From Candidatus Aminicenantes bacterium (GTDB lineage: Bacteria; Acidobacteriota; Aminicenantia; Aminicenantales; JAFGBC01), in contig OY969696.1 in NCBI GenBank assembly GCA_963702005.1, positions 800,001 through 864,000 of the forward strand: a DNA stretch of 64,000 bases, written 5' to 3'. Below the pieces are notes generated by a model that worked only from the letters and a program-made list of their open reading frames with translations, was not told the origin of the DNA and did not search any database. Within the stretch, counting starts at the first letter, position 1. Every line of letters begins with the position of its first letter. Positions 1-64,000 of the stretch are shown piece after piece. Both the position numbers and the translations under genes were made by a program.

Positions 1-824
1 CCGCAGTCACAGCGGACCGAATGGAAGGTGTCGCCGGTCAGGCATTGGGAGTGGGCCCGGACCAGGATCGGCTCGTCCCCGCGGAGCTCGCCCTTGACCA
101 GGGCGACATGGTGCTCCTTGTGGATGGCGTCCTCGAAGACGGCGATCCGGAAATGGCCGAATTGGGTCGGCAGGTCGGCCTCGTCGATCCGCTGGACCAG
201 CGTCTCGGTCTTCATCCGGTACTTGATGAGGTCGGCGATGGTCAGGACCGGTATCCGGTGCTGCAGGCTGAAGGCTTCGAGCTGGGGCGTCCGGGCCATC
301 GTCCCGTCCTCGTTCATGATCTCGCAGATGACGCCGGCGGGCGTGAGGCCGGCCATCCGGGCCAGGTCGACGGCCGCCTCGGTCTGGCCGGCGCGCGACA
401 GCACGCCGCCCTCGCGGGCCTGGAGGGGGAAGACGTGGCCGGGCCGGGCCAGGTCGGCCGGCCGGGTGGCGGGGTCGAGGGCGGCCTGGACGGTCCGGGC
501 GCGGTCGTGGGCCGAGATCCCCGTCGAGATCCCCTCCCGGGCGTCGATGGAAACGGTGAAGGCCGTTTCGAAGCGGGCCGTATTCTGGGCGACCATGAGC
601 GGGAGCTGGAGCTCTTCGAGGCGCTTCCGGGTCATCGGCAGGCAGATCAGCCCCCGGCCGTGCTTGGTCATGAAGTTGACGGTGTCGGGGGTGATTTTCT
701 CGGCCGCGATCATGAGGTCGCCCTCGTTCTCGCGGTCCTCGTCGTCGACGATGATGATCAGCCGGCCGTCGCGGACGGCCTGGACGGCCTCCTCGACGGA
801 AGCGGTTCGGAACGTATCGGACAT
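1..824 (-). CDS. ribBA: Bifunctional DHBP synthase / GTP cyclohydrolase II (5' part; runs off window start)
   Basis: Read by hand from ATG at 824: [14 protein letters not shown]...[14 protein letters not shown]...GLICLPM...RPGHVFPL...[15 protein letters not shown]...[11 protein letters not shown]...RCDC. Not in the ORF track because it is open at the edge. Confidence 0.95.
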
Positions 825-857
825 GGAGCCTCTCGCCAAGCCGCCCGATCCTTCGGG

Positions 858-1448
858 TCAGCGGGGATTTCGAAGCAAATAATTATACACGTATTTGCCG
901 AGGATGTCACATTCGATGTTGACGGAATCGCCCGGCCGGACCCGGCCCAGCGTCGTCCGCTCCGTCGTCAGAGGGATGAGCTCGACCTCGAAGGACGAGT
1001 GTTTGAGCTCGGCCACGGTCAGGCTGGCTCCGTTCACGGCAACCGAGCCCTTTGGGACGAGGTAGGGCCGGAGCTCGGGGGGGAGGGCGATCTCGAGACG
1101 ACGCCCCGGCCGCTTGTCCGAGGCGCTTAGGACCCGGGCCGTCCCGTCAATGTGGCCGGTCACGAGATGGCCGCTGAGGAAGGTCTCGGACGTGACCGGA
1201 AGCTCGAGGTTGATGCCGTCCCCGGGACGGAGCGAGCCGAGGGTCGTCTTGCGGACCGTTTCCTGGGACAGGTTGAAAACGAGGACGGTCTTATCCTTGC
1301 GGACAACGGTCAGGCATGCGCCGTCGACGGCGACGCTGTCCCCCGCTTCGACCCGGCCCGCCAGCTCTCCGGCCTCGACGGCCATCTCCTGGCGGCCTTG
1401 CTTGAAGCCCTTGAAGGTTCCCGTCCGGGCGATGATTCCCGTGAACAT
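858..1448 (-). CDS. ribE: Riboflavin synthase (alpha chain)
   Basis: Starts MFTGII; GDSVAVDGACLTV, GHLVTGHIDG, VNIECD; sits between ribD and ribBA. Confidence 0.95.
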   Translation of the reverse strand: MFTGIIARTGTFKGFKQGRQEMAVEAGELAGRVEAGDSVAVDGACLTVVRKDKTVLVFNLSQETVRKTTLGSLRPGDGINLELPVTSETFLSGHLVTGHIDGTARVLSASDKRPGRRLEIALPPELRPYLVPKGSVAVNGASLTVAELKHSSFEVELIPLTTERTTLGRVRPGDSVNIECDILGKYVYNYLLRNPR

Positions 1449-2548
1449 CAGAAGTATCCCTCCATGACGATGTCCGGTCCGGCCCGGAACGAGCGCAGGC
1501 TCGAAAGGGCCAGGGACTCTTTGATGGACGCGACGCCGGCGCCGTCGCCCAGGGAGGGCGCGTCCCGGCCTCCGATGATAAGAGGAGCGACAAAAAGAAT
1601 GATTTTATCGCCCAGCCGGTCTTCCAGAAACGAGCCGAGGACCCGGCTTCCGCCCTCGACGAGTAAGCTTGCGACCTCCCTGGACCCGAGAACGGCCAGG
1701 GCTTCATCCAGGTCGACCCTGTCCCGGCGGCTCCGGACCGGAATGACTTCGGCGCCCGCCCGTTCGAGGGCCTTTGTCTTCGCGGCCGGCGGGTCGGGTC
1801 CGGTCAGGATCCAGAGTTTCCCTTTCGTGAGTGTCTTGAGAAGCCTAGCCCGGAGCGGGAAGCGCAGCCGGCAGTCGAGGATGACGCGGACGATGGTCTT
1901 GCCCTTCCAGGCCGGGTGGCGGACCGTGAGCTTCGGGTCGTCCCGGAGGACGGTGTTGACGCCGACCAGGACCGCGTCGGATTCGCCGCGCAGGAGGTGG
2001 GCATAAGCCCTGGATTCGGGCGAGGAGATCCACCGGCTGTCCCGGGTTCGGGTCGCGATCTTCCCGTCGAGGCTGGCGGCCGCCTTGAGGGTCACGAAGG
2101 GGAGCTTCCGGGTGATGTACTTGATATAAGCCTCGTTGAGCCGCCGGTTCCTGTCCTGGAGGAGGCCGACCGAGACTTCGATCCCGGCCTTCCGCAGCCG
2201 GTGCACCCCCTTGGCGTACACGAGCGGATTGGGGTCCAAGGATGAAACAACGACTCTGCGGAGCCCGGCGCGGAGGACGGTGTCGATGCAGGGCGGCGTC
2301 CGTCCCCAATGGACGCAGGGTTCGAGGGTCAGGTACAGGGTCGCGCCCCGCGCCTTCCGTCCGGCTCGCTCGAGGGCGATGATCTCGGCGTGGGGCTTTC
2401 CGGGCCGTTCATGGGTCCCGTGGCCGACGACCCTCCCGTCCTTGACGATGACGGCGCCGACATTCGGGTTGGGGCTCGTCCAGCCGCGGGCCTTCTCGGC
2501 CAGCCCGTAGGCCATTTCGAGGTAGGCGAGGTCGCGGTCGTCCTTCAT
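1448..2548 (-). CDS. ribD: Riboflavin biosynthesis deaminase/reductase
   Basis: TSPNPNVGAV, PHAE, TLEPCVHWGRTPPC, SLDGKIA, LLVEGG motifs. Confidence 0.96.
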   Translation of the reverse strand: MKDDRDLAYLEMAYGLAEKARGWTSPNPNVGAVIVKDGRVVGHGTHERPGKPHAEIIALERAGRKARGATLYLTLEPCVHWGRTPPCIDTVLRAGLRRVVVSSLDPNPLVYAKGVHRLRKAGIEVSVGLLQDRNRRLNEAYIKYITRKLPFVTLKAAASLDGKIATRTRDSRWISSPESRAYAHLLRGESDAVLVGVNTVLRDDPKLTVRHPAWKGKTIVRVILDCRLRFPLRARLLKTLTKGKLWILTGPDPPAAKTKALERAGAEVIPVRSRRDRVDLDEALAVLGSREVASLLVEGGSRVLGSFLEDRLGDKIILFVAPLIIGGRDAPSLGDGAGVASIKESLALSSLRSFRAGPDIVMEGYF

Positions 2549-3438
2549 GAGAACAGCGAGTCCGTGAAATTCCCGGGATCGAATTCGAGCCAGTCCTCCT
2601 CGCTCTCGCCGACCCCGACGAGTTTGATGGGGAGGTCGAGCTCCTCGACGATGGCCAGGGCGCTCCCGCCCTTGGCCGTTCCGTCGAGCTTGGTCAGGAA
2701 GATGCCGGTGATCCCCGAGACTTTGAGGAATTCTTTGGCCTGAAACAGGGCGTTCTGCCCGGTCGTCGAATCGAGGACGAGCAGGATCTCCTGGGGGGCG
2801 CCGGGGATCTCGCGGCCGATGACCCGCTTAATCTTCTCGAGCTCGGCCATCAGGTTGGCGTTGGTGTGGACGCGTCCGGCCGTGTCCACGATCAGGACGT
2901 CGAGCCCCTGGGCCTTGAACGACTGAAGTGCGTCGAAGACGACCGAGGAGGGATCGGCCCCATAGCCGCCCCGGATGACGGGGAGGCGGAGCCTCTTGGC
3001 CCACAGGACGAGTTGTTCCTGGGCGGCGGCCCGGAAAGTATCGGCGGCGACGAGCATGACCCGCTTGCCCTCGCCCTTGAGGCGGGAGGCGAGCTTGGCT
3101 ACCGAGGTTGTCTTCCCGCCGCCGTTGACGCCGACGACCATGACGACGGCGGGGCTGGAATCGACGGCGAGCCCGACCGGACGCTTGGAGAGGAGGGCGG
3201 TGATCTCCTCCTTGAGGAGGCCGGACAGCGCGGAGGCCGAATCCGTCTTTTTGCTCTTCCTGCGGATGGCATCGAGGATCTTGTTTGTGGTTGCCGGACC
3301 GACGTCGGCCATGATCAAGACCTCGGCCAGCTCCTCGAGGATCTCGTCGCGGGGATGGCCGCTCTTGAAGAGATCGTCCAGCTTCCCCCGGAAGGCGTCC
3401 CGGGTATGGGCCAATTTATCTCTGAGGCTTCCCAACAC
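2545..3438 (-). CDS. ftsY: Signal recognition particle receptor FtsY
   Basis: GVNGGGKTT, DTFRAAA, DTAGR, TKLDGTAKGG. GTG start at 3438 chosen because it lies just below a sigma70 promoter. Confidence 0.95.
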   Translation of the reverse strand: MLGSLRDKLAHTRDAFRGKLDDLFKSGHPRDEILEELAEVLIMADVGPATTNKILDAIRRKSKKTDSASALSGLLKEEITALLSKRPVGLAVDSSPAVVMVVGVNGGGKTTSVAKLASRLKGEGKRVMLVAADTFRAAAQEQLVLWAKRLRLPVIRGGYGADPSSVVFDALQSFKAQGLDVLIVDTAGRVHTNANLMAELEKIKRVIGREIPGAPQEILLVLDSTTGQNALFQAKEFLKVSGITGIFLTKLDGTAKGGSALAIVEELDLPIKLVGVGESEEDWLEFDPGNFTDSLFS

Positions 3439-3447
3439 GGCAGGGCC

Positions 3448-3477
3448 ATTATAGGGGGCCGCCCCGAGAGAAGTCAA
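3448..3477 (-). promoter_or_regulatory. sigma70-type promoter of the ftsY-rib operon
   Basis: TTGACT-18 nt-TATAAT on the minus strand, 9 nt above the GTG start. Confidence 0.7.
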
Positions 3478-3584
3478 CGCGCGGGGTCGGCTCAATAGTC
3501 GTTGCCGCTTTCGGCCGCCGCAAAGGAACGGAGGGGTTCTAAGATTTGTGAAGGGGATCGGTTGTATGTTACATTGAACATCCG

Positions 3585-5279
3585 ATGAAAGATGCGATCT
3601 GGATTAATCCGGCCGAGGATGAGGCCGGCCGTCGCCTTGCCGCCGAGCTGGGCCTCCCCGAGGCGATCGGCCGGGTTCTGGTCCGGCGCGGCATCGCCGA
3701 CGCCGCGGCCGCCCAGCGCTTCCTCTACGGGACGCTCGAGGACCTCCATGATCCGTACCTAATGGCCGGGATGAGGGACGCCGTCGGCCGGATCAAGCGG
3801 GCCGTCGGCCTCAAGGAAAAGATCCTCATCTTCGGCGATTACGACGTGGACGGGGTGCTCTCGGTCGTCATGCTCCTCAAGGCCCTCCGCTCGATGGGCG
3901 CCGAGGCCGATTACTTCATCCCCGACCGGCTGCGGGAAGGCTACGGCATCAAAAAGGAGCATGCCGAGATCATCGCCCAGCGGGGCGTCCGTCTGGTGAT
4001 CAGCGTTGACTGCGGCATCAAGGCCGTCGAATTCAGCGAGCGGGCTCGGGAAATGGGCGCCGACGTTATTATCACCGACCATCACCGTCCGGGCGATGCT
4101 CTGCCTCGGGCCCTGGCCGTCCTCAACCCCGTCCTCGACGGCTCGGGTTATCCCGATAAATTTCTGGCCGGCGTCGGGGTTGTCTTTAAGCTCATCCAGG
4201 CTCTTTGGGAGGGCGGTCCCCAAGGGTCCGATGGGCTCCAATACTATCTCAAGCCCGTCGCCATCGGGACCGTCGCCGACGTGGCGCCCCTAAAGGGAGA
4301 GAACCGCATCCTGGTCCGGCACGGCCTTGATGGATTGGCGGACATCTCCAACACCGGTCTGCGCAAGCTCATCGAAGCCTGCGGGATCGGGAGGCGCCGG
4401 ATCAACGAGGGTGACATCGGGTTCCGGATCGGCCCCCGGATCAACGCGGCCGGCCGGATGGGGGACGCCGACCTGGCCGTCCGGCTCTTCTTCGCCCCGG
4501 AAGCGGAAGCGTCGGAGATCGTCGCCCGGCTCGAACGGCTCAACACCCGGCGCCAGGCCGAGGAAGACAAGATCTTCAAGGAGGCCGTCCGCAAGATCGA
4601 TGAGCGCGGCCTGGACGGGCGCTACAAGTTCCTCGTCTTGGGGAGCCCCGGCTGGCACCGGGGCATCATCGGGATCGTAGCCTCCAAGCTCAAGGACCAC
4701 TACCATCGGCCGGTCCTGCTCCTTTCTTACGAGGACGGCAAAGCTCACGGCTCGGGCCGGAGCATCAGCGAGTTTCCCCTCATCGAGTGCCTGGACGAGT
4801 GCCGAGAATTTTTCCAGAGCTATGGCGGCCATCCGATGGCCGTGGGTTGCGTCCTCGATTCCTCCCGGCTCCCCCAGTTCAAGGCCGCCGTCAACGCGAT
4901 CGCTTCGGCCCGGATCTCGGACGATGACCTGAAGCGGAAAGTCCGGATCGATGCCCGGCTGGCACTGGCCGAGGTCGGCGAATCGTTCCTGGAGCATTAC
5001 CGGCGCCTTCTTCCGTTCGGCGTCGGGAACCCGAGGCCGATCTTCCTCTCCGAAGAAGTCGAGGTCGCGAGCCCGCCCCAGATCCTCAAGAAGAAACACC
5101 TTAAATTCCAGGCCCGGCAGGGCGACGCCAGCTTGGAAGCGCTGGCCTGGGGCAAGGCGGATTGGGCTCCCCGGCTCAGCCCCCGGCGGCGCGTCGACCT
5201 CGTCTATTCGTTCTATTTCTCGGAGTTCCTGGGAGAGGAAACGGTCAGCCTCAGCCTCGAGGACATGAAGGAGCGATAG
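3585..5279 (+). CDS. recJ: Single-stranded DNA exonuclease RecJ
   Basis: GDYDVDG, VDCG, TDHH, GPRINAAGR, GSGRS, GGH, PFGVGNP motifs. Confidence 0.96.
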   Translation: MKDAIWINPAEDEAGRRLAAELGLPEAIGRVLVRRGIADAAAAQRFLYGTLEDLHDPYLMAGMRDAVGRIKRAVGLKEKILIFGDYDVDGVLSVVMLLKALRSMGAEADYFIPDRLREGYGIKKEHAEIIAQRGVRLVISVDCGIKAVEFSERAREMGADVIITDHHRPGDALPRALAVLNPVLDGSGYPDKFLAGVGVVFKLIQALWEGGPQGSDGLQYYLKPVAIGTVADVAPLKGENRILVRHGLDGLADISNTGLRKLIEACGIGRRRINEGDIGFRIGPRINAAGRMGDADLAVRLFFAPEAEASEIVARLERLNTRRQAEEDKIFKEAVRKIDERGLDGRYKFLVLGSPGWHRGIIGIVASKLKDHYHRPVLLLSYEDGKAHGSGRSISEFPLIECLDECREFFQSYGGHPMAVGCVLDSSRLPQFKAAVNAIASARISDDDLKRKVRIDARLALAEVGESFLEHYRRLLPFGVGNPRPIFLSEEVEVASPPQILKKKHLKFQARQGDASLEALAWGKADWAPRLSPRRRVDLVYSFYFSEFLGEETVSLSLEDMKER

Positions 5280-5288
5280 GGGGCGGGG

Positions 5289-7151
5289 GTGAGAGGCCGG
5301 CGCCGATTTCCGCTGGCCAAGACGGCCAGGACGGTCATCGTCATCGCCCTGGCCGGCGTCTGCCTGGTCATCGCGTTTTATTTCCTGGCCCGCTGGCGGG
5401 GCCAGCCCCGGATCGATGTCTCGGATCGGAAGATCCCGTCCCAGAAGGTCGAGAGCCAGGACAAAGTCCGGCATTTCGTCTATAAGGCCGAAAAGGGCAG
5501 CCTCGAGCTCAACGCGGACCTGAACTCGCTCGGCCCCGACGGGCTCTTCCATCTTAAAGGGAACGTCGAGGTCGTCCGCTTCGGCCCCAAGGAACAGCCG
5601 CCCATCACGATCCGGTCTGAGGAGGCCTCCTACGACAAGGATCTCCTCCGGATCAAGTTCAAGGGCAACGTCAGCGTCCATTATCAGGACACGGACATTC
5701 GGACCTCGCAGTTCGAATACGTCAAGGACGGCGCGATCCTCAGGACCGACCAGGGCGTCAATTTCGAGACCCGCAAGGGAAAGGGCTCGGCTCAGCGGGT
5801 GTCCTACTGGGTCAACGAAGACCGGCTCCTCTTCAAGGACAAGGTCGTGCTCGACGCCAAGACGGACAAGGGCGGGCCGGAAACCTTGCATATCGAGGGA
5901 GACGCCCTCGAGTACGACAGGAGGTCCAAGCGCGGAATCGTCAGGGACAACGTAACCCTCCGGATGGGGCGAAGCCGGGCTTCGGCCGGACGGCTGAGCT
6001 TCGAGCTTTCCGGGACCGAAGAGCGATTCCGGACCTTGACCCTGGAGGAGAACGTCGTTGCCGTCGTCGTCCAGGAAGGGAGCCCCGCCGAGCGGTCCAT
6101 CGAAGCCGGGCGGCTCTTTCTCCGGGCCTTCACGGACATGGACCAGGTTCGGAGCATGGAAGCGAAGGGAAAGTGCCGGGCCGTGGTCCCCTTCGCGTCG
6201 GGGGTCCCGGCCGAAATCAAGGCGCCCGAGATCAAAGCCGGCTTCGATAAGGCCGGCCTCCTCAAGAAGCTGAGCGCGAAGGGGTCCGTCCAGGTCGTCG
6301 AGAAGGCGGCCGAGCCGGGCGGCGAGCGGACGATCTCCGGGGATGTCCTGACCGTCAACGGGAAAAAAGAGACCATGGTCTTTTCCCCGGCCGCCAAGAA
6401 AAAAGACAGGTCGAGGATGGTTTCCGCCCAGGCGGAGCTCGAGGCCGAGACGATCGCCGTCGACTACGGGAGCGGCGACATGAAGGCCGAGGGCGAGGTC
6501 AAGGCCATCCTCCAGCCGGGAAGCGGCGGCAAGGTGCCGACCGGCCTGTTCGCCGGCCGGGAGCCCGTCTTTGTTTCGACGGCACGAATGAGATACGGCA
6601 AGGACGCCAAACGTTCCCTATATGAAGGGGAAGCCCGCCTCTGGCAAGGCAAGCAGATTGTCCAGGCCGATTCCATCCAGGTCCTCGAGGACAAGGGAAG
6701 CTTGGAGGGACGGGGCAAGGTCAAGTCCCAGTTCTGGCACAGGCCCAAGGACAGCCAGACCGAGGAGAAAGTGGAGGTGTCCGGAGACAGCATCGAATTT
6801 CATCCCGAGGAGCGGAAGGTCTTTTTCAGGAAGGGCTGCGTCCTCAAGGCTCGGGACGCCGTTCTCGAGGCCGATACGATCACGATGGATCTCGCCGAGG
6901 GGTCGGCCGACATGACGATGATCGTCGCCAAGGGGTCGGTCAAGATCCGGCAGGGCACCTGGGAAGGGCAGGGGGGACGGGCCGAGTTCGCGGTCCCCGA
7001 GGAGACCGTGGTCCTCCTCGAAAACCCCGTCCTGATCGACAAGGACAAGGGCGAGACGCGGGGGGACAAATTGACATTTCAGCTGGCCGATGGTAGAATC
7101 CTGATCGAGAATAGGAGGCGGGATCGATCGGTCACGGTTATCAAGTCGTGA
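5289..7151 (+). CDS. LPS transport periplasmic bridge protein (long LptC/LptA-like fusion with repeated OstA beta-jellyroll segments)
   Basis: Single N-terminal TM followed by repeated GNV/G.V jellyroll motifs; ends with the LptA-like GDKLTF...GRI; directly upstream of lptB. Confidence 0.8.
   Translation: MRGRRRFPLAKTARTVIVIALAGVCLVIAFYFLARWRGQPRIDVSDRKIPSQKVESQDKVRHFVYKAEKGSLELNADLNSLGPDGLFHLKGNVEVVRFGPKEQPPITIRSEEASYDKDLLRIKFKGNVSVHYQDTDIRTSQFEYVKDGAILRTDQGVNFETRKGKGSAQRVSYWVNEDRLLFKDKVVLDAKTDKGGPETLHIEGDALEYDRRSKRGIVRDNVTLRMGRSRASAGRLSFELSGTEERFRTLTLEENVVAVVVQEGSPAERSIEAGRLFLRAFTDMDQVRSMEAKGKCRAVVPFASGVPAEIKAPEIKAGFDKAGLLKKLSAKGSVQVVEKAAEPGGERTISGDVLTVNGKKETMVFSPAAKKKDRSRMVSAQAELEAETIAVDYGSGDMKAEGEVKAILQPGSGGKVPTGLFAGREPVFVSTARMRYGKDAKRSLYEGEARLWQGKQIVQADSIQVLEDKGSLEGRGKVKSQFWHRPKDSQTEEKVEVSGDSIEFHPEERKVFFRKGCVLKARDAVLEADTITMDLAEGSADMTMIVAKGSVKIRQGTWEGQGGRAEFAVPEETVVLLENPVLIDKDKGETRGDKLTFQLADGRILIENRRRDRSVTVIKS
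7071..7099 (+). promoter_or_regulatory. Internal sigma70 promoter for lptB-rpoN-PTS genes
   Basis: TTGACA-17 nt-TAGAAT with extended TG, inside the 3' end of the lptC/A gene. Confidence 0.7.
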
Positions 7152-7154
7152 GAC

Positions 7155-7883
7155 ATGAGAGACGGTCTGAAAGCGGTCGGTCTTGAAAAGAGCTATCGGC
7201 GCAAAAAAGTCGTCAACGGCGTTACGGTCGAGATAAAAAGGGGGGAGATCGTCGGACTTCTCGGCCCGAACGGGGCGGGGAAAACGACGACGTTTTCCAT
7301 GATTTTAGGGCTCGTTCCTCAGGACGCCGGCCGAATTTTCCTCGACGGCGAGGACATCACGGAACTTCCCATGTACCTCCGGGCCCAGAGGGGGATTTGT
7401 CTCCTTCCCCAGGAGCCTTCCTCGTTCCGGCGGCTGAGCGTTGAGGATAACCTGATGGCCATCCTGGAGGTCCTTCCCGGCGAGGAGGGAGCGCCGGCCG
7501 GCGAGGTCGGGGCCGTCCTCGAGGAGTTCGGCTTGGCCCGGCTGGCCCGGGCCAAGGCTTACACTCTTTCGGGAGGGGAGCGGCGCCGCCTGGAGATCGC
7601 CCGGGCCATGATCACCGGTCCCGAATTCATCCTCCTCGACGAGCCGTTTACCGGGATCGATCCCCTCGCCATCAACGACCTTCAAGAGATCATCCTGTCT
7701 TTGAAGGAGAAGGGGCTCGGCCTTCTCGTGACCGATCACAGTGTCCGCGAGACCCTCAAGATCGCGGACCGTGGCTATATCATCAGCGGAGGAACCATCA
7801 TCCAACACGGCCTGCCCGATGATCTGGTCGCCTCGGCCCAGGTCCGGAAAAACTACCTGGGAGAAGGATTTTCACTCGATTGA
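7155..7883 (+). CDS. lptB: LPS export ABC transporter ATP-binding protein
   Basis: GPNGAGKTT, LSGGERRRLEIAR, LLDEPFTGIDP, YLGEGF end. Confidence 0.95.
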   Translation: MRDGLKAVGLEKSYRRKKVVNGVTVEIKRGEIVGLLGPNGAGKTTTFSMILGLVPQDAGRIFLDGEDITELPMYLRAQRGICLLPQEPSSFRRLSVEDNLMAILEVLPGEEGAPAGEVGAVLEEFGLARLARAKAYTLSGGERRRLEIARAMITGPEFILLDEPFTGIDPLAINDLQEIILSLKEKGLGLLVTDHSVRETLKIADRGYIISGGTIIQHGLPDDLVASAQVRKNYLGEGFSLD

Positions 7884-7911
7884 CCTCCCCGGCAGAGCGG
7901 AGGAGAGCACG

Positions 7912-9399
7912 GTGCTGAAACAGAGGCTCGACCAGCGACAGGTTCAAAGGCTGATCCTGGCGCCCGCCCTTCAACAGGCCATCAAGCTCCTTCCCCTGAC
8001 CAACCTCGAGCTGATCGAGGTCATCGACAGCGAGCTCGCCCAGAATCCGATGCTCGAGACGGAGGAATTCGAAGCCCCCCCGGAGAAGAAGAGCCGCCAA
8101 GTCGACCTTAAAACGCCGGCCGCTTCCAATGAGACCCAAGCCGGCGAGAAGGGAGAGACTCCCGCCGCCGGGGAGGCGGCCGGCCAGCCCGAGGCCGGAG
8201 GAGAGGATCTCGGGCAGGAGATATCGTTCCAAGATTACCTGGATTCCGGACTTAGCTCCTACGGCGGCGAGAAGAGGGACATCCCCTCGATCGAGAACAC
8301 GCTAACTAAAAAAACCTCGCTCTGGGACCACCTGAACTGGCAGGCGAACCTGACCTTTTTTGACGGCCGGGAGAAGGAGGTCGCCCAGCTCATCATCGGC
8401 AACATCAACGAGGAAGGCTACCTGACGGCAACGCTCGAGGAGATCGCCTCGCTGGCCCGGACCGACATCGAAACGGTCGAGCGGATCCGGCAGGAGATCC
8501 TCTTCTTCGATCCGGTCGGGGCCGGCAGCCTCAACCTCCAGGAGGCCCTCCTCGTCCAGATGGACCATCTTCGAATCCGCGATCCGGTCACCCTGGACAT
8601 CGTCGCCAAACACCTCTCCCTGCTCGAGAAGTCGGATTTCAGCGGCCTGGCCAAGGCGCTGGGGCTCGGTTTGGCCGACATCAAGCGCCATGTCGACGTC
8701 ATCAAGAGCCTCGACCCGGCGCCCGGCTCCAAGTACAGCCAGGAACGGACGTTCTACGTCGTCCCCGATATCATCGTCTCCAAGGAAGATGACGAGCTCA
8801 AGATCGTCCTCAACGACCAGGGCATGCCCCGGCTGCGGATCAGCCGCTACTACCGGAAGCTCTTGGCCGAGGCCGCCAAGGACACCGAGGCCCACCAATA
8901 CCTCAAGGACAAGATGAAGAAGGCCATCTGGTTCCTGCGCAGCCTCGAACAGCGGGATCAGACGGTCGCCAAGGTCGCCCGCTTCATCGTCAACAAACAG
9001 AAGGACTTCCTGGAGAACGGCCTCGATTTCATTAAGCCGCTGACCTTGATGGAAATCGCGCGGGAGATCGGCGTTCACGAATCGACGGTCGGCCGGGTCG
9101 TCGCCAATAAGCATATGCTGACGCCGCGCGGCGTCTTCCCCCTGAAATATTTCTTCCACAAGTCCCTGGTCGGGGATTTCGGCGAGGAGGTCTCGTCCCT
9201 CAAGATCAAGGACCGGATCCGCAAGCTCGTCGAGAACGAGGACCGGACCCGCCCCCTGAGCGACGACGAGATCGTCGCCATCCTGGTCAAAGAGAATCTT
9301 CGGATCGCGCGGCGGACCGTCGCCAAGTACCGGAAACAGCTCCGGATTCAGCCGTCCCACATCCGGAAGCGCAAATTCATGATGGAGGGCACCCCATGA
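7912..9399 (+). CDS. rpoN: RNA polymerase sigma-54 factor
   Basis: Q/L-rich region I, HESTVGR, RpoN box ARRTVAKYR. GTG start at 7912 follows AGGAG. Confidence 0.96.
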   Translation: MLKQRLDQRQVQRLILAPALQQAIKLLPLTNLELIEVIDSELAQNPMLETEEFEAPPEKKSRQVDLKTPAASNETQAGEKGETPAAGEAAGQPEAGGEDLGQEISFQDYLDSGLSSYGGEKRDIPSIENTLTKKTSLWDHLNWQANLTFFDGREKEVAQLIIGNINEEGYLTATLEEIASLARTDIETVERIRQEILFFDPVGAGSLNLQEALLVQMDHLRIRDPVTLDIVAKHLSLLEKSDFSGLAKALGLGLADIKRHVDVIKSLDPAPGSKYSQERTFYVVPDIIVSKEDDELKIVLNDQGMPRLRISRYYRKLLAEAAKDTEAHQYLKDKMKKAIWFLRSLEQRDQTVAKVARFIVNKQKDFLENGLDFIKPLTLMEIAREIGVHESTVGRVVANKHMLTPRGVFPLKYFFHKSLVGDFGEEVSSLKIKDRIRKLVENEDRTRPLSDDEIVAILVKENLRIARRTVAKYRKQLRIQPSHIRKRKFMMEGTP

Positions 9400-9920
9400 A
9401 CATCCACTTCACGGCCCGGCAGACCGAGGTGACGCCCGAGGTCCGGGAGTTTTGCGAGAAGAGACTCCGCGCCTTGGAAAACCTGCTGGGTTCCGTGCTG
9501 GAGGTCGACCTGATCCTGTCCGTCGAGAAGTACCGGCAGCGGGTCGAGCTCAACGTCAAGGGAAAGGGGCCGAGCCTCATCCTGACCGAGGAGACCGAGG
9601 ATATGTTCTCGTCCCTCCATCGGGTCTTCGACCGCTTGGAGTCCAAGCTCAAAAAGGAGCGGGCCAAGTTCCGCGAGCAGAAACGGCGCAAGGGCCGCGA
9701 GCGGAAGGAACTGGGCGCGCCCGAGGAGCGGGCCGAAGCGGGGCGGCGGGTCTTGCGCAGCCCCTTCTTCTCCCCCAAGCCGATGTCCATCGAGGAGGCC
9801 GCCATCCAGTTCGAGCTCAAGAAGAAAGAGGTCCTTGTCTTCCGCGAGCTCGGCTCCGAGAAATGGGCCGTCCTGTTCAAGCGCAAGGACGGGAACATCG
9901 GCCTCGTCCAGCCCGAATGA
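9396..9920 (+). CDS. hpf: Ribosome hibernation promoting factor (long HPF)
   Basis: S30AE-like N-terminus plus C-terminal KPMSIEEA...VFR...V.FKRKDGNIGLV domain; follows rpoN. Confidence 0.9.
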   Translation: MNIHFTARQTEVTPEVREFCEKRLRALENLLGSVLEVDLILSVEKYRQRVELNVKGKGPSLILTEETEDMFSSLHRVFDRLESKLKKERAKFREQKRRKGRERKELGAPEERAEAGRRVLRSPFFSPKPMSIEEAAIQFELKKKEVLVFRELGSEKWAVLFKRKDGNIGLVQPE

Positions 9921-9936
9921 AAGGAATCGGGCGGGT

Positions 9937-10413
9937 ATGGCCCTCAAGCTCCACGGTCTTCTCTCCGAAGAGCTTATCTTGCCGACCCTGGAAGCCCGGG
10001 AGCGGGAGGGCATTTTGAAGGAGATGGCGGCCGTCCTCAAGGCGAAGGGGCGTGTCGCCAAGGACCGGGAGCTCGCCGAGCGGCTCGCCCAGCGGGAACG
10101 GCTGGGAAGCACGGCCATCGGCCGGGGCATCGCCATCCCCCACTGCAAAGGGAGCTGGGTCAAGGAGCCCCTGGTTCTGCTGGCCGTGTCCCGGACGGGG
10201 GCCCCGTTCGACGCGGCCGACGGCAAGCCGGCCTACCTGTTTTTTCTGGTCGTCACGCCGCCCGAGGATCCGGCCCTCAACCTTCAGATCCTGGCCGCGG
10301 TCGCCCGCCTCGCCCGGCGATCGCGGAGCCTCCTCAAGCGGATCTTGACGGTCGAGACGGCCCTGGAGATCCTGGAGATCGTCCGTGAAGAAGAAGAAAA
10401 ACTCGCGGCCTAA
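9937..10413 (+). CDS. ptsN: PTS EIIA (Ntr/fructose family)
   Basis: RERLGSTAIGRGIAIPH phospho-His motif; FDAADGKP. Confidence 0.88.
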   Translation: MALKLHGLLSEELILPTLEAREREGILKEMAAVLKAKGRVAKDRELAERLAQRERLGSTAIGRGIAIPHCKGSWVKEPLVLLAVSRTGAPFDAADGKPAYLFFLVVTPPEDPALNLQILAAVARLARRSRSLLKRILTVETALEILEIVREEEEKLAA

Positions 10414-10996
10414 GGCGGCCCGCCGGGCGGAGACCACGATCTCCGGCGAACTCCTCCGGATCTACGGGCTGGGCGTCTTCATCTTCGGCGACAGCGGGAT
10501 CGGCAAGAGCGAAAGCGTCCTCGAGCTCGTCGGCCGCGGCCATCGCCTCGTCGCCGACGATGTCGTCCGCGTCCACCGGACCGCCGACGGGACGCTGCGG
10601 GGACGGGCGCCCGATCTCAGCCGCGATTACATGGAGATCCGGGGCCTGGGCATCATCAACATCAAGGAGATCTTCGGGCCCCGCGCCCTCTGCGCCGAGT
10701 CGGCCGTCGACCTGGCCGTCCGGCTCCGGAAATGGCAGCGGGGCCGTGAATTCGACCGGCTCGGCCTGCGCTTCCCCAAGGACCACGGCATCTTGGGAGT
10801 CCCCATCCCTCAGATCACGATTCCGGTCGCGCCCGGCCGCAACATCGCGACCCTGATCGAGGTCGCCAGCCGGGTCCACTGCCTCCGCCGGCGGGGCTAC
10901 CAGGCCTCCCGGGAGATCGTTCGGCGGCTCGACCGGGCCTTGGGGGCGGGGCGGGGGGCGGGGACGCGGCGGCGGCGAAAGGCGGCCGGGGCATGA
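10385..10996 (+). CDS. hprK: HPr kinase/phosphorylase, catalytic domain only
   Basis: GDSGIGKSE Walker A, GHRLVADD, MEIRGLGII, PVAPGRN; lacks the usual N-terminal domain. Confidence 0.85.
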   Translation: MKKKKNSRPKAARRAETTISGELLRIYGLGVFIFGDSGIGKSESVLELVGRGHRLVADDVVRVHRTADGTLRGRAPDLSRDYMEIRGLGIINIKEIFGPRALCAESAVDLAVRLRKWQRGREFDRLGLRFPKDHGILGVPIPQITIPVAPGRNIATLIEVASRVHCLRRRGYQASREIVRRLDRALGAGRGAGTRRRRKAAGA

Positions 10997-11847
10997 CGCG
11001 CGACAAGTTCGTGATCATCGCCGGACTGTCCGGATCGGGGAAGACGGTCGTCAGCCACTTCTTCGAAGACCTGGGCTACTACCGCGTCGACAACCTGCCG
11101 GCCAAGCTCATCCCGAACTTCGTCGACCTCTGGCTCCACCGCAAGGTCGAGATCGGCAAGGTCGCCCTCGTCGTCGACATCCGGGAGCCCGCCTTCCTCA
11201 AGGAGTTCCCCCGCGTCTGGAAGGAGATCCGCCCCAAGGTAGGGGCCCGTCTCATCTTCCTCGACGCCACGGATGAGGCCCTGGTCAAGCGCTTCAGCGA
11301 GACGCGCCGGCCCCATCCCCTGGCTCCGAAATCCGTCGTCGAGGGCGTCCGGCTCGAGCGGAAGCGGCTGGCCCCGATCAAGAACATGGCCGACGAAGTC
11401 ATCGATACGACGCGGATGACGATCGTTCAGCTCAAGGAGCTGCTCGGAAGACGCTTCGCCTCCCGGCGCGCGCTCCGCCTCCAGATCATCCTGATCAGCT
11501 TCGGCTATAAGTACGGGATTCCCCTCGAGTCCGACCTTGTCTTCGACACCCGTTTCCTGCCCAATCCCTTTTACGTCGAATCCCTCCGTGAAAAATCGGG
11601 ACGCCGGCGCGCGGTCCGGGATTTCGTCCTGGGCGCGGCCGAGACCAAGGCCTTCCTGGCCAAGCTCCGTGATTTCCTCGATTTCCTGATTCCCCGCTTC
11701 GTCCGGGAAGGGAAGAGCTACCTGACGATCGCGATCGGCTGCACGGGCGGCAAGCACCGCTCCGTCGTCATCGCCGAGATCCTCAGGGAGTATCTTCGCC
11801 GCCAAAAATATGATATAAGACTCTATCATCGGGATGTGTTTAAGTGA
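10993..11847 (+). CDS. rapZ: RNase adapter / P-loop protein RapZ
   Basis: GLSGSGKT, DNLP, ETRRPHP, SFGYKYG, RFLPNP, GCTGGKHRSV. Confidence 0.95.
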   Translation: MTRDKFVIIAGLSGSGKTVVSHFFEDLGYYRVDNLPAKLIPNFVDLWLHRKVEIGKVALVVDIREPAFLKEFPRVWKEIRPKVGARLIFLDATDEALVKRFSETRRPHPLAPKSVVEGVRLERKRLAPIKNMADEVIDTTRMTIVQLKELLGRRFASRRALRLQIILISFGYKYGIPLESDLVFDTRFLPNPFYVESLREKSGRRRAVRDFVLGAAETKAFLAKLRDFLDFLIPRFVREGKSYLTIAIGCTGGKHRSVVIAEILREYLRRQKYDIRLYHRDVFK

Positions 11848-11877
11848 CGGGCCGGGCTTGAACTTAGGAGAGACGCC

Positions 11878-12282
11878 ATGGTCGGAGGCATTATCGTCTG
11901 CCATGGGAAGCTCGCCGAGGAGCTCCTCAACGCGCTGACGATCATCCTGGGGGAGGCTCCGAACATCGAGGCGATCTCGATCGGGTGGTACGACGATGTC
12001 GAGGATTCCAAGAAGAAGATCAACCAGAGCCTCAAGAAGGTCGACCAGAAGAACGGGGTCGTCATCTTCACGGACATGTTCGGGGGGACGCCCTCGAACC
12101 TGAGCTTCAGCTTTCTCAAGGATAACCAGGTTGAGATCATCACCGGCGTCAACCTCCCGATGCTCATCAAGTTCGTTTCCCTCCAGCGCAGCAACAACCT
12201 CAAGGACGTGGCCAAGAAAGTCGTCGACCAGGGGAAAAAGAACATCCACCTCGCCAGCGCCCTCCTCGGCGCCAAGCGCTAA
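11878..12282 (+). CDS. PTS EIIA, mannose/fructose family
   Basis: IIVCHG, TDMFGGTPSN, GVNLPML. Confidence 0.9.
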   Translation: MVGGIIVCHGKLAEELLNALTIILGEAPNIEAISIGWYDDVEDSKKKINQSLKKVDQKNGVVIFTDMFGGTPSNLSFSFLKDNQVEIITGVNLPMLIKFVSLQRSNNLKDVAKKVVDQGKKNIHLASALLGAKR

Positions 12283-12305
12283 GGGTTGCCGCTCCGGATA
12301 GCGCC

Positions 12306-12575
12306 ATGATCGAAAAAAAGCTGACGATCAGGAATAAGCTCGGGCTTCACGCCCGGGCCGCCGTCAAATTCGTCAACCTGGCCAACCGGTTCTCGGCCTC
12401 GGTTCGCATCATCAAGGACGGAAGCGAAATCGACGGTAAGAGCATCCTGGGCATCCTGACCCTGGCCGCGACCCAGGGGTCGACGATCGGGCTCAAACTA
12501 TCGGGCAAGGACGCGGCGGCCGCCCTCAAGGCCATCGAAGCCCTCGTCAACGACAAGTTCGGGGAGAAGGAATAG
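12306..12575 (+). CDS. ptsH: Phosphocarrier protein HPr
   Basis: GLHARAA (His15) and KSILG (Ser46). Confidence 0.95.
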   Translation: MIEKKLTIRNKLGLHARAAVKFVNLANRFSASVRIIKDGSEIDGKSILGILTLAATQGSTIGLKLSGKDAAAALKAIEALVNDKFGEKE

Positions 12576-12580
12576 GCGCC

Positions 12581-14344
12581 ATGGACCTCATCCGGCTGCG
12601 GGGAATCGGGGTCTCACCGGGGATCGCCATGGGCGAGGCCGTCCTCTCGACGCGGGTTCTGTTCACGGCCCGGCGCGAGCCGGTCGCGGCCAACCGGATT
12701 CCGGCCGAACTCAAGCGGATCCAGCGGGCCCTGGCCCGGACTCAGGACGACCTCGTCCAGCTCCAGAAAGACATCCGCGCCCGGATCGGCGACGAGCCCG
12801 CCTACATCTTCGACGCCCACCTCCTCATCCTTCAGGACAAGACGCTTCTGGCCAGCTTGGAGCGGATCATCACCGAGGAGAAGGTCAAGGCCGAATGGGC
12901 GCTGTCCCAAGTCCACCAGAAGTACGAGAAGATTTTCGAGGGGCTCTCCGACGAGTACTTCCGACAGCGGAAGTCCGATGTGTCCGACGTCCTGGCCAAA
13001 ATCTACAGAAACCTCGAGGACAAGGCCCCGGCCAAGGACGAAAAGACGGCCCGCCGGATCCTGGTCGCCCACGACCTGATGCCCTCCGAAGCGGCCCTCC
13101 GGATCAGCCACGGCCAAGTCCTGGGCGTTGCCCTCGACATGGGCGGATTGACCTCGCATACGGCCATCCTGGCCCGGTCCCTCAACATTCCGGCCGTGGT
13201 CGGCCTCCACGACGTGACCCGTTTCATCCGGAGCGGAGACTATCTTATCGTCGACGGGACGGACGGCGAGGTCATCATCAACCCGCCCCCGGCCGTCCGC
13301 AAGGAGTTCCAAGGCAAGCGCGAGAAGTACCTCAGCTACGGGAAGGAACTTCGCAAGACGGCCAAGCTCCCGTCACGGACGCTCGACGAGGTCCGCTTCA
13401 TCCCCCTGGCCAACATCGAGCTTCCCGAGGAAGTCCAGATGGGTTTTTCCTACGGGGCCGAAGGGATCGGGCTGTTCCGGTCCGAGTTTATCTACCTCCA
13501 GCGGACGACCCTCCCCAGCGAAGAGGACCATTATGAGACCTACTTCCGGATCGCCAAGGAAGCTCAGCCGGCCCCGGTCTATATCCGGACGATCGACATC
13601 GGCGGCGAGAAGACGCTTCCCCAGCTCATGATCGAGCAGGAGCCTAATCCGGCCCTCGGGCTGCGAGGCATCCGCTTCTCCCTCAAAAACCGGGACCTGT
13701 TCCGGACCCAGCTCCGGGCCATCCTCCGCGCCAGCGCCCTCCGCAACGTCCGGATTCTCGTACCGATGGTCACCGAGATCGAGGAGGTCTTTGAGGTCAA
13801 GCGCCTGTTCCGCGAGGTCAAGGCCGAGCTCGACGGGCGGAACATCAAGTACGACCGGCAGATCCCGCTCGGGGTCATGATCGAGGTCCCGGCCGCGGCG
13901 GCCATGGCCGACGTCCTGGCCAAAGAGGTCGACTATCTCAGCATCGGGACGAACGACCTCATCCAGTACTATTTGGCCGTCGACCGCTCCAACGAGCACG
14001 TCTCCTATCTCTACAAGCCCCTCCACCCGGCCCTCCTGCGGCTCATCCGGGGCATCATCCGGACGGCCGAGCGGGAGGGGAAGGGCGTCACGGTCTGCGG
14101 CGAGATGGCGGCCGATCCGATTTCGGCCCTCGTCATGCTCGGGTTCGGGCTGAGGACGTTCAGCATGAATCCCATCTTCATTCCCCGCATCAAGAGGGTC
14201 CTCCGGGCCGTCGAGGTCCGGACCGTCCGGCGGATCGTCAACGCCGCCCTCGACCTCCGGACGGCCCGGGAGATCGAGGAGTTCATCGTCGAGAAGATCC
14301 TGGTCAAACATCCCCAGGCGTTTCTGATGCGGCACTCCTCTTAA
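12581..14344 (+). CDS. ptsI: PEP-protein phosphotransferase (enzyme I)
   Basis: GGLTSHTAILAR, GIGLFRSEF, NPALGLRGIR, SIGTNDLIQY, CGEMA. Confidence 0.95.
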   Translation: MDLIRLRGIGVSPGIAMGEAVLSTRVLFTARREPVAANRIPAELKRIQRALARTQDDLVQLQKDIRARIGDEPAYIFDAHLLILQDKTLLASLERIITEEKVKAEWALSQVHQKYEKIFEGLSDEYFRQRKSDVSDVLAKIYRNLEDKAPAKDEKTARRILVAHDLMPSEAALRISHGQVLGVALDMGGLTSHTAILARSLNIPAVVGLHDVTRFIRSGDYLIVDGTDGEVIINPPPAVRKEFQGKREKYLSYGKELRKTAKLPSRTLDEVRFIPLANIELPEEVQMGFSYGAEGIGLFRSEFIYLQRTTLPSEEDHYETYFRIAKEAQPAPVYIRTIDIGGEKTLPQLMIEQEPNPALGLRGIRFSLKNRDLFRTQLRAILRASALRNVRILVPMVTEIEEVFEVKRLFREVKAELDGRNIKYDRQIPLGVMIEVPAAAAMADVLAKEVDYLSIGTNDLIQYYLAVDRSNEHVSYLYKPLHPALLRLIRGIIRTAEREGKGVTVCGEMAADPISALVMLGFGLRTFSMNPIFIPRIKRVLRAVEVRTVRRIVNAALDLRTAREIEEFIVEKILVKHPQAFLMRHSS

Positions 14345-14346
14345 CG

Positions 14347-14748
14347 TTAACGGCCGCCCAGCGCGTTCCGTCCGTACTCGTCCTGGAGGCGGACGATGTC
14401 CGCCTCGTCGGAATCCCCCAGCCAGATCTCCATGACCCGGCCCCGCTCCGGGCCGAGGCAGCGGAGGCGGTGGGGCGCTTCGCGCGGGACGTAGATTTCT
14501 TCGCCCTCGGCCGGCCGCCAGGTCCGGTCGCCGATCGTCATCTCCAGCCCCTGATCGAGGACAACCCAGAATTCGCTCCGACGGTTGTGGTATTGGAGCG
14601 AAAGGGAGCCGCCGGGATTGACGGTGATGATCTTGAGGGCGGCCGCGTTCTGATGGGGGTAGGAGCGGAACTTCCCCCAGGGACGGACATCCTCGACGAT
14701 GCAGCCGCGGAAGTCCTGTTCGCTCGGCACGATGGGACGCTCGGTCAT
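14347..14748 (-). CDS. Cupin of the mannose-6-phosphate isomerase type II C-terminal family
   Basis: RPWG, LSLQYH..RSEFW, HRL, DIVRLQDEYGR; ATG at 14748. Confidence 0.85.
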   Translation of the reverse strand: MTERPIVPSEQDFRGCIVEDVRPWGKFRSYPHQNAAALKIITVNPGGSLSLQYHNRRSEFWVVLDQGLEMTIGDRTWRPAEGEEIYVPREAPHRLRCLGPERGRVMEIWLGDSDEADIVRLQDEYGRNALGGR

Positions 14749-14809
14749 GGAACACCTCTTTGGGGCGGCCGGAAGCGGGGTGCGCCAGGGCGGGGAGGCG
14801 CCGGGCCGC

Positions 14810-15274
14810 TCAGAAGGGGACGTCGTCGTCCGGGCCGCCCGGTCCGGACGGCTCCTCCTCGCCGGGGAAGTCGGGGACCGAGGGCTCTCCGGGCAGGGGC
14901 TCATGAGAGACGGGCTCGCCCGCCCCCTCGCGCCGGCCGAGGAGGACGATGCTGAAGGCCTCGATCTCGGTCGTCGAGCGCTTGTTCCCTTCTTTGTCCT
15001 GCCAGGGCCGGGTCCGGAGCTTGCCTTCGATCAGGATTTGACGGCCCTGGGCGAGGTACTTCTCGGCGAACTCGGCGAGCTTCCCCCAAGCCACGATTTT
15101 ATGCCATTCGGTGTGGTCGCGGCTTTCCTTGGTCTGGGGATTGAAGGAGCGCTCGTTCGTCGCCAGGCTGAAGCGGGCGATCGCCCGTTCGCTCTGGGGG
15201 AGGTAGCGGAGCTCCGGCTTCCCCCCCAGGCGTCCGATCAGGAGGACTTTATTGAGGCTGTTAATATCTCTCAT
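14810..15274 (-). CDS. ssb: Single-stranded DNA-binding protein
   Basis: NKVLLIGRLG, EWH.I, EGKLRTR.W, acidic DDDVPF tail. Confidence 0.96.
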   Translation of the reverse strand: MRDINSLNKVLLIGRLGGKPELRYLPQSERAIARFSLATNERSFNPQTKESRDHTEWHKIVAWGKLAEFAEKYLAQGRQILIEGKLRTRPWQDKEGNKRSTTEIEAFSIVLLGRREGAGEPVSHEPLPGEPSVPDFPGEEEPSGPGGPDDDVPF

Positions 15275-16148
15275 CTTCGGAACTCAGATCCTTGATCTTC
15301 TGCTGCGCGACCTTGGTCTCGTTCTCGAGCGGGAACTTGCTGACGAGAAGCTTGAAAACCGAGAGGGCCTCTTCCTTCCGCCCCAGCTCTATCAGGCTCA
15401 GTCCTTTTTTGAGGTAGGCCGCGGCGATCTTGTCGCTCTGGGGGTAGTTGAGGATGAGGTCATCGAAGCGGGCGATGGCCTCATCGAATTTCTTCTGGCT
15501 GAAGGAGCATTCGCCGATCCAGTACAGGGCGTTGTCGGCGAGAGGGCTTTCCGAGAACTGTTCACGATAGATGCGGAAGCCCTCGGTGGCCAGGTCGAAG
15601 TTCCCCTTGAGATAATCGGTATAGGCCGTGTTGTAGACCTCTTGGGGAGAGAGGTTGGAAGGCGCCGGCGTTTCCTGGGCCGCCGCCTCCTTCGCGGTCT
15701 TGTCGGCTTCGGGTTTCTTGTCGGGCTCTTTCTTTTCGGCCTTGTCCGCACCCGGTCCGGCCGTTTCCGGCGCCGCCGCGCCGCCCGGCCGGAGGGAGAG
15801 CAGGTCCTCGGTGATCTTGACGAGCTGGAGGTTGATGAGCTCCAGCTTGTCGGCCAGGACCTGGTACTGGGAGGGGAGCGTTTTAATGTCCTCCTTGAGG
15901 CTCGCCTGCGCCCCCTCGGCCAGTTTCCATTGGTCGAGGAAGTCCTTGACCTGTGTCTGGAGGGCCCGGATGTCCTCGGCGTTCCGGTCGAGCTTGGTCT
16001 CGACCTGGGCCAGCTTCTGCTTGAGGAGCTGGACGTCCTCGTAAATAAGCTCGTAGGCCTTCTTTTCCTTGGTGTCGGCGCCCGCGGCGAGCAGGGGCAG
16101 GATGAGAAGGACGAAAAGACCCCTTCCCACGACCTTGAATACTCTCAT
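15261..16148 (-). CDS. cpoB: Tol-Pal associated coiled-coil/TPR protein CpoB (YbgF)
   Basis: Signal peptide, coiled coil, TPR motifs (ADNALYWIGE, AAYLKKG); follows pal. Confidence 0.9.
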   Translation of the reverse strand: MRVFKVVGRGLFVLLILPLLAAGADTKEKKAYELIYEDVQLLKQKLAQVETKLDRNAEDIRALQTQVKDFLDQWKLAEGAQASLKEDIKTLPSQYQVLADKLELINLQLVKITEDLLSLRPGGAAAPETAGPGADKAEKKEPDKKPEADKTAKEAAAQETPAPSNLSPQEVYNTAYTDYLKGNFDLATEGFRIYREQFSESPLADNALYWIGECSFSQKKFDEAIARFDDLILNYPQSDKIAAAYLKKGLSLIELGRKEEALSVFKLLVSKFPLENETKVAQQKIKDLSSEDERY

Positions 16149-16154
16149 AGAAAA

Positions 16155-16184
16155 ATTATAACGCTATTTGGCGATGATTGTAAA
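16155..16184 (-). promoter_or_regulatory. sigma70 promoter of cpoB-ssb (probably leaderless mRNA)
   Basis: TTTACA-18 nt-TATAAT, 6 nt above the ATG at 16148. Confidence 0.6.
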
Positions 16185-16706
16185 CTGGGCTCTCCGGTTT
16201 CGCTGCCAGGACACCTCGTTGTGGCCGGGATCGATCGGCTGGCTCTTGCCGTAGGAGATCGTCTGCATCCGGTCGCCGGAAACCCCCAGCGACAGAAGAT
16301 AGTCGTAGGCGCTCTTGGCCCGCTTTTCGCCGAGGGCGAGGTTGTAATCCTCGGTTCCTCTCTCGTCGCAGTGGCCTTCGATCAAAACCCGGACGCTTTT
16401 AAACTTGGTGAGCCAGGAGGCGTTGGCGCTCAACACCGGCTTGGCGTCGTTGCGGATGAAGTACTTGTCGTAGTCGAAGAAGACCATTTTGAGCGGCTGT
16501 TCGCGGTTGATCTGCTCGAGGGTCTTGGCCCGGAAGATCTCTTCCTCGGTCGGGGCGGGCGGCTTGGGGGGTTCGGGCACCTTCTCGACCTTGGGCTGTT
16601 CCTGGGCTTGGGGCGGAGGGGGGACTTCCTTCACCTTGGCCTTGCAGGCCGCCAGAAACAGGAAAGTCAGGAGGATGGCGAGAGTAAAGCAGAGAGATTT
16701 TTTCAT
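16164..16706 (-). CDS. pal: Peptidoglycan-associated lipoprotein
   Basis: Lipobox LAAC; FFDYDK, EGHCDERGT.DYNLALGEKRA, SYGK, NRR; AGGAGG before the ATG at 16706. Confidence 0.96.
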   Translation of the reverse strand: MKKSLCFTLAILLTFLFLAACKAKVKEVPPPPQAQEQPKVEKVPEPPKPPAPTEEEIFRAKTLEQINREQPLKMVFFDYDKYFIRNDAKPVLSANASWLTKFKSVRVLIEGHCDERGTEDYNLALGEKRAKSAYDYLLSLGVSGDRMQTISYGKSQPIDPGHNEVSWQRNRRAQFTIIAK

Positions 16707-16773
16707 GGAACCTCCTATCGGCATCGGGCGTGGGCCATTGGATGGGATGGAAAATGGCGCCTCACGCCCTTAA

Positions 16774-16802
16774 TTTATACAGATTCGGGTTTCGTCTGTC
16801 AA
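16774..16802 (-). promoter_or_regulatory. sigma70 promoter of pal
   Basis: TTGACA-17 nt-TATAAA on the minus strand. Confidence 0.7.
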
Positions 16803-16834
16803 CCCCTTAACCGCTAGCCATGTGGCGGGGTTGT

Positions 16835-17010
16835 TCAGGGCGGAAGCTCCAAAGACCCGCGTCTTTGGAGCGCCCGCACTCATGAGACGCTTCCGGATCA
16901 TGAGTGTGACCCTGAGCGCTAGCGAACGGGCAACAGGAAATCGTTTTCTTGGCCTGGCCGCACTCATGGGTCGTTTGCACTCCCCCATGAGTACCGGCGA
17001 AGCGCCAGGC
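16835..17010. repeat. Multi-hairpin palindromic intergenic element between tolB and pal
   Basis: Perfect stem GCTCCAAAGAC/GTCTTTGGAGC; two related stems CACTCATGA/TCATGAGTG and ACTCATGGG/CCCATGAGT; outer pairs TCAGGG/CCCTGA and GCCTGGC/GCCAGGC. Confidence 0.65.
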
Positions 17011-17011
17011 G

Positions 17012-18307
17012 TCAGCGCCGGGACCAGTCGGGCAGCTTATTGTTGCCTTTGGAGGTCAGCCGGCGCAGGTTGGCCCCGTCGTAGTCGATGGTGTAGAGCT
17101 GGTTTGTCCCGGGGAGCGACGACGAGAAGACGATGTGCCGGCCGTCCGGAGACCAGGCGGGCGACTCGTTCCGGGCGTTGCTCTCGGTCAGCTTGATGAT
17201 CTGAGAGGTCCGCAGATTGAGGAGGTAGATGTCGAAGACCTGGTCGACCCGGGAGACGTAGGCGATCTGATCGCCCGCCGGCGACCAGGCCGGCTGGTCT
17301 TGGTAGGTCCCACCGAAGCTGACCCTCCGCACGTTGGAGCCTTCGGCGTCCATGACGTAGATCTGGGGCGATCCGCTCCGGTCCGAGGTGAAGGCGATCT
17401 CCCGGCTGGTCGGCGACCAGGAGGGCGAGGTGTCGATGGACTTGTTGAAGGTCAGCCGGCGGATGTCGCTGCCGTCGCTCTGGGCGACGTAGATCTCGGC
17501 GTTTCCGTCCATGGACGAGCAGAAGGCGAGCCATTTTCCGTCCGGCGAAAAGGAGGGGGCGCAGCTCGTGCCCTTGGTCGCCACGGCCGTATTCTTGCCC
17601 TCGAAGGGCCGGAATAGGTACAGATCGGGATTGTTGTGCCGATAGGACGTGTAGGCGATCGCTTGGCCGTCCATCGACCAGGCCGGCATAAGGTCGATGA
17701 CCTTGTTGAAGGTCAGCCGCGTCTGGTTTTCGCCGTCGTAGTCCATCAGGTACAGCTCGTCGTTCCCGTCGCGGTCGGAGACGAAGACGATCCGGGTCGT
17801 GAAGATCGGCCGCTCGCCGAACGCCTTGAGGGCCTCGTCGGCGAATTCATGGGCGGCCCGGCGCAGAACCCTGGCCGAGGCCTCATACTTCTTGCCGAGC
17901 ATGAAGCGCTCGCCCTTGACGTCGTAGAACTTGGCCTCGAACTGGACCGTCCCGGCTTCCCCCTCGGCGACGACGCCGGTCAGCAGGTACTTGGCCTGGA
18001 TGGACTCCCAGTCCTTGAAGGCGATCTTATCCGGATCCAAGGCCGGGATATAGCCGTAGTAGCTCTTGGGGAGGAGCTGGAAGACGCGGGTGTACTTGAG
18101 GTCGTCCGAGAGGACTTGATAGAGCTCGGCGGCCGCCGCCCGGAGCGGGGCCGACGAGGAGCGGAGGATGAAGTCGGGAAGGGCGACCGGGATCATGGGC
18201 ATTCCGTCCTTGATCGTGATGACGACCTCCTGCTGAGGGCGCACGACCGGAACGGCCGCCAGGCAGAGACAGACGCAGAGCGTCGGGACGATGATGCGAT
18301 GTTTCAT
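17012..18307 (-). CDS. tolB: Tol-Pal beta-propeller protein TolB
   Basis: Signal peptide, TolB N-domain, PD40 repeats (P.WSPDG..IAF.S); operon context. Confidence 0.93.
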   Translation of the reverse strand: MKHRIIVPTLCVCLCLAAVPVVRPQQEVVITIKDGMPMIPVALPDFILRSSSAPLRAAAAELYQVLSDDLKYTRVFQLLPKSYYGYIPALDPDKIAFKDWESIQAKYLLTGVVAEGEAGTVQFEAKFYDVKGERFMLGKKYEASARVLRRAAHEFADEALKAFGERPIFTTRIVFVSDRDGNDELYLMDYDGENQTRLTFNKVIDLMPAWSMDGQAIAYTSYRHNNPDLYLFRPFEGKNTAVATKGTSCAPSFSPDGKWLAFCSSMDGNAEIYVAQSDGSDIRRLTFNKSIDTSPSWSPTSREIAFTSDRSGSPQIYVMDAEGSNVRRVSFGGTYQDQPAWSPAGDQIAYVSRVDQVFDIYLLNLRTSQIIKLTESNARNESPAWSPDGRHIVFSSSLPGTNQLYTIDYDGANLRRLTSKGNNKLPDWSRR

Positions 18308-19085
18308 TTGGAATGCTCGAAGATGAGGTGGATTCCCAGGAAGTCCTGGTCGTATTCCTCGGGGAGGGGGGGAAGGGCGCGGCCAAGGTGATGGCCCGGA
18401 GCGCGGACAGGTCGAGCGAGCGGATGGGGCTCGCCTCCTCGACCTTGAGGTCCGAGATCCGCCCGTCCCGGTGGATCTTGAAGAAAATGGTCACGGTGTA
18501 GGTCCCGCTGACGCCCGGGTCGACCAGCGAGGTAAACCAGGCTGCCGAGACTTTATCGGTCAGGATTTGGAGGTAATAGGTATAGGGAAAACTCGACATC
18601 CCGATCTGATCCCCGTACTCGGACCCGAAAACGCCGCCGCCTCCGCCCGAGCCCTCGCCGATGCCCCCGATCCTGAGGCCGGATCCGCCGCCCGTCTCCG
18701 TCTCCTCGGACGGTTCCGCTTTAATGGGCGGCTGGGGTTGGGAGATGGCCGCCTTTTTGTCCTTGGGCGGCGTCTTCTCCTTCTTCGGCTCGGGAACTGG
18801 GTAGCGGAGCTCGGATTTGGGCGCCACGGCCGCCTTCTGCGGCGTCGTCAGATCCCGCAGGGTCTCCCGCTTGGGCGGGACCGCTGTCGTCCCCAGCTGT
18901 GTGCCTCCTCCGCGGCCTCCGCCCGGCCCGCCCAAGGCCAAGTTGACGTAGCGAATCGGGCCGCGCGGGGCCGCATGGGGGAACTTGGGCGACGTGACGA
19001 TTAGGGTGAACAGGACGACATGGAGGGCGAGCGAGGCGAGGACGGCCTTCTGGAACCGATGATCGTCCCCCCAGAGTCTGGTCAT
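18304..19085 (-). CDS. tolA: TolA/TonB-family energy transducer (one-base frameshift near the 3' end)
   Basis: N-terminal TM with SLALH, Pro/Lys-rich linker, TonB-C domain. Adding one base to the G7 run at 18366-18372 gives ...AAPFPPLPEEYDQDFLGIHLIFEHSK* with an ATGA overlap onto tolB. Confidence 0.8.
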
Positions 19086-19096
19086 GGCCCGACTCC

Positions 19097-19549
19097 TCAG
19101 CGGCGCTGGGCCGTCTTCTCTTTCGGCTCGGTGATGAGACCGACGACCTCGACCCCGGCCTTTTTGGCGACGTCCAGGATGTCGATGATGAACCCGTAGG
19201 GGATTTCCTGGTCGCCCTGGAGGAAGACGACCTTTTTCTTTTTCCCGTAGAAATATTCGTTGAGCCGCCGCTCCAGGAGATGGATGTTGACGACGGTCTC
19301 GCCGATGTGGATGAACTTGTCCTTGGTCACGGTCAGGGTCATGCCCTCGTCGGCCGGGGCCGATTCGGATTCGGCCTGGGGGAGGTTGACGCCGATCCCC
19401 GACTGCATCAGGGGGGCCGTGACCATGAAAATGACGAGGAGGACGAGCATGACGTCGACGAAGGGCGTCACGTTGATCTCGGACAGGGACGTCCCGACCG
19501 AGCGGCGCCGCGAGGAGCCGCGAGTCAGGGGGGCGACGTTAAGAGCCAT
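19097..19549 (-). CDS. tolR: TolR/ExbD
   Basis: EINVTPFVDVMLVLLVIFMVTAP. Confidence 0.92.
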   Translation of the reverse strand: MALNVAPLTRGSSRRRSVGTSLSEINVTPFVDVMLVLLVIFMVTAPLMQSGIGVNLPQAESESAPADEGMTLTVTKDKFIHIGETVVNIHLLERRLNEYFYGKKKKVVFLQGDQEIPYGFIIDILDVAKKAGVEVVGLITEPKEKTAQRR

Positions 19550-20201
19550 AGAGGCGGTCCGCGATGTTGAGGAATTCGAGGCTGAAGTCCTCCATCTCGG
19601 TGATGAGGTCCTTGATGCGGTGGAGGAAGAAATTATAGGCGATGACGGCAGGGACGGCCGCGAACAGACCGGCCGCCGTCGCGATCAGGGCCTCGGCGAT
19701 GCCGGGCGCGACCGTGACCAGGCTGGCCGAGCGCAGGACGCCGATCCGCTGGAAGGCGTCCATGATCCCCCAGACCGTCCCGAACAGGCCGATGAAGGGG
19801 GTGACGCTCCCGGTCGTGGCCAGGAAGCTCATCATCCGCTCCATTTTAGCGACTTCGGCGTTCGAAACGCGCTGGAGGGCGCGCTCAACGTTCTCCATCC
19901 GCTCGGCCTTGGACGGCGCGGACGGATTCCGCTTGGAAAGAAGGGCGATCTCCCGGAAGCCGGACTCGAACATGGCCGCCAGCGGGCTGGCCTGGTACTT
20001 GCGGGCGGCCTGGTTGACATCTTCGAGGTCCCGGCTCTTGCGGAAGACGGAAAGGAACTTCCGAGACTGGACCGCGGAGAGCCGCAGGGTCCTCCGCTTG
20101 AAGATGATGATGGCCCAGGAGAAGACCGAGAACAGGATAAGGGCGAACAGGATGAGCTGGACGACAAAGCTCGCGTCGGCGATAAGCTTGAATACATTCA
20201 T
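19539..20201 (-). CDS. tolQ: TolQ/ExbB proton channel
   Basis: PFIGLFGTVWGIM, APGIAEALIATAAGL.AAVPA.IAYN. Confidence 0.93.
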   Translation of the reverse strand: MNVFKLIADASFVVQLILFALILFSVFSWAIIIFKRRTLRLSAVQSRKFLSVFRKSRDLEDVNQAARKYQASPLAAMFESGFREIALLSKRNPSAPSKAERMENVERALQRVSNAEVAKMERMMSFLATTGSVTPFIGLFGTVWGIMDAFQRIGVLRSASLVTVAPGIAEALIATAAGLFAAVPAVIAYNFFLHRIKDLITEMEDFSLEFLNIADRLYGS

Positions 20202-20219
20202 GGCTGTCAAACCCAGGCC

Positions 20220-20248
20220 AAAGTAGCACAGGCGGGAACGGCTGTCAA
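20220..20248 (-). promoter_or_regulatory. sigma70 promoter of tolQ operon
   Basis: TTGACA-17 nt-TACTTT with extended TG. Confidence 0.65.
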
Positions 20249-20253
20249 TTAAA

Positions 20254-20337
20254 GGGCACGGAAATCAGGGGACAGGGCACGGAATTCAGGGGACATGAAC
20301 CAAATCTCCGGATTTGGTATCGTGTCCCCTGAATTCC
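20254..20337. repeat. REP-like element: tandem 21-mer plus inverted copy
   Basis: GGGCACGGAA(A/T)TCAGGGGACA twice (20254-20295); GGAATTCAGGGGACA pairs perfectly with TGTCCCCTGAATTCC (20323-20337) around an inner ACCAAATC/GATTTGGT stem. Confidence 0.75.
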
Positions 20338-20360
20338 ACCCTCTTAGAAGAAGCCCGACT

Positions 20361-23225
20361 TTACAGACCGATTATCGAGAACTTCCCGTCGCTCGTGTCA
20401 GCCGGGGTCATCGAGCCGGGCTTGCGGACCCGGACACGGCAGGCCGTCGACGACTTATTGGGAACCGTCCAAGCGTAGCTTCCCGTGTTCGGTGTCGAAG
20501 CGATGATATTCGCCCAATTCAATCCGTCGTCGGTCGAATACTCGATTTTGACCGACGCGAGCGTCCCGGTCGTCGTCCAGCGGATTGTGTGGACGGTTTT
20601 AGCTTTCCAGGTCTCCCCGCCGTTGGGAACGACGACCTTGATCGTAGGCATCGGGACGATGGCGAAGACCCTGTCGCTCCGGTCCTTGGCGGAGTTGTCG
20701 CGCTTATTGATCCGGACCCAGCAAGTCGGGGAGATTGCATTAGGAACCGTCCAGTAGTAGCGGCCGTCGTCCGGGGTGGTTGTGGCGATCGTCGTCCAAG
20801 CCTTTCCTTTATCCGTGGAATAGAGGATCTTGTCCTGGTCTTCATAGTCGCTTGACTCCCAGGTGATGGGATGCTTTGTCCCCGCCTCCCACTTCTCGCC
20901 GCCGTTGGGAGAGGTCACGCGGAGCCAGGGAATCATTTTTATCTTGGCGACGAAAGCGTCATCATGGCTGTTGTGGGTTAGATCAGGTCCTAATTTAACT
21001 GGAAAGCTTGTCTCTAATGAGTCTGTTCTGCCCGTGATATAGGCGTCTCCCGATGAATCAACCGCGATTCCAAATCCGCTTTCATAGCCGATACCGCCAA
21101 CATAGCCGCAGTAAACGAGCCCCTTCCCATCTGTCCGGACCTTAGCTACAAAAGCATCCCAAGCGCCTCCATTGTAGCTTAGGTCGGGTCCTTCCCTGAC
21201 TGGGAAGGTAGCTTCTGTTGAATTTGTTGACCCAATGATATAGGCGCTGCCCGATCTGTCAACCGCGATATCCTGCCCTTCTTCAGCATCCCCACCGCCA
21301 ATATAACCGCAGTAAACGAGCCCCTTCCCGTCAGCTCGGACTTTTACTACAAAAGCATCCTCCCACCCGCCGTTATAACTGGAGTCCGGTCCAACCGTTA
21401 CGGGGAAAGATTTCTCGTTCGAAGTGGTATAGCCTGTGATATATGCGCAACTAAATTGGTCAACCGCGATTCCAGTCCCCATTTCTCCGCCTGGTCCGCC
21501 AATATATCCGCAATAGATGAGTCCAGTTCCGTCCGGCTTGACCTTAGCCACAAAAATATCGCCTCCTCCGTTAAAGCTCATATCCGGCCCCACGGTCACG
21601 GGAAACGACGCTTCATTCGATTGCGTTGTCCCGGTTACATATGCGCAGCCCTGGATATCCACCAAGATCCTCCACCCAAAATCATAGGAGGAGCCTCCGA
21701 TGTAGCCGCAGTAGCTGAGTCCTGTCCCGTCCGCTCTGACCTTGGCCACGAAGGCATCATAAATATTTTTGCCGCTGATATTGTTGTAGATGAGGTCCGG
21801 TCCCACCGTCACAGGGAATGTTGCCTCAGTTGAGTCCGTATAACCCGATATATAAGCGCACCCTGACCCGTCGACCGCGATCCCATCTCCCTCGTCATAG
21901 GCGGAACCGCCGATATATCCACAGTAGATAAGGGCCGTTCCATCCGCTTCAACCTTAGCCACAAAAGCATCATAAATAAACTCGCTGTTGTCACTAAAAG
22001 TTAAATCGGGTCCGACTTTCACCGGGAAGCTTGTTTCTGTTGATGAGGTCACCCCGGCAATATAAGCGCATCCCGAACCATCCACTGCGATTGCTTTTCC
22101 TCGATCACCACCGACTCCGCCGATAAAGCCGCAATAGATAAGTCCCGTCCCATCCGCTTTTAGCTTAGCTATGAAAGCATCATTCCCGTATGTGTTGAGG
22201 TACGGCCCCACAATAATGGGGAATGTTGCCTCCGTTGAGCACGTAAAGCCTGTAATGTAGGCGCATCCTGCTCTGTCCACCGCGACACCATATCCGTCTT
22301 CGCTGTTTGATCCTCCAATGTAGCCACAATAGACAATGACTGCTGGGTCGAGAACGAGCGGGAGAGCGGGATCGTAAGCGCCAACCGAGAAGCCGTAGCT
22401 GAAGACGGATTCATCCTCGCGCGTTTCGGAGACGAGGTCATAGGCGAGCGATACGTCCTTTTTTCCGCTCGCGGTCTCCTGCCAGGCGACGGGAACGCCG
22501 TCCTTGAAGCTCGCGACCGGGGTCGTCACTTCAAGACGCCCATCTTTGTCGATGGATACTTTTTCCGCGCCCCGATAGCGAAACCTAATCTGCGACGGGT
22601 CCGCACCCGGCTTGACCACGAACTCATACTTGAGTTCGTTCATGCTTCCTGAAAAGACGAGGTCGATTCCCGGCCAGAGTTCTCGATAGGCGATCTTCGA
22701 GTAGGAAGGAAGCCCCGTCTTCCAGTCCTTCTCAGGGCCCTTAAAATAGGAAATAACCGCGCCCGTTTCGTCGCTCCCTTGAGGATTAACTTCCTCGTTC
22801 GCGCCCACGAAATCGAGCTTGACCGTCCAGCTCCGGGTCGGCTTCTCGTTCTCGAACGTCATTTCCTTCAACGCTCGGGTCCACCGATCAGGTCGATCCT
22901 TTTTGGAATCCATCTTGGCTTTTTCCATGAGGACGAAAGTCACACCCTCGTCGCAGAAATAGAGCGTCTTATCCTTGCCCTGGACATAGAAGGCCGCCGG
23001 GCCGTTGATCTGGCCTTTGTTCGGGATGAAATAGAGCGGCATCCGCCCGAAGTTCAAGTCGGCCTGGATCTGAGCGCCCGCGGATTGGGCTTGGGGAGGA
23101 GCGCTGGTCAAACGAGAACCTTGGGCGAACTGATCAGTAGGGCGTTGGCCGCCCCCTCCGCCGATGCTCGCCGCGACGACCACAAGCCCCCCAAGAATCC
23201 CGAAGACAACCAACCTTCTTTTCAT
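20361..23225 (-). CDS. Secreted SBBP beta-propeller repeat protein with two C-terminal Ig-like domains
   Basis: Signal peptide; about seven repeats of YCGYIGG...D.G.GIAVD.SG.AY.TG.T.S...FPV.VGPD...DAFVAK; two [SV]PNGGE.W....H.I.W domains at the C-terminus. Confidence 0.85.
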   Translation of the reverse strand: MKRRLVVFGILGGLVVVAASIGGGGGQRPTDQFAQGSRLTSAPPQAQSAGAQIQADLNFGRMPLYFIPNKGQINGPAAFYVQGKDKTLYFCDEGVTFVLMEKAKMDSKKDRPDRWTRALKEMTFENEKPTRSWTVKLDFVGANEEVNPQGSDETGAVISYFKGPEKDWKTGLPSYSKIAYRELWPGIDLVFSGSMNELKYEFVVKPGADPSQIRFRYRGAEKVSIDKDGRLEVTTPVASFKDGVPVAWQETASGKKDVSLAYDLVSETREDESVFSYGFSVGAYDPALPLVLDPAVIVYCGYIGGSNSEDGYGVAVDRAGCAYITGFTCSTEATFPIIVGPYLNTYGNDAFIAKLKADGTGLIYCGFIGGVGGDRGKAIAVDGSGCAYIAGVTSSTETSFPVKVGPDLTFSDNSEFIYDAFVAKVEADGTALIYCGYIGGSAYDEGDGIAVDGSGCAYISGYTDSTEATFPVTVGPDLIYNNISGKNIYDAFVAKVRADGTGLSYCGYIGGSSYDFGWRILVDIQGCAYVTGTTQSNEASFPVTVGPDMSFNGGGDIFVAKVKPDGTGLIYCGYIGGPGGEMGTGIAVDQFSCAYITGYTTSNEKSFPVTVGPDSSYNGGWEDAFVVKVRADGKGLVYCGYIGGGDAEEGQDIAVDRSGSAYIIGSTNSTEATFPVREGPDLSYNGGAWDAFVAKVRTDGKGLVYCGYVGGIGYESGFGIAVDSSGDAYITGRTDSLETSFPVKLGPDLTHNSHDDAFVAKIKMIPWLRVTSPNGGEKWEAGTKHPITWESSDYEDQDKILYSTDKGKAWTTIATTTPDDGRYYWTVPNAISPTCWVRINKRDNSAKDRSDRVFAIVPMPTIKVVVPNGGETWKAKTVHTIRWTTTGTLASVKIEYSTDDGLNWANIIASTPNTGSYAWTVPNKSSTACRVRVRKPGSMTPADTSDGKFSIIGL

Positions 23226-23440
23226 ATGGCACCCCCCGAGAATCGCGCATCAGAATCCCTCTTTCTATCCTTCCCGTCGCATATTCTTCTCTACGACAAG
23301 AAAATGGCCTGAATACCCGCAATCGCGGGCACGGCATCGTTCTTGGCGGCGGTGTCGTCGAGCGGGGCGAAAAAGCGGCTTAAGAATAGCGGGCGAATGC
23401 GTGGAAACCGTATCCCATTTCGGTCTCTACCCCAAACTTA

Positions 23441-23469
23441 ACGATAGGTTCTCAACGCCGCTTTGTCAA
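23441..23469 (-). promoter_or_regulatory. Possible sigma70 promoter of the SBBP gene (about 200-nt leader)
   Basis: TTGACA-17 nt-TATCGT on the minus strand. Confidence 0.5.
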
Positions 23470-23504
23470 GCGGCGTCCGACGCCTCGAGCCGACTTTTTC
23501 TATT

Positions 23505-24926
23505 TTAGATATAATCAAAAATTCTCGTTATGGATTCTAAAAAATCTACATCAGAGCCGAGGGCGATTGAAAAAACAAACCATAAAGAGGCTCCATAAGA
23601 TAAAGAATAAAACAGTTTATAAAATGGATTTTCCGGGAATGTAATAAGAGTTTTTACCAGAGGAGAAAGAAAAGGGAACCTGACCAGCAAAAATCCGAAT
23701 TCCTGCAGATTTTCCAGTTTCCTTTTTTCCTTATGTCCGAGTTTTAAGGGGCTTTTGTGCAGATAATCCGAATCGATATTTTCATAATTTCCTTCATAAA
23801 GGCCTTTCTTGACGGCGTATTCCGTAAGTTGGGTGCTTGGGTAGGGTTGAAAAAGCGAAAATTCGGGAAAGTCCACCCTGCATTTGGCGTTGAATAATAT
23901 TGTTTCAAATGTTTTGTCGAGGTCTTCTCCCGGCAATCCGAGCATATTTGTCGCAAATATCTTTATCCGCGCTTTTTTGAGCAATCGGCAGGCATTGATG
24001 ATCTGTTCATTGCTCATGTCTCTCTTAAGCATCTCTTTTCGGATTTTCTCATTTCCCGTTTCAATGCCCATGCAAACAAGTATGCAGTTTGCGCTTTTTA
24101 GCTGGCGGACTATTTCGGGAGTGATGAGATCCGCCCTGACATTGCAAATAAACGGCAACCCGACTTTGTCCTCATATTTCTCGCAGAATTCCTTTAACCA
24201 GGCCGGATTGATGTTAAATGTATCGTCTATAAATTTGACCGTTTTCAGCGGGTATTTTTTTCTTATTTCCAAGATTTCATTGATGACATGATCAGCGCTT
24301 CTCTGCCTGATGATCTTTCCTTTTCCCTTGTACAGCGCATTGAATTTAATGTTAAAACAATAGGTGCATCTGAAGGGGCATCCCCGGCTCGCCATCAGCC
24401 TCTTGATTTTCAGTTTCTTGAAAAAAGGGAGCTTTTCATAAATCAATTCTCTGTCGGCATACGGCAACCTATCCAGATTTTCAATCAGCTTTCGGGGAGG
24501 GTTTTTGATGATCTTTGTCCCTTTTTTTATCCAAAAATTTTTGACGTTGTCGACGCTTTCCCCCTTGCTCAACTTATTGACAAATTCCACAAAAGCGTCA
24601 TCCCCTTCCCCGATACAGATGGCATCTATTCCTTCCTCATGGATTATGTCCGGAAAGAAAGTCACGTGCGGACCGCCGAAAACGGAATAAACCTGAAAAT
24701 GTTTTTTGATTATTTTATTGATGGCTATGAGGTCCCGATGCGCGCCGGTCGTTAAACTGTAAGCGACGATGTCCGGCTTCAATTCGCTTAACTTTTCAAT
24801 GAAATTTTCTTTTTCATAGCATATCAGGTCTGTTTGATGCCCGGCTTTTTTTAGGGAAGCCGACAAGCACATGATCCCCATCTGGGGGGAAACAACTATT
24901 TTTCTCAGTATGAAAACGACTTTCAT
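23505..24926 (-). CDS. B12-binding radical SAM protein (AT-rich)
   Basis: GGPHVT, GEG, RGCPFRCTYC, DDTF, GIETG, GLPGE; base composition visibly more AT-rich than neighbours. Confidence 0.9.
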   Translation of the reverse strand: MKVVFILRKIVVSPQMGIMCLSASLKKAGHQTDLICYEKENFIEKLSELKPDIVAYSLTTGAHRDLIAINKIIKKHFQVYSVFGGPHVTFFPDIIHEEGIDAICIGEGDDAFVEFVNKLSKGESVDNVKNFWIKKGTKIIKNPPRKLIENLDRLPYADRELIYEKLPFFKKLKIKRLMASRGCPFRCTYCFNIKFNALYKGKGKIIRQRSADHVINEILEIRKKYPLKTVKFIDDTFNINPAWLKEFCEKYEDKVGLPFICNVRADLITPEIVRQLKSANCILVCMGIETGNEKIRKEMLKRDMSNEQIINACRLLKKARIKIFATNMLGLPGEDLDKTFETILFNAKCRVDFPEFSLFQPYPSTQLTEYAVKKGLYEGNYENIDSDYLHKSPLKLGHKEKRKLENLQEFGFLLVRFPFLSPLVKTLITFPENPFYKLFYSLSYGASLWFVFSIALGSDVDFLESITRIFDYI

Positions 24927-25099
24927 GTTAGCTCTTTGGCGATGGGCGCCGAGCTCGGACTCGACGCTGCCCTTATTACATAAATATTAGGGCCGACCGC
25001 GGATCGATGCCAAGCGGTCGGAACAGCGGGCGGAACGAGCACGGCTTTACATTTTCGTGATGACCGGAAACGGGCTTTGATCATGAGCGGCGATTTTCA

Positions 25100-27445
25100 T
25101 CAGATAATACCCTTGAGGATCTCCATGGCGACCTGTTTGGCCTGCTCGCCGCTCTCCTTGGCCGGGCCGACGCAGGAGGGGCAGCCTTCGCGGCAGGGAC
25201 AGGCCGCGATCGTCTTGAGGCAGCGCTCGAACAGCGTCTTTTCCAGGGCGAACAGCGACGGGCTGAGGCCGACCCCCCCGGGAAAGTTGTCGTAGATGAA
25301 GATATTGGGCTCGAAGGTCTCGTCGAGGAAGACGGGCTCGGCGTCGGGCCGGGCGGCCCGGGCCGGGATCTCGCGGGGCGGGACGGACTCGCCCGAGGCG
25401 TTATCCCCGATCGAAACGCCGACGTCGTGGATGTCGCACATCATGAACAGCGGGGCGACGTTGTGGAGGATGTAGGCCAAGCCGAACAGTCCGTTGACCT
25501 TTTGCTCGGACGAGAAGGGAAGGCTGTGGAAGAGATCGGCCGGGACGGTGACCCAGTAGGCCGTTGTATGCATCTCGTTCTGAGGGAGGGCGAGGTCGCC
25601 GGCGCCGACGTTTTCCATGGTGTGGAACTTGATCTTTTTGAAGCCGACGACCTGGGTCGCGACGTGGACCTCGCCGTGGGTGATCCGGCAGCGGTCGAGC
25701 GGCTTGCTCTCGAAGGCGTCCAGGATCTTGATCTTGGTGTAGTCGATGGCGTCCGTGTAGTAATCGACGTCGGTCCGCTTGACGTAGGCCCGCCGCTCGG
25801 CGTAGTCCAAGTTTTCGACGAAGTACTGCTCGCCCTCGCAGATGTAGATGGCCTTGGGGTGGAGGGTGGTCAAGGCCGCGCCGAAATCGACCTCGGCGAT
25901 GACCTTGGCCTTATCGGTCGCGTCGACGACGACGAAGTTGTCCGAGCTGATGCTGCGCAGGCTGATGGCGTCGGCCGGGTAGGCGTCCGAGGTGTAGAAC
26001 CATTTATCCTGGGAATGGTGGACGAGATGCTCCTCCTCGAGGTAGGCCAGGATCTTCTCGACCTCCTTGGTCCCGAACGTTTCGCCCTTGCGGAAGGGGA
26101 GTTCGAAGGCCGCGCACTCGACGTGGCTGACCAGGATCGAGAGGTTGTCGGGATTGATCAGGGCCCGCTCCGGACTCCGCGAGAAGAAATAATCGGGATG
26201 GTTGACGATGAACTGATCGAGGGGCGCGCTCGAGGCGACCAGGACGGCCGCCGAGCGCCCCGTCTTGCGGCCGGCCCGGCCCGCCCGCTGCCAAGTCGAG
26301 GCGATCGAGCCCGGGTAGCCGGCCAGGACGGCCACGTCGAGGGAGCCGATGTCGATCCCCAGCTCGAGGGCGTTGGTCGAGACCACTCCCAGGATGCTCC
26401 CGTCGCGGAGGCCCTTCTCGATCTCGCGCCGCTTGAGGGGAAGATAGCCGCCCCGGTAGCCGCGGATGAGGCCCTGGTCCTTGACGGAGCGCTCCAGGTC
26501 CTCCTTGAGGTAGGTCACCAGGACTTCGGTCAGAAGGCGGCTGCGGGCGAACAGGATGGTCTGGAGGTTGTTCTTGAGGAAGATCGAGGCGACCCGCCGC
26601 GATTCGTTGACGTAGGAGCGCCGGATCCCCAGGTAGGGGTTGATGACGGGCGGCGTGTAGAAGATGAAGTATTTCTCGCCGCGCGGCGCGCCGTTGTCGT
26701 CGATGAGGGCGGCCGGCTCCTCGATCATTTTTTCGGCGAATTCGCCCGGGTTGGCGATGGTCGCCGTCGAGAGGATGAATTGCGGCTTGGAGCCGTAGAA
26801 GGCGGCGATCCGCTTGAGGCGGCGCAGGACGTTGGCCAGATGGCTCCCGAAGACGCCCCGGTAGTTGTGGAGCTCGTCGATGACGACGTACTTGAGGTTT
26901 TCGAAAAGCTTGATCCACTTGGTGTGGTGGGGAAGGATTCCGGCGTGGAGCATGTCGGGGTTGGTCAGGACGATGTGGCCGCGGGCTCGGATCGCCTTGC
27001 GGGCGTCCTGGGGCGTGTCGCCGTCGTAGGTGAAAATCCGGACCTCTCCGGGAAGGAGCTTGATCGTCTCGTCGAGCTCGGCCTTCTGGTCCTGGGCCAA
27101 GGCCTTGGTTGGGAAGAGGTAGAGGGCCCGGCTCGAGGGGTCGGTCAGGACGGCGTTGAGGACGGGGAGGTTGTAGCAGAGGGTCTTTCCCGAGGCCGTC
27201 GGCGTCACGACGACGATGTTTTTCCCCTCGCGCAGGGCCCGCCAGGAGGCGTGCTGATGGATGTAGAGACGATCGAAGCCTTTCCGCTTGAGGCCGTCGA
27301 CCAGCCCGGGATGGACGTCGTCCGGGTAGTCGAGGTAGCGGCCTTCCTGGGCGGGGATGTGCTTGATGGTCGTGATGGCGGATTCGCGGCCGCCGAGCTG
27401 TTGGAGGATGTCGAGGGATTTAAGGAGACTCTCTTCGCGGGACAT
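25100..27445 (-). CDS. DEAH-box helicase with C-terminal DUF1998 (MrfA/SftH/Hrq1 family)
   Basis: TASGKT, TNPDMLH, DELH, ALELGIDIG, QRAGRAGR, C-terminal CPCREGCPSC. Confidence 0.9.
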   Translation of the reverse strand: MSREESLLKSLDILQQLGGRESAITTIKHIPAQEGRYLDYPDDVHPGLVDGLKRKGFDRLYIHQHASWRALREGKNIVVVTPTASGKTLCYNLPVLNAVLTDPSSRALYLFPTKALAQDQKAELDETIKLLPGEVRIFTYDGDTPQDARKAIRARGHIVLTNPDMLHAGILPHHTKWIKLFENLKYVVIDELHNYRGVFGSHLANVLRRLKRIAAFYGSKPQFILSTATIANPGEFAEKMIEEPAALIDDNGAPRGEKYFIFYTPPVINPYLGIRRSYVNESRRVASIFLKNNLQTILFARSRLLTEVLVTYLKEDLERSVKDQGLIRGYRGGYLPLKRREIEKGLRDGSILGVVSTNALELGIDIGSLDVAVLAGYPGSIASTWQRAGRAGRKTGRSAAVLVASSAPLDQFIVNHPDYFFSRSPERALINPDNLSILVSHVECAAFELPFRKGETFGTKEVEKILAYLEEEHLVHHSQDKWFYTSDAYPADAISLRSISSDNFVVVDATDKAKVIAEVDFGAALTTLHPKAIYICEGEQYFVENLDYAERRAYVKRTDVDYYTDAIDYTKIKILDAFESKPLDRCRITHGEVHVATQVVGFKKIKFHTMENVGAGDLALPQNEMHTTAYWVTVPADLFHSLPFSSEQKVNGLFGLAYILHNVAPLFMMCDIHDVGVSIGDNASGESVPPREIPARAARPDAEPVFLDETFEPNIFIYDNFPGGVGLSPSLFALEKTLFERCLKTIAACPCREGCPSCVGPAKESGEQAKQVAMEILKGII

Positions 27446-27501
27446 GGGGTGATTGCGCCTCTCGCGTTCATCGTAGCCGATAAAGATGCCTCGGTCAATC
27501 C

Positions 27502-27643
27502 GGGCCCAAGAAACGGGTCCTGTCGCGGCATACCCCCGCCGTCCTCACGAGACCCATCTTGGTCAGACGCAGTTGGTGGTATTGAGCATCAAACGTTGCG
27601 GGCGGTGGGGGGCCCCCAGCCGCGCCACCCGTTTCTCGGGCCC
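27502..27643. other. Long nested inverted-repeat element between two divergent promoters
   Basis: GGGCCCAAGAAACGGGT / ACCCGTTTCTCGGGCCC (16 of 17 paired), inner CGCGGC/GCCGCG, CCCCCGCCGTCC/GGGCGGTGGGGG and two small apical hairpins. Confidence 0.55.
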
Positions 27644-27648
27644 ATAAT

Positions 27649-27677
27649 TTGAGCCGGCGCGCGTGATCTGGTATCAT
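27649..27677 (+). promoter_or_regulatory. sigma70 promoter of the HAD gene
   Basis: TTGAGC-17 nt-TATCAT with extended TG. The divergent helicase promoter TTGACC-17-TACGAT has its -35 at 27493-27498. Confidence 0.55.
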
Positions 27678-27694
27678 GCGGGTCCGCTCCGAAT

Positions 27695-28375
27695 ATGATA
27701 AAAGAGAATAAGATCCGCCCCCGCCGCTTCGAGGCCGTCCTGTTCGACCTGGACGGAACGCTCCTCGACACGCTCGACGACATCGCCGGCACCATGAACC
27801 GGGTTCTCGGCGCCCGCGGCCTCCCCCGCTACGACAGAGATCACTATAAATATTTCGTCGGCGACGGGATCGAGGAGATGGTCAAGCGAACCCTCCATCC
27901 GACCGCGATCGGCGACGCCAAGGTGGCGGAGATCGTCGTCGAGTACCGCCGCGAATATAAGACGCACTGGGCGGACACCAGCCGGCCTTACCCGGGTGTC
28001 GCGGAAATGCTGCGGGGGGTCGAGGCCCGGGGGCTGAAGATGGCCGTCCTCTCCAATAAATCCCACCCCTTCACGACCCTTATGATCGAGTCCTTGCTGC
28101 CGGATTTCAAGTTCGACGCGGTCCGGGGCGCCATGCCCGACGTCCCCAACAAGCCCGATCCGGCCGCCGCCCTCCTCATCGCCCGCGAGATGGGGATCGC
28201 TCCCTCGAAATGCCTCTTTCTGGGCGACACCAACGTCGATATGAAGACGGCCCTGGCGGCCGGGATGTTCCCGGTCGGTGCCCTGTGGGGATTCCGGAGC
28301 GCCGAGGAGCTCCGCGATAACGGGGCGGCCGTCCTGATCGCCTCTCCGCCGGATCTGCTGGGCCTCTTGGAATAA
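27695..28375 (+). CDS. HAD-family hydrolase (phosphoglycolate phosphatase-like)
   Basis: FDLDGTLLDT, LSNK, KPDP, GDT..D, WGF motifs. Confidence 0.9.
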   Translation: MIKENKIRPRRFEAVLFDLDGTLLDTLDDIAGTMNRVLGARGLPRYDRDHYKYFVGDGIEEMVKRTLHPTAIGDAKVAEIVVEYRREYKTHWADTSRPYPGVAEMLRGVEARGLKMAVLSNKSHPFTTLMIESLLPDFKFDAVRGAMPDVPNKPDPAAALLIAREMGIAPSKCLFLGDTNVDMKTALAAGMFPVGALWGFRSAEELRDNGAAVLIASPPDLLGLLE

Positions 28376-28509
28376 ATAAGCCTTCTAATAATTAGTGACA
28401 GACATCAATTTCCCCTTTAGATTTAGAACCTTTGCTGGACTCGTGCGTCTATGATGATGGATAGAATGAAACCGGAATCGGCCCGCGCAGAGAGCAAAGG
28501 CGGCCGCGG

Positions 28510-29076
28510 ATGAACGGCGGCGAGCGTAAGCGTCTCTTCGATGAGCTGTACCGCAAGCATACGACGGCCGTCTGGACCTACGCTCTCTACCTGGCCCGGG
28601 ACCGGACCGAGGCCGAAGACCTGTTCCAGGACGTCTGGCTCAGGGTTGTGGAGAAAATGGACGACATCGACCGGACCGAGAATGTGAAGGCGTGGCTCCT
28701 GGCCATCGTCGTCAACCTCCATCGGGACAGGCTGCGCCGGCTGAAGGTCCGCAGGCCGTTCCTGGCCGGGCAGTCCCGTCCCGACCTGGCGGCGGATGAA
28801 GGCGCGTCTTCCGGACACGGTCAAGACGCCTCCCTCGACCTGGAAAAGGCCGAGGCGGGGCGGGCCGTCCGAGAAGCGATCGACCGGCTGCCCGAGCGCC
28901 TCCGGAGCGTCTTCGTCCTCCGGGAAATCGAAGGCTGTCCCTACGTTGAAATTTGCCGGATCCTGAACATCCGCATGGGCACGGCCAAGTCCTTGATGTT
29001 CAGGGCGGTCCGGCGGCTGCGCCGGGACCTTGGATCCCTGGCGCCCCAGCATCGAACGGGGAGTGTCAACGCATGA
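28510..29076 (+). CDS. ECF RNA polymerase sigma factor
   Basis: AEDLFQDVW, KAWL, region 4 Y.EI..ILNI..GT.KS...RA. Confidence 0.9.
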   Translation: MNGGERKRLFDELYRKHTTAVWTYALYLARDRTEAEDLFQDVWLRVVEKMDDIDRTENVKAWLLAIVVNLHRDRLRRLKVRRPFLAGQSRPDLAADEGASSGHGQDASLDLEKAEAGRAVREAIDRLPERLRSVFVLREIEGCPYVEICRILNIRMGTAKSLMFRAVRRLRRDLGSLAPQHRTGSVNA

Positions 29077-29562
29077 AATGTCGAGATGTCGAACGATGGC
29101 TTGTCCTGGGGACCGATGAGGCCTTGGACGCCGACGGCCGCGACGCGCTCCGCGCCCATCTCGAGAAGCTGCTCCCGATGCGCGTCGCTCAAGGATGAGC
29201 TCGACGGGCTCCGGACGGGCCTGCCCCGGCGCGGAGATCGAGTCCCCCTGCCCCCGGCCGCCCTCCTCGAAAAGACGCGGCTGCGCTGCCTCGAACGATT
29301 GGACGCGCTGGAATCGAAGCCGGCCTCGGGGATCTCGCGCTCGAACGGAGCGTTCCGCCGCATTCCCCCCGCCGTCTGGGCCGCGACGGCCGGGCTGGTC
29401 TTTCTGACCGCGCTGATTCTCGTGCCGTTCTTCGGAGAGGTCCTCCTCTCCGAGCGCCTGTCCTATATCTCTTGGATCGGGCTCAGTTTCGTCGTTCAAA
29501 ACGTCCTCATGCTTATCGCCTCGCCCCTGCTCATCGGGAGATGGGGACGAGCGGAGAGCTAA
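29073..29562 (+). CDS. Zinc-finger (zf-HC2) membrane anti-sigma factor, one-base frameshift
   Basis: MKCRDVERWL...LRAHLE in one frame continues as CSRCASLKDEL plus two TM helices in the next; removing one base near 29166 restores HxxxCxxC; ATGA-coupled to the sigma gene. Confidence 0.7.
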
Positions 29563-29598
29563 ATAAAGGAATAGAAAAAGCTATTAAGGAGGTCCGCC

Positions 29599-30144
29599 AT
29601 GACCGCTTCATCCGGAAGATCGCTCGGAATCGTCCTTTTGGTCCTCGTCGTCCTTCTGCTGGCCGTCCGTATGACGCCGCTCTTCCTGGTGCCGCTGGGG
29701 ATCTTCCCCGGCATCGCCCGGATCATCCGGCACACGGCCCCCGACCTTTCGGACACCCACCTCTTCCCCCACTGGTTCGCGACCTGGCCGCTGATATCGA
29801 TCCTGTCCTTGGCCATGCTCGTGCTCTGGATCTGCGTCATCATCTGGGTTTACCGCGACGCCGAGCGCCGCAACATGAACGGCGTCCTTTGGGCGCTTCT
29901 CGTCTTTTTCGGCAACCTGATCGGACTGCTGATCTATCTCATCGTGCGCTCGGACAATCGTCCGGCGGTCCAGGTCCAGCCCAAGGACGCGGGCGCGCCC
30001 TGCCCCTCCTGCCAGAAGCCCGTGGCCGGGGGGTATGCTTATTGTCCGCACTGCGGCGCGGCCCTGCGGACCGTCTGTCCGAGCTGCGCGAAGCCCGTCG
30101 AGAAGGACTGGAAGGCCTGCCCCTACTGCGGGAAGAAACTGTGA
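29599..30144 (+). CDS. Membrane protein with C-terminal double zinc ribbon
   Basis: TM helices with WVYRDA..R.M...LW...GLLIYL.VR, then four CxxC pairs; AGGAGG RBS. Confidence 0.8.
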   Translation: MTASSGRSLGIVLLVLVVLLLAVRMTPLFLVPLGIFPGIARIIRHTAPDLSDTHLFPHWFATWPLISILSLAMLVLWICVIIWVYRDAERRNMNGVLWALLVFFGNLIGLLIYLIVRSDNRPAVQVQPKDAGAPCPSCQKPVAGGYAYCPHCGAALRTVCPSCAKPVEKDWKACPYCGKKL

Positions 30145-30163
30145 ATTCTGCTACAATACAGGG

Positions 30164-32707
30164 ATGCTCGATGAGATCCTGATCAAGAAGGCCGCCCAGC
30201 ACAACCTCAAGCGGATCGACGTCGCCCTGCCCCGGAACCGCTTCATCGTCGTGACCGGCCCGAGCGGCTCCGGGAAATCGAGCCTGGCCTTCGACACCCT
30301 GTTCGCCGAGGGCCAGCGCCGCTACATCGAATGCCTGTCGGCCTACGCCCGCCAGTACATCGAGCAGGTCGAGAAACCCGACGTCGAGTCCATCCAGGGC
30401 CTGTCGCCGGCCATCTCGATCGATCAGAAGACGATCTCGTCCAATCCCCGCTCGACGGTCGGGACCGTGACCGAGATCTACGACCTGTTCCGCCTTCTCT
30501 TCGCCCGGGCCGGGACGCCCCACTGTCCCAGCTGCGGACGCGAGGTCAGCTCCCGGACGGCCGAGGACATCATCGGCCGCGTCGGCGAGATGGGCCCGGG
30601 CCGCAAGGTCCGGATCCTGGCGCCGGCCGTCCGGGGACGGAAGGGCGAGTACCAGAAGCTCTTCGACAAGTGGCGCAAGAAAGGATACCTCCGCGTCCGG
30701 GTCGACGGCAGGCTCCGGGAGCTCGGCGAGCCCATCCCCCTCCAGAAGACCAAGGCCCACACGATCGAGGTCCTGGTCGACGAGGTCAAGCTCGGCCCCG
30801 GCTCGGAGCGGCGGCTCCGCGAGGCGGTCCTCAAGGCCCTCGAGCTTTCCGGCGAAGACGTCGTCGTCATCGTCGAGAAGGGGAGCGCCATCGACGATGA
30901 CGACGGCGGGCGGGAGTCCTATTTCTCGCTCCGGCTCCTCTGCCCCGACTGCGAGGTCAGCCTTCCCGAGCTCGAGCCGCGCAACTTCTCGTTCAACACG
31001 CCCTACGGAGCCTGTCCACGCTGCCACGGGATCGGTTTCATGACGACCGTCGACGAGTGGGGCGATCTCGAGGTGACCGACGAAGCCTGTCCCGCCTGCG
31101 GCGGGCGCCGGCTCCGTCCCGAAAGCCTGGCCGTCAGGATCGGCGGGAGCAATATCCACGATCTCAGCGACCTCCCCGCCAGCCGCCTCCTCGAGCGCCT
31201 GTCGGCATTGACGTTCGAGCCGGCCCGGGAACGGGTCGCCTCGCCCATCCTGCGCGAGATCCGAACGCGCCTCGAGGTCATGGGCCAGCTCGGCATGCCC
31301 TACCTCCAGCTCAGCCGGACGTCGGGGTCGCTCTCCGGCGGCGAGGCCCAGCGGGTCCGGCTGGCCGCCCAGGTCGGCGCCCGGCTGCGCGGGATCCTCT
31401 ACGTCCTGGACGAGCCGACGATCGGCCTCCACCAGCGGGACAACGGCCGGCTCATCCGGCTCCTCAAGGAGATCCGCGATGACGGCAACACCCTGGTTGT
31501 CGTCGAACACGACGAGCAGACGATCCGGGCCGCCGATCACCTCCTCGACCTGGGGCCGGGCGCGGGCGAGCTCGGCGGCCGGGTCATGGCCCAAGGATCT
31601 CTGGCCGACGTCCTGGCCGTCTCCGAGTCCTTGACCGCCCAATACCTGCGGGCCGAAAAGTCCATCCCCGTCCCCGAGCGGAGGCGGGAGCCCAAGGGCT
31701 GGCTCGTCGTCCGCAACGCTCGCGAGCACAACCTCAAGGGGATCGATGTCCGGATCCCTCTCTCGGGACTAACGGTGATCACGGGCGTCTCGGGCTCGGG
31801 CAAAAGCACGCTCGTTTACGACATTCTCTACAAGCGGCTGCTCAACCACTTCTTCCGGGCCAAACAGACGCCGGGCGCCCACGACCGGATCGAGAACATC
31901 GACCTCATCGACAAAGTCGTCTCGGTCGACCAGAAGCCGATCGGACGGACCCCGCGTTCGAATCCCGCGACCTACACGGGCCTTTTCACGCCCCTCCGGG
32001 AGCTCATGGCCCGGACCCCGGACGCCCGCAGCCGAGGTTACCGGCCGGGCCGCTTCAGCTTCAACGTCAAGGGCGGCCGCTGCGACGATTGCGAGGGGGC
32101 CGGCGTTAAAAGGATCGAGATGCATTTCCTGCCCGATGTTTTCGTGACCTGCGACCGCTGCGAGGGCCGCCGCTACAACAAGGAAACGCTGGCCGTCCGC
32201 TACAAAGGCCGGACGATCGCCGATTTCCTCGACCTGACCGTCGACGAGGCCTACGAGGACCTCAAGGCCCATCCCGTCCTCAAGCGGAAGCTGACGGCTC
32301 TGCGCCGGGTCGGCCTCGGCTACATCCGGCTCGGCCAGCCGGCGCCGACGCTGTCGGGCGGCGAAGCCCAGCGGATCAAGTTGACCAAGGAGCTCGGCCG
32401 CCGCGCCACCGGGCGGACCCTCTACCTTCTCGACGAGCCGACGACCGGGCTTCATTTCGAGGACGTCCGCAAGCTCCTCGAGCTTCTCTCCGAGCTCGTC
32501 GAGTTGGGGAATACGGTCGTCACGATCGAGCACAACCTTGAAGTCATCAAGTATTCCGACTATATTATTGACCTGGGACCCGAGGGGGGCGAGGAGGGGG
32601 GCTGGATCGTGGCCGAGGGGACGCCCGAGGGCGTGGCGAACGTCGCGGCGTCCCACACGGGACGCTTCCTTAAGAAAACGCTGGCTTCGGGCCGCCCCAA
32701 GCCCTGA
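30164..32707 (+). CDS. uvrA: Excinuclease ABC subunit A (short form, no insertion domain)
   Basis: GPSGSGKSSLAF, EGQRRY, two LSGGEAQR signatures, GVSGSGKST, zinc fingers. ATG at 30164 lies 6 nt after TGnTACAAT. Confidence 0.95.
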   Translation: MLDEILIKKAAQHNLKRIDVALPRNRFIVVTGPSGSGKSSLAFDTLFAEGQRRYIECLSAYARQYIEQVEKPDVESIQGLSPAISIDQKTISSNPRSTVGTVTEIYDLFRLLFARAGTPHCPSCGREVSSRTAEDIIGRVGEMGPGRKVRILAPAVRGRKGEYQKLFDKWRKKGYLRVRVDGRLRELGEPIPLQKTKAHTIEVLVDEVKLGPGSERRLREAVLKALELSGEDVVVIVEKGSAIDDDDGGRESYFSLRLLCPDCEVSLPELEPRNFSFNTPYGACPRCHGIGFMTTVDEWGDLEVTDEACPACGGRRLRPESLAVRIGGSNIHDLSDLPASRLLERLSALTFEPARERVASPILREIRTRLEVMGQLGMPYLQLSRTSGSLSGGEAQRVRLAAQVGARLRGILYVLDEPTIGLHQRDNGRLIRLLKEIRDDGNTLVVVEHDEQTIRAADHLLDLGPGAGELGGRVMAQGSLADVLAVSESLTAQYLRAEKSIPVPERRREPKGWLVVRNAREHNLKGIDVRIPLSGLTVITGVSGSGKSTLVYDILYKRLLNHFFRAKQTPGAHDRIENIDLIDKVVSVDQKPIGRTPRSNPATYTGLFTPLRELMARTPDARSRGYRPGRFSFNVKGGRCDDCEGAGVKRIEMHFLPDVFVTCDRCEGRRYNKETLAVRYKGRTIADFLDLTVDEAYEDLKAHPVLKRKLTALRRVGLGYIRLGQPAPTLSGGEAQRIKLTKELGRRATGRTLYLLDEPTTGLHFEDVRKLLELLSELVELGNTVVTIEHNLEVIKYSDYIIDLGPEGGEEGGWIVAEGTPEGVANVAASHTGRFLKKTLASGRPKP

Positions 32708-32722
32708 GGAGAGGACGACAAG

Positions 32723-33781
32723 ATGCCGTTTGCGGATATTCCGGGGAACCGGAGAGTCAAGGACTTGATCCGGATGGCCTTGGCCAAGAACCGGCTTCCC
32801 AACTCCCTTCTTTTCTGCGGACCCCAAGGCGTCGGGAAGCGGACGGCGGCCGTGACGCTGGCTCAGGCCCTCAACTGTCTCCGGATGGGCGATGACGCCT
32901 GCGGCGAGTGCGACCCCTGCAAGGCCATAATGTACGGCCATGACATTCCTGGAAAGGCGGGGATCTATCCGGATGTCATGGAGATAGACCTCAATGAGAG
33001 CAAGAGCAAACTCGGGATCGATCAGATCCGAGAGCTCAAGCACATCGCCTATCTCAGGCCGATGGCCGAGAAGAAGAAAAGGGTTTTTATCGTCGATGAC
33101 GCGGACCTCATGAGCGAGCCGGCCGCCAACTCGATCCTCAAGGTCCTCGAGGAGCCGCCCCTCTTCAGCCATATCATCCTGGTCACTTCCCATCCCGAGA
33201 TTCTTCTTCCGACCATCGTCTCGCGCTGCCGGGTCTTGAATTTTCTCCCCGTTTCGATCGACGAGATCGAGCGGGCGCTCCTCGACAAGGGACTGCCTCC
33301 GGAGCGGTCCCGAACCCTCGCCCTGCTGGCCCGGGGGAATCTCGAAATGGCCTTGACTCTGGATTGGGACGAAGTCCTGGCCGGGCGCGAGCTGGCCTGG
33401 CGGGAGTTCCTGTCGCTCGTGGCGGACCGGGAGGCATCGTCTCTCCTCCGGCTTTGGGCCTTCGGGCCGCGCAAGGCCATCGAGGACGACCTCGTCCGGA
33501 CCATGGAGTTTTTCGCCTCTTTCTTTCGGGACGCCCTCTACCTTGCGGAGGGAGGGCAACCCGAAGGGCTTCTGAACCCGGACGTCCCGGAGCGGGTCGC
33601 GGAGGCGGCCCGTTTCTTGAGCGTGCCCGAGGCCCTCCACGGCTTGGCCCTCGTCGATGCCGTCCTCCAGGCATTGGACAAGAACATGAACGTCAGCCTG
33701 GTCATGACCGATTTTGTCAGCCGCTATACTGGAAGGAACCATGTCAGAGATCATCTGTCTGCTGTCGCAGCGCACCGGTAA
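32723..33781 (+). CDS. holB: DNA polymerase III delta' subunit
   Basis: GPQGVGK, CGECDPC, AANSILKVLEEPP, LPTIVSRC. Confidence 0.9.
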   Translation: MPFADIPGNRRVKDLIRMALAKNRLPNSLLFCGPQGVGKRTAAVTLAQALNCLRMGDDACGECDPCKAIMYGHDIPGKAGIYPDVMEIDLNESKSKLGIDQIRELKHIAYLRPMAEKKKRVFIVDDADLMSEPAANSILKVLEEPPLFSHIILVTSHPEILLPTIVSRCRVLNFLPVSIDEIERALLDKGLPPERSRTLALLARGNLEMALTLDWDEVLAGRELAWREFLSLVADREASSLLRLWAFGPRKAIEDDLVRTMEFFASFFRDALYLAEGGQPEGLLNPDVPERVAEAARFLSVPEALHGLALVDAVLQALDKNMNVSLVMTDFVSRYTGRNHVRDHLSAVAAHR

Positions 33782-34421
33782 AATGGTGCGCGCCAAGAAG
33801 GGCGAGGAAGACGCCCAGATGGGAGACGTCTGCCTCATCGAGTCCGACTGGGGCGGGGACTTGGCCGTCGTCACGGCCGTGACCGGCATCCTCTGCGAGC
33901 GAGCCCAGTCCGTCAAGGACGCCGTCCGGATCGTCCGCAAAGCGACCGAAGAGGACCTGCGGAAATTCGACTGGCTGTCCGACAAGGAGGCGCGGGCCTA
34001 CGCCTTCTGCCTGGAGCGGATCAAGTCCCGCGGCCTGCCCATGAAGCTCGTCTCCGTCCGCTATTTCTTCAACGAGAAAAAAGGGATTTTCTACTATACG
34101 GCCGACGGCCGGATCGATTTCCGCCAGCTCGTCAAGGACCTGGCCAAGGAGCTGCGGATGAGGATCGAGATGCGCCAGGTTGGCGTCCGCGACGAGGCCA
34201 AGATGGTCGGCGGGCTGGGCGTCTGCGGAAGGGGCCTGTGCTGCTTCAGCTTCATGAAGGCCTTCGAGCCGGTCACGATCCAGAAGGCCCGCAAGCAGCA
34301 GATCGTCATCAACCCGACCAAGATCTCGGGGTTGTGCGGTCGTCTGATGTGCTGCCTGGGGTTTGAAGAGGGAAGCCGGGGCCGATTATATTCCGAGGAA
34401 GATAAGGTCACGGAGGATTAA
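33741..34421 (+). CDS. ricT: PSP1-domain protein RicT/YaaT
   Basis: FYYTADGRIDFRQLVKDLA, RIEMRQVGVRDEAK, CGRGLCC, KISGLCGRLMCCL; follows holB. Confidence 0.9.
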   Translation: MSEIICLLSQRTGKMVRAKKGEEDAQMGDVCLIESDWGGDLAVVTAVTGILCERAQSVKDAVRIVRKATEEDLRKFDWLSDKEARAYAFCLERIKSRGLPMKLVSVRYFFNEKKGIFYYTADGRIDFRQLVKDLAKELRMRIEMRQVGVRDEAKMVGGLGVCGRGLCCFSFMKAFEPVTIQKARKQQIVINPTKISGLCGRLMCCLGFEEGSRGRLYSEEDKVTED

Positions 34422-34500
34422 ATCCTCCGCGATCGAGCCTTTGTCCTCGGCTTCTGCGGGCTCGGCCCCGGCTTAACCTTGAGAAAGGAGGGGTAGCGAG

Positions 34501-35129
34501 CTAACGGGCCGGTTTGACCCTGAACCGGATCCGATCCGATACGGCCGTCAAACCTCCCTGAGCTGAGAAAGCCTTGACCTGCCAGGAGTACTCTTCCCCG
34601 TCCGCGAGCCGCCGCCGGATGTCTTCCGGCAGCGCGATCGAATTCGTCCGGGTCACCTCCGTCCAGACAACGTCGGACTGGAACAGATAAACCCGGAACT
34701 CGAGGTCCGTCCCGGCCGGCCGCCATTCGAGCGAGGCCGGCGGCTCGGCGAGATCGCCCCGGGGCGAAACGAGCATGATCGTCCCTCCCCGGACTGTTCC
34801 GTCGCCCGTCAGGACGAATTCCGGGGCCGTCCCCTGGAATCGCGGCAGCAGAATCAGAGCGACCGCCATAAGAACGAGGCCGATCGCCGCCGCAGCCAAG
34901 GTCCGGGTGAGAATGCCCAGAGAACTCGCCGAGGCCGTTCCGCTTTGCCGGCTGAAACGAGCGCCGGGCCTCGGGCCTTGACCATCCGGATCAGGATGTC
35001 ACGCTCCCGGAGCTTCTGGAAACAGCTCGCGCAGTTGAAGTAGTGCTCCTCGAATTCCTCTCTTTCGGTCCCTCCCATCCGGTTTAAGAGGTAACCGTCG
35101 ATTTTGTCCTCGAACCGACACTTACTCAT
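34501..35129 (-). CDS. Zinc-finger anti-sigma factor with TM and extracytoplasmic domain, one-base frameshift
   Basis: N-part has FEEHYFNCASC (HxxxCxxC); the TM and periplasmic domain lie in another frame (ORF 34501-34899); total span is 629 nt, one base short of a multiple of three. Confidence 0.7.
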
Positions 35130-35682
35130 CGCCAGTCCCTTTCGATACTTTAGTCGCCCGGGAGCCCGAAAAATGGAAAAAATCGTCCTGGAGAAGCTTG
35201 CGGAGGAGTTTGTGGGCGTAGTTGACCCGCTCGCTGACGCGGCGCGGAGTCAGCCCCAGCCGGCGGGCGACCTCTTCGCGGGGCAGCTCCTGGAAATAGT
35301 AGAGATAGAGGACCTCCTTGAACCGGGGCTTGAGCTTGTCGATGGCCCGGGCGAGCAATTCCGCGCTTTCGCCCCGCTCGGCGAGCTCCTCGGGATCGGG
35401 GAGGGGGGCCGGCTCGGGGGCGTGGCGGAGAGGCTTCGTCTTGAGCCGGATGAAGTCGACGATCCGGCGCGAGGCGATCGTATAGATAAAGGTTCCGATT
35501 GAAGACCGGCCCTCGAACTCGCCGCTCCGGACCTTGGCGATGACGTCGGCCATGATCTCGTTGACGACGTCCTCCCAGTCCGGGTTGGCCGGACCGAGCG
35601 CCCGCTTGACCCGGAAGCCGACGATGGGCCGGTAACGGGCGACGATCGCGTCCAGGTCGAGCTCTTCGTCCTTTTGCTTCAT
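35122..35682 (-). CDS. ECF RNA polymerase sigma factor
   Basis: F.GRSS..TFIY.IA, region 4 EEVA..LG; upstream of the anti-sigma and downstream of ftsK. Confidence 0.85.
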   Translation of the reverse strand: MKQKDEELDLDAIVARYRPIVGFRVKRALGPANPDWEDVVNEIMADVIAKVRSGEFEGRSSIGTFIYTIASRRIVDFIRLKTKPLRHAPEPAPLPDPEELAERGESAELLARAIDKLKPRFKEVLYLYYFQELPREEVARRLGLTPRRVSERVNYAHKLLRKLLQDDFFHFSGSRATKVSKGTGDE

Positions 35683-35688
35683 TCCGGC

Positions 35689-38025
35689 TTATTTCTCCCG
35701 CTCTTTTCTCTTGAGGTACTCGGCGGGGTCGACCAGGATCTCCCGGGGTTTGCTGCCCTCGGACTGGCCGAGGATGCCCTCCTGCTCCATCTGGTCGATG
35801 ACCCGGGCGGCCCGGGCGTAACCGAACTTCATCTTCCGCTGGAGGTAGGAGGCCGAAGCCTGGCCGGTCAGGAGGACCAGCTCGACCGCCTTTTCGTAGA
35901 GCTCGTCCCGCTCGCCCGAGTCCTCCCAGAAGTCCTCGGCGCTGCCCTTGATGACCCGGACGATCTTCTCGTCGTAAACGGGCGCCCGCTGGCCCTTGGC
36001 GAACTTGACGATCCGGCTGATCTCGGGCGACGAGATGAAGGCCGAGTGGAGGCGGAGCAGGCGCGGGTAGTTGGGCGGCATGAACAGCATGTCGCCCAGT
36101 CCGAGCAGCTTCTCGGCGCCGGAGGTGTCGAGGATGATCCGGGAGTCGATCTTGGAGGGAACCCGGAATGCGATCCGGCTTGAGAAGTTGTTCTTGATCG
36201 TTCCGGTGATGACGTCGATCGATGGCCGCTGGGTCGCCATGACCAGATGGATGCCGACGGCCCGGGCCAGCTGGGCCAGCCGGGCGATGCAAAACTCGAC
36301 CTCCTGGGAGCCGATCATCATCAGCTCGGCCAGCTCGTCGATAATGATGACGAGGTAGGGAAGAGGCTTGAGCTTCTCCTTTTCCTCGTCCGTGAGCTTC
36401 CCCCGCTTCTCGGCGATCATCTGGCGGACCATCTGGTTGTACTGTTCGATGTTCCGAACCTTGAAGGAGAGGAGCATTTGGTAGCGCTCCTCCATCCGCT
36501 TTATGGCGTCCATCAGGATGATGCCGGCCTTCTTGGGGTCGTTGATGACCGGGCTGATCAGGTGGGGGATCCCGTCGTAGAGCGTGAACTCGATCCGCTT
36601 GGGGTCGATCAGGATGAGCTTGACTTCGTCCGGGGTCGCCTTATAGAGGATCGAGGCGATCAGGGCGTTGAGGGCGACGCTCTTTCCCGTCCCGGTCGCG
36701 CCCGCGATCAGGAGGTGGGGCATGACGCCCAGGTCGGTGATGTAGGTCTCGCCGTGGACGGTCTTGCCCAAGGCGATCGTCAGCTTGGAGGGCGAGTTCC
36801 GGAATTTCTCCGACTGAAGGATGTCGCGAATGCGGATGGTCTCCCGCTTGTTATTGGGAATTTCGACACCCAGCGAGGACTTGCCGGGAATGCGCTGGAT
36901 GCGGACGGACTCGGCCCCCAGGGCCAGCGAAAGATCCTCGGTCAGGTTGGCGACCTGACTGACCTTGATGCCGGGGAACGGGTAGAATTCGTAGGTCGTA
37001 ATGACCGGGCCCGGATGATACTCGCGGACCTCGCCCTCGACCCGGAACTCCTTGAGCTTCTCCTCGATCCGTGTCTTCTTGTCGTAGAGCTCATCCTTGT
37101 CGACCTGCTCGGCCGGCGCGCTTTGGTCGAGGAGGTTGAGGGGGGGGAAGGTATAGTCGCCCTTTTTCCCCATTTCCGGGAAGAGATAAAGCTCGGGCCG
37201 GGCCGGGGCCGATCCCGGGAGCGGCGCGGTCAGCCTCCCCTCGCGCTTCGGCTCCCGGGCTTTCCTTTCCCTTTCCTCGCGGAGGGGGGGCGGCTTCTCC
37301 TTCCCCGCCTCGGGTTTGATGTCCTCTTCCGCCTTTTCGGCGGGGGCCGCGTATTTCTCGATGACCTTCTTCTTCATCTTTTCCCGCTCCTTGGAGCGCT
37401 GGTAGCGGGAGACCTTGATCCGGACCTCTTTGACGGCGAAATGGAAGAGGCCCGAAGCCATATGCAGCAGCTGCCGCAGGGAAAGCTTGGTCGTGAAGAT
37501 GGCCAGGAGCAGAAGAAGGACGGCCAAGGCGAGTATGGCCCCGGCCCTGTTCAGGTAGCGGACGAGAAAGGAAGATAGAGACGCGCCGAGGAGCCCTCCC
37601 GAAGAGATGTCGACGCCCCGCCAACCCAGGCGCCCGAAGACCAGGGACAGGAAGGGGGCGAGGAGGACGATGAGCCAGGCAAAAAAGCCGGCCCTGACGA
37701 AAAGCCGCTTGTCGCCGTGGCTCAGGATGGCCCGCACGCCGAGGGCGCCGAGCATGAACGGGACGAGGAAGGCGGCGAGTCCGAGCGCTTGGAGGAGGGC
37801 GTCGGCCAGCGAGGCGCCGACCTTCCCCCCGACGTTGCGGGTCGCGGCCTCCGAGGCCGAGAACCAAGAAGGGTCGGAGGCGTTATAGGAGATGAGGCTG
37901 ATCAGGGAGAACAAGGCCAGGGCGACGAGGACGATGCCCGCGATCTCGGCCGCCGGGCCCGGGCCGCGACGGCTTCCGCCGGACTTGGCCGTGGACGGCC
38001 GGGCCCGTTTCTTGGTCTTTGCCAT
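35689..38025 (-). CDS. ftsK: DNA translocase FtsK
   Basis: N-terminal 4TM domain, PHLLIAGATGTGKS, DELAELM, TQRPS, gamma domain LQRK.K.GY.RAAR. Confidence 0.96.
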   Translation of the reverse strand: MAKTKKRARPSTAKSGGSRRGPGPAAEIAGIVLVALALFSLISLISYNASDPSWFSASEAATRNVGGKVGASLADALLQALGLAAFLVPFMLGALGVRAILSHGDKRLFVRAGFFAWLIVLLAPFLSLVFGRLGWRGVDISSGGLLGASLSSFLVRYLNRAGAILALAVLLLLLAIFTTKLSLRQLLHMASGLFHFAVKEVRIKVSRYQRSKEREKMKKKVIEKYAAPAEKAEEDIKPEAGKEKPPPLREERERKAREPKREGRLTAPLPGSAPARPELYLFPEMGKKGDYTFPPLNLLDQSAPAEQVDKDELYDKKTRIEEKLKEFRVEGEVREYHPGPVITTYEFYPFPGIKVSQVANLTEDLSLALGAESVRIQRIPGKSSLGVEIPNNKRETIRIRDILQSEKFRNSPSKLTIALGKTVHGETYITDLGVMPHLLIAGATGTGKSVALNALIASILYKATPDEVKLILIDPKRIEFTLYDGIPHLISPVINDPKKAGIILMDAIKRMEERYQMLLSFKVRNIEQYNQMVRQMIAEKRGKLTDEEKEKLKPLPYLVIIIDELAELMMIGSQEVEFCIARLAQLARAVGIHLVMATQRPSIDVITGTIKNNFSSRIAFRVPSKIDSRIILDTSGAEKLLGLGDMLFMPPNYPRLLRLHSAFISSPEISRIVKFAKGQRAPVYDEKIVRVIKGSAEDFWEDSGERDELYEKAVELVLLTGQASASYLQRKMKFGYARAARVIDQMEQEGILGQSEGSKPREILVDPAEYLKRKEREK

Positions 38026-38088
38026 TAAAATGAATTATATCCGATTTTAAGGCTCTTGCGAAGACCGCCTCCCGGAGGGAGGGGCGCT

Positions 38089-38116
38089 TTGACTTTTTCC
38101 TCTCATCCTGTATAAT
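38089..38116 (+). promoter_or_regulatory. sigma70 promoter of surface-protein paralogue 1
   Basis: TTGACT-16 nt-TATAAT; a divergent TATAAT for ftsK is at 38034-38039. Confidence 0.6.
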
Positions 38117-38146
38117 CAATTCCATGAAATCGGAGAAAATTGCCAA

Positions 38147-40665
38147 ATGAAATTGAAATTCGCGGCCTTTTTAGTTTTTTTGCTCGCGGCCATCGTCTTC
38201 ATCGGAGCCGCCCCGGGAATTCAGCAGAAGCCGACCCCAGCCCTGAAAAACAAGGCCCTGCCCCCCGGCTGGTCGACGCCGGTCGACATCTGTCCGAAAT
38301 TCCAGTACTGGAGCTATGACTCTCGGGTCACGACCGACGCAACCGGGACGAAGGTCGCCGCCGTCTGGGTCGAGGAAGGCGGGGGCGGCAAACGAATCGG
38401 ATTCAATACCAACGAAACCGGAACCTGGGAGACCGCGAGGTTCATCAACGATGGGTACATGATCGGCGAATACCCCGCGCCAGAGCTTGCCTTCGACATG
38501 AACGGCGACATCTGCGTCACCCACCAGTCGCGGATGGGGAGCGGCAACTACGAGATCCTCTTCCTCAAACGGCATGCCGGAACGTGGAGCGATCACGAGA
38601 ACGTTTCCAGAACGGGCACCGGCGGATCCATGTCGTCCTCGATGATGATCGATCCGACGACCAATGATTATTATATTCCCTGGCAGGACGACTGGGAGCG
38701 GCCTTATGAACTCGCTACCTATTGGGGACTCTACGTCGACCGGAAGACCCAGGGTGCCGGTGAGTGGAACCCCGAGGGCCGCATCCCCGACCCGACGAAT
38801 CGGAGCTACTTCCCCGACGGCGTCATTAACAGCCGGGGACACGCTTTTGTCGTCTGGGACAACCGGGCCGACATGGGGATCTCCCACGTCTTTTTCTCCG
38901 AGAACAAGACCCCGATCGACGGGGCGGCCTGGACGGCCTACTTCGACGTGTCCGGGAACACCGGCACGGCGGACAACTGGGGCTTCGCCTATCCCCGGAT
39001 CACTTGCGACGACAAAGACAACATCTATGTCTGCTGGCTCCAGAACATCGGAAACTGGGAGGCGTTCTTCCGGAAGCGAGTCGATGGAATATGGCTCGGC
39101 CGCGAGAATGTCTCCAGCACGCCCGGCAAATCGGCGCGTCCGACGGTGGCCGTCAGCCGCAAGACGGGAGAGATCTATATGGCCTGGGGGGAAAACATAA
39201 CGACCGGCTGGTCCGTCCTCATGAAGATCTGGACCAACCAGAACACCCAGAAGAAATGGCAGTGGAGCGATGCGATCAACATGACGCCGGACTCTCAGAC
39301 CGCCGATTATCCCAGCCTGTTCGCGGATGCCAACGGCGGCATCCACCTCGTCTACACCAGCAACATATCGGGCGTCTACCACATCTGGTACACAGGCAAG
39401 CTCGGCGAGATCGCGGGCTATCCTCCGCTCAACGTCGCGGCCGCCAGCAAAGCGACCGCGGCCGACCCCCGGCGCAAAGACACAACCATCAGCTGGGAGG
39501 AAAATCCCGATAACAAGCCGATCACCCTCCTGAGCTACAAGATCTACCGGAAGAAAAAGGGCGATCCGGATTCGAGCTATATAACCGCGGGAACCGTTGA
39601 CGCGAGCGCCCTTCAATTCAAAGATCCGAACCTCCTGGGCGTCCAAATCTATACCTACAAAGTGACCTCGATCGCCAGGGGAGATCTCGAAAGCCCGGCC
39701 TCGACTGCCGTCGACGACCAGCTTGTCGCGCCGCCCTTTTTCCCCCGACCAACCTGGCCGTCGTAAGCGCGTTGGGCGACGGCATCTACAAGAAGGACAA
39801 CACCCTGACCTGGCAGAAAAACACTCAGAACCGGGCCAGCGAGGTCGCCAAATATCGGATCTACCGGAAGAAGGTCAATGAGGACGACGCCGCCTACGTC
39901 CTGGCCGGAGAGGTCGCGGCGACCGTCTTCAGCTTCAAGGACGTCGGCCTGGTCAACGACCAGAAGTTTACCTATACGGCGGTCTCCTATTCCATCTACA
40001 GTTTGGAAAGCGCCCGCTCGGCTCCCGTCACGGACCTCAAGGTCTACGCGATGACCTACCCGCCGGCCTCGCCGGCTTTGTCCTCCCAGCTCGACACGAC
40101 TTCGGGGACCAAGATCAACGTCCTGACCTGGCAGGATAACCCCCAGAACCAGGGCCTTCCGATCAAGAGCTATCGGATCTACCGGAAGCCCTTGGGCGGG
40201 ACATCTTACGCGCTGCTCGGAACCGTGACCTCCGACGTTCATCGTTTTGACGACGACAATCTGGCGACGAACGGCAAGTACTACTATAAGCTGACCTCCG
40301 TCCCCGAATGGAAGATCGAGAGCGACCGATCGTCGGCCCTGCCCGAGAATTGGGTCTTCCCTCCGATCAACATCGCCCTCCTGACGGTCGTCAACGATTA
40401 CCTCCTGTACCAGGAGAAGGTCAATAAGCTGACCTGGGCCCGGAGCGCCCTGAACGATCCGGTGACCGTGGCGAGTTATAATATCTACCGCCGCAAGAGC
40501 ACGGAGGACGACGCGGCCTTCAGCGTCCTCACTACGGTCAGCGGCACGGTCTTCGAATACCTCGACCGTAAGCTCCCCTTGACCGAGAAATACGTCTACC
40601 GGATCACGGCCGAGGACAGCGCAGGGCACGAAAGCGCCGTTTCGGCCAGCTTCAGCGAAAGCTGA
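38147..40665 (+). CDS. Secreted beta-propeller + 4x FN3-like repeat protein, paralogue 1 (one-base frameshift)
   Basis: ORFs 38147-39766 and 39772-40665 join into one 839-aa protein if the C5 run at 39742-39746 is C6, as in paralogue 2 (FFPPTNLAV). Signal peptide; propeller blades (P....D..G.I.V.W); FN3-like LTW..N..N...Y.IYRK repeats. Confidence 0.8.
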
Positions 40666-40723
40666 GCGGGGCCCCCTGAAATATCTTGGCTGGAATATGC
40701 ATCGTCCAGAGGAGAGATAGAGA

Positions 40724-43210
40724 ATGAAAAGAACGATCGTGCCGGCGCTTGCGATCTGCGCGGCTCTTTTGCTGATGGCGGGATTCGTTCTTGCCAAGGA
40801 CCAGCCCGCCAAGTCCGGGAAGACCGTCCAGGCCGCCGCCGATTGGACCACGGCCGTCGATATCAGCCCGACCCTGGTCGGTTATAACGTCGACGCCCGG
40901 CTCGTGACCGATCCGGTAGGCCAGAAAGTCTATGTCGTCTGGCCGGAAACCCACCAGACCAAGAGGCTCTATTTCGTCACCAACGAGTCTGGCGCGTGGG
41001 GTACGGTCCAGGATATCAGCTCGTACCAGATCGGCGAGTACCCCGGGCCGGAGATCAACCTGGACAACGACGGGAACGTCCTCGTCGCCTCCCAGGCGCG
41101 GATGTCAACCGGCAACTACGAGATCGTCTTCAAGGAGCGGAAGAACGGGACCTGGTCCCCGGTCGAAAACGTATCCCAAACCCCGACGGGCGGCTCCCAA
41201 TCGGCCTCCATCCTGGTCGACCGGAATACGAACGATTTTTACGTCATCTGGCAGGATGATTTCGAGCGGCCCTCCGATGACGTTGCCTACTGGAAGGGCT
41301 ACCTCAGATACAAGATCAAGGGCGAGGGCCCCTGGATCTATTCGGGCGTCATCGCCGAAGAAACGGGACGCTGCTATTTCCATATCGCCGACATGGATGC
41401 CCAAGGCAAGGCCTATGTGGCCTTCGACAATCGGGCCACCGGCAACAAGGCGATCGTCCAGTTCGCCCAGAATCCGACGCCCAAAGACCATACGACCTGG
41501 ACGCGGCCGATCAACGTCTCGGATTTCACTTATCTGTATTTTTCCTATCCCAAGATGGCCTGCGACGGTAGCGGAAACGTCTACGTCGTCTGGACCAAGC
41601 AGCTTGACAACGGAAACATCGACATCTTCTTCCGGAAGCGGATCAACGGCGTTTGGACGCCGAACGAAAACCTGTCCGATACCCAGACCGTTTCCTATAA
41701 TCCCACGATCGCCGTCAACAAGCTCACCGGGCAGGTCTGCGTCGCCTGGGCCGAGCAGAGCGGCGCCAACTCCGAAATCTATTACCGGGAGAGCACGGCG
41801 ACGGGCTGGACCGACGTCAGGAACATGACGAAGAATGCGTCGTATTCCGATTATCCGGCGCTCTACGTGGACCTGATCGGCGGCGTTCATCTCGTCTACT
41901 CGGACAACCTGACCGGGAACTATCACGTCTACTACATGCACAGGGCAGGCGAGGGCGGCTGCTTCCCGCCGCTCAACCTGACCGCGGTCAGCAAGGCGAC
42001 CGCCGCCGACCCCCGGAAGAAGACCAATACCCTGACCTGGGAGAAAAACCCCTACAACGGGAAGCTGACGGTCACGAATTACAAGATCTACCGGAAAAAG
42101 AAAGACGACCCGGACACGGCCTATAAACTCCTGACGACGTTAGGCAACAACGTCTTCCAGTACCAGGACGCCGACCTGCTCGGCGTCCAGCAATACACCT
42201 ACCGGGCGACGACCGTCGTCAAGGGAAATCATGAAAGCGAAGGCTCGACCCCGGCCGACGATCAGTTCATCTCGCCGCCGTTCTTCCCCCCGACCAACCT
42301 GGCCGTCATGAGCGCGCTGGGCGACGGCATCTATAAGAAGGACGACACCCTGACCTGGCAGAAGAACGCTCAGAACAGAGCCAGCGAAGTCGCCAAGTAC
42401 CGAATCTACCGGAAGAAAGTCGAGGAGGACGACACCGCTTACGTCCTGGCCGGAGAAGTCGCGGCGACCGTCTTCAGCTTCAAGGACGTTGGCCTGGTCA
42501 ATAACCAGCGGTACAGCTACGCCGCGGTCTCCTATTCCATCTACAGCCATGAGAGCCTGCTCTCGGCGTCGGTCACGGATCTTGCCGTTTTCGCGACGAC
42601 CTACCCGCCGGTCTCCCCCGAGCTCTCCTCGCGGCTCGATACTACGACGTCGACCAAAATCAATACGCTGAGATGGCTGGACAACTCCCAAAATCAAGGC
42701 CTCCCGATCAAAAGCTATCGGATTTACCGGAAGGCCGAAAGCGATTCGAGCTACGCTTTGGCCGGCACCGTCGGCGTCGAGACCCACCGCTTCAACGACT
42801 TCAGCCTGGAAACATCGGTCAAATACGTCTACAAGCTGACGTCGGTTCCCGACTGGGACATCGAGAGCGGCCCGACCTCCGTCCTGAGCGAGGCCCGGGT
42901 CTTCCCCCCCGAAAACATCGTCCTCCAGACCGTCGTCAACAGCTTTCTTTTATACCAGGAGAAGGTCAATAAGCTGACTTGGGTTCTGAATGCCCTTAAT
43001 GACCCGGTGACCGTCGCGAGCTATAAGATCTATCGCAAAAAGACGGGCGAGGACGATTCGGCCTACGCCCTCGTGGGCACGGCCGGCGGCGCGTCTGTTG
43101 AATATCTCGACCGGAAGCTGCCGTTGACCGATAAATACGTTTACCGAATCACGGCCGTGGACAGCTTGGGGAACGAGAGCAACGCTTCGACCGGCTACGG
43201 TGAGAGCTGA
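40724..43210 (+). CDS. Secreted beta-propeller + 4x FN3-like repeat protein, paralogue 2
   Basis: Signal peptide; collinear with paralogue 1 (IGEYP.PE, GNYEI.F, WQDD.ERP); four FN3-like repeats. Confidence 0.85.
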   Translation: MKRTIVPALAICAALLLMAGFVLAKDQPAKSGKTVQAAADWTTAVDISPTLVGYNVDARLVTDPVGQKVYVVWPETHQTKRLYFVTNESGAWGTVQDISSYQIGEYPGPEINLDNDGNVLVASQARMSTGNYEIVFKERKNGTWSPVENVSQTPTGGSQSASILVDRNTNDFYVIWQDDFERPSDDVAYWKGYLRYKIKGEGPWIYSGVIAEETGRCYFHIADMDAQGKAYVAFDNRATGNKAIVQFAQNPTPKDHTTWTRPINVSDFTYLYFSYPKMACDGSGNVYVVWTKQLDNGNIDIFFRKRINGVWTPNENLSDTQTVSYNPTIAVNKLTGQVCVAWAEQSGANSEIYYRESTATGWTDVRNMTKNASYSDYPALYVDLIGGVHLVYSDNLTGNYHVYYMHRAGEGGCFPPLNLTAVSKATAADPRKKTNTLTWEKNPYNGKLTVTNYKIYRKKKDDPDTAYKLLTTLGNNVFQYQDADLLGVQQYTYRATTVVKGNHESEGSTPADDQFISPPFFPPTNLAVMSALGDGIYKKDDTLTWQKNAQNRASEVAKYRIYRKKVEEDDTAYVLAGEVAATVFSFKDVGLVNNQRYSYAAVSYSIYSHESLLSASVTDLAVFATTYPPVSPELSSRLDTTTSTKINTLRWLDNSQNQGLPIKSYRIYRKAESDSSYALAGTVGVETHRFNDFSLETSVKYVYKLTSVPDWDIESGPTSVLSEARVFPPENIVLQTVVNSFLLYQEKVNKLTWVLNALNDPVTVASYKIYRKKTGEDDSAYALVGTAGGASVEYLDRKLPLTDKYVYRITAVDSLGNESNASTGYGES

Positions 43211-45618
43211 AGCCGGGAGAGGACCGCGAGGCCCGCGGGAAGAAGGAACTCGACCGTCGCCGGCCCCCCGGCCTTTTCCGGCTTCTCCTTGTCGTAGTAG
43301 TAGTCGTAACCTGCGAATAAGCGCGGCTTCTCGGAGAAGGGCGGGAGCTTAAAAATCGCGCGGACTCCCCCCAGATTAGCGTTTTCGTAAGATCCGACCT
43401 TGCCCTTGAACAGGACGAGCCGGGCCGTCTCCTTCCCGGCGGCGTCCGCGACTTCGAGGAAGGGGTTGAGGACGTAATCGTCGCCGAAGCGGAGTTCCCC
43501 CCCGTAGATGGAACTCGTCAACCTCCAGCCGGAGCCCGTCCGAGCGAGCGTCACGGCTTGGAAGTAATCATCCCCGCGGGTGTTGGGAAGGGCCGCGTAG
43601 CTGAAAATGTATTCGATCTTTTTTTTGGGTTTCCCTGCATCGAGCCGGACGTCGGCCAGCGGCATCTCTTTCCGGAGGCGGCGGGCGGGGTCGAGTCCGG
43701 GGACTTTTGAGGTGAAAGCGAATTCGTATCCGATCAGAGCCTTATAGCGGCCGGGAGCGAGCTCCAGGGACACGGACTTGGAGAAGGCCGCGACCCCGCC
43801 GCCCGGCTTTCCGAAATCGCCGTTTTTAAGGACGAGACGGGCCGCCTCGCGTTCTCTCTCGTCGACGAGACGGACATAGGGCATAAAGACCCGTTCATCC
43901 TTGCGGCGGAGGCCGGCCGCCTTGATCGAGCTCCTGAGCGTCCAGGCTTTGTCCGATGTCCGGACCAAGGTCGCCGACTGGGTGTACTCTTTAAAGTTGC
44001 CGGGAAAGCCGGGGTCGGGGCAGGTGCTGAGACGATAGATCTTGATGGTCGGATTGTGGAGGTCGATCAGCTTATCATCCCACTTGGGGACGAAGGTTTT
44101 GATGAGGACGGCCTTTTCATCGAGCGAGCGATAGAAAGCGGCCTGGGCCGGAAAGTCCTTGGGATAGGGAACAAACCGGCCGTATTCGAGGTCGCTGATG
44201 ACGGCGTATTCAACCCCGCGGCGGGCCAGCCAGTCGAGGTTGATCTGGCTGAGGCTGGGGGTCTTGAAATAGACGCGGTAGACCCCGGGCGATATAGGCG
44301 GCCCGTATTGCTCAAGGGCTATCTTTGTCTTGGGGGGGAGGTTGGCCTCGATCCAGTCCTTGGCGACGGTTCGGGTGTCGGGGCGGATGAGGTTGATGTC
44401 GAATTTTGCGACCTTGACGGCCGAAGGCAAGACGACCAAGACGATCAGGGCCGCGCTCAGCCAGCCGCCTCGCCTCGTCCCGGGCCGATCCCCGGGCACG
44501 GCCGCCCCTCCGCTGAATGGGCGCCGGGACAGCAGCCAATCCAGGAAGAAAGCCGCGATCAGGATGAAGAAAGGCGCCGCCGGAAGCATATAGCGCGTCG
44601 CATAGGTCTTCCAGGTCGAGACCGTGACCTGAAGGACTAGAGGGGCGGAAAACAGGATCCACTCCCGCCTCCGACTCTTGATGAAGCCGAGAATGAAGCC
44701 CCCCAGGGCGAGGACCTGAATGATGAGCCCCAAGTTCTCAAGGAATCCGTACCGCAAGTAGAAGAGAGGAACGCTGACCGACGGGGCCGTTCCATAATGG
44801 CCGAAGCTGAAGAGGTGGCCCGACTGCCAATTGAAATGGGATTTGAAGGTCGAAAAATCGGACAGGATATAGGGGCAGGATCCCAGGAAGGCCAGGATGA
44901 AAGCGACTCCCGAGCCGATCAGGGGGAGGCTGAATACGATCTTCCACAGCGGCTTTTTGCGTTCGAGCCCCCGAAAGAGGTGGGCCAGGAACAGGGGGAT
45001 GAATAGCACGTGGCCCCCGTACTTGGTCGCGAAGGCCAGGCCGGCGAAAAGGCCGGCCAGGAGGTAATCCCGTGTTTTTCCTTCTTGGTAAACGGCCCAG
45101 ACGAACAGAAAGGAGAGAACGATGAACAAGATCATCGGGCCGTCCGGATTCAGGTAGTGGGACGCCCGGTTATGCTCCAGGGAGAATATGAGGAATAGGG
45201 CGGCCAAGGCACCGACTCTTGGACCGTACATCTTCTTCCCGAGGACATACATGAAAAAGACAGTCAAGACGCTCATCAGGGCCGTCAAGAGGCGGCCGGC
45301 CATATAGAGGAGAGAAGGGTCCTTGGCGAAGCGACCGAGCAGGTCCTCTCTGGTGTTGAATTGGCCGGAGACCTTGCCCGTTAAATAGACACCTTCCCAG
45401 GCTGCCGCGACTAAATAAATATAGAGCGAAGGAATATAGAAGAAATGAGGGTTGAGATCACCTCTGAGGACGCCCGCCGAGAGCTGGGCGAATCGGGCTT
45501 CATCGACATGATAGACGTTGGGGAGCCCAAAGGACAGGCCCGCCAGCCTGACCACGACCGCCAGCAGGATGAGGGCGGCGACGAGGGCCTTGTCGCGGGA
45601 GCGCGTTTGAGTGTCCAT
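43195..45618 (-). CDS. GT-C (ArnT/PMT-like) membrane glycosyltransferase with C-terminal duplicated domain
   Basis: H.DE in the first loop, LNPHFF..P, GR, GLAFATKY, RYMLP; many TM helices; long soluble tail. Confidence 0.85.
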   Translation of the reverse strand: MDTQTRSRDKALVAALILLAVVVRLAGLSFGLPNVYHVDEARFAQLSAGVLRGDLNPHFFYIPSLYIYLVAAAWEGVYLTGKVSGQFNTREDLLGRFAKDPSLLYMAGRLLTALMSVLTVFFMYVLGKKMYGPRVGALAALFLIFSLEHNRASHYLNPDGPMILFIVLSFLFVWAVYQEGKTRDYLLAGLFAGLAFATKYGGHVLFIPLFLAHLFRGLERKKPLWKIVFSLPLIGSGVAFILAFLGSCPYILSDFSTFKSHFNWQSGHLFSFGHYGTAPSVSVPLFYLRYGFLENLGLIIQVLALGGFILGFIKSRRREWILFSAPLVLQVTVSTWKTYATRYMLPAAPFFILIAAFFLDWLLSRRPFSGGAAVPGDRPGTRRGGWLSAALIVLVVLPSAVKVAKFDINLIRPDTRTVAKDWIEANLPPKTKIALEQYGPPISPGVYRVYFKTPSLSQINLDWLARRGVEYAVISDLEYGRFVPYPKDFPAQAAFYRSLDEKAVLIKTFVPKWDDKLIDLHNPTIKIYRLSTCPDPGFPGNFKEYTQSATLVRTSDKAWTLRSSIKAAGLRRKDERVFMPYVRLVDEREREAARLVLKNGDFGKPGGGVAAFSKSVSLELAPGRYKALIGYEFAFTSKVPGLDPARRLRKEMPLADVRLDAGKPKKKIEYIFSYAALPNTRGDDYFQAVTLARTGSGWRLTSSIYGGELRFGDDYVLNPFLEVADAAGKETARLVLFKGKVGSYENANLGGVRAIFKLPPFSEKPRLFAGYDYYYDKEKPEKAGGPATVEFLLPAGLAVLSRLQLSP

Positions 45619-45630
45619 GAGCCAAGCTTT

Positions 45631-45659
45631 AATCTACAAAATGGGGGCGATTACGTCAA
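45631..45659 (-). promoter_or_regulatory. sigma70 promoter of the GT-C gene
   Basis: TTGACG-17 nt-TAGATT. Confidence 0.55.
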
Positions 45660-45813
45660 CCTCGGAGGGCTGAGCGGCGCCGGGAGGGGCTGAGCGTCGT
45701 TTTTTCTGGTAGAGTGGAAACGGCGGGTCCATATGATATCACTATTTGCGGTTAGCCGATGAGGGTGATCCGGGGTCATAATAAATCATCGCGGGAATCA
45801 CCGCCCGTGATGA

Positions 45814-45842
45814 TTGACCATTCCGATTCCGTCCCCTATCTT
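45814..45842 (+). promoter_or_regulatory. Possible sigma70 promoter of paralogue 3
   Basis: TTGACC-17 nt-TATCTT; an inverted repeat at 45784-45815 touches the -35. Confidence 0.45.
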
Positions 45843-45873
45843 GATAAGCGGAGTATCTGGATAAGGTAGCGCC

Positions 45874-48672
45874 ATGAGGAAAAAAACCCTAATTTGTTTT
45901 TTTTGCGCCGTTCTCGGCCTGATCCTCGTTCTTCTGGGCGGTAAGCCCCTGGCCGGCGGCGATACCCTGAAGAAAGTCTCGCCCTATAAGCTGAAGGTGG
46001 GAGCGCCCATTAACATCTCGAGCACGGGAGCGCCCTCCGAAGACCCCGAGATCGTGGCCGGCAACGGCGGCAAGGCCTATGTCGTCTGGGTCGAGGTCAA
46101 GGGGCCCAAAGAGCTCTGGTTCAACACCAACGAGACCGGAAATTGGGGGAACAAGGCCCGCGTCGACCCGCCCTTCTCCCTGGGGTCGGGCGAAGGCGGC
46201 CGCCCCTGCCTGGTCATGGATAAGACCGGCCGGCTCCACTACGTCTATCAGGGCAAGTCGTCCTCGGGCAATTACGAAATCATCTACAACAGCGGCAAGA
46301 ACCGGAGCTGGGCCGGGAACGAGAACGCCTCCCAGACGGACGGGGGCCAGGTCTGGGGCGGTTCGAACTACCCGAGCGTCGACGTTTCGCCCACGGATTT
46401 ATATCGTTACGCGGTCTGGATGGACGATTCGAGCTCCCCGGACCACTGGGAGCTCTTCATGCGCTTCAAGGGGCCGGAATCGACGGCTTGGAGCTCCCTC
46501 CAAGTCCTGCCGGGCTATCCGAACTGCTATGAACCCGAAATCACCATCGACGGGACCGGGACGGCCCACGTCATCTACACCCGGCGGGCCTATGGCAGCG
46601 CCGTCATCTGGTACATGTCGAACAGCACCCCGGCGGATCTGAAAGCCTGGACAACTACGACCATAATCTCGGGCCAGAGCGGAATCGATTTCCCCGAGCC
46701 GACGGCGACCTCTGACAACTACGGAAACGTCTATGTCGTCTGGCCCAATATGGTCAACGGCCAGAGCGACATCTATTTCCGGAAGAAGATCAACGGGGCT
46801 TGGCAGCCGATCGAGAACGTCTCTAAAACCGAGAGCGGCTCCTTATACCCGGACGTCGCCGTCGATAAGAACACCGGCGTCGTCGGAGTCGTCTGGCAGG
46901 AGAAGGTCGGCGCCACCTGGCAGATATTCTTCAAATACTTCCAGAACGGGGGCTGGGCCAGCGCCGTCAATGTCAGCAACAACAGCGGCCATAGCATGGA
47001 CCCAACCATCGCCTTCGACGAGACGGGGCAGGTCCACATCGCCTATGTCGGCTACGTCAACGGCCAGGAGGATATCTTCTACTCGGGGGCCGAAGGCGGG
47101 GCCATGATCTATCCCCCCATCAATCTCGCCGTCGAGAGCAAGGCGGCCAGCGAGCCCCATAAAAAATTCAACACCCTGACCTGGGAGGCCAACCCCGACA
47201 ACAAGGGGATTACGATCACGAATTACAGGATCTACCGCAAAAAAAAGGACCAGCCCGACGCCGATTACGCGCCGATCGGCACCGTCGGGAATACCGTCTT
47301 TTCCTACCGGGACACGGACCTCCCCAGCAACCAGCAGTTCACCTATAACATGACCTCGATCGCCGACGGAAACCAGGAGAGCATGGGCTCGGAGTCCGTG
47401 ACCGACGAGATCGTCCTCCCGCCCGTCTTCCCGCCGACCGGATTCGCGATCGTGAGCGATATCGGAAGCGGTCCCCACAAGAAGGACAACACCCTGACCT
47501 GGGCCAAGAACTCCGTCAATAAGGAGAGCGAGGTCGCCAAGTACAAGATCTACAGGAAGAAGGCCGAACAGTCATCGGAGGAATTCGCCTTCATCGGATC
47601 GGTCGGGCCGTCGGTCTTCAGCTACCGGGACCGGGATCTGGTCAACGACCAGAAATACACCTACAACATGACGACCTTCTCGACCTACGGGAACGAAAGC
47701 GATCCGACCCCTTCCCTGACCGACAAGGAAGTTTGGCCTCCGATCTATCCTCCGGTCAATGCGGCCGTGGTCAGCGCCCTGGGGGACGGCCCCTACAAAA
47801 AAGACAACACCCTGACCTGGGCCAAAAACGCGGACAATAAGCCCAGCGAGGTCGTCAAGTACAAGATCCTCCGCAAAAAGGTCGAGGACTCGCCGGCCGC
47901 TTACGAGGTCATCGGGTCGGTCGGGCCTGACGTCTTCAGCTACAAAGACAAGAACCTCGTCAACGACCAGCGCTACACCTATACGCTGGTGACCCTTTCC
48001 TACTTCGGGAACGAGAGCGACCGATCCGGGTCCGTAACCGACCGGGCCGTCTACGCTCCGACCTATGCTCCTTTAAGCCTCGCCCTCACGACGCGGCTCG
48101 ACGAAACCCAGACCAAGAAAATCAACGTCCTGACCTGGCAGGACGACCCCCAGAACGAGGACCTTCCCATCAAGAACATCCGGATCTACCGGAAGCTCGA
48201 CGGGAACGGGGACTACCTCTTGTTCGCGACCGTCTCGGCCGGCGTCCATCGCTTCGAGGATAAGAGCCTGGCCACGACGAAAAAATACCTCTACTTGCTG
48301 ACCTCGGTCCCGGCCTGGGGGATCGAGAGCGCGCGGAGCTTGCCCGTCTTGGAGGAGTGGGTCTTCCCGCCGATCAGCCTCAACCTCCAGACCCAGGTCA
48401 ACGACGGCCTGTTCTTCAAGGAAAAGATCAACACGATCCGCTGGAAGAAGAACCCGCTCAACGACGCCCGGACCGTCGTGAAATACGGGCTGTGGCGCAA
48501 GCTGGTCGGTCAGGACGACTCCGCGTTCAAAGTCCTGGCGGAACTCGACGCGTCCGTCCTGGAGTACCTGGACCGGGGCTTAGGGCTCGACGATAAATAC
48601 GTCTACGTCCTGACGACGGTCGACTCGGTCGGGAACGAAAGCAACAAGTCGAGAAACCTGCCCAAGGACTGA
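45874..48672 (+). CDS. Secreted beta-propeller + 5x FN3-like repeat protein, paralogue 3
   Basis: Signal peptide; FNTNETG.W and GNYEI shared with paralogues; five PP.N...N.LTW...Y.I.RK repeats. Confidence 0.85.
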   Translation: MRKKTLICFFCAVLGLILVLLGGKPLAGGDTLKKVSPYKLKVGAPINISSTGAPSEDPEIVAGNGGKAYVVWVEVKGPKELWFNTNETGNWGNKARVDPPFSLGSGEGGRPCLVMDKTGRLHYVYQGKSSSGNYEIIYNSGKNRSWAGNENASQTDGGQVWGGSNYPSVDVSPTDLYRYAVWMDDSSSPDHWELFMRFKGPESTAWSSLQVLPGYPNCYEPEITIDGTGTAHVIYTRRAYGSAVIWYMSNSTPADLKAWTTTTIISGQSGIDFPEPTATSDNYGNVYVVWPNMVNGQSDIYFRKKINGAWQPIENVSKTESGSLYPDVAVDKNTGVVGVVWQEKVGATWQIFFKYFQNGGWASAVNVSNNSGHSMDPTIAFDETGQVHIAYVGYVNGQEDIFYSGAEGGAMIYPPINLAVESKAASEPHKKFNTLTWEANPDNKGITITNYRIYRKKKDQPDADYAPIGTVGNTVFSYRDTDLPSNQQFTYNMTSIADGNQESMGSESVTDEIVLPPVFPPTGFAIVSDIGSGPHKKDNTLTWAKNSVNKESEVAKYKIYRKKAEQSSEEFAFIGSVGPSVFSYRDRDLVNDQKYTYNMTTFSTYGNESDPTPSLTDKEVWPPIYPPVNAAVVSALGDGPYKKDNTLTWAKNADNKPSEVVKYKILRKKVEDSPAAYEVIGSVGPDVFSYKDKNLVNDQRYTYTLVTLSYFGNESDRSGSVTDRAVYAPTYAPLSLALTTRLDETQTKKINVLTWQDDPQNEDLPIKNIRIYRKLDGNGDYLLFATVSAGVHRFEDKSLATTKKYLYLLTSVPAWGIESARSLPVLEEWVFPPISLNLQTQVNDGLFFKEKINTIRWKKNPLNDARTVVKYGLWRKLVGQDDSAFKVLAELDASVLEYLDRGLGLDDKYVYVLTTVDSVGNESNKSRNLPKD

Positions 48673-48688
48673 AAAACTACCGCCCCGC

Positions 48689-50056
48689 TTATCTCTTGGG
48701 GAGGTCGAAACAAAGATTGAGGCCGAGCCCGAACTCCGTCCCGCCCAGCTTGATATCGACTCCGTTCTGGGTCGCGGTCGCCTGGGTGAATTTGATGTAG
48801 AGCTTGGCCGCCAGGAAGTCAAGCCCGGGGATGCGATAGTAAACGCCGGCCTGGGCATGGAAGCCGACGGTGTTTCCGGACACCTCGTGGACTGCGCTCT
48901 TCTCTTTGTAGCCGAACAAATCCATCCCGATCCCCGCGAAGGGCATGACCTCCCGGCCCTTGAGCAGGGCGAGAGCCGTGAATGAGATGGGGTGGAGGGT
49001 CAACGTCGTCGCGTCCTTGGTAAAGGTCGCCTTCCCATCCTTGGAGAAGTACCGGTAGGCGGCGGAGAGTCCGAACGAAAACTTCTCGGCCGAGACGAAA
49101 TACTTGGAGAGCTCGCCCCCGAAAATATAACCCGCGTTTCCGTAGACGTCGGTGTAGGCTGAGGAGGCGATGCCGTAGCTTCCGCCCAAGATACCGATTA
49201 GGGTATTCTGGAAGGGCCGGACGACGGCGGGCCCTTCGGCGATGGGCCGGACGGCCTGGGCCGCTTCTTTCCGGCCTTTAGCCGCTTGGGCCGGCCGGGC
49301 CTGGACGTCCTGCCAGAACAAGGTTTCGACGGCGTTGGGACCGGGCGTGACGGTAAAGGACGGCTGGTTTTCGTCCAGGGCGAAGACGACCTGGTAAGCC
49401 TGGCCGTCCGTCTTTTCGATCGTGATCCGCTTCAGGCCGGCTCGATTGATGTCGACGAATGGAGGAGCCGAAATCTTCTCGACCGGCGAGAAGAGGAGCA
49501 GGAGCCTGCCCGGCTGGGCCAGCCGGAAGCCCTGGAAGACCACCGGGCCTTCGGTCAGGACCTTGATTTTCATCTGGTCGTTGACCTTTTCGAAGGTGAT
49601 GTCCTTGAGGTCGGCGGGGACCGCTCCGGCCGCCGGAGCGGCTTCGGGCGCGACGGCTTCGGCCTGGGCCTGGGCTTGCCAGAAGGTCACGACGACCTGG
49701 TTCTGATTCTGGCTGATCTTGTAGAGCGGGAATGTCCCGGGAACGTCGAAGACGATCCGGGCGACCTGGGGCTGATACTGGGCGGTCCGGACCGCCGTGA
49801 CCCCGAAGGCGCTGACGTCATAGGCGGCCTCGGTCAGGACTTTGGTGACGGGCGTGAATTCGACGACGAGCCGGCCGGGATCGGCCATCTCGAAGGTCTG
49901 ATAGGTGAAATCGCCCTCGCATTCGATCTGGGCGACGAGCTCGGTTTCCGTTTTTTGGAAGGTGATCGACTTCAGAGTCGCCGGCTTGGCCTGCGCGGCG
50001 GCCATGACGCTTGCGGCTAAGATCAGGGCTAAGGCCATCAGGGTCTTTTTTTTCAA
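48689..50056 (-). CDS. Outer-membrane protein: two AMIN domains + small C-terminal beta-barrel
   Basis: Signal peptide; two F.[ML]..PGRL..[EL]F AMIN-like repeats; alternating aromatic/glycine strands at the C-terminus (PFAGIG, GFHAQAG, GGTEFGLGLNLCF). Confidence 0.7.
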   Translation of the reverse strand: MKKKTLMALALILAASVMAAAQAKPATLKSITFQKTETELVAQIECEGDFTYQTFEMADPGRLVVEFTPVTKVLTEAAYDVSAFGVTAVRTAQYQPQVARIVFDVPGTFPLYKISQNQNQVVVTFWQAQAQAEAVAPEAAPAAGAVPADLKDITFEKVNDQMKIKVLTEGPVVFQGFRLAQPGRLLLLFSPVEKISAPPFVDINRAGLKRITIEKTDGQAYQVVFALDENQPSFTVTPGPNAVETLFWQDVQARPAQAAKGRKEAAQAVRPIAEGPAVVRPFQNTLIGILGGSYGIASSAYTDVYGNAGYIFGGELSKYFVSAEKFSFGLSAAYRYFSKDGKATFTKDATTLTLHPISFTALALLKGREVMPFAGIGMDLFGYKEKSAVHEVSGNTVGFHAQAGVYYRIPGLDFLAAKLYIKFTQATATQNGVDIKLGGTEFGLGLNLCFDLPKR

Positions 50057-50080
50057 TGCGAGTCCTCCTCTACTTTTTTC

Positions 50081-52138
50081 TCAATCGTGGATCGCCTCGG
50101 ATATCGGTCCTTCAACGCTGTCCCGTCTTACGGCTTGGAGGTAGTAGACATAGCGGCGGGCGGGATCGATGAGCGCGTCAACGTACCGAAATCTCTCGGC
50201 GACTCCTGTTATGGGATATCGCGCCAGGAAGGTCAATCCTTCCTGCGGGGAATGATCCTCATTCCGAAAAACATTATACCCTATCAGGACGATAGGATGC
50301 AACACCTTGGGATTATGAACCCAGGTCAGGAGGTTGACGGGCCGGCTCATAAGGAGGCTCCTCTGGGTCGTCCGCTCAACCGCGGGAGAGGCCGGCCCGA
50401 AGGGCAGGACGATGACTTCATCATACCAGGTCCGGGTCATGATCTCATAGCCCTTGTCGGTCGGATGGACCTTATCGGAAAGAAGAGACCTCCAGCCTCC
50501 GTCGGCTTCGGGATAGTCGTAGAAAGCGTAAAACTGTTCGACCAAGGGAAGCCTCAGATTTCCGGCTAGGGCTCTGATCATGTCGTTAAGATTGAAGATC
50601 CGGTCCCGGTAGAATTTCACGCCCCAGCGCCAGTCGCTGCGGGGTATGATCGTGGCCAAGACCGGATAGACCCCGACCGCCCGGGCTTTATCGATCATCT
50701 GCTTGAGGTGGAAGGCCGTGGCGCTCATGGCGATCTCGCTGAAGATGACATCGTTCGTGCCTTCCATCAGGAGGAGGTACCGCGCCGGGTGGGCGGCCAG
50801 GACCGGCCCCATCCGGCCCATGCCGTTAATGGTGATCTCGCCCGGCCAACCTTCGTTGACGATCGAGGCCGCGCCGAATCGGGTTTCGAGCAAAGCCGCC
50901 AACCTGGGAATATAGCCTCGCTCCGGAGCGTACTGGTTGTCGATGACGCCGTAGGTGATGCTGTCTCCGAACCCGATATAGGTGTCCTCGACGCTGGCTT
51001 CTCCCCGGGAGGTCCGGGAAGCGGGGGCGGAAGGCGGGGGCGACGAAAGTCCCGCCAAGGCCGAGATTTCGAAAACCGCCGTCCTGACGGTCTCGTTTTC
51101 TTCCCAGGCTAGGGCGAGCCTTCCGGCGTCGGCGGCCGCCCGGATTGGGCGGCTCAAGGGGGATTCGGTCGCGGCGAGGGTCATTTCCCGCCCCCAAGCG
51201 CCGCCCGAACGACGCCTGGCCAGGATACGGCCGTTCCCGCTGGCGGAACGGTACCATATAACGAGAGGGCTTCCGTCAGGAAGAAAAACGAGGGACGGGA
51301 AGAAATCCTGCTCTCCGTTGTCGGTGAGGGCGCTTTCGGTCCTCCAGCGATTCCCATCCCGGCAGGCGGCCTGGACCTCATAGTCGTTCCCGTCGAAGCC
51401 GGACCAGACGAGCCAAGGTCCCCCCTCCCGGTCGGCCGCCGCTTGAAGGAAGAGGCGGGGCGAGACGGAGGCGGGCGCGATGGCCTCCGGAGAGCTGAAG
51501 GCGTCGCCGTCAGCGATCCAGGATGCGGCGAAGATCTCGGACCGGCCGGGCGCGTCTTGCGTCCAGAACGCCCAGAGTCGCAAAGGTCCGGCCGCGAGCC
51601 TTGTGCAGGAGATCTCGTTTTCCGAGGTGGCGATCGTAAGAAATGCGCCGCGCCGGGGGGACCAAACTCGGACGGAGTAAGAGAGGCCGGAATAGAAAAC
51701 GCCGGCGAGCCAGGGCCGATTGGCCAGGTCGAAAGCCAGATCGAGCGAAACCGGAAAATCCGTCCCGATCCGGGATTTCAGAATCGTCTCGAGCCGTCGG
51801 TCCAATAGGCGGGCGAGCCTAATTTCGTTCCCGGCCGGTCCTTCCTCGCCCCAGGCCGCCCAGAGCCCGCCGGAACGGTCCTTGCGGAGGATGGGCGCCT
51901 GGGTCAGGAGGTGACCGGATAAAGAACGGGCGATATAGTCCGGGCGCGAGCCGTCCGAGGAGGCCAGCCCCAGACGCTCTCCCGCATCCCGGAAGAGGAC
52001 CGTGAGATCGCCGCGCTCTGAGAACGCCGGAGAGGGCGAATGCCCCGTGATCGGCGGATTCTGATCCCCCTCTCCCGAGAAAAGCGCGGCCATCATGAGA
52101 AGGGTCAGCAGAGGGGACAACCGGAGAAAACGTCTCAT
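50081..52138 (-). CDS. Secreted SGNH/GDSL hydrolase with N-terminal propeller-like region and C-terminal FN3-like domain
   Basis: FGDSITYG, G.PG, EGTND, DKVHP catalytic blocks; ATG at 52138 gives a signal peptide; C-terminal NLLTW.HNP...GYNVFR...Y.Y...AV domain. Confidence 0.8.
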   Translation of the reverse strand: MRRFLRLSPLLTLLMMAALFSGEGDQNPPITGHSPSPAFSERGDLTVLFRDAGERLGLASSDGSRPDYIARSLSGHLLTQAPILRKDRSGGLWAAWGEEGPAGNEIRLARLLDRRLETILKSRIGTDFPVSLDLAFDLANRPWLAGVFYSGLSYSVRVWSPRRGAFLTIATSENEISCTRLAAGPLRLWAFWTQDAPGRSEIFAASWIADGDAFSSPEAIAPASVSPRLFLQAAADREGGPWLVWSGFDGNDYEVQAACRDGNRWRTESALTDNGEQDFFPSLVFLPDGSPLVIWYRSASGNGRILARRRSGGAWGREMTLAATESPLSRPIRAAADAGRLALAWEENETVRTAVFEISALAGLSSPPPSAPASRTSRGEASVEDTYIGFGDSITYGVIDNQYAPERGYIPRLAALLETRFGAASIVNEGWPGEITINGMGRMGPVLAAHPARYLLLMEGTNDVIFSEIAMSATAFHLKQMIDKARAVGVYPVLATIIPRSDWRWGVKFYRDRIFNLNDMIRALAGNLRLPLVEQFYAFYDYPEADGGWRSLLSDKVHPTDKGYEIMTRTWYDEVIVLPFGPASPAVERTTQRSLLMSRPVNLLTWVHNPKVLHPIVLIGYNVFRNEDHSPQEGLTFLARYPITGVAERFRYVDALIDPARRYVYYLQAVRRDSVEGPISEAIHD

Positions 52139-52252
52139 TTTATGGGAGTGTAATATAGCATAGCCCCCGACCGTTGGCAACGAAGCTACGGTCATTGACT
52201 CCAGGTCCATGCTGATATAAGTTAATCGTTGATTTTGCATTCAAGCCAGGAG

Positions 52253-53308
52253 ATGCGGAGAGTGAAAGCCCGGCTCGAACATCCCCCTCTATTGATGTTC
52301 CTCTTGGGCGGTATCGCCGGCGCGGCGGTCAACCTCGGGGTCACGCTCGCCCTCCGGGCGGGCTTGGGGGCGCCCGAGACGATAGCCTTTTTCCTGGGCA
52401 CCATGGCAAACCAGCTCTTCCATTATCTGTATTACAACTTCCTTTATGTGAATCGCGAAATCCGGCTCCGGACGCCCTTCCCGGTCAACCTTAGCCTCTA
52501 CGCTCTCGTGGCGGCCGGAGCGACCGTTCTTCTCATCCTCATCCGGAAGTCTCTCGGCTGGCCGCTCGTCCCGTCGCTTCTCGCCGTCATCGTGCTCCTG
52601 TCCGTCCTCAACTCCCTGGTGAACCGGATCTCGACCTTTTCGTCGGCCACTCTGGCCGAAGTCGAGTACCGCAACGTGGGAGAAAGTTTTTACGACGACC
52701 AAACCGACCGCGGCAAGGTCAGTCGCTTCCGGGCTTGGTACCACCGCTCCCGTTATGAGCGCCTCAAGGCGCTCATCGGTTCGGTTTGGCGTCAAGGGAT
52801 GAGGATCGTCGATTTAGGCTGCGGGAACTGCTGGTGGAACACGGACGGGATCCCGGTCACCGGGCTGGACGTGAACGAGAAGATGCTCCAGTGGGCCAAG
52901 CGCCACGGGCGCCTGACCGAGTATCGGGTCGAATCCGACCTGTCGCGGACCGGGCTGCCCGATCGGGCCTTAGATATTGTCGTTTGCTCAGAAACCCTGG
53001 AGCACCTCCTGAACTTCGAGGACGTTCTCAAAGAGATCCGCCGCATCCTCAAGGACGACGGGACGCTGGTCGTCACGGTTCCCTGGGATTTTTTCCTGGG
53101 TCCCTTTTTCGTGCTTTTCAATTTAAATTGTTTGTTCATGGCCTATGTCAAGGGCAGCCGTTATCATTTGTTTCGCTGCGGTCATATCAACCACTTTACC
53201 CGGAGACGCCTGAAGAAGGTCCTTGGGGAGGCGGGCTTCGAGGCGACTCGCTTGTCCGTGGTCAACGGGCTCCTTCTCTATGGAACCGCCCGAAAGAAAA
53301 CCTCCTAG
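52253..53308 (+). CDS. GtrA-like membrane domain fused to class I SAM methyltransferase
   Basis: Four N-terminal TM segments, then VDLGCG, GLD, SETLEHL, RILK.DG...VTVP, HIN.FT. Start may instead be the GTG at 52262. Confidence 0.75.
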   Translation: MRRVKARLEHPPLLMFLLGGIAGAAVNLGVTLALRAGLGAPETIAFFLGTMANQLFHYLYYNFLYVNREIRLRTPFPVNLSLYALVAAGATVLLILIRKSLGWPLVPSLLAVIVLLSVLNSLVNRISTFSSATLAEVEYRNVGESFYDDQTDRGKVSRFRAWYHRSRYERLKALIGSVWRQGMRIVDLGCGNCWWNTDGIPVTGLDVNEKMLQWAKRHGRLTEYRVESDLSRTGLPDRALDIVVCSETLEHLLNFEDVLKEIRRILKDDGTLVVTVPWDFFLGPFFVLFNLNCLFMAYVKGSRYHLFRCGHINHFTRRRLKKVLGEAGFEATRLSVVNGLLLYGTARKKTS

Positions 53309-53328
53309 GCTGAGCCTTCGTCCGAGGT

Positions 53329-53357
53329 TTGACTCACCCCGGCGGTTAAACTAAAAT
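53329..53357 (+). promoter_or_regulatory. sigma70 promoter (leaderless) of the SGNH/spermidine-synthase-like/TolB-like operon
   Basis: TTGACT-17 nt-TAAAAT, 6 nt before the GTG at 53364. Confidence 0.65.
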
Positions 53358-53363
53358 GCGCCT

Positions 53364-54587
53364 GTGAAAAACAACGGCCGCCGCCCACGTTTCGGATTCT
53401 TCGCGCGCAGGTTTGGCGCCGCCGCGGCGGTCCTCCTCGGCATTTTGCTGCTGACCGAAACGGGCCTTCGGATCGCCGGGTATCGGCCCGTGAAGCCGGC
53501 GGCTCTCGTCCCGAGGGCGGAAAGCTCCTACCTGAGGCTTTCCCGGAATCCCGTCCTCCGCTATGAGCTCGGGCCCGGTTTCCAGCGCTCCATCCGGAAG
53601 ATCAGGGTTGCCGTCAACTCCCGCGGCATGCGGGGACCCGAGGTCGTCCCGGCCAAAGGCGATCGGATCCGGATCATCCTGTTAGAGGACTCCGTCCATG
53701 CCGGAACCCGCGAGCCTCAAACCTTCAGCCGGAAGCTCGAGCTTCAACTCCGCGCCGTCGATCCTCGCTTCGAGGTCCTCGACATGGGGGTGGACGGATA
53801 CGATACGCTCCAGGAAATTACGGCCCTCGGGCTGTACGGGCTTTCCCTCTCTCCCGATGTTGTCGTCCTCTGCTACGATCTGAACGATATCGGGATCACG
53901 CCCGTCGACCTTAGAGGGGCCGCACCCCCGCCCGGAGAAGAGAAAAAGTCCGCGCCCCGGCTCCTGACCTTCCAATGGATCAGCCGAACCCTAAGGCCGC
54001 GCGGAGAGGGCCGGCCGTCGGAAGGGCCGGCCGGCGGGGCCGATCCCTACGGGGATCTGTTCCCTCCCGCCCCGACGGATCCCTTCCTGGAGGGACAGTT
54101 CAAGCTCATCGCCGAAAGCCAGGCGGTCTTCGCCGCGGCGTCGGGGAACGGCGCCGCGCAAGCCGTGGTCGAAAAGCCGGGGCGTCTCTGGCTCAACCAA
54201 TACCTGAACCTCAAGAATATCGGGAAGATCCGCTACGCCTTCAATAAGCTCGAAGACATGGCCTTGGAATACGGATTCAAAGTCCTCATCGTCATTCTTC
54301 CTTTCTTTTATGAGGTCAACGGTCGCTACCTGGACGAGCCCGCCCATCGGATCATCCGGGAAGAAGCTTCCCCGCATGGATTCCCGGTCGCGGACCTCCT
54401 CCATCGTTTCCAAACCGCCGGGTTCGAACGCGTCAGCCGGGACGGCGTCAACTTGAGCGATTTCGGCCACGTCGTGCTGGCCAAAGCCTTATTCCGAGTT
54501 TTGGGCCGGTTCTATTATCCCGAGTTGGAGCGGGCCGCTGAAAGTCCGTCCAAAGCCGCCAAGACAAAGGAGAGTACGAGACGATGA
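53364..54587 (+). CDS. Membrane-anchored SGNH-fold protein with degenerate catalytic motifs
   Basis: N-terminal TM (E.GLR), NSRGMRG, EDS (for GDS), GVDGY, LND, DGVN (for DxxH). Confidence 0.7.
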   Translation: MKNNGRRPRFGFFARRFGAAAAVLLGILLLTETGLRIAGYRPVKPAALVPRAESSYLRLSRNPVLRYELGPGFQRSIRKIRVAVNSRGMRGPEVVPAKGDRIRIILLEDSVHAGTREPQTFSRKLELQLRAVDPRFEVLDMGVDGYDTLQEITALGLYGLSLSPDVVVLCYDLNDIGITPVDLRGAAPPPGEEKKSAPRLLTFQWISRTLRPRGEGRPSEGPAGGADPYGDLFPPAPTDPFLEGQFKLIAESQAVFAAASGNGAAQAVVEKPGRLWLNQYLNLKNIGKIRYAFNKLEDMALEYGFKVLIVILPFFYEVNGRYLDEPAHRIIREEASPHGFPVADLLHRFQTAGFERVSRDGVNLSDFGHVVLAKALFRVLGRFYYPELERAAESPSKAAKTKESTRR

Positions 54588-57004
54588 CCACAAGCGAAGC
54601 GAAGCGCGGCCCGGCCCTGACCTATCTATTCCTGTTCCTGACATCGTTCTCGATCCTGACGCTGGAGATCACCTATGCCCGGATCTTCTCCGTCCTGACC
54701 TACTACCATTTTACCTCGATGATCATCAGCGTCGCCCTGCTCGGGTTCGGGGCGGCCGGCGCCTCCATCAGCCTCCGCTTCCGGAAGGATCGAATGGAGG
54801 AGGGGTTCCTGGGGTCGAGCCTTCTCTTTTTCTTCGGCTCGATCCTGTTCTCCTTCTACCTCATCATCAAGATCAGCTTCTATCCCCTCGAATGGAGCGC
54901 CGATTGGACGAACCAGCTGACCCTGGTCTTCTTCTACCTCGTCCTCGGGCTCCCGTTCTTCTTCGGCGGCCGGGTCATCAGCGGACTGTTCAGCCTCTAC
55001 CCGGAGCGGGCCAACGCCCTCTATTTCTTCGACCTGGTCGGCGCCGGGCTGGGGAGCCTGGGGGTCGTCGTCCTGTTCGAGGTCCTGTCGGCTCCGCTCA
55101 TCCTTCATGTCCTGGCCCTCGCCGGATTCCTGCTCCTGCTGCCGGCGGCCCGCTTCGGCCGACGGGTTCGACTCGGCGCGTTGGCTTGTCTTCTTCTCTC
55201 CGGCTTCTTCACCTACAAGCTGGCCGTGGAAAATCCGATCCTCGTCTACCCGCCGCCCTCCAAAGCCATGTTCCAGTATGCGCCGCCCTGGAAGGGGTCC
55301 GGGGCCATCGACTATTCCAAGTGGAACGTCATCGAACGGGTCGACGTGACCAAGCCCCAGGTCCGGAACGTTTGGGGGTTCGGGGGCGAGATCAGCCCCA
55401 TCTTCAGCGACCGGCAATGCGAGCTCCGCTACATTTTCAAGGACGGGATCCTCTCCTCGGGGATCATGAAGATCGATAAAAAGATTTCCGATTACGATTT
55501 CTTTTCCGGCTATATCATGGCGGCGCCCTACTACCTGTCGGCCGAACGCTTCCGCTCGACGGTCGTCATCGGCCCGGGCGGCGGCATCGACATCCTGATC
55601 GCGCTCTACCACCGGGTCTCAAACGTCATCGGCGTCGAGCTCAACCCGGAGAAGGTCCGGCTCCTCGAGGACAGGTACTATCAGTATTCGGGCCGGCTCA
55701 AGGACCACTGCACGCTCGTGCCCTGGGAAGGCCGCCATTTCCTGAGCCGCTACCGGGGCAAGGTCGACGTCATCACGACCAGCGGGCTGGACGACTACCC
55801 GGCCCTGTCCTCCGGCTCCTATGCCCTGTCCGAGCATTATATCCTGACCGTCGAGGCGATCGGGGCCATGCTCGATCACCTGACGGAGCGGGGCGTCATC
55901 TCCATCACCCGGGTTGCCTTCGACCCGCCCCGAGAGGAATTCAAGCTCGTCACGACCATGAAGGAAGCCCTGGCCCGGGCCGGCGTCGCCGACCCTTCGA
56001 AGCATTTCGCCCTGGTCAAGGGGCAGCTCTGGACCAACGTCATGCTTAAGAAGACCCCCTTCGAGCCCGGCGAGATCGCCGGACTTAAAGAGTGGGCCGC
56101 GCGGATGAAGTATAATTTCCTGTATCTGCCGGACGAGCCCCGGGACAATCCGGTCGATCAGTACATCAGGCTGGCCCGGACCGCCGAGAAAAGCTTCGTC
56201 AAGGACTATCCCTATAAGATCTCGCCGGCCTGGGATGACGCGCCGTTCTTTTTCCAGTACTACAAGTGGAGCAGCCTGTTCGCCCGGAAATCCTACCGCT
56301 GGGTCTACGACCAACTCGTCCCCCTCGGCATGCGGATCGCCTTCTTCAGCCTCGTCCAGGTGACCCTGCTCGGCCTGTTGTTCATCGCCGTCCCGCTCGG
56401 CGCCCTCAAGCTGGGCCGGAGCCGCGACTGGACGCGGCCGCTCCTCTATTTCGGGGCGCTCGGGTTCGGCTACATCCTGATCGAGATCGTCCTCATCCAG
56501 AAGTTGAACTATTTCCTGGGCGGGGCGGTCTACGCCCTGGCGGTGACTCTGTTTGCGCTCCTGACCTTCTCGGGCCTGGGAAGTTTCTTCGCCCGCAAGA
56601 AGGCCGTCAACCGGCCGTTCCTGATCCGGGTCATCGGCGCCGTCATGGGCCTCTGCCTGATCTATTTGGTGGGGCTCCACGGGCTCTTGGGCCTTCTGAT
56701 GCCTCTCGGCCGGACCCTGCGCATCGCCGCGACGGCCCTCATCATCGCGCCGCTCGGCTTCGTGATGGGCATCCCCTTCCCGTCCGGAATCCGGATGCTC
56801 AAGGTCCGGAGCCTGGAGGCGATCGTTCCCTGGTGCTGGGGCGCCAACTCGATCTTCACCGTGTTCGGATCCGTCTTCTCGCTCATCGTCAGCCTCAATT
56901 GGGGATTCAACTTGACCCTCCTCCTCGGCGTCGCGGCCTACGGCGTCGCCCTGGCCGGAGTTTCGGCCTTTTTCCCGGCGACGAAACGGACCGGCCATGT
57001 TTAA
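54584..57004 (+). CDS. Polytopic membrane protein with central spermidine-synthase-like SAM-binding domain
   Basis: LEI...RIFS, LY..DLVGAG, IGPGGG.D, VELNP, EGR.FL, DD.PFF, GIPFP.G, WGANS motifs. Confidence 0.8.
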   Translation: MTTSEAKRGPALTYLFLFLTSFSILTLEITYARIFSVLTYYHFTSMIISVALLGFGAAGASISLRFRKDRMEEGFLGSSLLFFFGSILFSFYLIIKISFYPLEWSADWTNQLTLVFFYLVLGLPFFFGGRVISGLFSLYPERANALYFFDLVGAGLGSLGVVVLFEVLSAPLILHVLALAGFLLLLPAARFGRRVRLGALACLLLSGFFTYKLAVENPILVYPPPSKAMFQYAPPWKGSGAIDYSKWNVIERVDVTKPQVRNVWGFGGEISPIFSDRQCELRYIFKDGILSSGIMKIDKKISDYDFFSGYIMAAPYYLSAERFRSTVVIGPGGGIDILIALYHRVSNVIGVELNPEKVRLLEDRYYQYSGRLKDHCTLVPWEGRHFLSRYRGKVDVITTSGLDDYPALSSGSYALSEHYILTVEAIGAMLDHLTERGVISITRVAFDPPREEFKLVTTMKEALARAGVADPSKHFALVKGQLWTNVMLKKTPFEPGEIAGLKEWAARMKYNFLYLPDEPRDNPVDQYIRLARTAEKSFVKDYPYKISPAWDDAPFFFQYYKWSSLFARKSYRWVYDQLVPLGMRIAFFSLVQVTLLGLLFIAVPLGALKLGRSRDWTRPLLYFGALGFGYILIEIVLIQKLNYFLGGAVYALAVTLFALLTFSGLGSFFARKKAVNRPFLIRVIGAVMGLCLIYLVGLHGLLGLLMPLGRTLRIAATALIIAPLGFVMGIPFPSGIRMLKVRSLEAIVPWCWGANSIFTVFGSVFSLIVSLNWGFNLTLLLGVAAYGVALAGVSAFFPATKRTGHV

Positions 57005-57983
57005 AAGGAAGCGGAAATCCCTGCCGAATATCCTGGCCGCCGGGCTCGTCCTGGCCGGGGCGTTCACCTGCTGCGGAAACAAAGACCGGGAGCCCGGACG
57101 AGCGGCGACGGGATTCCAATCGTCCGGCCCTCAGACGCCGTTCAAGGGACGGATCGTCTTTCAGTCCGACCTCGACGGGGACGACGAAATCTTCCTCCTG
57201 ACCCCGGACGGGTTGAAGAAGCTGACCGATAACGCCTGGAACGACGAATTCCCCAAATGGTCGCCGGACGGCACCCGGATCGCGTTCATGGCCAATCCCG
57301 ACGGACCCTATGAGCTGTTCGTGATGAACGCCGACGGGAGCGGGCTGGCCCCGCTCGGCCCCCGGGAGGGCCGGGCGCGGAGCCGGATCGGGTTCGCCGG
57401 TCTGGCCTGGTCTCCGGACGGGGCGACGATCGCCTTCACCGTCGAGAAAAAGAAGGGCCTTTTCCGGAGCTACAACACTTGGGCCGTGGACGTCGCGACG
57501 GGCCGGATCGAAAAATTCCTACCCTGGTTCGACGGCCAGATCGCCTCCCCCAATTTTTCGGCGCCGACGCCGTTTGTGGTTTTTACCGGCAAAAAAACCA
57601 TAGGCTGGGACGTCGCCCTGGCCGATCTCAACGCGCGCAAGGCCGTCTTCATCTCGGAAGGCCAGGGAGCCTGCCGGCCTCATTTCGCGCCGGACGGGCG
57701 GACCGTCGCCTACGTCTCGCACGCCGCGGACGGGAAGGGCGACATCTGGCTCATGGACCCGGACGGGGCGAACAAGCGGCGGCTGACCGAAAGGGACGGA
57801 ACTTACGATTATTTTCCGGGCTGGTCGCCCGACGGGAAACGGATCGTCTTCTGCTCGAATGCCGAGAGCCAATACCCCTACGAGGGACACTGGGCGCTCT
57901 GGATCGTTGAGGTCGAGACCAAGGCGGCGTCGCTTCTTTTCGATTCTCCCGGCCGGGACGTCTTTCCCGACTGGCATGAATGA
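56997..57983 (+). CDS. TolB-like PD40 beta-propeller lipoprotein
   Basis: Lipoprotein-like signal ending AFTCC; repeated P.WSPDG..I.F. Confidence 0.8.
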   Translation: MFKRKRKSLPNILAAGLVLAGAFTCCGNKDREPGRAATGFQSSGPQTPFKGRIVFQSDLDGDDEIFLLTPDGLKKLTDNAWNDEFPKWSPDGTRIAFMANPDGPYELFVMNADGSGLAPLGPREGRARSRIGFAGLAWSPDGATIAFTVEKKKGLFRSYNTWAVDVATGRIEKFLPWFDGQIASPNFSAPTPFVVFTGKKTIGWDVALADLNARKAVFISEGQGACRPHFAPDGRTVAYVSHAADGKGDIWLMDPDGANKRRLTERDGTYDYFPGWSPDGKRIVFCSNAESQYPYEGHWALWIVEVETKAASLLFDSPGRDVFPDWHE

Positions 57984-58004
57984 GGGGACGTCCGGGCGGT
58001 CCGC

Positions 58005-58982
58005 TCAGGGCATCTTCTTGAACAGAGCCTTCCAGAGATACTCGGTCGGGATCCCCAGAACCTGCCTCCGCCACAGCCGGTCGCAGCTCGCGCAGGGCTC
58101 GAGTCCGGCGTAATCCTTCCGCAACAGCCGTTCCCTGAGCCCGACCAAGGCCGGGCCGTTCCAGATCTCGGCCAACGATTGATCCCTGACGTTGTCCAGC
58201 TTGAGGAGGCCGGTGAAGTCTTGGGTGCAGGGGAGGACGTCCCCGCTCCAGAAGATGATCAGGGCCGACCAGAGGAAAGAGCAGGGAGAGTACCCGTGAT
58301 CGCGCCGGAGAGTCCCCAGGTCGCCCGCCCAGTTGTGGTACTCCTTGATGTCCAGGCCGTCGAGGGGGAGGCCCTTGAACTGGGCCAGAAATTTATTCCT
58401 GGCGTCTTTGTCCCTGCTCCTATAGCGTTCGGGCATGTCGATGAGCTCGAGGAACGTCGCCGGCTTGCGGGCGCCGAGCTCCTTCTTGAGCTCGAGGAAG
58501 CGGAGGATGTTGCCGACGGTCCGCTCGAAATCGGACTTGACCCGGATCGCCTGGTAAGTTTCGGCGTCGTAGCCGTCGAACGAGAAGGAGAACTGGTCGA
58601 GGCCGGAGGCGAGGAGTGCCCGGGCCTTGTCCTCGTCGAGGAGGGTCCCGTTCGTATGGAACTTGGTCACGATCCCCTTGTCGTGGGCGTAGCGGACCAT
58701 GTCGAAGAAGCGGGGATGGAGGAGGCTCTCGCCCCGGTGGAGGAGATGGACTTCATAGACGAAGCCGGCCGCTTCGTCGGCGATCTTCTTGAACAGGTCG
58801 AAATCCATGTATCCCTTCTGCTCTTGGGGGAGGTTCTTGTTGGGACACATGACGCAGGCCAGGTTGCACCAGCTGGTGGCCTCGATCCAGAGCCGGATCG
58901 GGAGGTAGGCGAGACGCGTCCGCTTCCGCTTATAGCTCCTGAAGATTCGGGCCAGCCGCTTGTAGTACTCGAGTTTCGTCAT
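58005..58982 (-). CDS. Radical SAM protein with SPASM/twitch domain
   Basis: CNLACVMC, GESLLHP, TNG.LL, C.FLW...I.W.G.V.PC, SL.EIWN, CASC. Confidence 0.9.
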   Translation of the reverse strand: MTKLEYYKRLARIFRSYKRKRTRLAYLPIRLWIEATSWCNLACVMCPNKNLPQEQKGYMDFDLFKKIADEAAGFVYEVHLLHRGESLLHPRFFDMVRYAHDKGIVTKFHTNGTLLDEDKARALLASGLDQFSFSFDGYDAETYQAIRVKSDFERTVGNILRFLELKKELGARKPATFLELIDMPERYRSRDKDARNKFLAQFKGLPLDGLDIKEYHNWAGDLGTLRRDHGYSPCSFLWSALIIFWSGDVLPCTQDFTGLLKLDNVRDQSLAEIWNGPALVGLRERLLRKDYAGLEPCASCDRLWRRQVLGIPTEYLWKALFKKMP

Positions 58983-59031
58983 GAGCGGCCTCTATCTTAG
59001 CATGTTCCTCGCGCTTCGGGAATGCTCGATC

Positions 59032-59308
59032 GCGCAGGAACGGCGGAGACCCGACCGGCCTTGTTCCCCTTCGGGTTTTTAACGCCGTTTCCTCGCCGCT
59101 CTTCTCGGCTCCTGCGGAGCTCGCACGTTCGATCTTAGCCTTCGAGCATGATCCAGTAGTTAATATGCCAACCTTCATAGCTTTGGGGAATAGCTCGAGA
59201 GTCCTCGTCGCCCGCAAAGCCGGGTTCCCTCGAAGCGCGGCTCGGAAAGGCTAAACCCTCAATGGTCGCTGCGGCCGGTCGGGTCTCCGCCGAGTGCGCA
59301 GTCCCTTG
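59032..59308 (-). ncRNA. Candidate structured ncRNA (about 270 nt), family unassigned
   Basis: Perfect 20-bp closing stem 59041-59060/59273-59292, extended by GCGCA/TGCGC; inner stem TTAGCCTT(TC)CGAGC/GCTCGAAGGCTAA; TATAAT at 59315-59320 on the minus strand just upstream. Confidence 0.45.
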
Positions 59309-59373
59309 AGCGGAATTATAGTTGCGCAATAAACAAGCCTAAAAGGGGAGCAAAGCCGGCCCGTTCTCCGGCA

Positions 59374-60171
59374 CTATCCTTTAAGCAATCCTAATAAGCG
59401 GACCCAGCGTTCGATGGAAACCTCCTCGGGCCGGGCGGTTTTCGGGAGGTCGAGCGCGGCCAGAGCCCGTCCGGCCGCTTCGGCCGGGATGCCGTAGCGG
59501 AGGAGGCCGTTATACAGGGTCTTGCGGCGCTGCTCGAACACGGTCCGCAGGAAGTTCCGGAAGCCCGGCTCGTCCTCCAGGGCATAGAGGGGGGCCGGCC
59601 GCGGACGCAACGAGATGAGGGCCGAGTCGACCTTGGGCGGCGGCGCGAACGAGCCCGGCGCCACTTTGAAAAGGAGCCGGACTTCGAAATGGAGCTGAAA
59701 CAGGATGGACAGGGGCGCGAAGGCTTTCCGGCCCGGCCCGGCCGCCAGCCGCTCGGCGACTTCCTTTTGGATGAGGAAAACGCCCTGGGCGAAGCGAGTT
59801 CGCAGGTCGAGGACCTTGAACAAGAGGGGCGTCGAGATCGAATAGGGGAGGTTCCCCGCGATCTTGACGGTCCAGTGAGAGGGCGCGCTTTCGAGGAGCG
59901 GCGCCCAATCGAGCTCGAGGGCGTCCCCCTCGACGAGGGTCAGTCCGGGAAGGCCCAGCTCCGCCAGACGGCGGACGAGGGCGGGGTCCTTTTCGACGGC
60001 GACGACGCGTCCCGCTTTCCCGCACAGTCGCGCCGTCAAGGCCCCCGGCCCCGGCCCGATCTCCAGGATGAAGTCCTCCGGGCCGGGCGCGATCGCGGCC
60101 GTGATCCGGTCCAGGATGCGGGGATTCTTGAGGAAGTGCTGGCCGAGGACTTGCCGTTTCGTTCGTTTCAT
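59374..60171 (-). CDS. rsmA: 16S rRNA adenine dimethyltransferase
   Basis: LGQHFL, EIGPGPG.LT, GNLPYSIS, QKEVAER, F.PPPKVDS, QRRKTL. Confidence 0.96.
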   Translation of the reverse strand: MKRTKRQVLGQHFLKNPRILDRITAAIAPGPEDFILEIGPGPGALTARLCGKAGRVVAVEKDPALVRRLAELGLPGLTLVEGDALELDWAPLLESAPSHWTVKIAGNLPYSISTPLLFKVLDLRTRFAQGVFLIQKEVAERLAAGPGRKAFAPLSILFQLHFEVRLLFKVAPGSFAPPPKVDSALISLRPRPAPLYALEDEPGFRNFLRTVFEQRRKTLYNGLLRYGIPAEAAGRALAALDLPKTARPEEVSIERWVRLLGLLKG

Positions 60172-60190
60172 GGGGGCCCGAAGCCGGCGC

Positions 60191-60937
60191 TCAGACCCTT
60201 TTCACGTTCGCCGGCGTGTATCTCCGCTTGAACTTGACGGCCATGAGCAGGGTCTCGATGAGCGTCAGCGCGCTGAGCTTGGTCTTGCCCCGGGTGCGGT
60301 CGATGAATTCGATCGGGACTTCCCCGATCCGGAACCCGAGGAGCTGGGCCTTGCGCAGGGTTTCCAGGACGACCGAGGGGCCGACCGAGATGAGGTCGTC
60401 GAGGTCGAGCGCCTCGAGGACCTCGCGCCGGAAACAGCGGAAGCCGGAGGAAACGTCCTTGACGCGGATCCGGAACAGGCGCCGGATGAAGAGACTGACG
60501 AGAATGGTGACGATGCGGCGGATGAGGCCGCGGTCGGCGTCCCGGCCGCCCTTGACCAGCCGCGAGCCGAGGACGAGGTCGTAGTCCCGGGCGGCCGCGA
60601 CCAGGGCCGGGATGAATCGGGGCTGGTGGGAGAAATCGCCGTCCATCTCGACGACGAGGTCGGGAGCTGGGACAAGGCTGGCCTTGAAGCCGTCGATCCC
60701 CCCGCTCCCCCGCCCGCGGCGTTTGGTCCGGAGAAGGAGGTGGACGCGACGGTCGGCCGCGGCCATGTCTCGGACGACGGCGGCCGTCCCGTCCGGCGAG
60801 TCGTCGTCGGCGACCAGGACTTCGAGGTCGGCGTCCAGGGGCAGGGCCAGGATCGCGGCGACCAGGTCGCGGATGTTCTCCGCCTCGTTGTAGGTCGGGA
60901 TCATGGCCACGACCTTGGGACGCAGGCTTCCGCTCAT
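60191..60937 (-). CDS. GT2 polyprenol-phosphate glycosyltransferase (DPM1-like)
   Basis: IPTYNE..N, DDDSPDGT, MDGDFSH.P, GSR, D.SSGFR, EVPI.F.DR..G.TK. Confidence 0.9.
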   Translation of the reverse strand: MSGSLRPKVVAMIPTYNEAENIRDLVAAILALPLDADLEVLVADDDSPDGTAAVVRDMAAADRRVHLLLRTKRRGRGSGGIDGFKASLVPAPDLVVEMDGDFSHQPRFIPALVAAARDYDLVLGSRLVKGGRDADRGLIRRIVTILVSLFIRRLFRIRVKDVSSGFRCFRREVLEALDLDDLISVGPSVVLETLRKAQLLGFRIGEVPIEFIDRTRGKTKLSALTLIETLLMAVKFKRRYTPANVKRV

Positions 60938-60944
60938 GGTCCCG

Positions 60945-62039
60945 TCAGATGAGCTTCCGGACTTCTTCATAGACACGCTCGGGGGAGAGGCCTTTCATGC
61001 AGACGGTGTCCGGGCAGGTCTGTCTGTAACAGGGCGCGCAGTCGGCGCCGGCGAAGAGCTTGACGCCCCGCCCGTAGAGGTCGATCTCCTGGGGGCAGGT
61101 CGGACCGAACAGGGCGACGATCTTTTTCTTGAGGCCGATCGCGATATGCATGCCCAGCGTGTCCGAGGTTACGACGGCGTCCATACGGGCGATAAATCCG
61201 GCGAATTCGAGAAGCGTGTTGTCGCAGCCCGTGTTGTGGACGCGCGGGCCCGCGCCGCGCGCCAGGGTTTCGTTCATCTTTTTCTCGCGGGGCCCGCCCA
61301 GGAGGAAGACGTCGGCGCCGAGCTTGCCGGTCAGCATCCCGATGAGCTTCCTGTAGTAAGCCACCGGCCACTGTTTGGTCTCGAACTTCGTCCCGGCCCC
61401 GGTGTTGAGGCCGACGGCGGGCTTCTTTCCCGCGATCCGCTTGGTCTTGAAGAACGCCTCCGCCTTGGCGCGAGCCTCGTCCCGGAGCTCGAAGACATAT
61501 TCGTTGCGGCGGTAGTCGACTTCGGCCGCTTCGGCGGCGATCTCCTGGTAGGTCTTCTCGTTCCGGCGGAACTTGAGGTCGTCGTCGACGCCCAGCCGGT
61601 AGGCGTAGGAAGCCGCTTCGTTGAAGGTTATGAGCGCCCCGTCCTTGTTCAGGCCGAACCCGTACTTGCGGCCGCTCCGGACCCGGGTCGCCAGGGCCGT
61701 CAGGGCCGGCTCCTTATCGAGGCAGTAGAGGGCGTCGAATTCCTCGACCTGGAGGGAAAGGATGCTCTCGAGGTTGAAGGGCAGAATCCGGTGGAGGTAG
61801 GGATTGTTGTCCAGCAGCTCGACGCTCTCCGGATCGACGACCCAGCTGATGATGCCTCCGGAATGCTTGAGGCGGAGACCGGGCAGGAGCGGCGTCGTCC
61901 TCAGGACGTCGCCCTGGGCCCGGCACTTGATGACGAGGACTTTGGGGCCGATCGCCTTGAAATCGGGGCAGTCCTCGCAGACCCGCTTGAAGCGGCAGGG
62001 CTTGTCGCCCCGGAAGTGCACGCAGTCGTTTCGGATCAT
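60945..62039 (-). CDS. GT9 (heptosyltransferase-like) glycosyltransferase
   Basis: GDVLRTTP, KQWP, GGP.E, SDT..MHIA, LFGPT, CAPC...C...CM; N-terminal C.HF.G.KPC.....C..C. Confidence 0.88.
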   Translation of the reverse strand: MIRNDCVHFRGDKPCRFKRVCEDCPDFKAIGPKVLVIKCRAQGDVLRTTPLLPGLRLKHSGGIISWVVDPESVELLDNNPYLHRILPFNLESILSLQVEEFDALYCLDKEPALTALATRVRSGRKYGFGLNKDGALITFNEAASYAYRLGVDDDLKFRRNEKTYQEIAAEAAEVDYRRNEYVFELRDEARAKAEAFFKTKRIAGKKPAVGLNTGAGTKFETKQWPVAYYRKLIGMLTGKLGADVFLLGGPREKKMNETLARGAGPRVHNTGCDNTLLEFAGFIARMDAVVTSDTLGMHIAIGLKKKIVALFGPTCPQEIDLYGRGVKLFAGADCAPCYRQTCPDTVCMKGLSPERVYEEVRKLI

Positions 62040-62125
62040 CAGGGAAGCCTTCCGTCCGGAATTAATAGTTATTTATGCCACAACTCGGCGGGAAAGACAA
62101 GGGATGGGCGGCCCAGCCGTAGCGG

Positions 62126-63520
62126 CTACTTGATAAACATGGCCCGGGCCTGGTCGAGGAGGAGGGTCAGGTCGCGGAAGCCGCGGATGCCCAGCACTTT
62201 TTTGATGAGGTAGGAGGGCCGGAGGTAAAAATCGCGCACGGCCTTCTGGCGGAGAGTCCAGATCTCCTCCTTGGTCATGGTCTCGGAGCTGAAAACGGGG
62301 AAGTCCGTGCTGTCGAAGCTCATCATGTCCCGCGCCAGCCAGCCCTTGGCGATGGCTTCCTCCCGCATCTTCGAGCCGATGTCGGGAGTCGGGACCGTGA
62401 AGGAGGCGAAGTCGCAATCGATCGCCTTGGCCAGCTTGATCGTCTCCAGGGTCGACTCGCGCGTCTCGCCGGGCAGCCCGATGATGAAGTAGGCCAGCGT
62501 TTTAATCTTGTGCCGGCGGCAGGTCCGGAAGGCCTCCAGGACCTTGGCCCGGGTCGTCCCCTTGCTGTAGCTGGCCAGAATCTCGTCCTGGGCGCTCTCG
62601 ACGCCCATCATGACCGTGTGGCAGCCGGCTTCGCGCATGGCGGACATCATCTCATCCGAGACGGTCGCGACGTGGGCGTTGGCGATCCAGCCGAAGCCCA
62701 TCCCTTCGGCCTCCATCTTCCCGCACAGTTCGGCGACCCGCTTTCGGGAGACGGTGAAGGTCGGGTCGTTGAACATGATCTCGCGGATGCCCAGCCCGCG
62801 CAGGACGCGGAGCTCCTTGACGACGTTGTCGATGTTCCGCCAGCGATAGGGCATCGAGCCTGCGACGCAGAACCGGCAGGAATAGGGGCAGCCGATCGAG
62901 GTGACGACGAGGGCGAAGGGCCGGCGCCGGGCCAGCGGGCTCCGGTTGAGACCGTGCTTGAAAAGCTCCTGGCGCGGAATCGGGATCGCGAAATCCTGCT
63001 GCTTGGGCCAGCCGGGCATCGGGTCGGGGACGGGCCGCCCCGGCAGGACGAGCGTTTTGAACGGGCCGGGCGCGCCGTCGATGAAGGCGGCGATCTCCGG
63101 ACTGACCAGGTCGAGGATGAGGGCGTCCAGGAACGGGGCCGAGCGCAGGAAATAATCGGCCTCGAACAGGAAGACCGATCCCGATCCGATAAGGAGGCAG
63201 GGGCGTTTGGCCTTGAGCCCTTCGAGAAAGCGGCGGTCGCCGGCCCAGGTCGCGGTCCCGGTCGTGAAGACGACGGCGTCGGGCTCGAAGTCAAGGATGC
63301 GCCGCTCGGCTTCCTCGGCGGTGAGCTTCTCGGCGATGGCGTCGAGGACGGCCAGGTCGAATCCGCCCAGCATCCCGCTCAACAGGACGAGGTCCGAGGG
63401 CGGCCAGTAATAGTTGGCCTTTGAGGAATAGCTCGTGTAGTAGTCGTGGAGGTAGACCTTATCCCCGGGGCAGTGGAGGAGGAGGACCTTCTTGCGGCTC
63501 CGCGCGCCGGCTTCGGCCAT
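62126..63520 (-). CDS. B12-binding-type radical SAM protein
   Basis: GCPYSCRFC, DPTFT, GVES, FIIGLPGET, FYLRP; start at ATG 63520 or 63532. Confidence 0.88.
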   Translation of the reverse strand: MAEAGARSRKKVLLLHCPGDKVYLHDYYTSYSSKANYYWPPSDLVLLSGMLGGFDLAVLDAIAEKLTAEEAERRILDFEPDAVVFTTGTATWAGDRRFLEGLKAKRPCLLIGSGSVFLFEADYFLRSAPFLDALILDLVSPEIAAFIDGAPGPFKTLVLPGRPVPDPMPGWPKQQDFAIPIPRQELFKHGLNRSPLARRRPFALVVTSIGCPYSCRFCVAGSMPYRWRNIDNVVKELRVLRGLGIREIMFNDPTFTVSRKRVAELCGKMEAEGMGFGWIANAHVATVSDEMMSAMREAGCHTVMMGVESAQDEILASYSKGTTRAKVLEAFRTCRRHKIKTLAYFIIGLPGETRESTLETIKLAKAIDCDFASFTVPTPDIGSKMREEAIAKGWLARDMMSFDSTDFPVFSSETMTKEEIWTLRQKAVRDFYLRPSYLIKKVLGIRGFRDLTLLLDQARAMFIK

Positions 63521-63525
63521 GGCCT

Positions 63526-64000
63526 TCACCATCTCGACAGGATGAGCTTGGACAGCCAGTTTCCAAGGAAGAACCGCCGTTTGGGCTGGATGGCTTGTTC
63601 GGGACAGATCTCGTTGCAGCAAAAACAGCGGATGCAGGCGGCGCGGTCGATGACGATCTTGTCGTCGGCCAGGGTCATGGCCTTGACCGGGCAGGAGGCG
63701 ACGCATGTTTTGCAGCGGGTGCACATGGCGCGGGCGACGTGAGGCTCGCTCTTGGTTAAGGCCAGGATGAGCTTGTAGAGCGAGGGGTTGACGACGGCCG
63801 TGGCCGGGAGCTTGAAATTTCGAATCACGCTTCGACGGAGGTCTTCGCCGAGGACCTCGATGTCCTCCAGACGGCCCTGGCCCAGGCCGGCCTTGGCGCA
63901 GAGCTTCGTCGTCAGGACTTTCTCGGCCGGGACGCCGATGAGCTCGGAGGCGACCGCGTCGGCGGCCACGCCGTCCGCGCCGGCGATGATGAAGCCGGTT
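63526..64000 (-). CDS. DUF362-like protein with C-terminal 2x[4Fe-4S] ferredoxin (3' part; runs off window end)
   Basis: D.VA.DAVA..L.G, GLG...L..IE..G, CTRCKTCVASCP and CIRCFCCNEICP. Confidence 0.8.
   Translation of the reverse strand, partial: TGFIIAGADGVAADAVASELIGVPAEKVLTTKLCAKAGLGQGRLEDIEVLGEDLRRSVIRNFKLPATAVVNPSLYKLILALTKSEPHVARAMCTRCKTCVASCPVKAMTLADDKIVIDRAACIRCFCCNEICPEQAIQPKRRFFLGNWLSKLILSRW

Follow-up and report, generated by a model that had tools for sequence, protein, structure and literature searches.

In the type B pathway of type IX secretion (the T9SS), cargo proteins of varied kinds carry a Sec signal and a C-terminal domain (CTD; TIGR04131) and are served by a cognate PorP/SprF barrel and PorE, according to two reports (PMC12618676; PMC9143113). 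The gene of the cognate barrel is commonly located directly downstream and orphan cargo use an unlinked barrel, and surface anchoring is proposed there to be achieved via binding to the barrel, with PorE as periplasmic partner. In Myxococcus, the gene of the FN3-containing surface protein SgmI (MXAN_2561) is followed by the co-transcribed gene of an outer-membrane barrel, MXAN_2562. In this one pair, the FN3 domains of SgmI are central, and its C-terminal sorting tag is separate from them (bioRxiv 10.64898/2026.08.28.747804).

The window analysed here is a stretch of 64,000 nucleotides from a Candidatus Aminicenantes bacterium, and the locus of interest spans its positions 38147 to 52138 and the flank (Table 1). 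The Aminicenantes, a group of uncultured degraders, are widespread in anoxic sediments and digesters, and we know of no account of how they place hydrolases at their surface. A first reading of the DNA without database searches (the sequence-only reading) had noticed that four exported proteins of the locus share a C-terminal domain, and indeed all four end in the same domain of about 104 residues, which we call the tag. Its naming of an SGNH hydrolase, a protein with two AMIN domains and a small barrel, and a GT-C glycosyltransferase is borne out by Pfam, the AMIN-barrel protein giving two AMIN stretches and a match to OMP_b-brl that is below the cut-off (E 9e-5).

Table 1. Features of the locus and its flank (positions within the window).
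Feature	Position	Strand	Remarks
ftsK-like gene (presumably, from sequence features)	35689..38025	-	conserved flank of core locus; family F13 in 7/22 regions
Cargo A	38147..40665	+	signal peptide, beta-propeller-like region, 3 internal FN3, terminal tag
Tag at the end of cargo A	40351..40662	+	hairpin tip YLLY at 40399-40410
Cargo B	40724..43210	+	828 aa; propeller-like region, 3 internal FN3, terminal tag
Tag at the end of cargo B	42896..43207	+	tip FLLY at 42944-42955
GT-C glycosyltransferase (PMT_2)	43195..45618	-	Pfam E 3.7e-17; conserved neighbour
Cargo C	45874..48672	+	932 aa; propeller-like region, 4 internal FN3, terminal tag
Tag at the end of cargo C	48358..48669	+	tip GLFF at 48406-48417
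AMIN-barrel gene	48689..50056	-	carries a signal peptide, an AMIN pair (first domain at 49685-49966), 8-stranded OmpA-like barrel (48701-49222)
Cargo D	50081..52138	-	propeller-like region, SGNH/GDSL hydrolase (Pfam-confirmed SGNH), terminal tag
Tag at the end of cargo D	50084..50407	-	predicted FN3, extended A-B hairpin, tip SLLM at 50348-50359

A frameshift at about 39741, where the assembly has a T5C5 run, breaks cargo A into two ORFs (38147-39766 and 39772-40665). The contigs of all three public runs have one more C at this place, and the frameshift is therefore probably an assembly error. The cargo C gene is convergent with the AMIN-barrel gene (gap of 16 bp), and 24 bp separate the end of the cargo D gene from the start of the AMIN-barrel gene. 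Cargo D probably starts at 52138, with the open frame extending to 52240. The GT-C family (F6) was present in 11 of the 22 regions compared, but beyond this conserved neighbourhood nothing ties it to glycosylation of the cargo. The suggestion of such a role is unsupported, and the same holds for a role of the GT-C enzyme in the tag pathway, which was also considered.

The fold of the tag is that of an FN3 domain, its A-B hairpin being lengthened and in most cases hydrophobic. The tag is predicted as a seven-strand sandwich (pLDDT 92.7), and the structure closest to the model is the Dscam FN3 domain 7y5r (VIA Z 13.4, rmsd 2.0 over 97 residues). At least two large hydrophobic residues are found at the hairpin tip in 135/145 terminal but only 1/25 internal domains, and a profile built from both kinds of domains gave a hydrophobic tip in 153 of the 187 last domains versus two of the 33 internal ones. 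The long hairpin itself, taken as a Pro-to-Trp spacing of at least 23, is present in 156/187 last and 3/33 internal domains. The proposed contrast between a hydrophobic loop in the terminal copy and its lack elsewhere is therefore real but not universal, because the tip is polar (e.g. NRSLSQxEY) in 24 of the 156 last domains with a long hairpin. By profile the tag is essentially C-terminal, with 156 of 159 long-hairpin domains in last position. Exceptions are one family of five sequences (P0287-P0292) with a second tag-type domain 244 residues from the end, and L070 with a tag-type domain in the penultimate place; a tail of 10-29 residues follows the terminal domain in 28/132. Ordinary FN3 domains align to the tag profile only from position ~17-26 onward.

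Nine proteins of this genome (G000) end in the tag. Its cargo comprise S8, C1, C10, C39, C45, M6, M12, and M28 peptidases, GH53, SGNH, and propeller/PKD proteins, and Pfam matches in 22 of the 23 cargo scanned added FG-GAP/ASPIC, SBBP, Vps10, BACON, and other types. By our own heuristic, a crude scan, 72 of the 83 full-length cargo have a signal-peptide-like start, and the tag is thus carried by diverse signal-peptide proteins as had been anticipated. The same kind of heuristic found no lipobox in any of the 83 and no transmembrane-like segment in the last 45 residues of any of them. The latter sets the tag apart from sortase, exosortase, rhombosortase, and myxosortase tags, which consist of a short motif, a transmembrane helix, and a basic tail at the C-terminus. 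As an observation of its own, 14 propeller paralogues in this genome look like selenoproteins, a family for which no description was found in the literature searched, which covered few subscription journals.

The tag is encoded in 113 and the barrel in 117 of the 121 genomes of the class, which agrees with the expected co-distribution. Strong tag matches are almost absent from the rest of the phylum, and among 274 genomes outside the class only G091 has both tag and barrel strongly; its six tag genes do not adjoin a barrel, and one barrel was detected. Full-length weak matches in G264, G217, G227, and G302 turned out to be ordinary FN3 domains with short hairpins and were rejected as tags. A HMMER search across 1.84 billion representatives returned so many multi-FN3 proteins that it says nothing about the range of the tag, and the ESM Atlas returned only hypothetical, fn3, or generic OMP_b-brl clusters.

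The barrel is predicted to be 8-stranded (pLDDT 94.8) and is nearest to OmpA/OmpW. Its conserved non-glycine residues (Y27, E70, T72, Y105, E107, P152) lie on one loop side, which would face outside if the topology of OmpA applies. A barrel hit is found at most 1.3 kb downstream of 39 out of 79 tag genes, and in 33/51 metagenome loci of one tag subtype the two genes are adjacent. Conversely, 30 of 60 barrels, drawn from the barrel hit list regardless of tags, adjoin a tag gene, which is co-oriented and upstream in 29 cases; by our own estimate about 0.3% would be expected by chance. The subtypes match as well. The FIFFKEY-type tag is present in 32 of the 121 class genomes and all 32 encode the matching barrel type, which occurs without the tag in nine genomes, the remaining 80 having neither; the profiles of the subtypes come from adjacent pairs, rows from 6 of the 32 genomes went into them, and related genomes do not count as independent cases. 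Of the FIFFKEY-type tag hits 31/38 adjoin the matching barrel, and the other seven have it elsewhere in the genome, which is also the arrangement in G000. This gene-by-gene adjacency and subtype match, which go beyond what the sequence-only reading had proposed, show the tag-barrel pairing at the genetic level.

The barrel next to cargo D fits this pattern. Because 14 of 15 SGNH-tag genes have a barrel-bearing gene next downstream, the AMIN-barrel of the window is most likely the partner or anchor of the SGNH cargo directly upstream. A single receptor shared by all cargo was considered but is not supported, given that each genome has several paralogous barrels, most of them without AMIN. For a second type of AMIN-barrel, comparison of its profile to that of the main barrel reached a probability of only 30%. 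An adjacent barrel is lacking for about half of the tag genes, and neither a tag nor an AMIN gene lies near 25 of the 60 barrels. Fusions of some barrels to membrane-fusion-protein or PKD domains may point to further functions, and AMIN and SH3-like fusions are also found around them.

The hydrophobic tips could offer another way of anchoring. With tips like FIFF, YIFY, and FLLY, the protruding hairpin is similar to peripheral membrane-binding loops, and the tips could insert directly into the lipid or LPS of the outer membrane, the barrel being a merely co-regulated neighbour. However, the polar-tip subtypes (NRSLSQxEY, NRNVS) are also paired with barrels, which form their own clades, and a subtype match in 32 of 32 genomes is not expected for a lipid anchor, making insertion improbable. 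We regard it as very improbable that the tag is just an ordinary lineage-specific FN3 domain whose position next to the barrel reflects repeated duplication of an ancestral two-gene block. The fold and the Pfam matches of the tag are indeed those of a plain FN3 domain, and co-duplication can generate both the subtype match and the mirror-tree correlation of tag and barrel (r 0.80), which we set aside as evidence for this reason. But the N-terminal cargo has been swapped many times while tag and barrel were kept together, internal copies lose the hairpin features that terminal copies keep, and genomes with unlinked partners still retain both partners of the subtype. Covariation between the two proteins gave no signal, the top z of 96 pairs (effective 70, too few sequences) being 6.5 versus 6.1-8.5 for shuffled pairings.

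Co-folding of tag and barrel gave a score of 0.42, compared to 0.00 for the best of three controls, and the runs agree in at least 93% of the contacts with a partner pLDDT of at least 77. The mark applied was reached by 116/157 solved and 2/215 mismatched pairs, but at scores of 0.60 or below by only 18 of the 157 solved pairs and by both mismatches. The co-fold therefore lends weak support to the predicted binding. It gave no interface, and the pair might bind on the periplasmic face, the cargo being periplasmic enzymes tethered through the barrel to outer membrane and wall. Such an arrangement needs no translocon, and periplasmic activity in the surroundings of the barrels is shown by the fusions with AMIN, membrane-fusion, and SH3-like domains. 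We consider it quite unlikely, given that barrel conservation is on the outer loops and that C10, M6, S8, FG-GAP/ASPIC, SBBP, InlB B-repeat, and BACON domains, as well as stalks of three to four FN3 domains, are typical of surface proteins.

We lean slightly towards the class-wide terminal FN3 domain being a surface-anchoring tag, whose lengthened A-B hairpin would dock, as predicted, onto the outer loops of its cognate barrel. Because the cargo have a signal peptide and neither a lipobox nor a C-terminal transmembrane segment, Sec would bring them into the periplasm in soluble form. They would then cross the outer membrane most likely by a T2SS-like secretin cluster or by BAM/TAM, and the hairpin would be read by a barrel of matching subtype, the gene of which is in most cases a neighbour and in the others lies at a different place in the genome. 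AMIN domains are known to bind peptidoglycan, and therefore barrels fused to them, including that of the window, might tie the complex to the cell wall. New cargo could arise by fusion of enzymes upstream of the tag-plus-barrel cassette, and the internal FN3 repeats, copies minus two hairpin residues and the tip, likely serve as stalk. In the best reading, cognate barrels would thus keep Sec-exported cargo on the outer face, similar to the PorP/SprF barrels of T9SS type B; binding, surface location, and export route are what we infer. It is possible, if rather doubtful, that the Aminicenantes have a secretion-and-display pathway of their own across the outer membrane, analogous to the T9SS but made of unrelated parts, with an FN3-derived C-terminal signal, specificity in the hairpin, cognate 8-stranded barrels that receive and display the cargo, some of them linked via AMIN to peptidoglycan or via membrane-fusion domains to inner-membrane transporters, and an unrecognised translocon.

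The pair could also be the export unit itself, resembling a split type V system, in which the tag binds the nascent barrel in the periplasm, is carried out while the barrel is folded by BAM or by a paralogue of BamA/TamA, and stays attached. One-to-one co-transcribed pairs suit co-assembly, type Vf autotransporters export their passengers with an 8-stranded barrel, and this genome encodes six Omp85 proteins, among them a second BamA-like protein whose gene immediately follows those of two small barrels. In addition, searches of the genome (94% complete) for SprA_N, TIGR04183, and PorP gave no match, the control genomes being silent too, and the six longest ORFs tested for a SprA-sized barrel all belong to other families. 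Nevertheless, we think this route unlikely, because both orphan cargo and convergent pairs of genes occur frequently and an 8-stranded lumen cannot pass a folded domain. Moreover, no ORF carrying both tag and barrel was found among the loci examined, and a weak search of long proteins gave five matches, all AMIN-barrel.

The putative anchoring tag and its barrel appear to be undescribed, in that no description was found in the literature searched, in which few subscription journals were covered, and Pfam and NCBIfam contain no dedicated model for either. The tag profile predicts a set of surface enzymes of the Aminicenantes and provides a protein pair that can be tested. If the binding is true, small OmpA-like barrels would also serve to anchor folded proteins as their dedicated partners, and orthogonal tag-barrel pairs become available for surface display.

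The folds of both parts are those of generic families, the OmpA/OmpW-type 8-stranded barrels (PF13505) and FN3 (PF00041), but the A-B hairpin of the tag and the long conserved outer loops of the barrel with their L1 helix are lineage-specific. At E 0.01 against Pfam and NCBIfam, 62 tags gave only weak fn3-type matches and none to the type A (TIGR04183/PF18962) or type B (TIGR04131/PF13585) models; none of 62 barrels matched PorP models, and nine weakly matched PorG. In contrast to type V autotransporters, passenger and barrel are separate polypeptides in the loci examined and in the weak long-protein search. The order of an FN3-bearing cargo gene and a barrel gene is shared with MXAN_2561/MXAN_2562, and 12/62 barrels weakly match the MXAN_2562 model NF040596 (best E 1e-7; window barrel 26.6 bits versus a cut-off of 100). 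Unlike in SgmI, the FN3 domain itself is terminal here, there is no membrane tag, and the cargo are many. With the T9SS type A CTD and PorV the tag shares a C-terminal seven-strand sandwich of about 100 residues on the same kinds of enzymes, and G091, with several tags and one detected barrel, resembles a shared shuttle. The sequence family is a different one, however, several cognate barrels are encoded per genome rather than one, and no sign of cleavage or LPS conjugation was found. Compared to T9SS type B, the tag has an FN3 fold without a match to the T9SS CTD models, the barrel is OmpA-like with eight strands instead of the 14 of PorP, and the lineage is outside the Bacteroidota. Common to both are the cognate barrel gene directly downstream and orphans sharing an unlinked barrel, and the AMIN fusion would parallel the wall-binding role of PorE. 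If the tag does bind its barrel, the T9SS design of a C-terminal domain plus cognate barrel would have been invented independently.

The three propeller paralogues of the window and its SGNH hydrolase (cargo D, identified as such by a Pfam match) share one terminal domain family, the tag, located where the sequence-only reading had placed it. The propeller paralogues themselves had no match above cut-off in a Pfam scan. AlphaFold2 predicts the tag to be a seven-strand FN3 domain (pLDDT 92.7) whose A-B hairpin is long, its strands spanning residues 6-16 and 21-30 and its tip residues 17-20. Its top fold matches are FN3 domains without exception, but ordinary FN3s align to the tag profile only from position ~17-26 onwards, and no tag-specific model was found in Pfam or NCBIfam. 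With a terminal-trained profile, the Pro-to-Trp spacing is 24 in 127 of 145 terminal copies and 22 in 20 of 25 internal repeats, and the tip is hydrophobic in 135 of the 145 and one of the 25, respectively. Because this set had been selected by the terminal-trained profile, the counts were redone with a mixed profile, which gave a spacing of at least 23 in 156/187 last versus 3/33 internal domains and a hydrophobic tip in 153/187 versus 2/33. The proposed restriction of the hydrophobic tip to the terminal copy therefore holds in the main, but 24 long-hairpin last domains have polar tips. Similarly, nearly all long hairpins are on last domains, but the placement is not strictly C-terminal: the exceptions are a penultimate tag-type domain in locus L070 and a protein family whose second tag lies 244 aa before the protein end.

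Searching the genome under study (G000; single contig, 94% complete) with a profile from the four window domains revealed five further terminal copies: two on Vps10-like propellers and one each on a C39-like peptidase, a propeller-PKD protein, and an M28 peptidase. The N-terminal parts of all tag-bearing proteins (cargo) form 18 clusters, and 22 of 23 scanned representatives have Pfam matches, comprising peptidases (S8, C1, C10, C39, C45, M6, M12, M28), GH53, SGNH, PKD, FG-GAP/ASPIC, SBBP/DUF7948/DUF11, InlB B-repeat, Vps10, BACON, BNR_4, and DUF5696. A separate protein search added matrixin. According to a crude scan, which is our own heuristic and not SignalP, 72 of 83 full-length cargo proteins have a signal-peptide-like start after the Met, and none of the 83 has a lipobox or C-terminal membrane segment. 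The tag is thus, as anticipated, carried by diverse signal-peptide proteins, which need some other means of retention. Propeller paralogue A is frameshifted within a T5C5 run. This is probably an assembly error because relatives' contigs from all three public runs carry an additional C at position 39741 and the same-genus genome G001 encodes intact copies of 832 and 838 aa.

G000 also contains an expanded Vps10/BNR propeller gene family with one in-frame stop each at the same site. The stop is TGA in 14/14 genes, and 3' of each lies a hairpin, its core being CAG(G/T)TC(T/C)G, which we take to resemble bacterial SECIS elements. Often there is a Cys about 20 residues upstream, and selB and tRNA-Sec adjoin two of the genes. 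TGA copies also occur in G001 (four) and G374 (at least one). Two of the 14 carry the tag while 12 end after the propeller. Judged from sequence, these genes, which are annotated as split, likely encode an unlisted family of secreted selenoproteins.

The AMIN-barrel assignment was borne out by two AMIN stretches in Pfam, with a sub-threshold OMP_b-brl match. The barrel is predicted to have eight strands, long loops, and an L1 helix (pLDDT 94.8), and its closest folds are OmpA/OmpW. Its conserved non-glycine residues sit on the loop side, which would be extracellular by analogy to OmpA topology. Genomes encode one to eight barrel paralogues, most of them plain and ~200 aa long, the remainder carrying a fused AMIN, PKD, or HlyD-like membrane-fusion domain. 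The HlyD/biotin-lipoyl fusions, located between cargo genes in three loci, may represent an unusual trans-periplasmic link.

Coordinates of features in the window, in G000, and in other loci
Feature	Location	Remark
AMIN-barrel gene	window 48689-50056 (-)	two AMIN + barrel
GT-C gene	window 43195-45618	PMT_2 (Pfam)
ECF-type sigma factor gene	window 34501-35682	small Ig-like membrane protein downstream, possibly anti-sigma
Low-GC region	window 20001-26000	GC 0.51-0.55, ~0.63 elsewhere
Putative surface-glycan gene set	window 52229-58982	GtrA-methyltransferase fusion, SGNH-like protein, large membrane protein without Pfam match, TolB-like propeller, radical SAM/SPASM
TGA propeller sites	G000:C1 781499 (-), 773567 (-)	L003:13497 and 5565 regions
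12 more TGA propeller sites, among them	G000:C1 756866, 759043, 761161, 763359, 872843, 1222324, 2078302, 3456209, 3597567, 3599647, 3974490, 4137330	
HlyD/biotin-lipoyl-barrel fusions	L055:3777-6803, L056:6101-9187, L057, L062, L063, L064	one or two modules + small barrel
SH3-like/PKD-barrel proteins	L059:2039-3811, L060, L061	SH3-like domain (by eye) + three PKD + barrel
F5 AMIN-barrels	L261:7730-9016 (-), L263:198-1457, L267:9474-10694	
Second BamA-like gene	G000:C1:4029029-4033928 (-)	directly behind two small barrels
TamB/POTRA and Omp85 frames	G000:C1:1640762-1647057 (+)	overlapping frames

Tag and barrel genes are neighbours. Among 79 non-redundant tag genes with enough flank, 39 have a barrel match within 1.3 kb downstream and four more an AMIN protein. 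A barrel follows in 33/51 metagenome loci of one tag subtype, in 8/8 titled genome loci, and behind 3/9 tag genes of G000, where one further tag gene is convergent with a barrel gene. Sixty further barrels were collected down the match list, passing over those already in the set and those at contig edges. A co-oriented tag gene lies upstream of 29 of them, and one has only a convergent tag gene; five have an AMIN gene in the vicinity, and the other 25 have neither. By our own estimate (8 tag genes, 2.2 kb, 3 Mb, one strand), an adjacent tag is expected by chance for ~0.3% of the barrels. Subtypes match as well. At E 1e-30 the FIFFKEY-type tag, named by its hairpin-tip residues, is present in 32/121 class genomes, all 32 of which have the matching barrel type, although these genomes include kin and are not independent, and six supplied rows to the profiles, which were built from adjacent pairs. 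This barrel type is found in 41/121 genomes, and neither partner in 80. By listed coordinates 31 of 38 FIFFKEY-type tags adjoin their barrel and the other seven have it elsewhere in the genome; in G000 the pair is unlinked, the peptidase tag lying at 4.29 Mb and the barrel at 2.21 Mb, both as orphans. The hydrophobic tip could be imagined to insert into lipid, but polar-tip tags are likewise paired, with their own barrel clades, which favours protein recognition.

The window locus is the core locus that the order conserves (22 regions, 19 genomes), comprising ftsK-like, GT-C, propeller-tag, SGNH-tag, AMIN-barrel(s), radical SAM, TolB-like, and ksgA-like genes, some of these names being presumptive. 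A barrel-bearing gene follows 14 of 15 SGNH-tag genes and is AMIN-fused in 13 of these cases. Several of these barrels belong to a second, longer-looped type, a putative barrel by its sequence pattern, with a profile match of only 30% probability to the main barrel. Its AMIN-fused family F5 is present in 12/22 regions, where it follows the SGNH-tag gene as a substitute for the window's type of AMIN-barrel, and is absent from the window's own locus. The GT-C was confirmed, but its proposed role in glycosylating cargo is unsupported: it occurs in 11/22 regions, but so do other envelope genes. The gene set at 52229-58982, partly conserved in the core locus, suggests surface-glycan modification.

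Within the class, which we take to belong to the Acidobacteriota, the tag hairpin (113/121 genomes) and the barrel (117/121) co-distribute as predicted. In a phylum sample of 301 genomes, the tag (E <=5.8e-17) is found in 27/27 and the barrel (E <=2.8e-19) in 26/27 class genomes; among the 274 others such E values appear only in G091. On manual inspection G101 and G174 also have tags, though weaker ones, and the M28-tag gene is followed by a barrel both in G101 and in G281, the class genome missed by the earlier barrel search. Close homologues of the window's proteins bear the name Candidatus Aminicenantes in their source records, and named non-Aminicenantes matches in protein searches are FN3-repeat proteins. 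Four of the eight titled loci are labelled Aminicenantes/Aminicenantia and four Eubacteriales/Clostridiales; the latter have the same tag-barrel pair and are probably mislabelled bins.

Co-folding of the tag of cargo D with the window barrel lends weak support to binding, by its score (0.42, best control 0.00) and not by an interface. The runs agree in at least 93% of contacts with partner pLDDT of at least 77. The co-fold mark was reached by 116/157 solved and 2/215 mismatched pairs, but with scores of at most 0.60 by only 18/157 solved and both mismatched pairs. Because gene order already made the pair likely, this adds only a little. The tag-barrel module is real, class-wide, and apparently undescribed; the literature searches made listed no description of it. 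Tag and barrel are very probably functional partners, and anchoring of cargo by the barrel at the outer face is slightly favoured. Concerning export, G000 encodes two secretins, one PilQ-like and the other equipped with TPR and cohesin domains and located next to GspE- and GspF-like genes, as well as six Omp85 proteins and TamB; no SprA is among its six longest ORFs. The two small barrels before the second BamA-like gene are interleaved with two lipoprotein-like repeat proteins, also small, possibly forming a dedicated assembly module. The TamB fused to POTRA domains and the Omp85 barrel probably represent a single TamB-TamA fusion that a frameshift has disrupted.

The closest design is that of the T9SS type B CTD, in which the gene of a cognate PorP/SprF barrel is commonly the next one downstream and orphans share one shuttle (PMC12618676; PMC9143113). 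A second parallel is Myxococcus SgmI with the MXAN_2562 barrel (bioRxiv 10.64898/2026.08.28.747804). On genetic evidence the tag-barrel pair works like T9SS type B, yet it is not a member because the folds of both tag and barrel differ.

What the first reader, a model, noticed from the sequence alone, without database searches (positions are those of the whole stretch)
59032..59320. About 270-nt closed, multi-stem element with its own -10 box: candidate novel ncRNA
Seen: CGGCGGAGACCCGACCGGCC (59041-59060) is the exact reverse complement of 59273-59292, and pairing continues past an internal loop (GCGCA/TGCGC). Inside are a second long helix (TTAGCCTT..CGAGC/GCTCGAAGGCTAA), a sub-helix TCGAGGG/CTCTCGA that needs a G-U pair on the minus strand, small hairpins (GCTCC-GCA-GGAGC, CCC-GAA-GGG) and a purine-rich unpaired arm. 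A minus-strand TATAAT lies about 15 nt above the stem. The downstream radical SAM gene has its own TGnTAAGAT, so this need not be its leader. No target-site duplication is visible. I could not match it by eye to tmRNA, RNase P, SRP or a cobalamin riboswitch; a divergent 6S RNA is not excluded.
Basis: partly seen in the sequence, partly recalled or inferred. Interest (0 to 1): 0.7.

Follow-up and report, generated by a model that had tools for sequence, protein, structure and literature searches.

The report
Folded repeat riding miniature transposons
This is one aged copy of an undescribed, tightly folded repeat that has spread through one group of uncultured bacteria inside several kinds of miniature transposon; its fold is conserved better than the transposon ends that carry it, but it is not a stand-alone RNA gene with its own promoter.

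Summary
The fold is real (z -5.7, no Rfam match), but it is not a unique ncRNA gene. It is one copy of a dispersed ~200-nt rod-shaped repeat, found in 41 of 64 other genomes of the order (probably Aminicenantales) and in none of the other genomes searched. Here it sits in a ~371-bp insertion at the end of rsmA; six relatives with the same gene junction lack it. The upstream TATAAT is copy-specific (5 of 223), the 'second helix' is not the conserved one, and copies show no preference for the transcribed strand. What remains surprising: 43 of 61 pairs covary, several tandem G.A mismatches are nearly invariant, and in young families the core has about half the private mutations of the transposon ends. 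So the single-strand fold is constrained; whether as DNA or RNA is open. This scan already reported the family from other DNA (e1-6387700, e1-4340367).

The parts
59006..59376 (-). Whole lineage-specific insertion (~371 bp) into the last codons of rsmA; ends inferred; a 4-nt direct repeat flanks it (may be chance); no recognisable transposon ends left
   Evidence: Alignment to the empty site in G001; six relatives with rsmA beside the radical SAM gene lack the core there; its flanks are unique in the genome
59273..59292 (-). 5' arm of the outer stem P1 (sequence differs between copies, pairing kept)
59041..59060 (-). 3' arm of the outer stem P1
59193..59272 (-). Conserved core, 5' strand of the rod: short helices separated by tandem G.A mismatches, one three-way junction
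   Evidence: alignment A1, pair counts, coordinates
59244..59258 (-). 5' side of the most invariant helix and asymmetric loop (pairs with 59073-59092); five pairs identical in 51 of 51 copies
59211..59224 (-). Side hairpin at the three-way junction; variable, a frequent landing place of other palindromic repeats in relatives
59125..59192 (-). Variable terminal loop (about 65-70 nt in most copies, about 35 or 3 nt in some families)
59061..59124 (-). Conserved core, 3' strand of the rod
59295..59311 (-). Imperfect outer extension of P1 (pairs with 59024-59036); copy-specific
59315..59320 (-).
59355..59372 (.). Small G+C hairpin just after the new rsmA stop codon; scored as terminator-like on the plus strand only
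58994..59002 (-). Host extended -10-like box of the radical SAM gene; older than the insertion; in the sister genome it overlaps the rsmA stop codon
59374..60171 (-). rsmA (ksgA) 16S rRNA dimethyltransferase, upstream neighbour
   Evidence: TIGR00755, 231 bits, over the cut-off of 171
58005..58982 (-). Radical SAM/SPASM-type protein, downstream neighbour
   Evidence: many radical SAM models, all 25 shown below their cut-offs

Best explanation
An aged copy of a non-autonomous mobile repeat. SHOWN: a ~200-nt fold-back core is carried between the terminal inverted repeats of at least two ISL3 subfamilies and a third end type, duplicates 8-10 bp of target, lands in intergenic sites (one ISL3 type directly before -35 boxes), and turns over quickly between sister genomes; this copy entered the rsmA end just above a host promoter. 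INFERRED: it was delivered in trans by an IS transposase and its ends then decayed; the unique, perfect outer stems are extended and homogenised by template switching at the base of a stable hairpin. INFERRED, weaker: the core is kept because one strand must fold into this particular rod and be recognised by a protein, most likely as single-stranded DNA during replication or transposition, favouring the element's own spread or survival. The tandem G.A design makes one strand stable while the other strand and the duplex are not a perfect palindrome.
For: Copies in 37 of 61 genomes by BLAST and 41 of 64 order genomes by the covariance model. Of 191 full cores with complete flanks, 56 have both type-A ends (32 with an 8-bp duplication) and 25 both type-B ends (16 with 8-10 bp). 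Type-A ends are those of autonomous ISL3 elements; type-B ends match other ISL3 elements. A -35-like word follows 22 of 30 type-B right ends at 8-10 nt, against 2 of 72 type-A ends. Type-D ends: 6 of 11 with a 9-bp duplication. Empty or differently filled orthologous sites. No recurring neighbour gene: 307 neighbours in 254 clusters, largest 4. Constraint: 43 of 61 pairs with two-sided changes; private substitutions 14.0 per 1000 in the core against 28.5 in the ends, 39.4 in spacers and 33.8 in the variable loop, equally low at paired and unpaired core sites, in all four young families and at both G/C and A/T sites. Against a transcript role: sense 14 vs antisense 18 in tandem gene contexts, no conserved promoter.
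Against: This copy itself shows no recognisable transposon ends, and the genome has no ISL3 transposase; 89 of 191 cores lack type-A/B ends. None of 57 further transposase loci contains the core, and internally deleted derivatives occur in several copies with intact ends (7 in G024), so the inner rod is not strictly required for movement. Type-D shells carry other cargo too (13 of 13 paired elements printed lacked this core). Conserved tandem G.U wobbles and G.U outnumbering A.C (83 vs 46 in the core) fit RNA at least as well as DNA. Replichore bias is uneven (66 of 99 overall, 14 of 15 in G003 but 11 of 23 in G056). No binding protein was found. The mutation test is partly biased, because many loci were first found through core similarity.
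Confidence: 0.55

Rival explanations
1. A functional structured RNA spread by MITEs: copies are transcribed from flanking or cryptic promoters and the rod binds a host protein (sponge, transcript stabiliser or insulator), so the host keeps each copy's core while the ends decay.
For: Strong covariation; strand-specific fold, tandem G.U pairs in 47 and 50 of 51 copies, K-turn-like G.A motifs; core more constrained than the ends; cores with perfect outer stems persist where no ends are recognisable; this copy lies on the sense strand of its operon.
Against: No conserved promoter and no sense-strand preference; absent from 23 of 64 order genomes; none of the full canonical copies of G000 is shared as a full copy with G001 at the same site.
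Confidence: 0.27
2. A neutral MITE cargo. Apparent covariation and low mutation load come from template switching between the arms and gene conversion between copies, not from selection.
For: An orthologous truncated pair shows a multi-base change that makes the outer stem perfect in G000; chimeric and mosaic copies exist; one G.A tandem is converted to pairs in about 7 of 51 copies; deletion derivatives persist.
Against: Template switching should erase mismatches, yet four other G.A tandems are kept in 45-51 of 51 copies; unpaired core sites are as depleted of private mutations as paired ones, while the loop in the very middle of the element mutates fastest.
Confidence: 0.13
3. A divergent, amplified 6S RNA.
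For: Long irregular hairpin of similar size; no 6S RNA was identified in this genome by Rfam or between zapA and rny.
Against: No RF00013 match at E<=1; the consensus has no large central bubble; mobile, with patchy distribution and target duplications.
Confidence: 0.03

Closest known systems
ISL3-family insertion sequences and their MITEs
   Same: Same terminal repeats as autonomous ISL3 elements of the same order, 8-9-bp target duplication, no coding capacity, recent bursts.
   Different: The cargo is not a transposase remnant but a conserved fold absent from the autonomous elements examined, shared between two ISL3 end types and a third type; this copy has no ends left.
bcr1 repeat of the Bacillus cereus group (PMC3184786, passages read)
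   Same: Lineage-restricted mobile repeat, non-conserved positions between relatives, fold kept by compensatory changes.
   Different: bcr1 is ~155 bp, cruciform-like, with 5-bp direct repeats and shown to be transcribed; this is a longer rod with tandem G.A motifs in several kinds of IS shell. Sequence kinship with bcr1 was not tested.
Promoter-targeting Mutator-like elements TnGBS / ISLre2 / ISKra4 (PMC3942029, passages read)
   Same: Oriented insertion above -35 boxes; type-D shells give 9-bp duplications with -35-like words 9-16 nt from the end in 6 of 11 cases.
   Different: Type-B shells belong to ISL3 and sit 8-10 nt from the -35 box, not 15-17; the transposase of type D was not found.
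REP / CGTC repeats, BIME mosaics and Ssn-linked SRM hairpins (PMC3733652, PMC11893778, passages read)
   Same: Palindromic, intergenic, nested in mosaics; candidates for recognition as single-stranded DNA.
   Different: REPs are 20-40 bp with GTAG or CGTC tags; this core is ~200 nt without them; the one small GIY-YIG gene of the genus is not flanked by the repeat.
6S RNA (RF00013)
   Same: Closed irregular hairpin of 200-250 nt.
   Different: No model match, no central bubble, multi-copy and mobile.

Membership tests
MITE (family level) | Many dispersed copies, no coding capacity | tested here: met
MITE (family level) | Terminal inverted repeats shared with an autonomous IS | tested here: met
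   type A and B ends match ISL3 elements
MITE (family level) | Target-site duplication | tested here: met
   32 of 56 type A, 16 of 25 type B, 6 of 11 type D
MITE (this copy) | Own terminal repeats and target duplication | tested here: inconclusive
   No type A-D end recognisable; only a 4-nt direct repeat at the inferred ends
MITE (this copy) | Empty orthologous site in relatives | tested here: met
   6 of 6 relatives with the same gene junction lack the core
MITE (family level) | Mobilisation in trans by the transposase | not testable with these tools
   needs a transposition assay
Independent ncRNA gene | Conserved structure with covariation | tested here: met
   43 of 61 pairs, 0 of 500 shuffles, far above slid controls
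Independent ncRNA gene | Conserved own promoter | tested here: not met
Independent ncRNA gene | Conserved locus (synteny) | tested here: not met
Independent ncRNA gene | Discrete transcript | not testable with these tools
   no RNA holder listed
6S RNA | Match to RF00013 | tested here: not met
6S RNA | Large central bubble between two stems | tested here: not met
   consensus is a near-continuous rod
6S RNA | Binds sigma-70 holoenzyme | not testable with these tools
   bench test
RNase P, tRNA, tmRNA | Model match | tested here: not met
   RNase P lies elsewhere in the genome; no tRNA or tmRNA in the window
REP / SRM repeat with dedicated nuclease | Repeat flanks its RAYT or Ssn gene | tested here: inconclusive
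   Small GIY-YIG gene not flanked; no recurring neighbour; the RAYT family itself was not searched with a profile
IS110-type bridge RNA or other guide RNA | Variable loop specifies each target | tested here: not met
   Young copies at different sites share nearly the same loop; this loop matches nothing else in the genome

The most novel reading that the evidence does not exclude
The core is itself a selfish structured nucleic acid (a folded single-stranded recombination substrate, or a catalytic or protein-binding RNA) that repeatedly moves into the shells of unrelated transposons and is selected at its own level: a shell-hopping passenger with a defined three-dimensional fold, unlike ordinary MITE filler.
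Probability: 0.15. Interest if true: 0.75.

Novelty: new variant of a known kind. Interest (0 to 1): 0.45.

Why it matters
MITE interiors are usually treated as decaying filler. Here the interior is better conserved than the ends that the transposase needs, has invariant non-canonical motifs, and has been carried by several end types across an order. That gives a direct test of an old question: why do bacterial mobile repeats keep elaborate folds, and does the fold act as DNA or as RNA? It also warns ncRNA screens that strong covariation can mark mobile repeats. A side result, an ISL3 subfamily that inserts 9 bp above -35 boxes, parallels the known promoter targeting of Mutator-like elements.

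Tried and rejected
Rfam scans of the region, the element alone and a minimal natural copy: chance hits only. tRNA/tmRNA: none. 6S at the zapA-rny interval: no match. Phages and plasmids: 0 matches in viral contigs with one exact pattern; only short chance hits in plasmid and phage records. An autonomous element holding both core and transposase: not found among about 340 core loci or 57 transposase loci; one core lies beside, not inside, an ISL3. The transposase of type-D ends: not found; one 1297-bp type-D element has no ORF of 150 aa. Type-C outer arms show no target duplication in 7 cases and look like a further palindromic layer, not transposon ends. Link to an Ssn-type nuclease: not seen; a crude motif scan for GIY-YIG and Y1 proteins printed nothing, although the profile search found two GIY-YIG genes, so that scan is uninformative. 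Loop sequences did not separate RNA-type from DNA-type hairpins; DNA and RNA folding gave similar z-scores. Expression: no RNA holder listed, nothing laid from three runs of one study; this is no evidence either way. The overlapping 95-aa and 64-aa ORFs were not pursued, since the family's conservation follows base pairing and tolerates large deletions. Literature searches for this family found no relevant paper; the library lacks most subscription journals, and no supplements (for example motif lists of large RNA screens) were read.

Full report
Observation. The minus strand of 59020-59320 folds at -137.3 kcal/mol, z -5.73; the plus strand gives z -5.22. Rfam has no match over the element beyond an E 8.9 chance hit. 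TATAAT at 59315-59320 has no -35 box and precedes 5 of 223 copies.

A dispersed family. BLAST finds the ~220-nt core in 37 of 61 genomes. A covariance model built from 51 diverse copies (chosen from 68 cluster representatives, leaving out near-duplicates, mis-anchored rows and copies with inserts) finds it in 41 of 64 other genomes of the order and 0 of 86 other genomes of the class, and in 0 of 150 further genomes of the phylum (only 13 candidates were scored per genome). An exact pattern hit 5 of 16 order genomes and 0 of 384 others. Records titled Eubacteriales or Clostridiales have flanking proteins as close to this genome (median 66%) as the Aminicenantes records (65%), against 38% for loci without the core, so those titles do not show a wider range; two records titled Desulfaltia (44 and 61%) are unresolved. 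The window's taxon is thus inferred, not given. This genome holds three full copies, one divergent copy and several truncated ones.

Structure. The consensus is a nearly continuous rod: a variable outer stem, short helices separated by tandem G.A mismatches, an invariant helix with an asymmetric loop, a three-way junction with a side hairpin, a tandem G.U with a K-turn-like end, and a terminal loop that can shrink from about 70 to 3 nt. Of 61 pairs, 43 show two-sided changes; 90% of cells pair, against 39-50% for slid controls (related sequences inflate the shuffle control, and the structure was drawn from these sequences). Four G.A tandems are kept in 45-51 of 51 copies, a fifth in 38-41. The core strand folds better in 50 of 51 copies; G.U outnumbers A.C 244 to 70 over all pairs and 83 to 46 in the core without the tandem wobble. 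The family fold is the best fold of this copy, and lies within 1 kcal/mol of the best fold in 30 of 51 copies.

Mobility. In G020 and G003 the core lies in young, 88-99% identical families with terminal repeats and target duplications. Among 191 full cores with complete flanks, 56 have both type-A ends (32 with an 8-bp duplication, A+T-rich sites), 25 both type-B ends (16 with 8-10 bp), 21 one end and 89 neither. Type-A ends are those of autonomous ISL3 elements. Type-B ends match other ISL3 elements, which also sit 9 bp above a -35 box; 22 of 30 type-B right ends are followed by a -35-like word at 8-10 nt, against 2 of 72 type-A ends. A third end type (D) gives 9-bp duplications in 6 of 11 cases and recalls the promoter-targeting Mutator-like elements of PMC3942029 (passages read), but its transposase was not found. 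No transposase locus examined has the core inside the element. Type-D shells also carry other fold-back cargo, and other palindromic repeats land inside this core, so the order hosts a nested set of such repeats.

This copy. In the sister genome G001, rsmA runs straight into the radical SAM gene's -10 box; G000 has about 371 extra bases there. G010 has its own copy after rsmA and two others hold unrelated inserts, which fits a hot spot above a promoter. No type A-D ends are recognisable here, and G000 has no ISL3 transposase. Other sites shared by G000, G001 and G002 are empty, hold remnants, or hold a different variant in the opposite direction.

Constraint. In four young families collected by their ends (26, 13, 9 and 6 copies), private substitutions run at 14.0 per 1000 sites in the core, 28.5 in the ends, 39.4 in spacers and 33.8 in the variable loop; paired and unpaired core sites are equal. 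The contrast holds in each family (p 0.02 to 9e-8) and at G/C and A/T sites separately. Caveats: many loci were first found through core similarity, copies are not independent, and 44 of 64 private changes at paired core sites break the pair, so decay does occur. Against a strict need for the core, internally deleted versions with intact ends occur 7 times in G024 and 3 times with the same junction in G554.

DNA or RNA. Neighbours do not recur. In tandem gene contexts the core is sense 14 times and antisense 18 times (crude gene calls, an earlier cruder count gave 27 and 30). The core strand reads against replication in 66 of 99 copies of five closed genomes, mostly through G003 (14 of 15), with no bias in G056 (11 of 23) (origins taken at dnaA). 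A strand-specific fold with no tie to transcription and no promoter points to single-stranded DNA; the tandem G.U and K-turn-like motifs point to RNA. That tandem G.A pairs are stable in both is recalled, not tested. Expression could not be examined. Template switching, described for imperfect inverted repeats in PMC3820800 (search listing and start of abstract only), can explain the perfect, copy-specific outer stems and some apparent covariation (example), but not the persistence of the mismatches.

Comparison and novelty. It works like bcr1, ERIC or Correia elements: mobile repeats with folds, as reviewed in PMC3184786 and PMC3733652 (passages read; the primary bcr1 papers were not read). 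At family level it meets the MITE tests; it fails the tests for an independent ncRNA gene (promoter, synteny) and for 6S RNA, although no other 6S gene was identified in this genome. Four literature searches found no description. This scan has met the family before: the copy near purM in this genome and a related mosaic in another genome (looked up after my reading was fixed). New here are the empty-site series, the link of both end types to autonomous ISL3 elements, the third shell type, the mutation-load test and the lack of sense bias.

Verdict. Real structure; new variant of a known kind; mobile repeat with about 90% confidence; the reason for its conserved fold is open (selection on the element as DNA 0.55, host or RNA role 0.27, neutral 0.13). 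Interest 0.45.

Noticed in passing
L470:1-1330, L472:1429-2490, L485:1437-1460, L091:330-380, L094:230-280: An ISL3 subfamily whose autonomous elements and MITEs insert, in fixed orientation, 9 bp above TTGACA-like -35 boxes; such promoter targeting is described for Mutator-like families; whether it is in print for ISL3 was not established.
   Followed up: partly
L489, L490, L491, L492, L498, L500, L501, L502, L509, L514 (central 180-420 bp): Type-D MITE shells (9-bp duplication, up to about 25 elements per genome) carry several other G.A-rich fold-back cargoes; their transposase was not found.
   Followed up: partly
L045, L177, L509, and G000:C1:2841420-2841545 (L240): A second structured repeat family inserts into the side hairpin of this core and also occurs in type-D shells.
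   Followed up: no
L237, L238, L239 (G000:C1:262515-262585, 2450332-2450407, 3347805-3347876): Truncated copies that keep only a perfect, unique outer stem and the first G.A motif; one is shared with G001, with a multi-base change that perfects the stem.
   Followed up: partly
L236 (G000:C1:2258697-2258926), L393, L395: A divergent subfamily of the core confined so far to this genus; at one site G001 holds a canonical copy in the opposite direction.
   Followed up: partly
G003, whole chromosome: 14 of 15 copies are oriented against replication although most sit above promoters in the same sense; may reflect fork-dependent orientation of the ISL3 type-B transposase.
   Followed up: partly
L430:1245-1422: The zapA-rny interval, a usual 6S RNA site (recalled), holds a G+C-rich palindromic stretch with no Rfam 6S match; this genome's 6S RNA is unidentified.
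   Followed up: partly
L123, L152, L274, L289, L308, L331, L337 (outer arms): Type-C outer arms extend the rod with further tandem G.A stems and show no target duplication.
   Followed up: partly
window 52229-63724: Surrounding cluster of cell-envelope-type genes (glycosyltransferase, heptosyltransferase-like protein, TolB-like propeller, a second radical SAM-like protein); ordinary.
   Followed up: no
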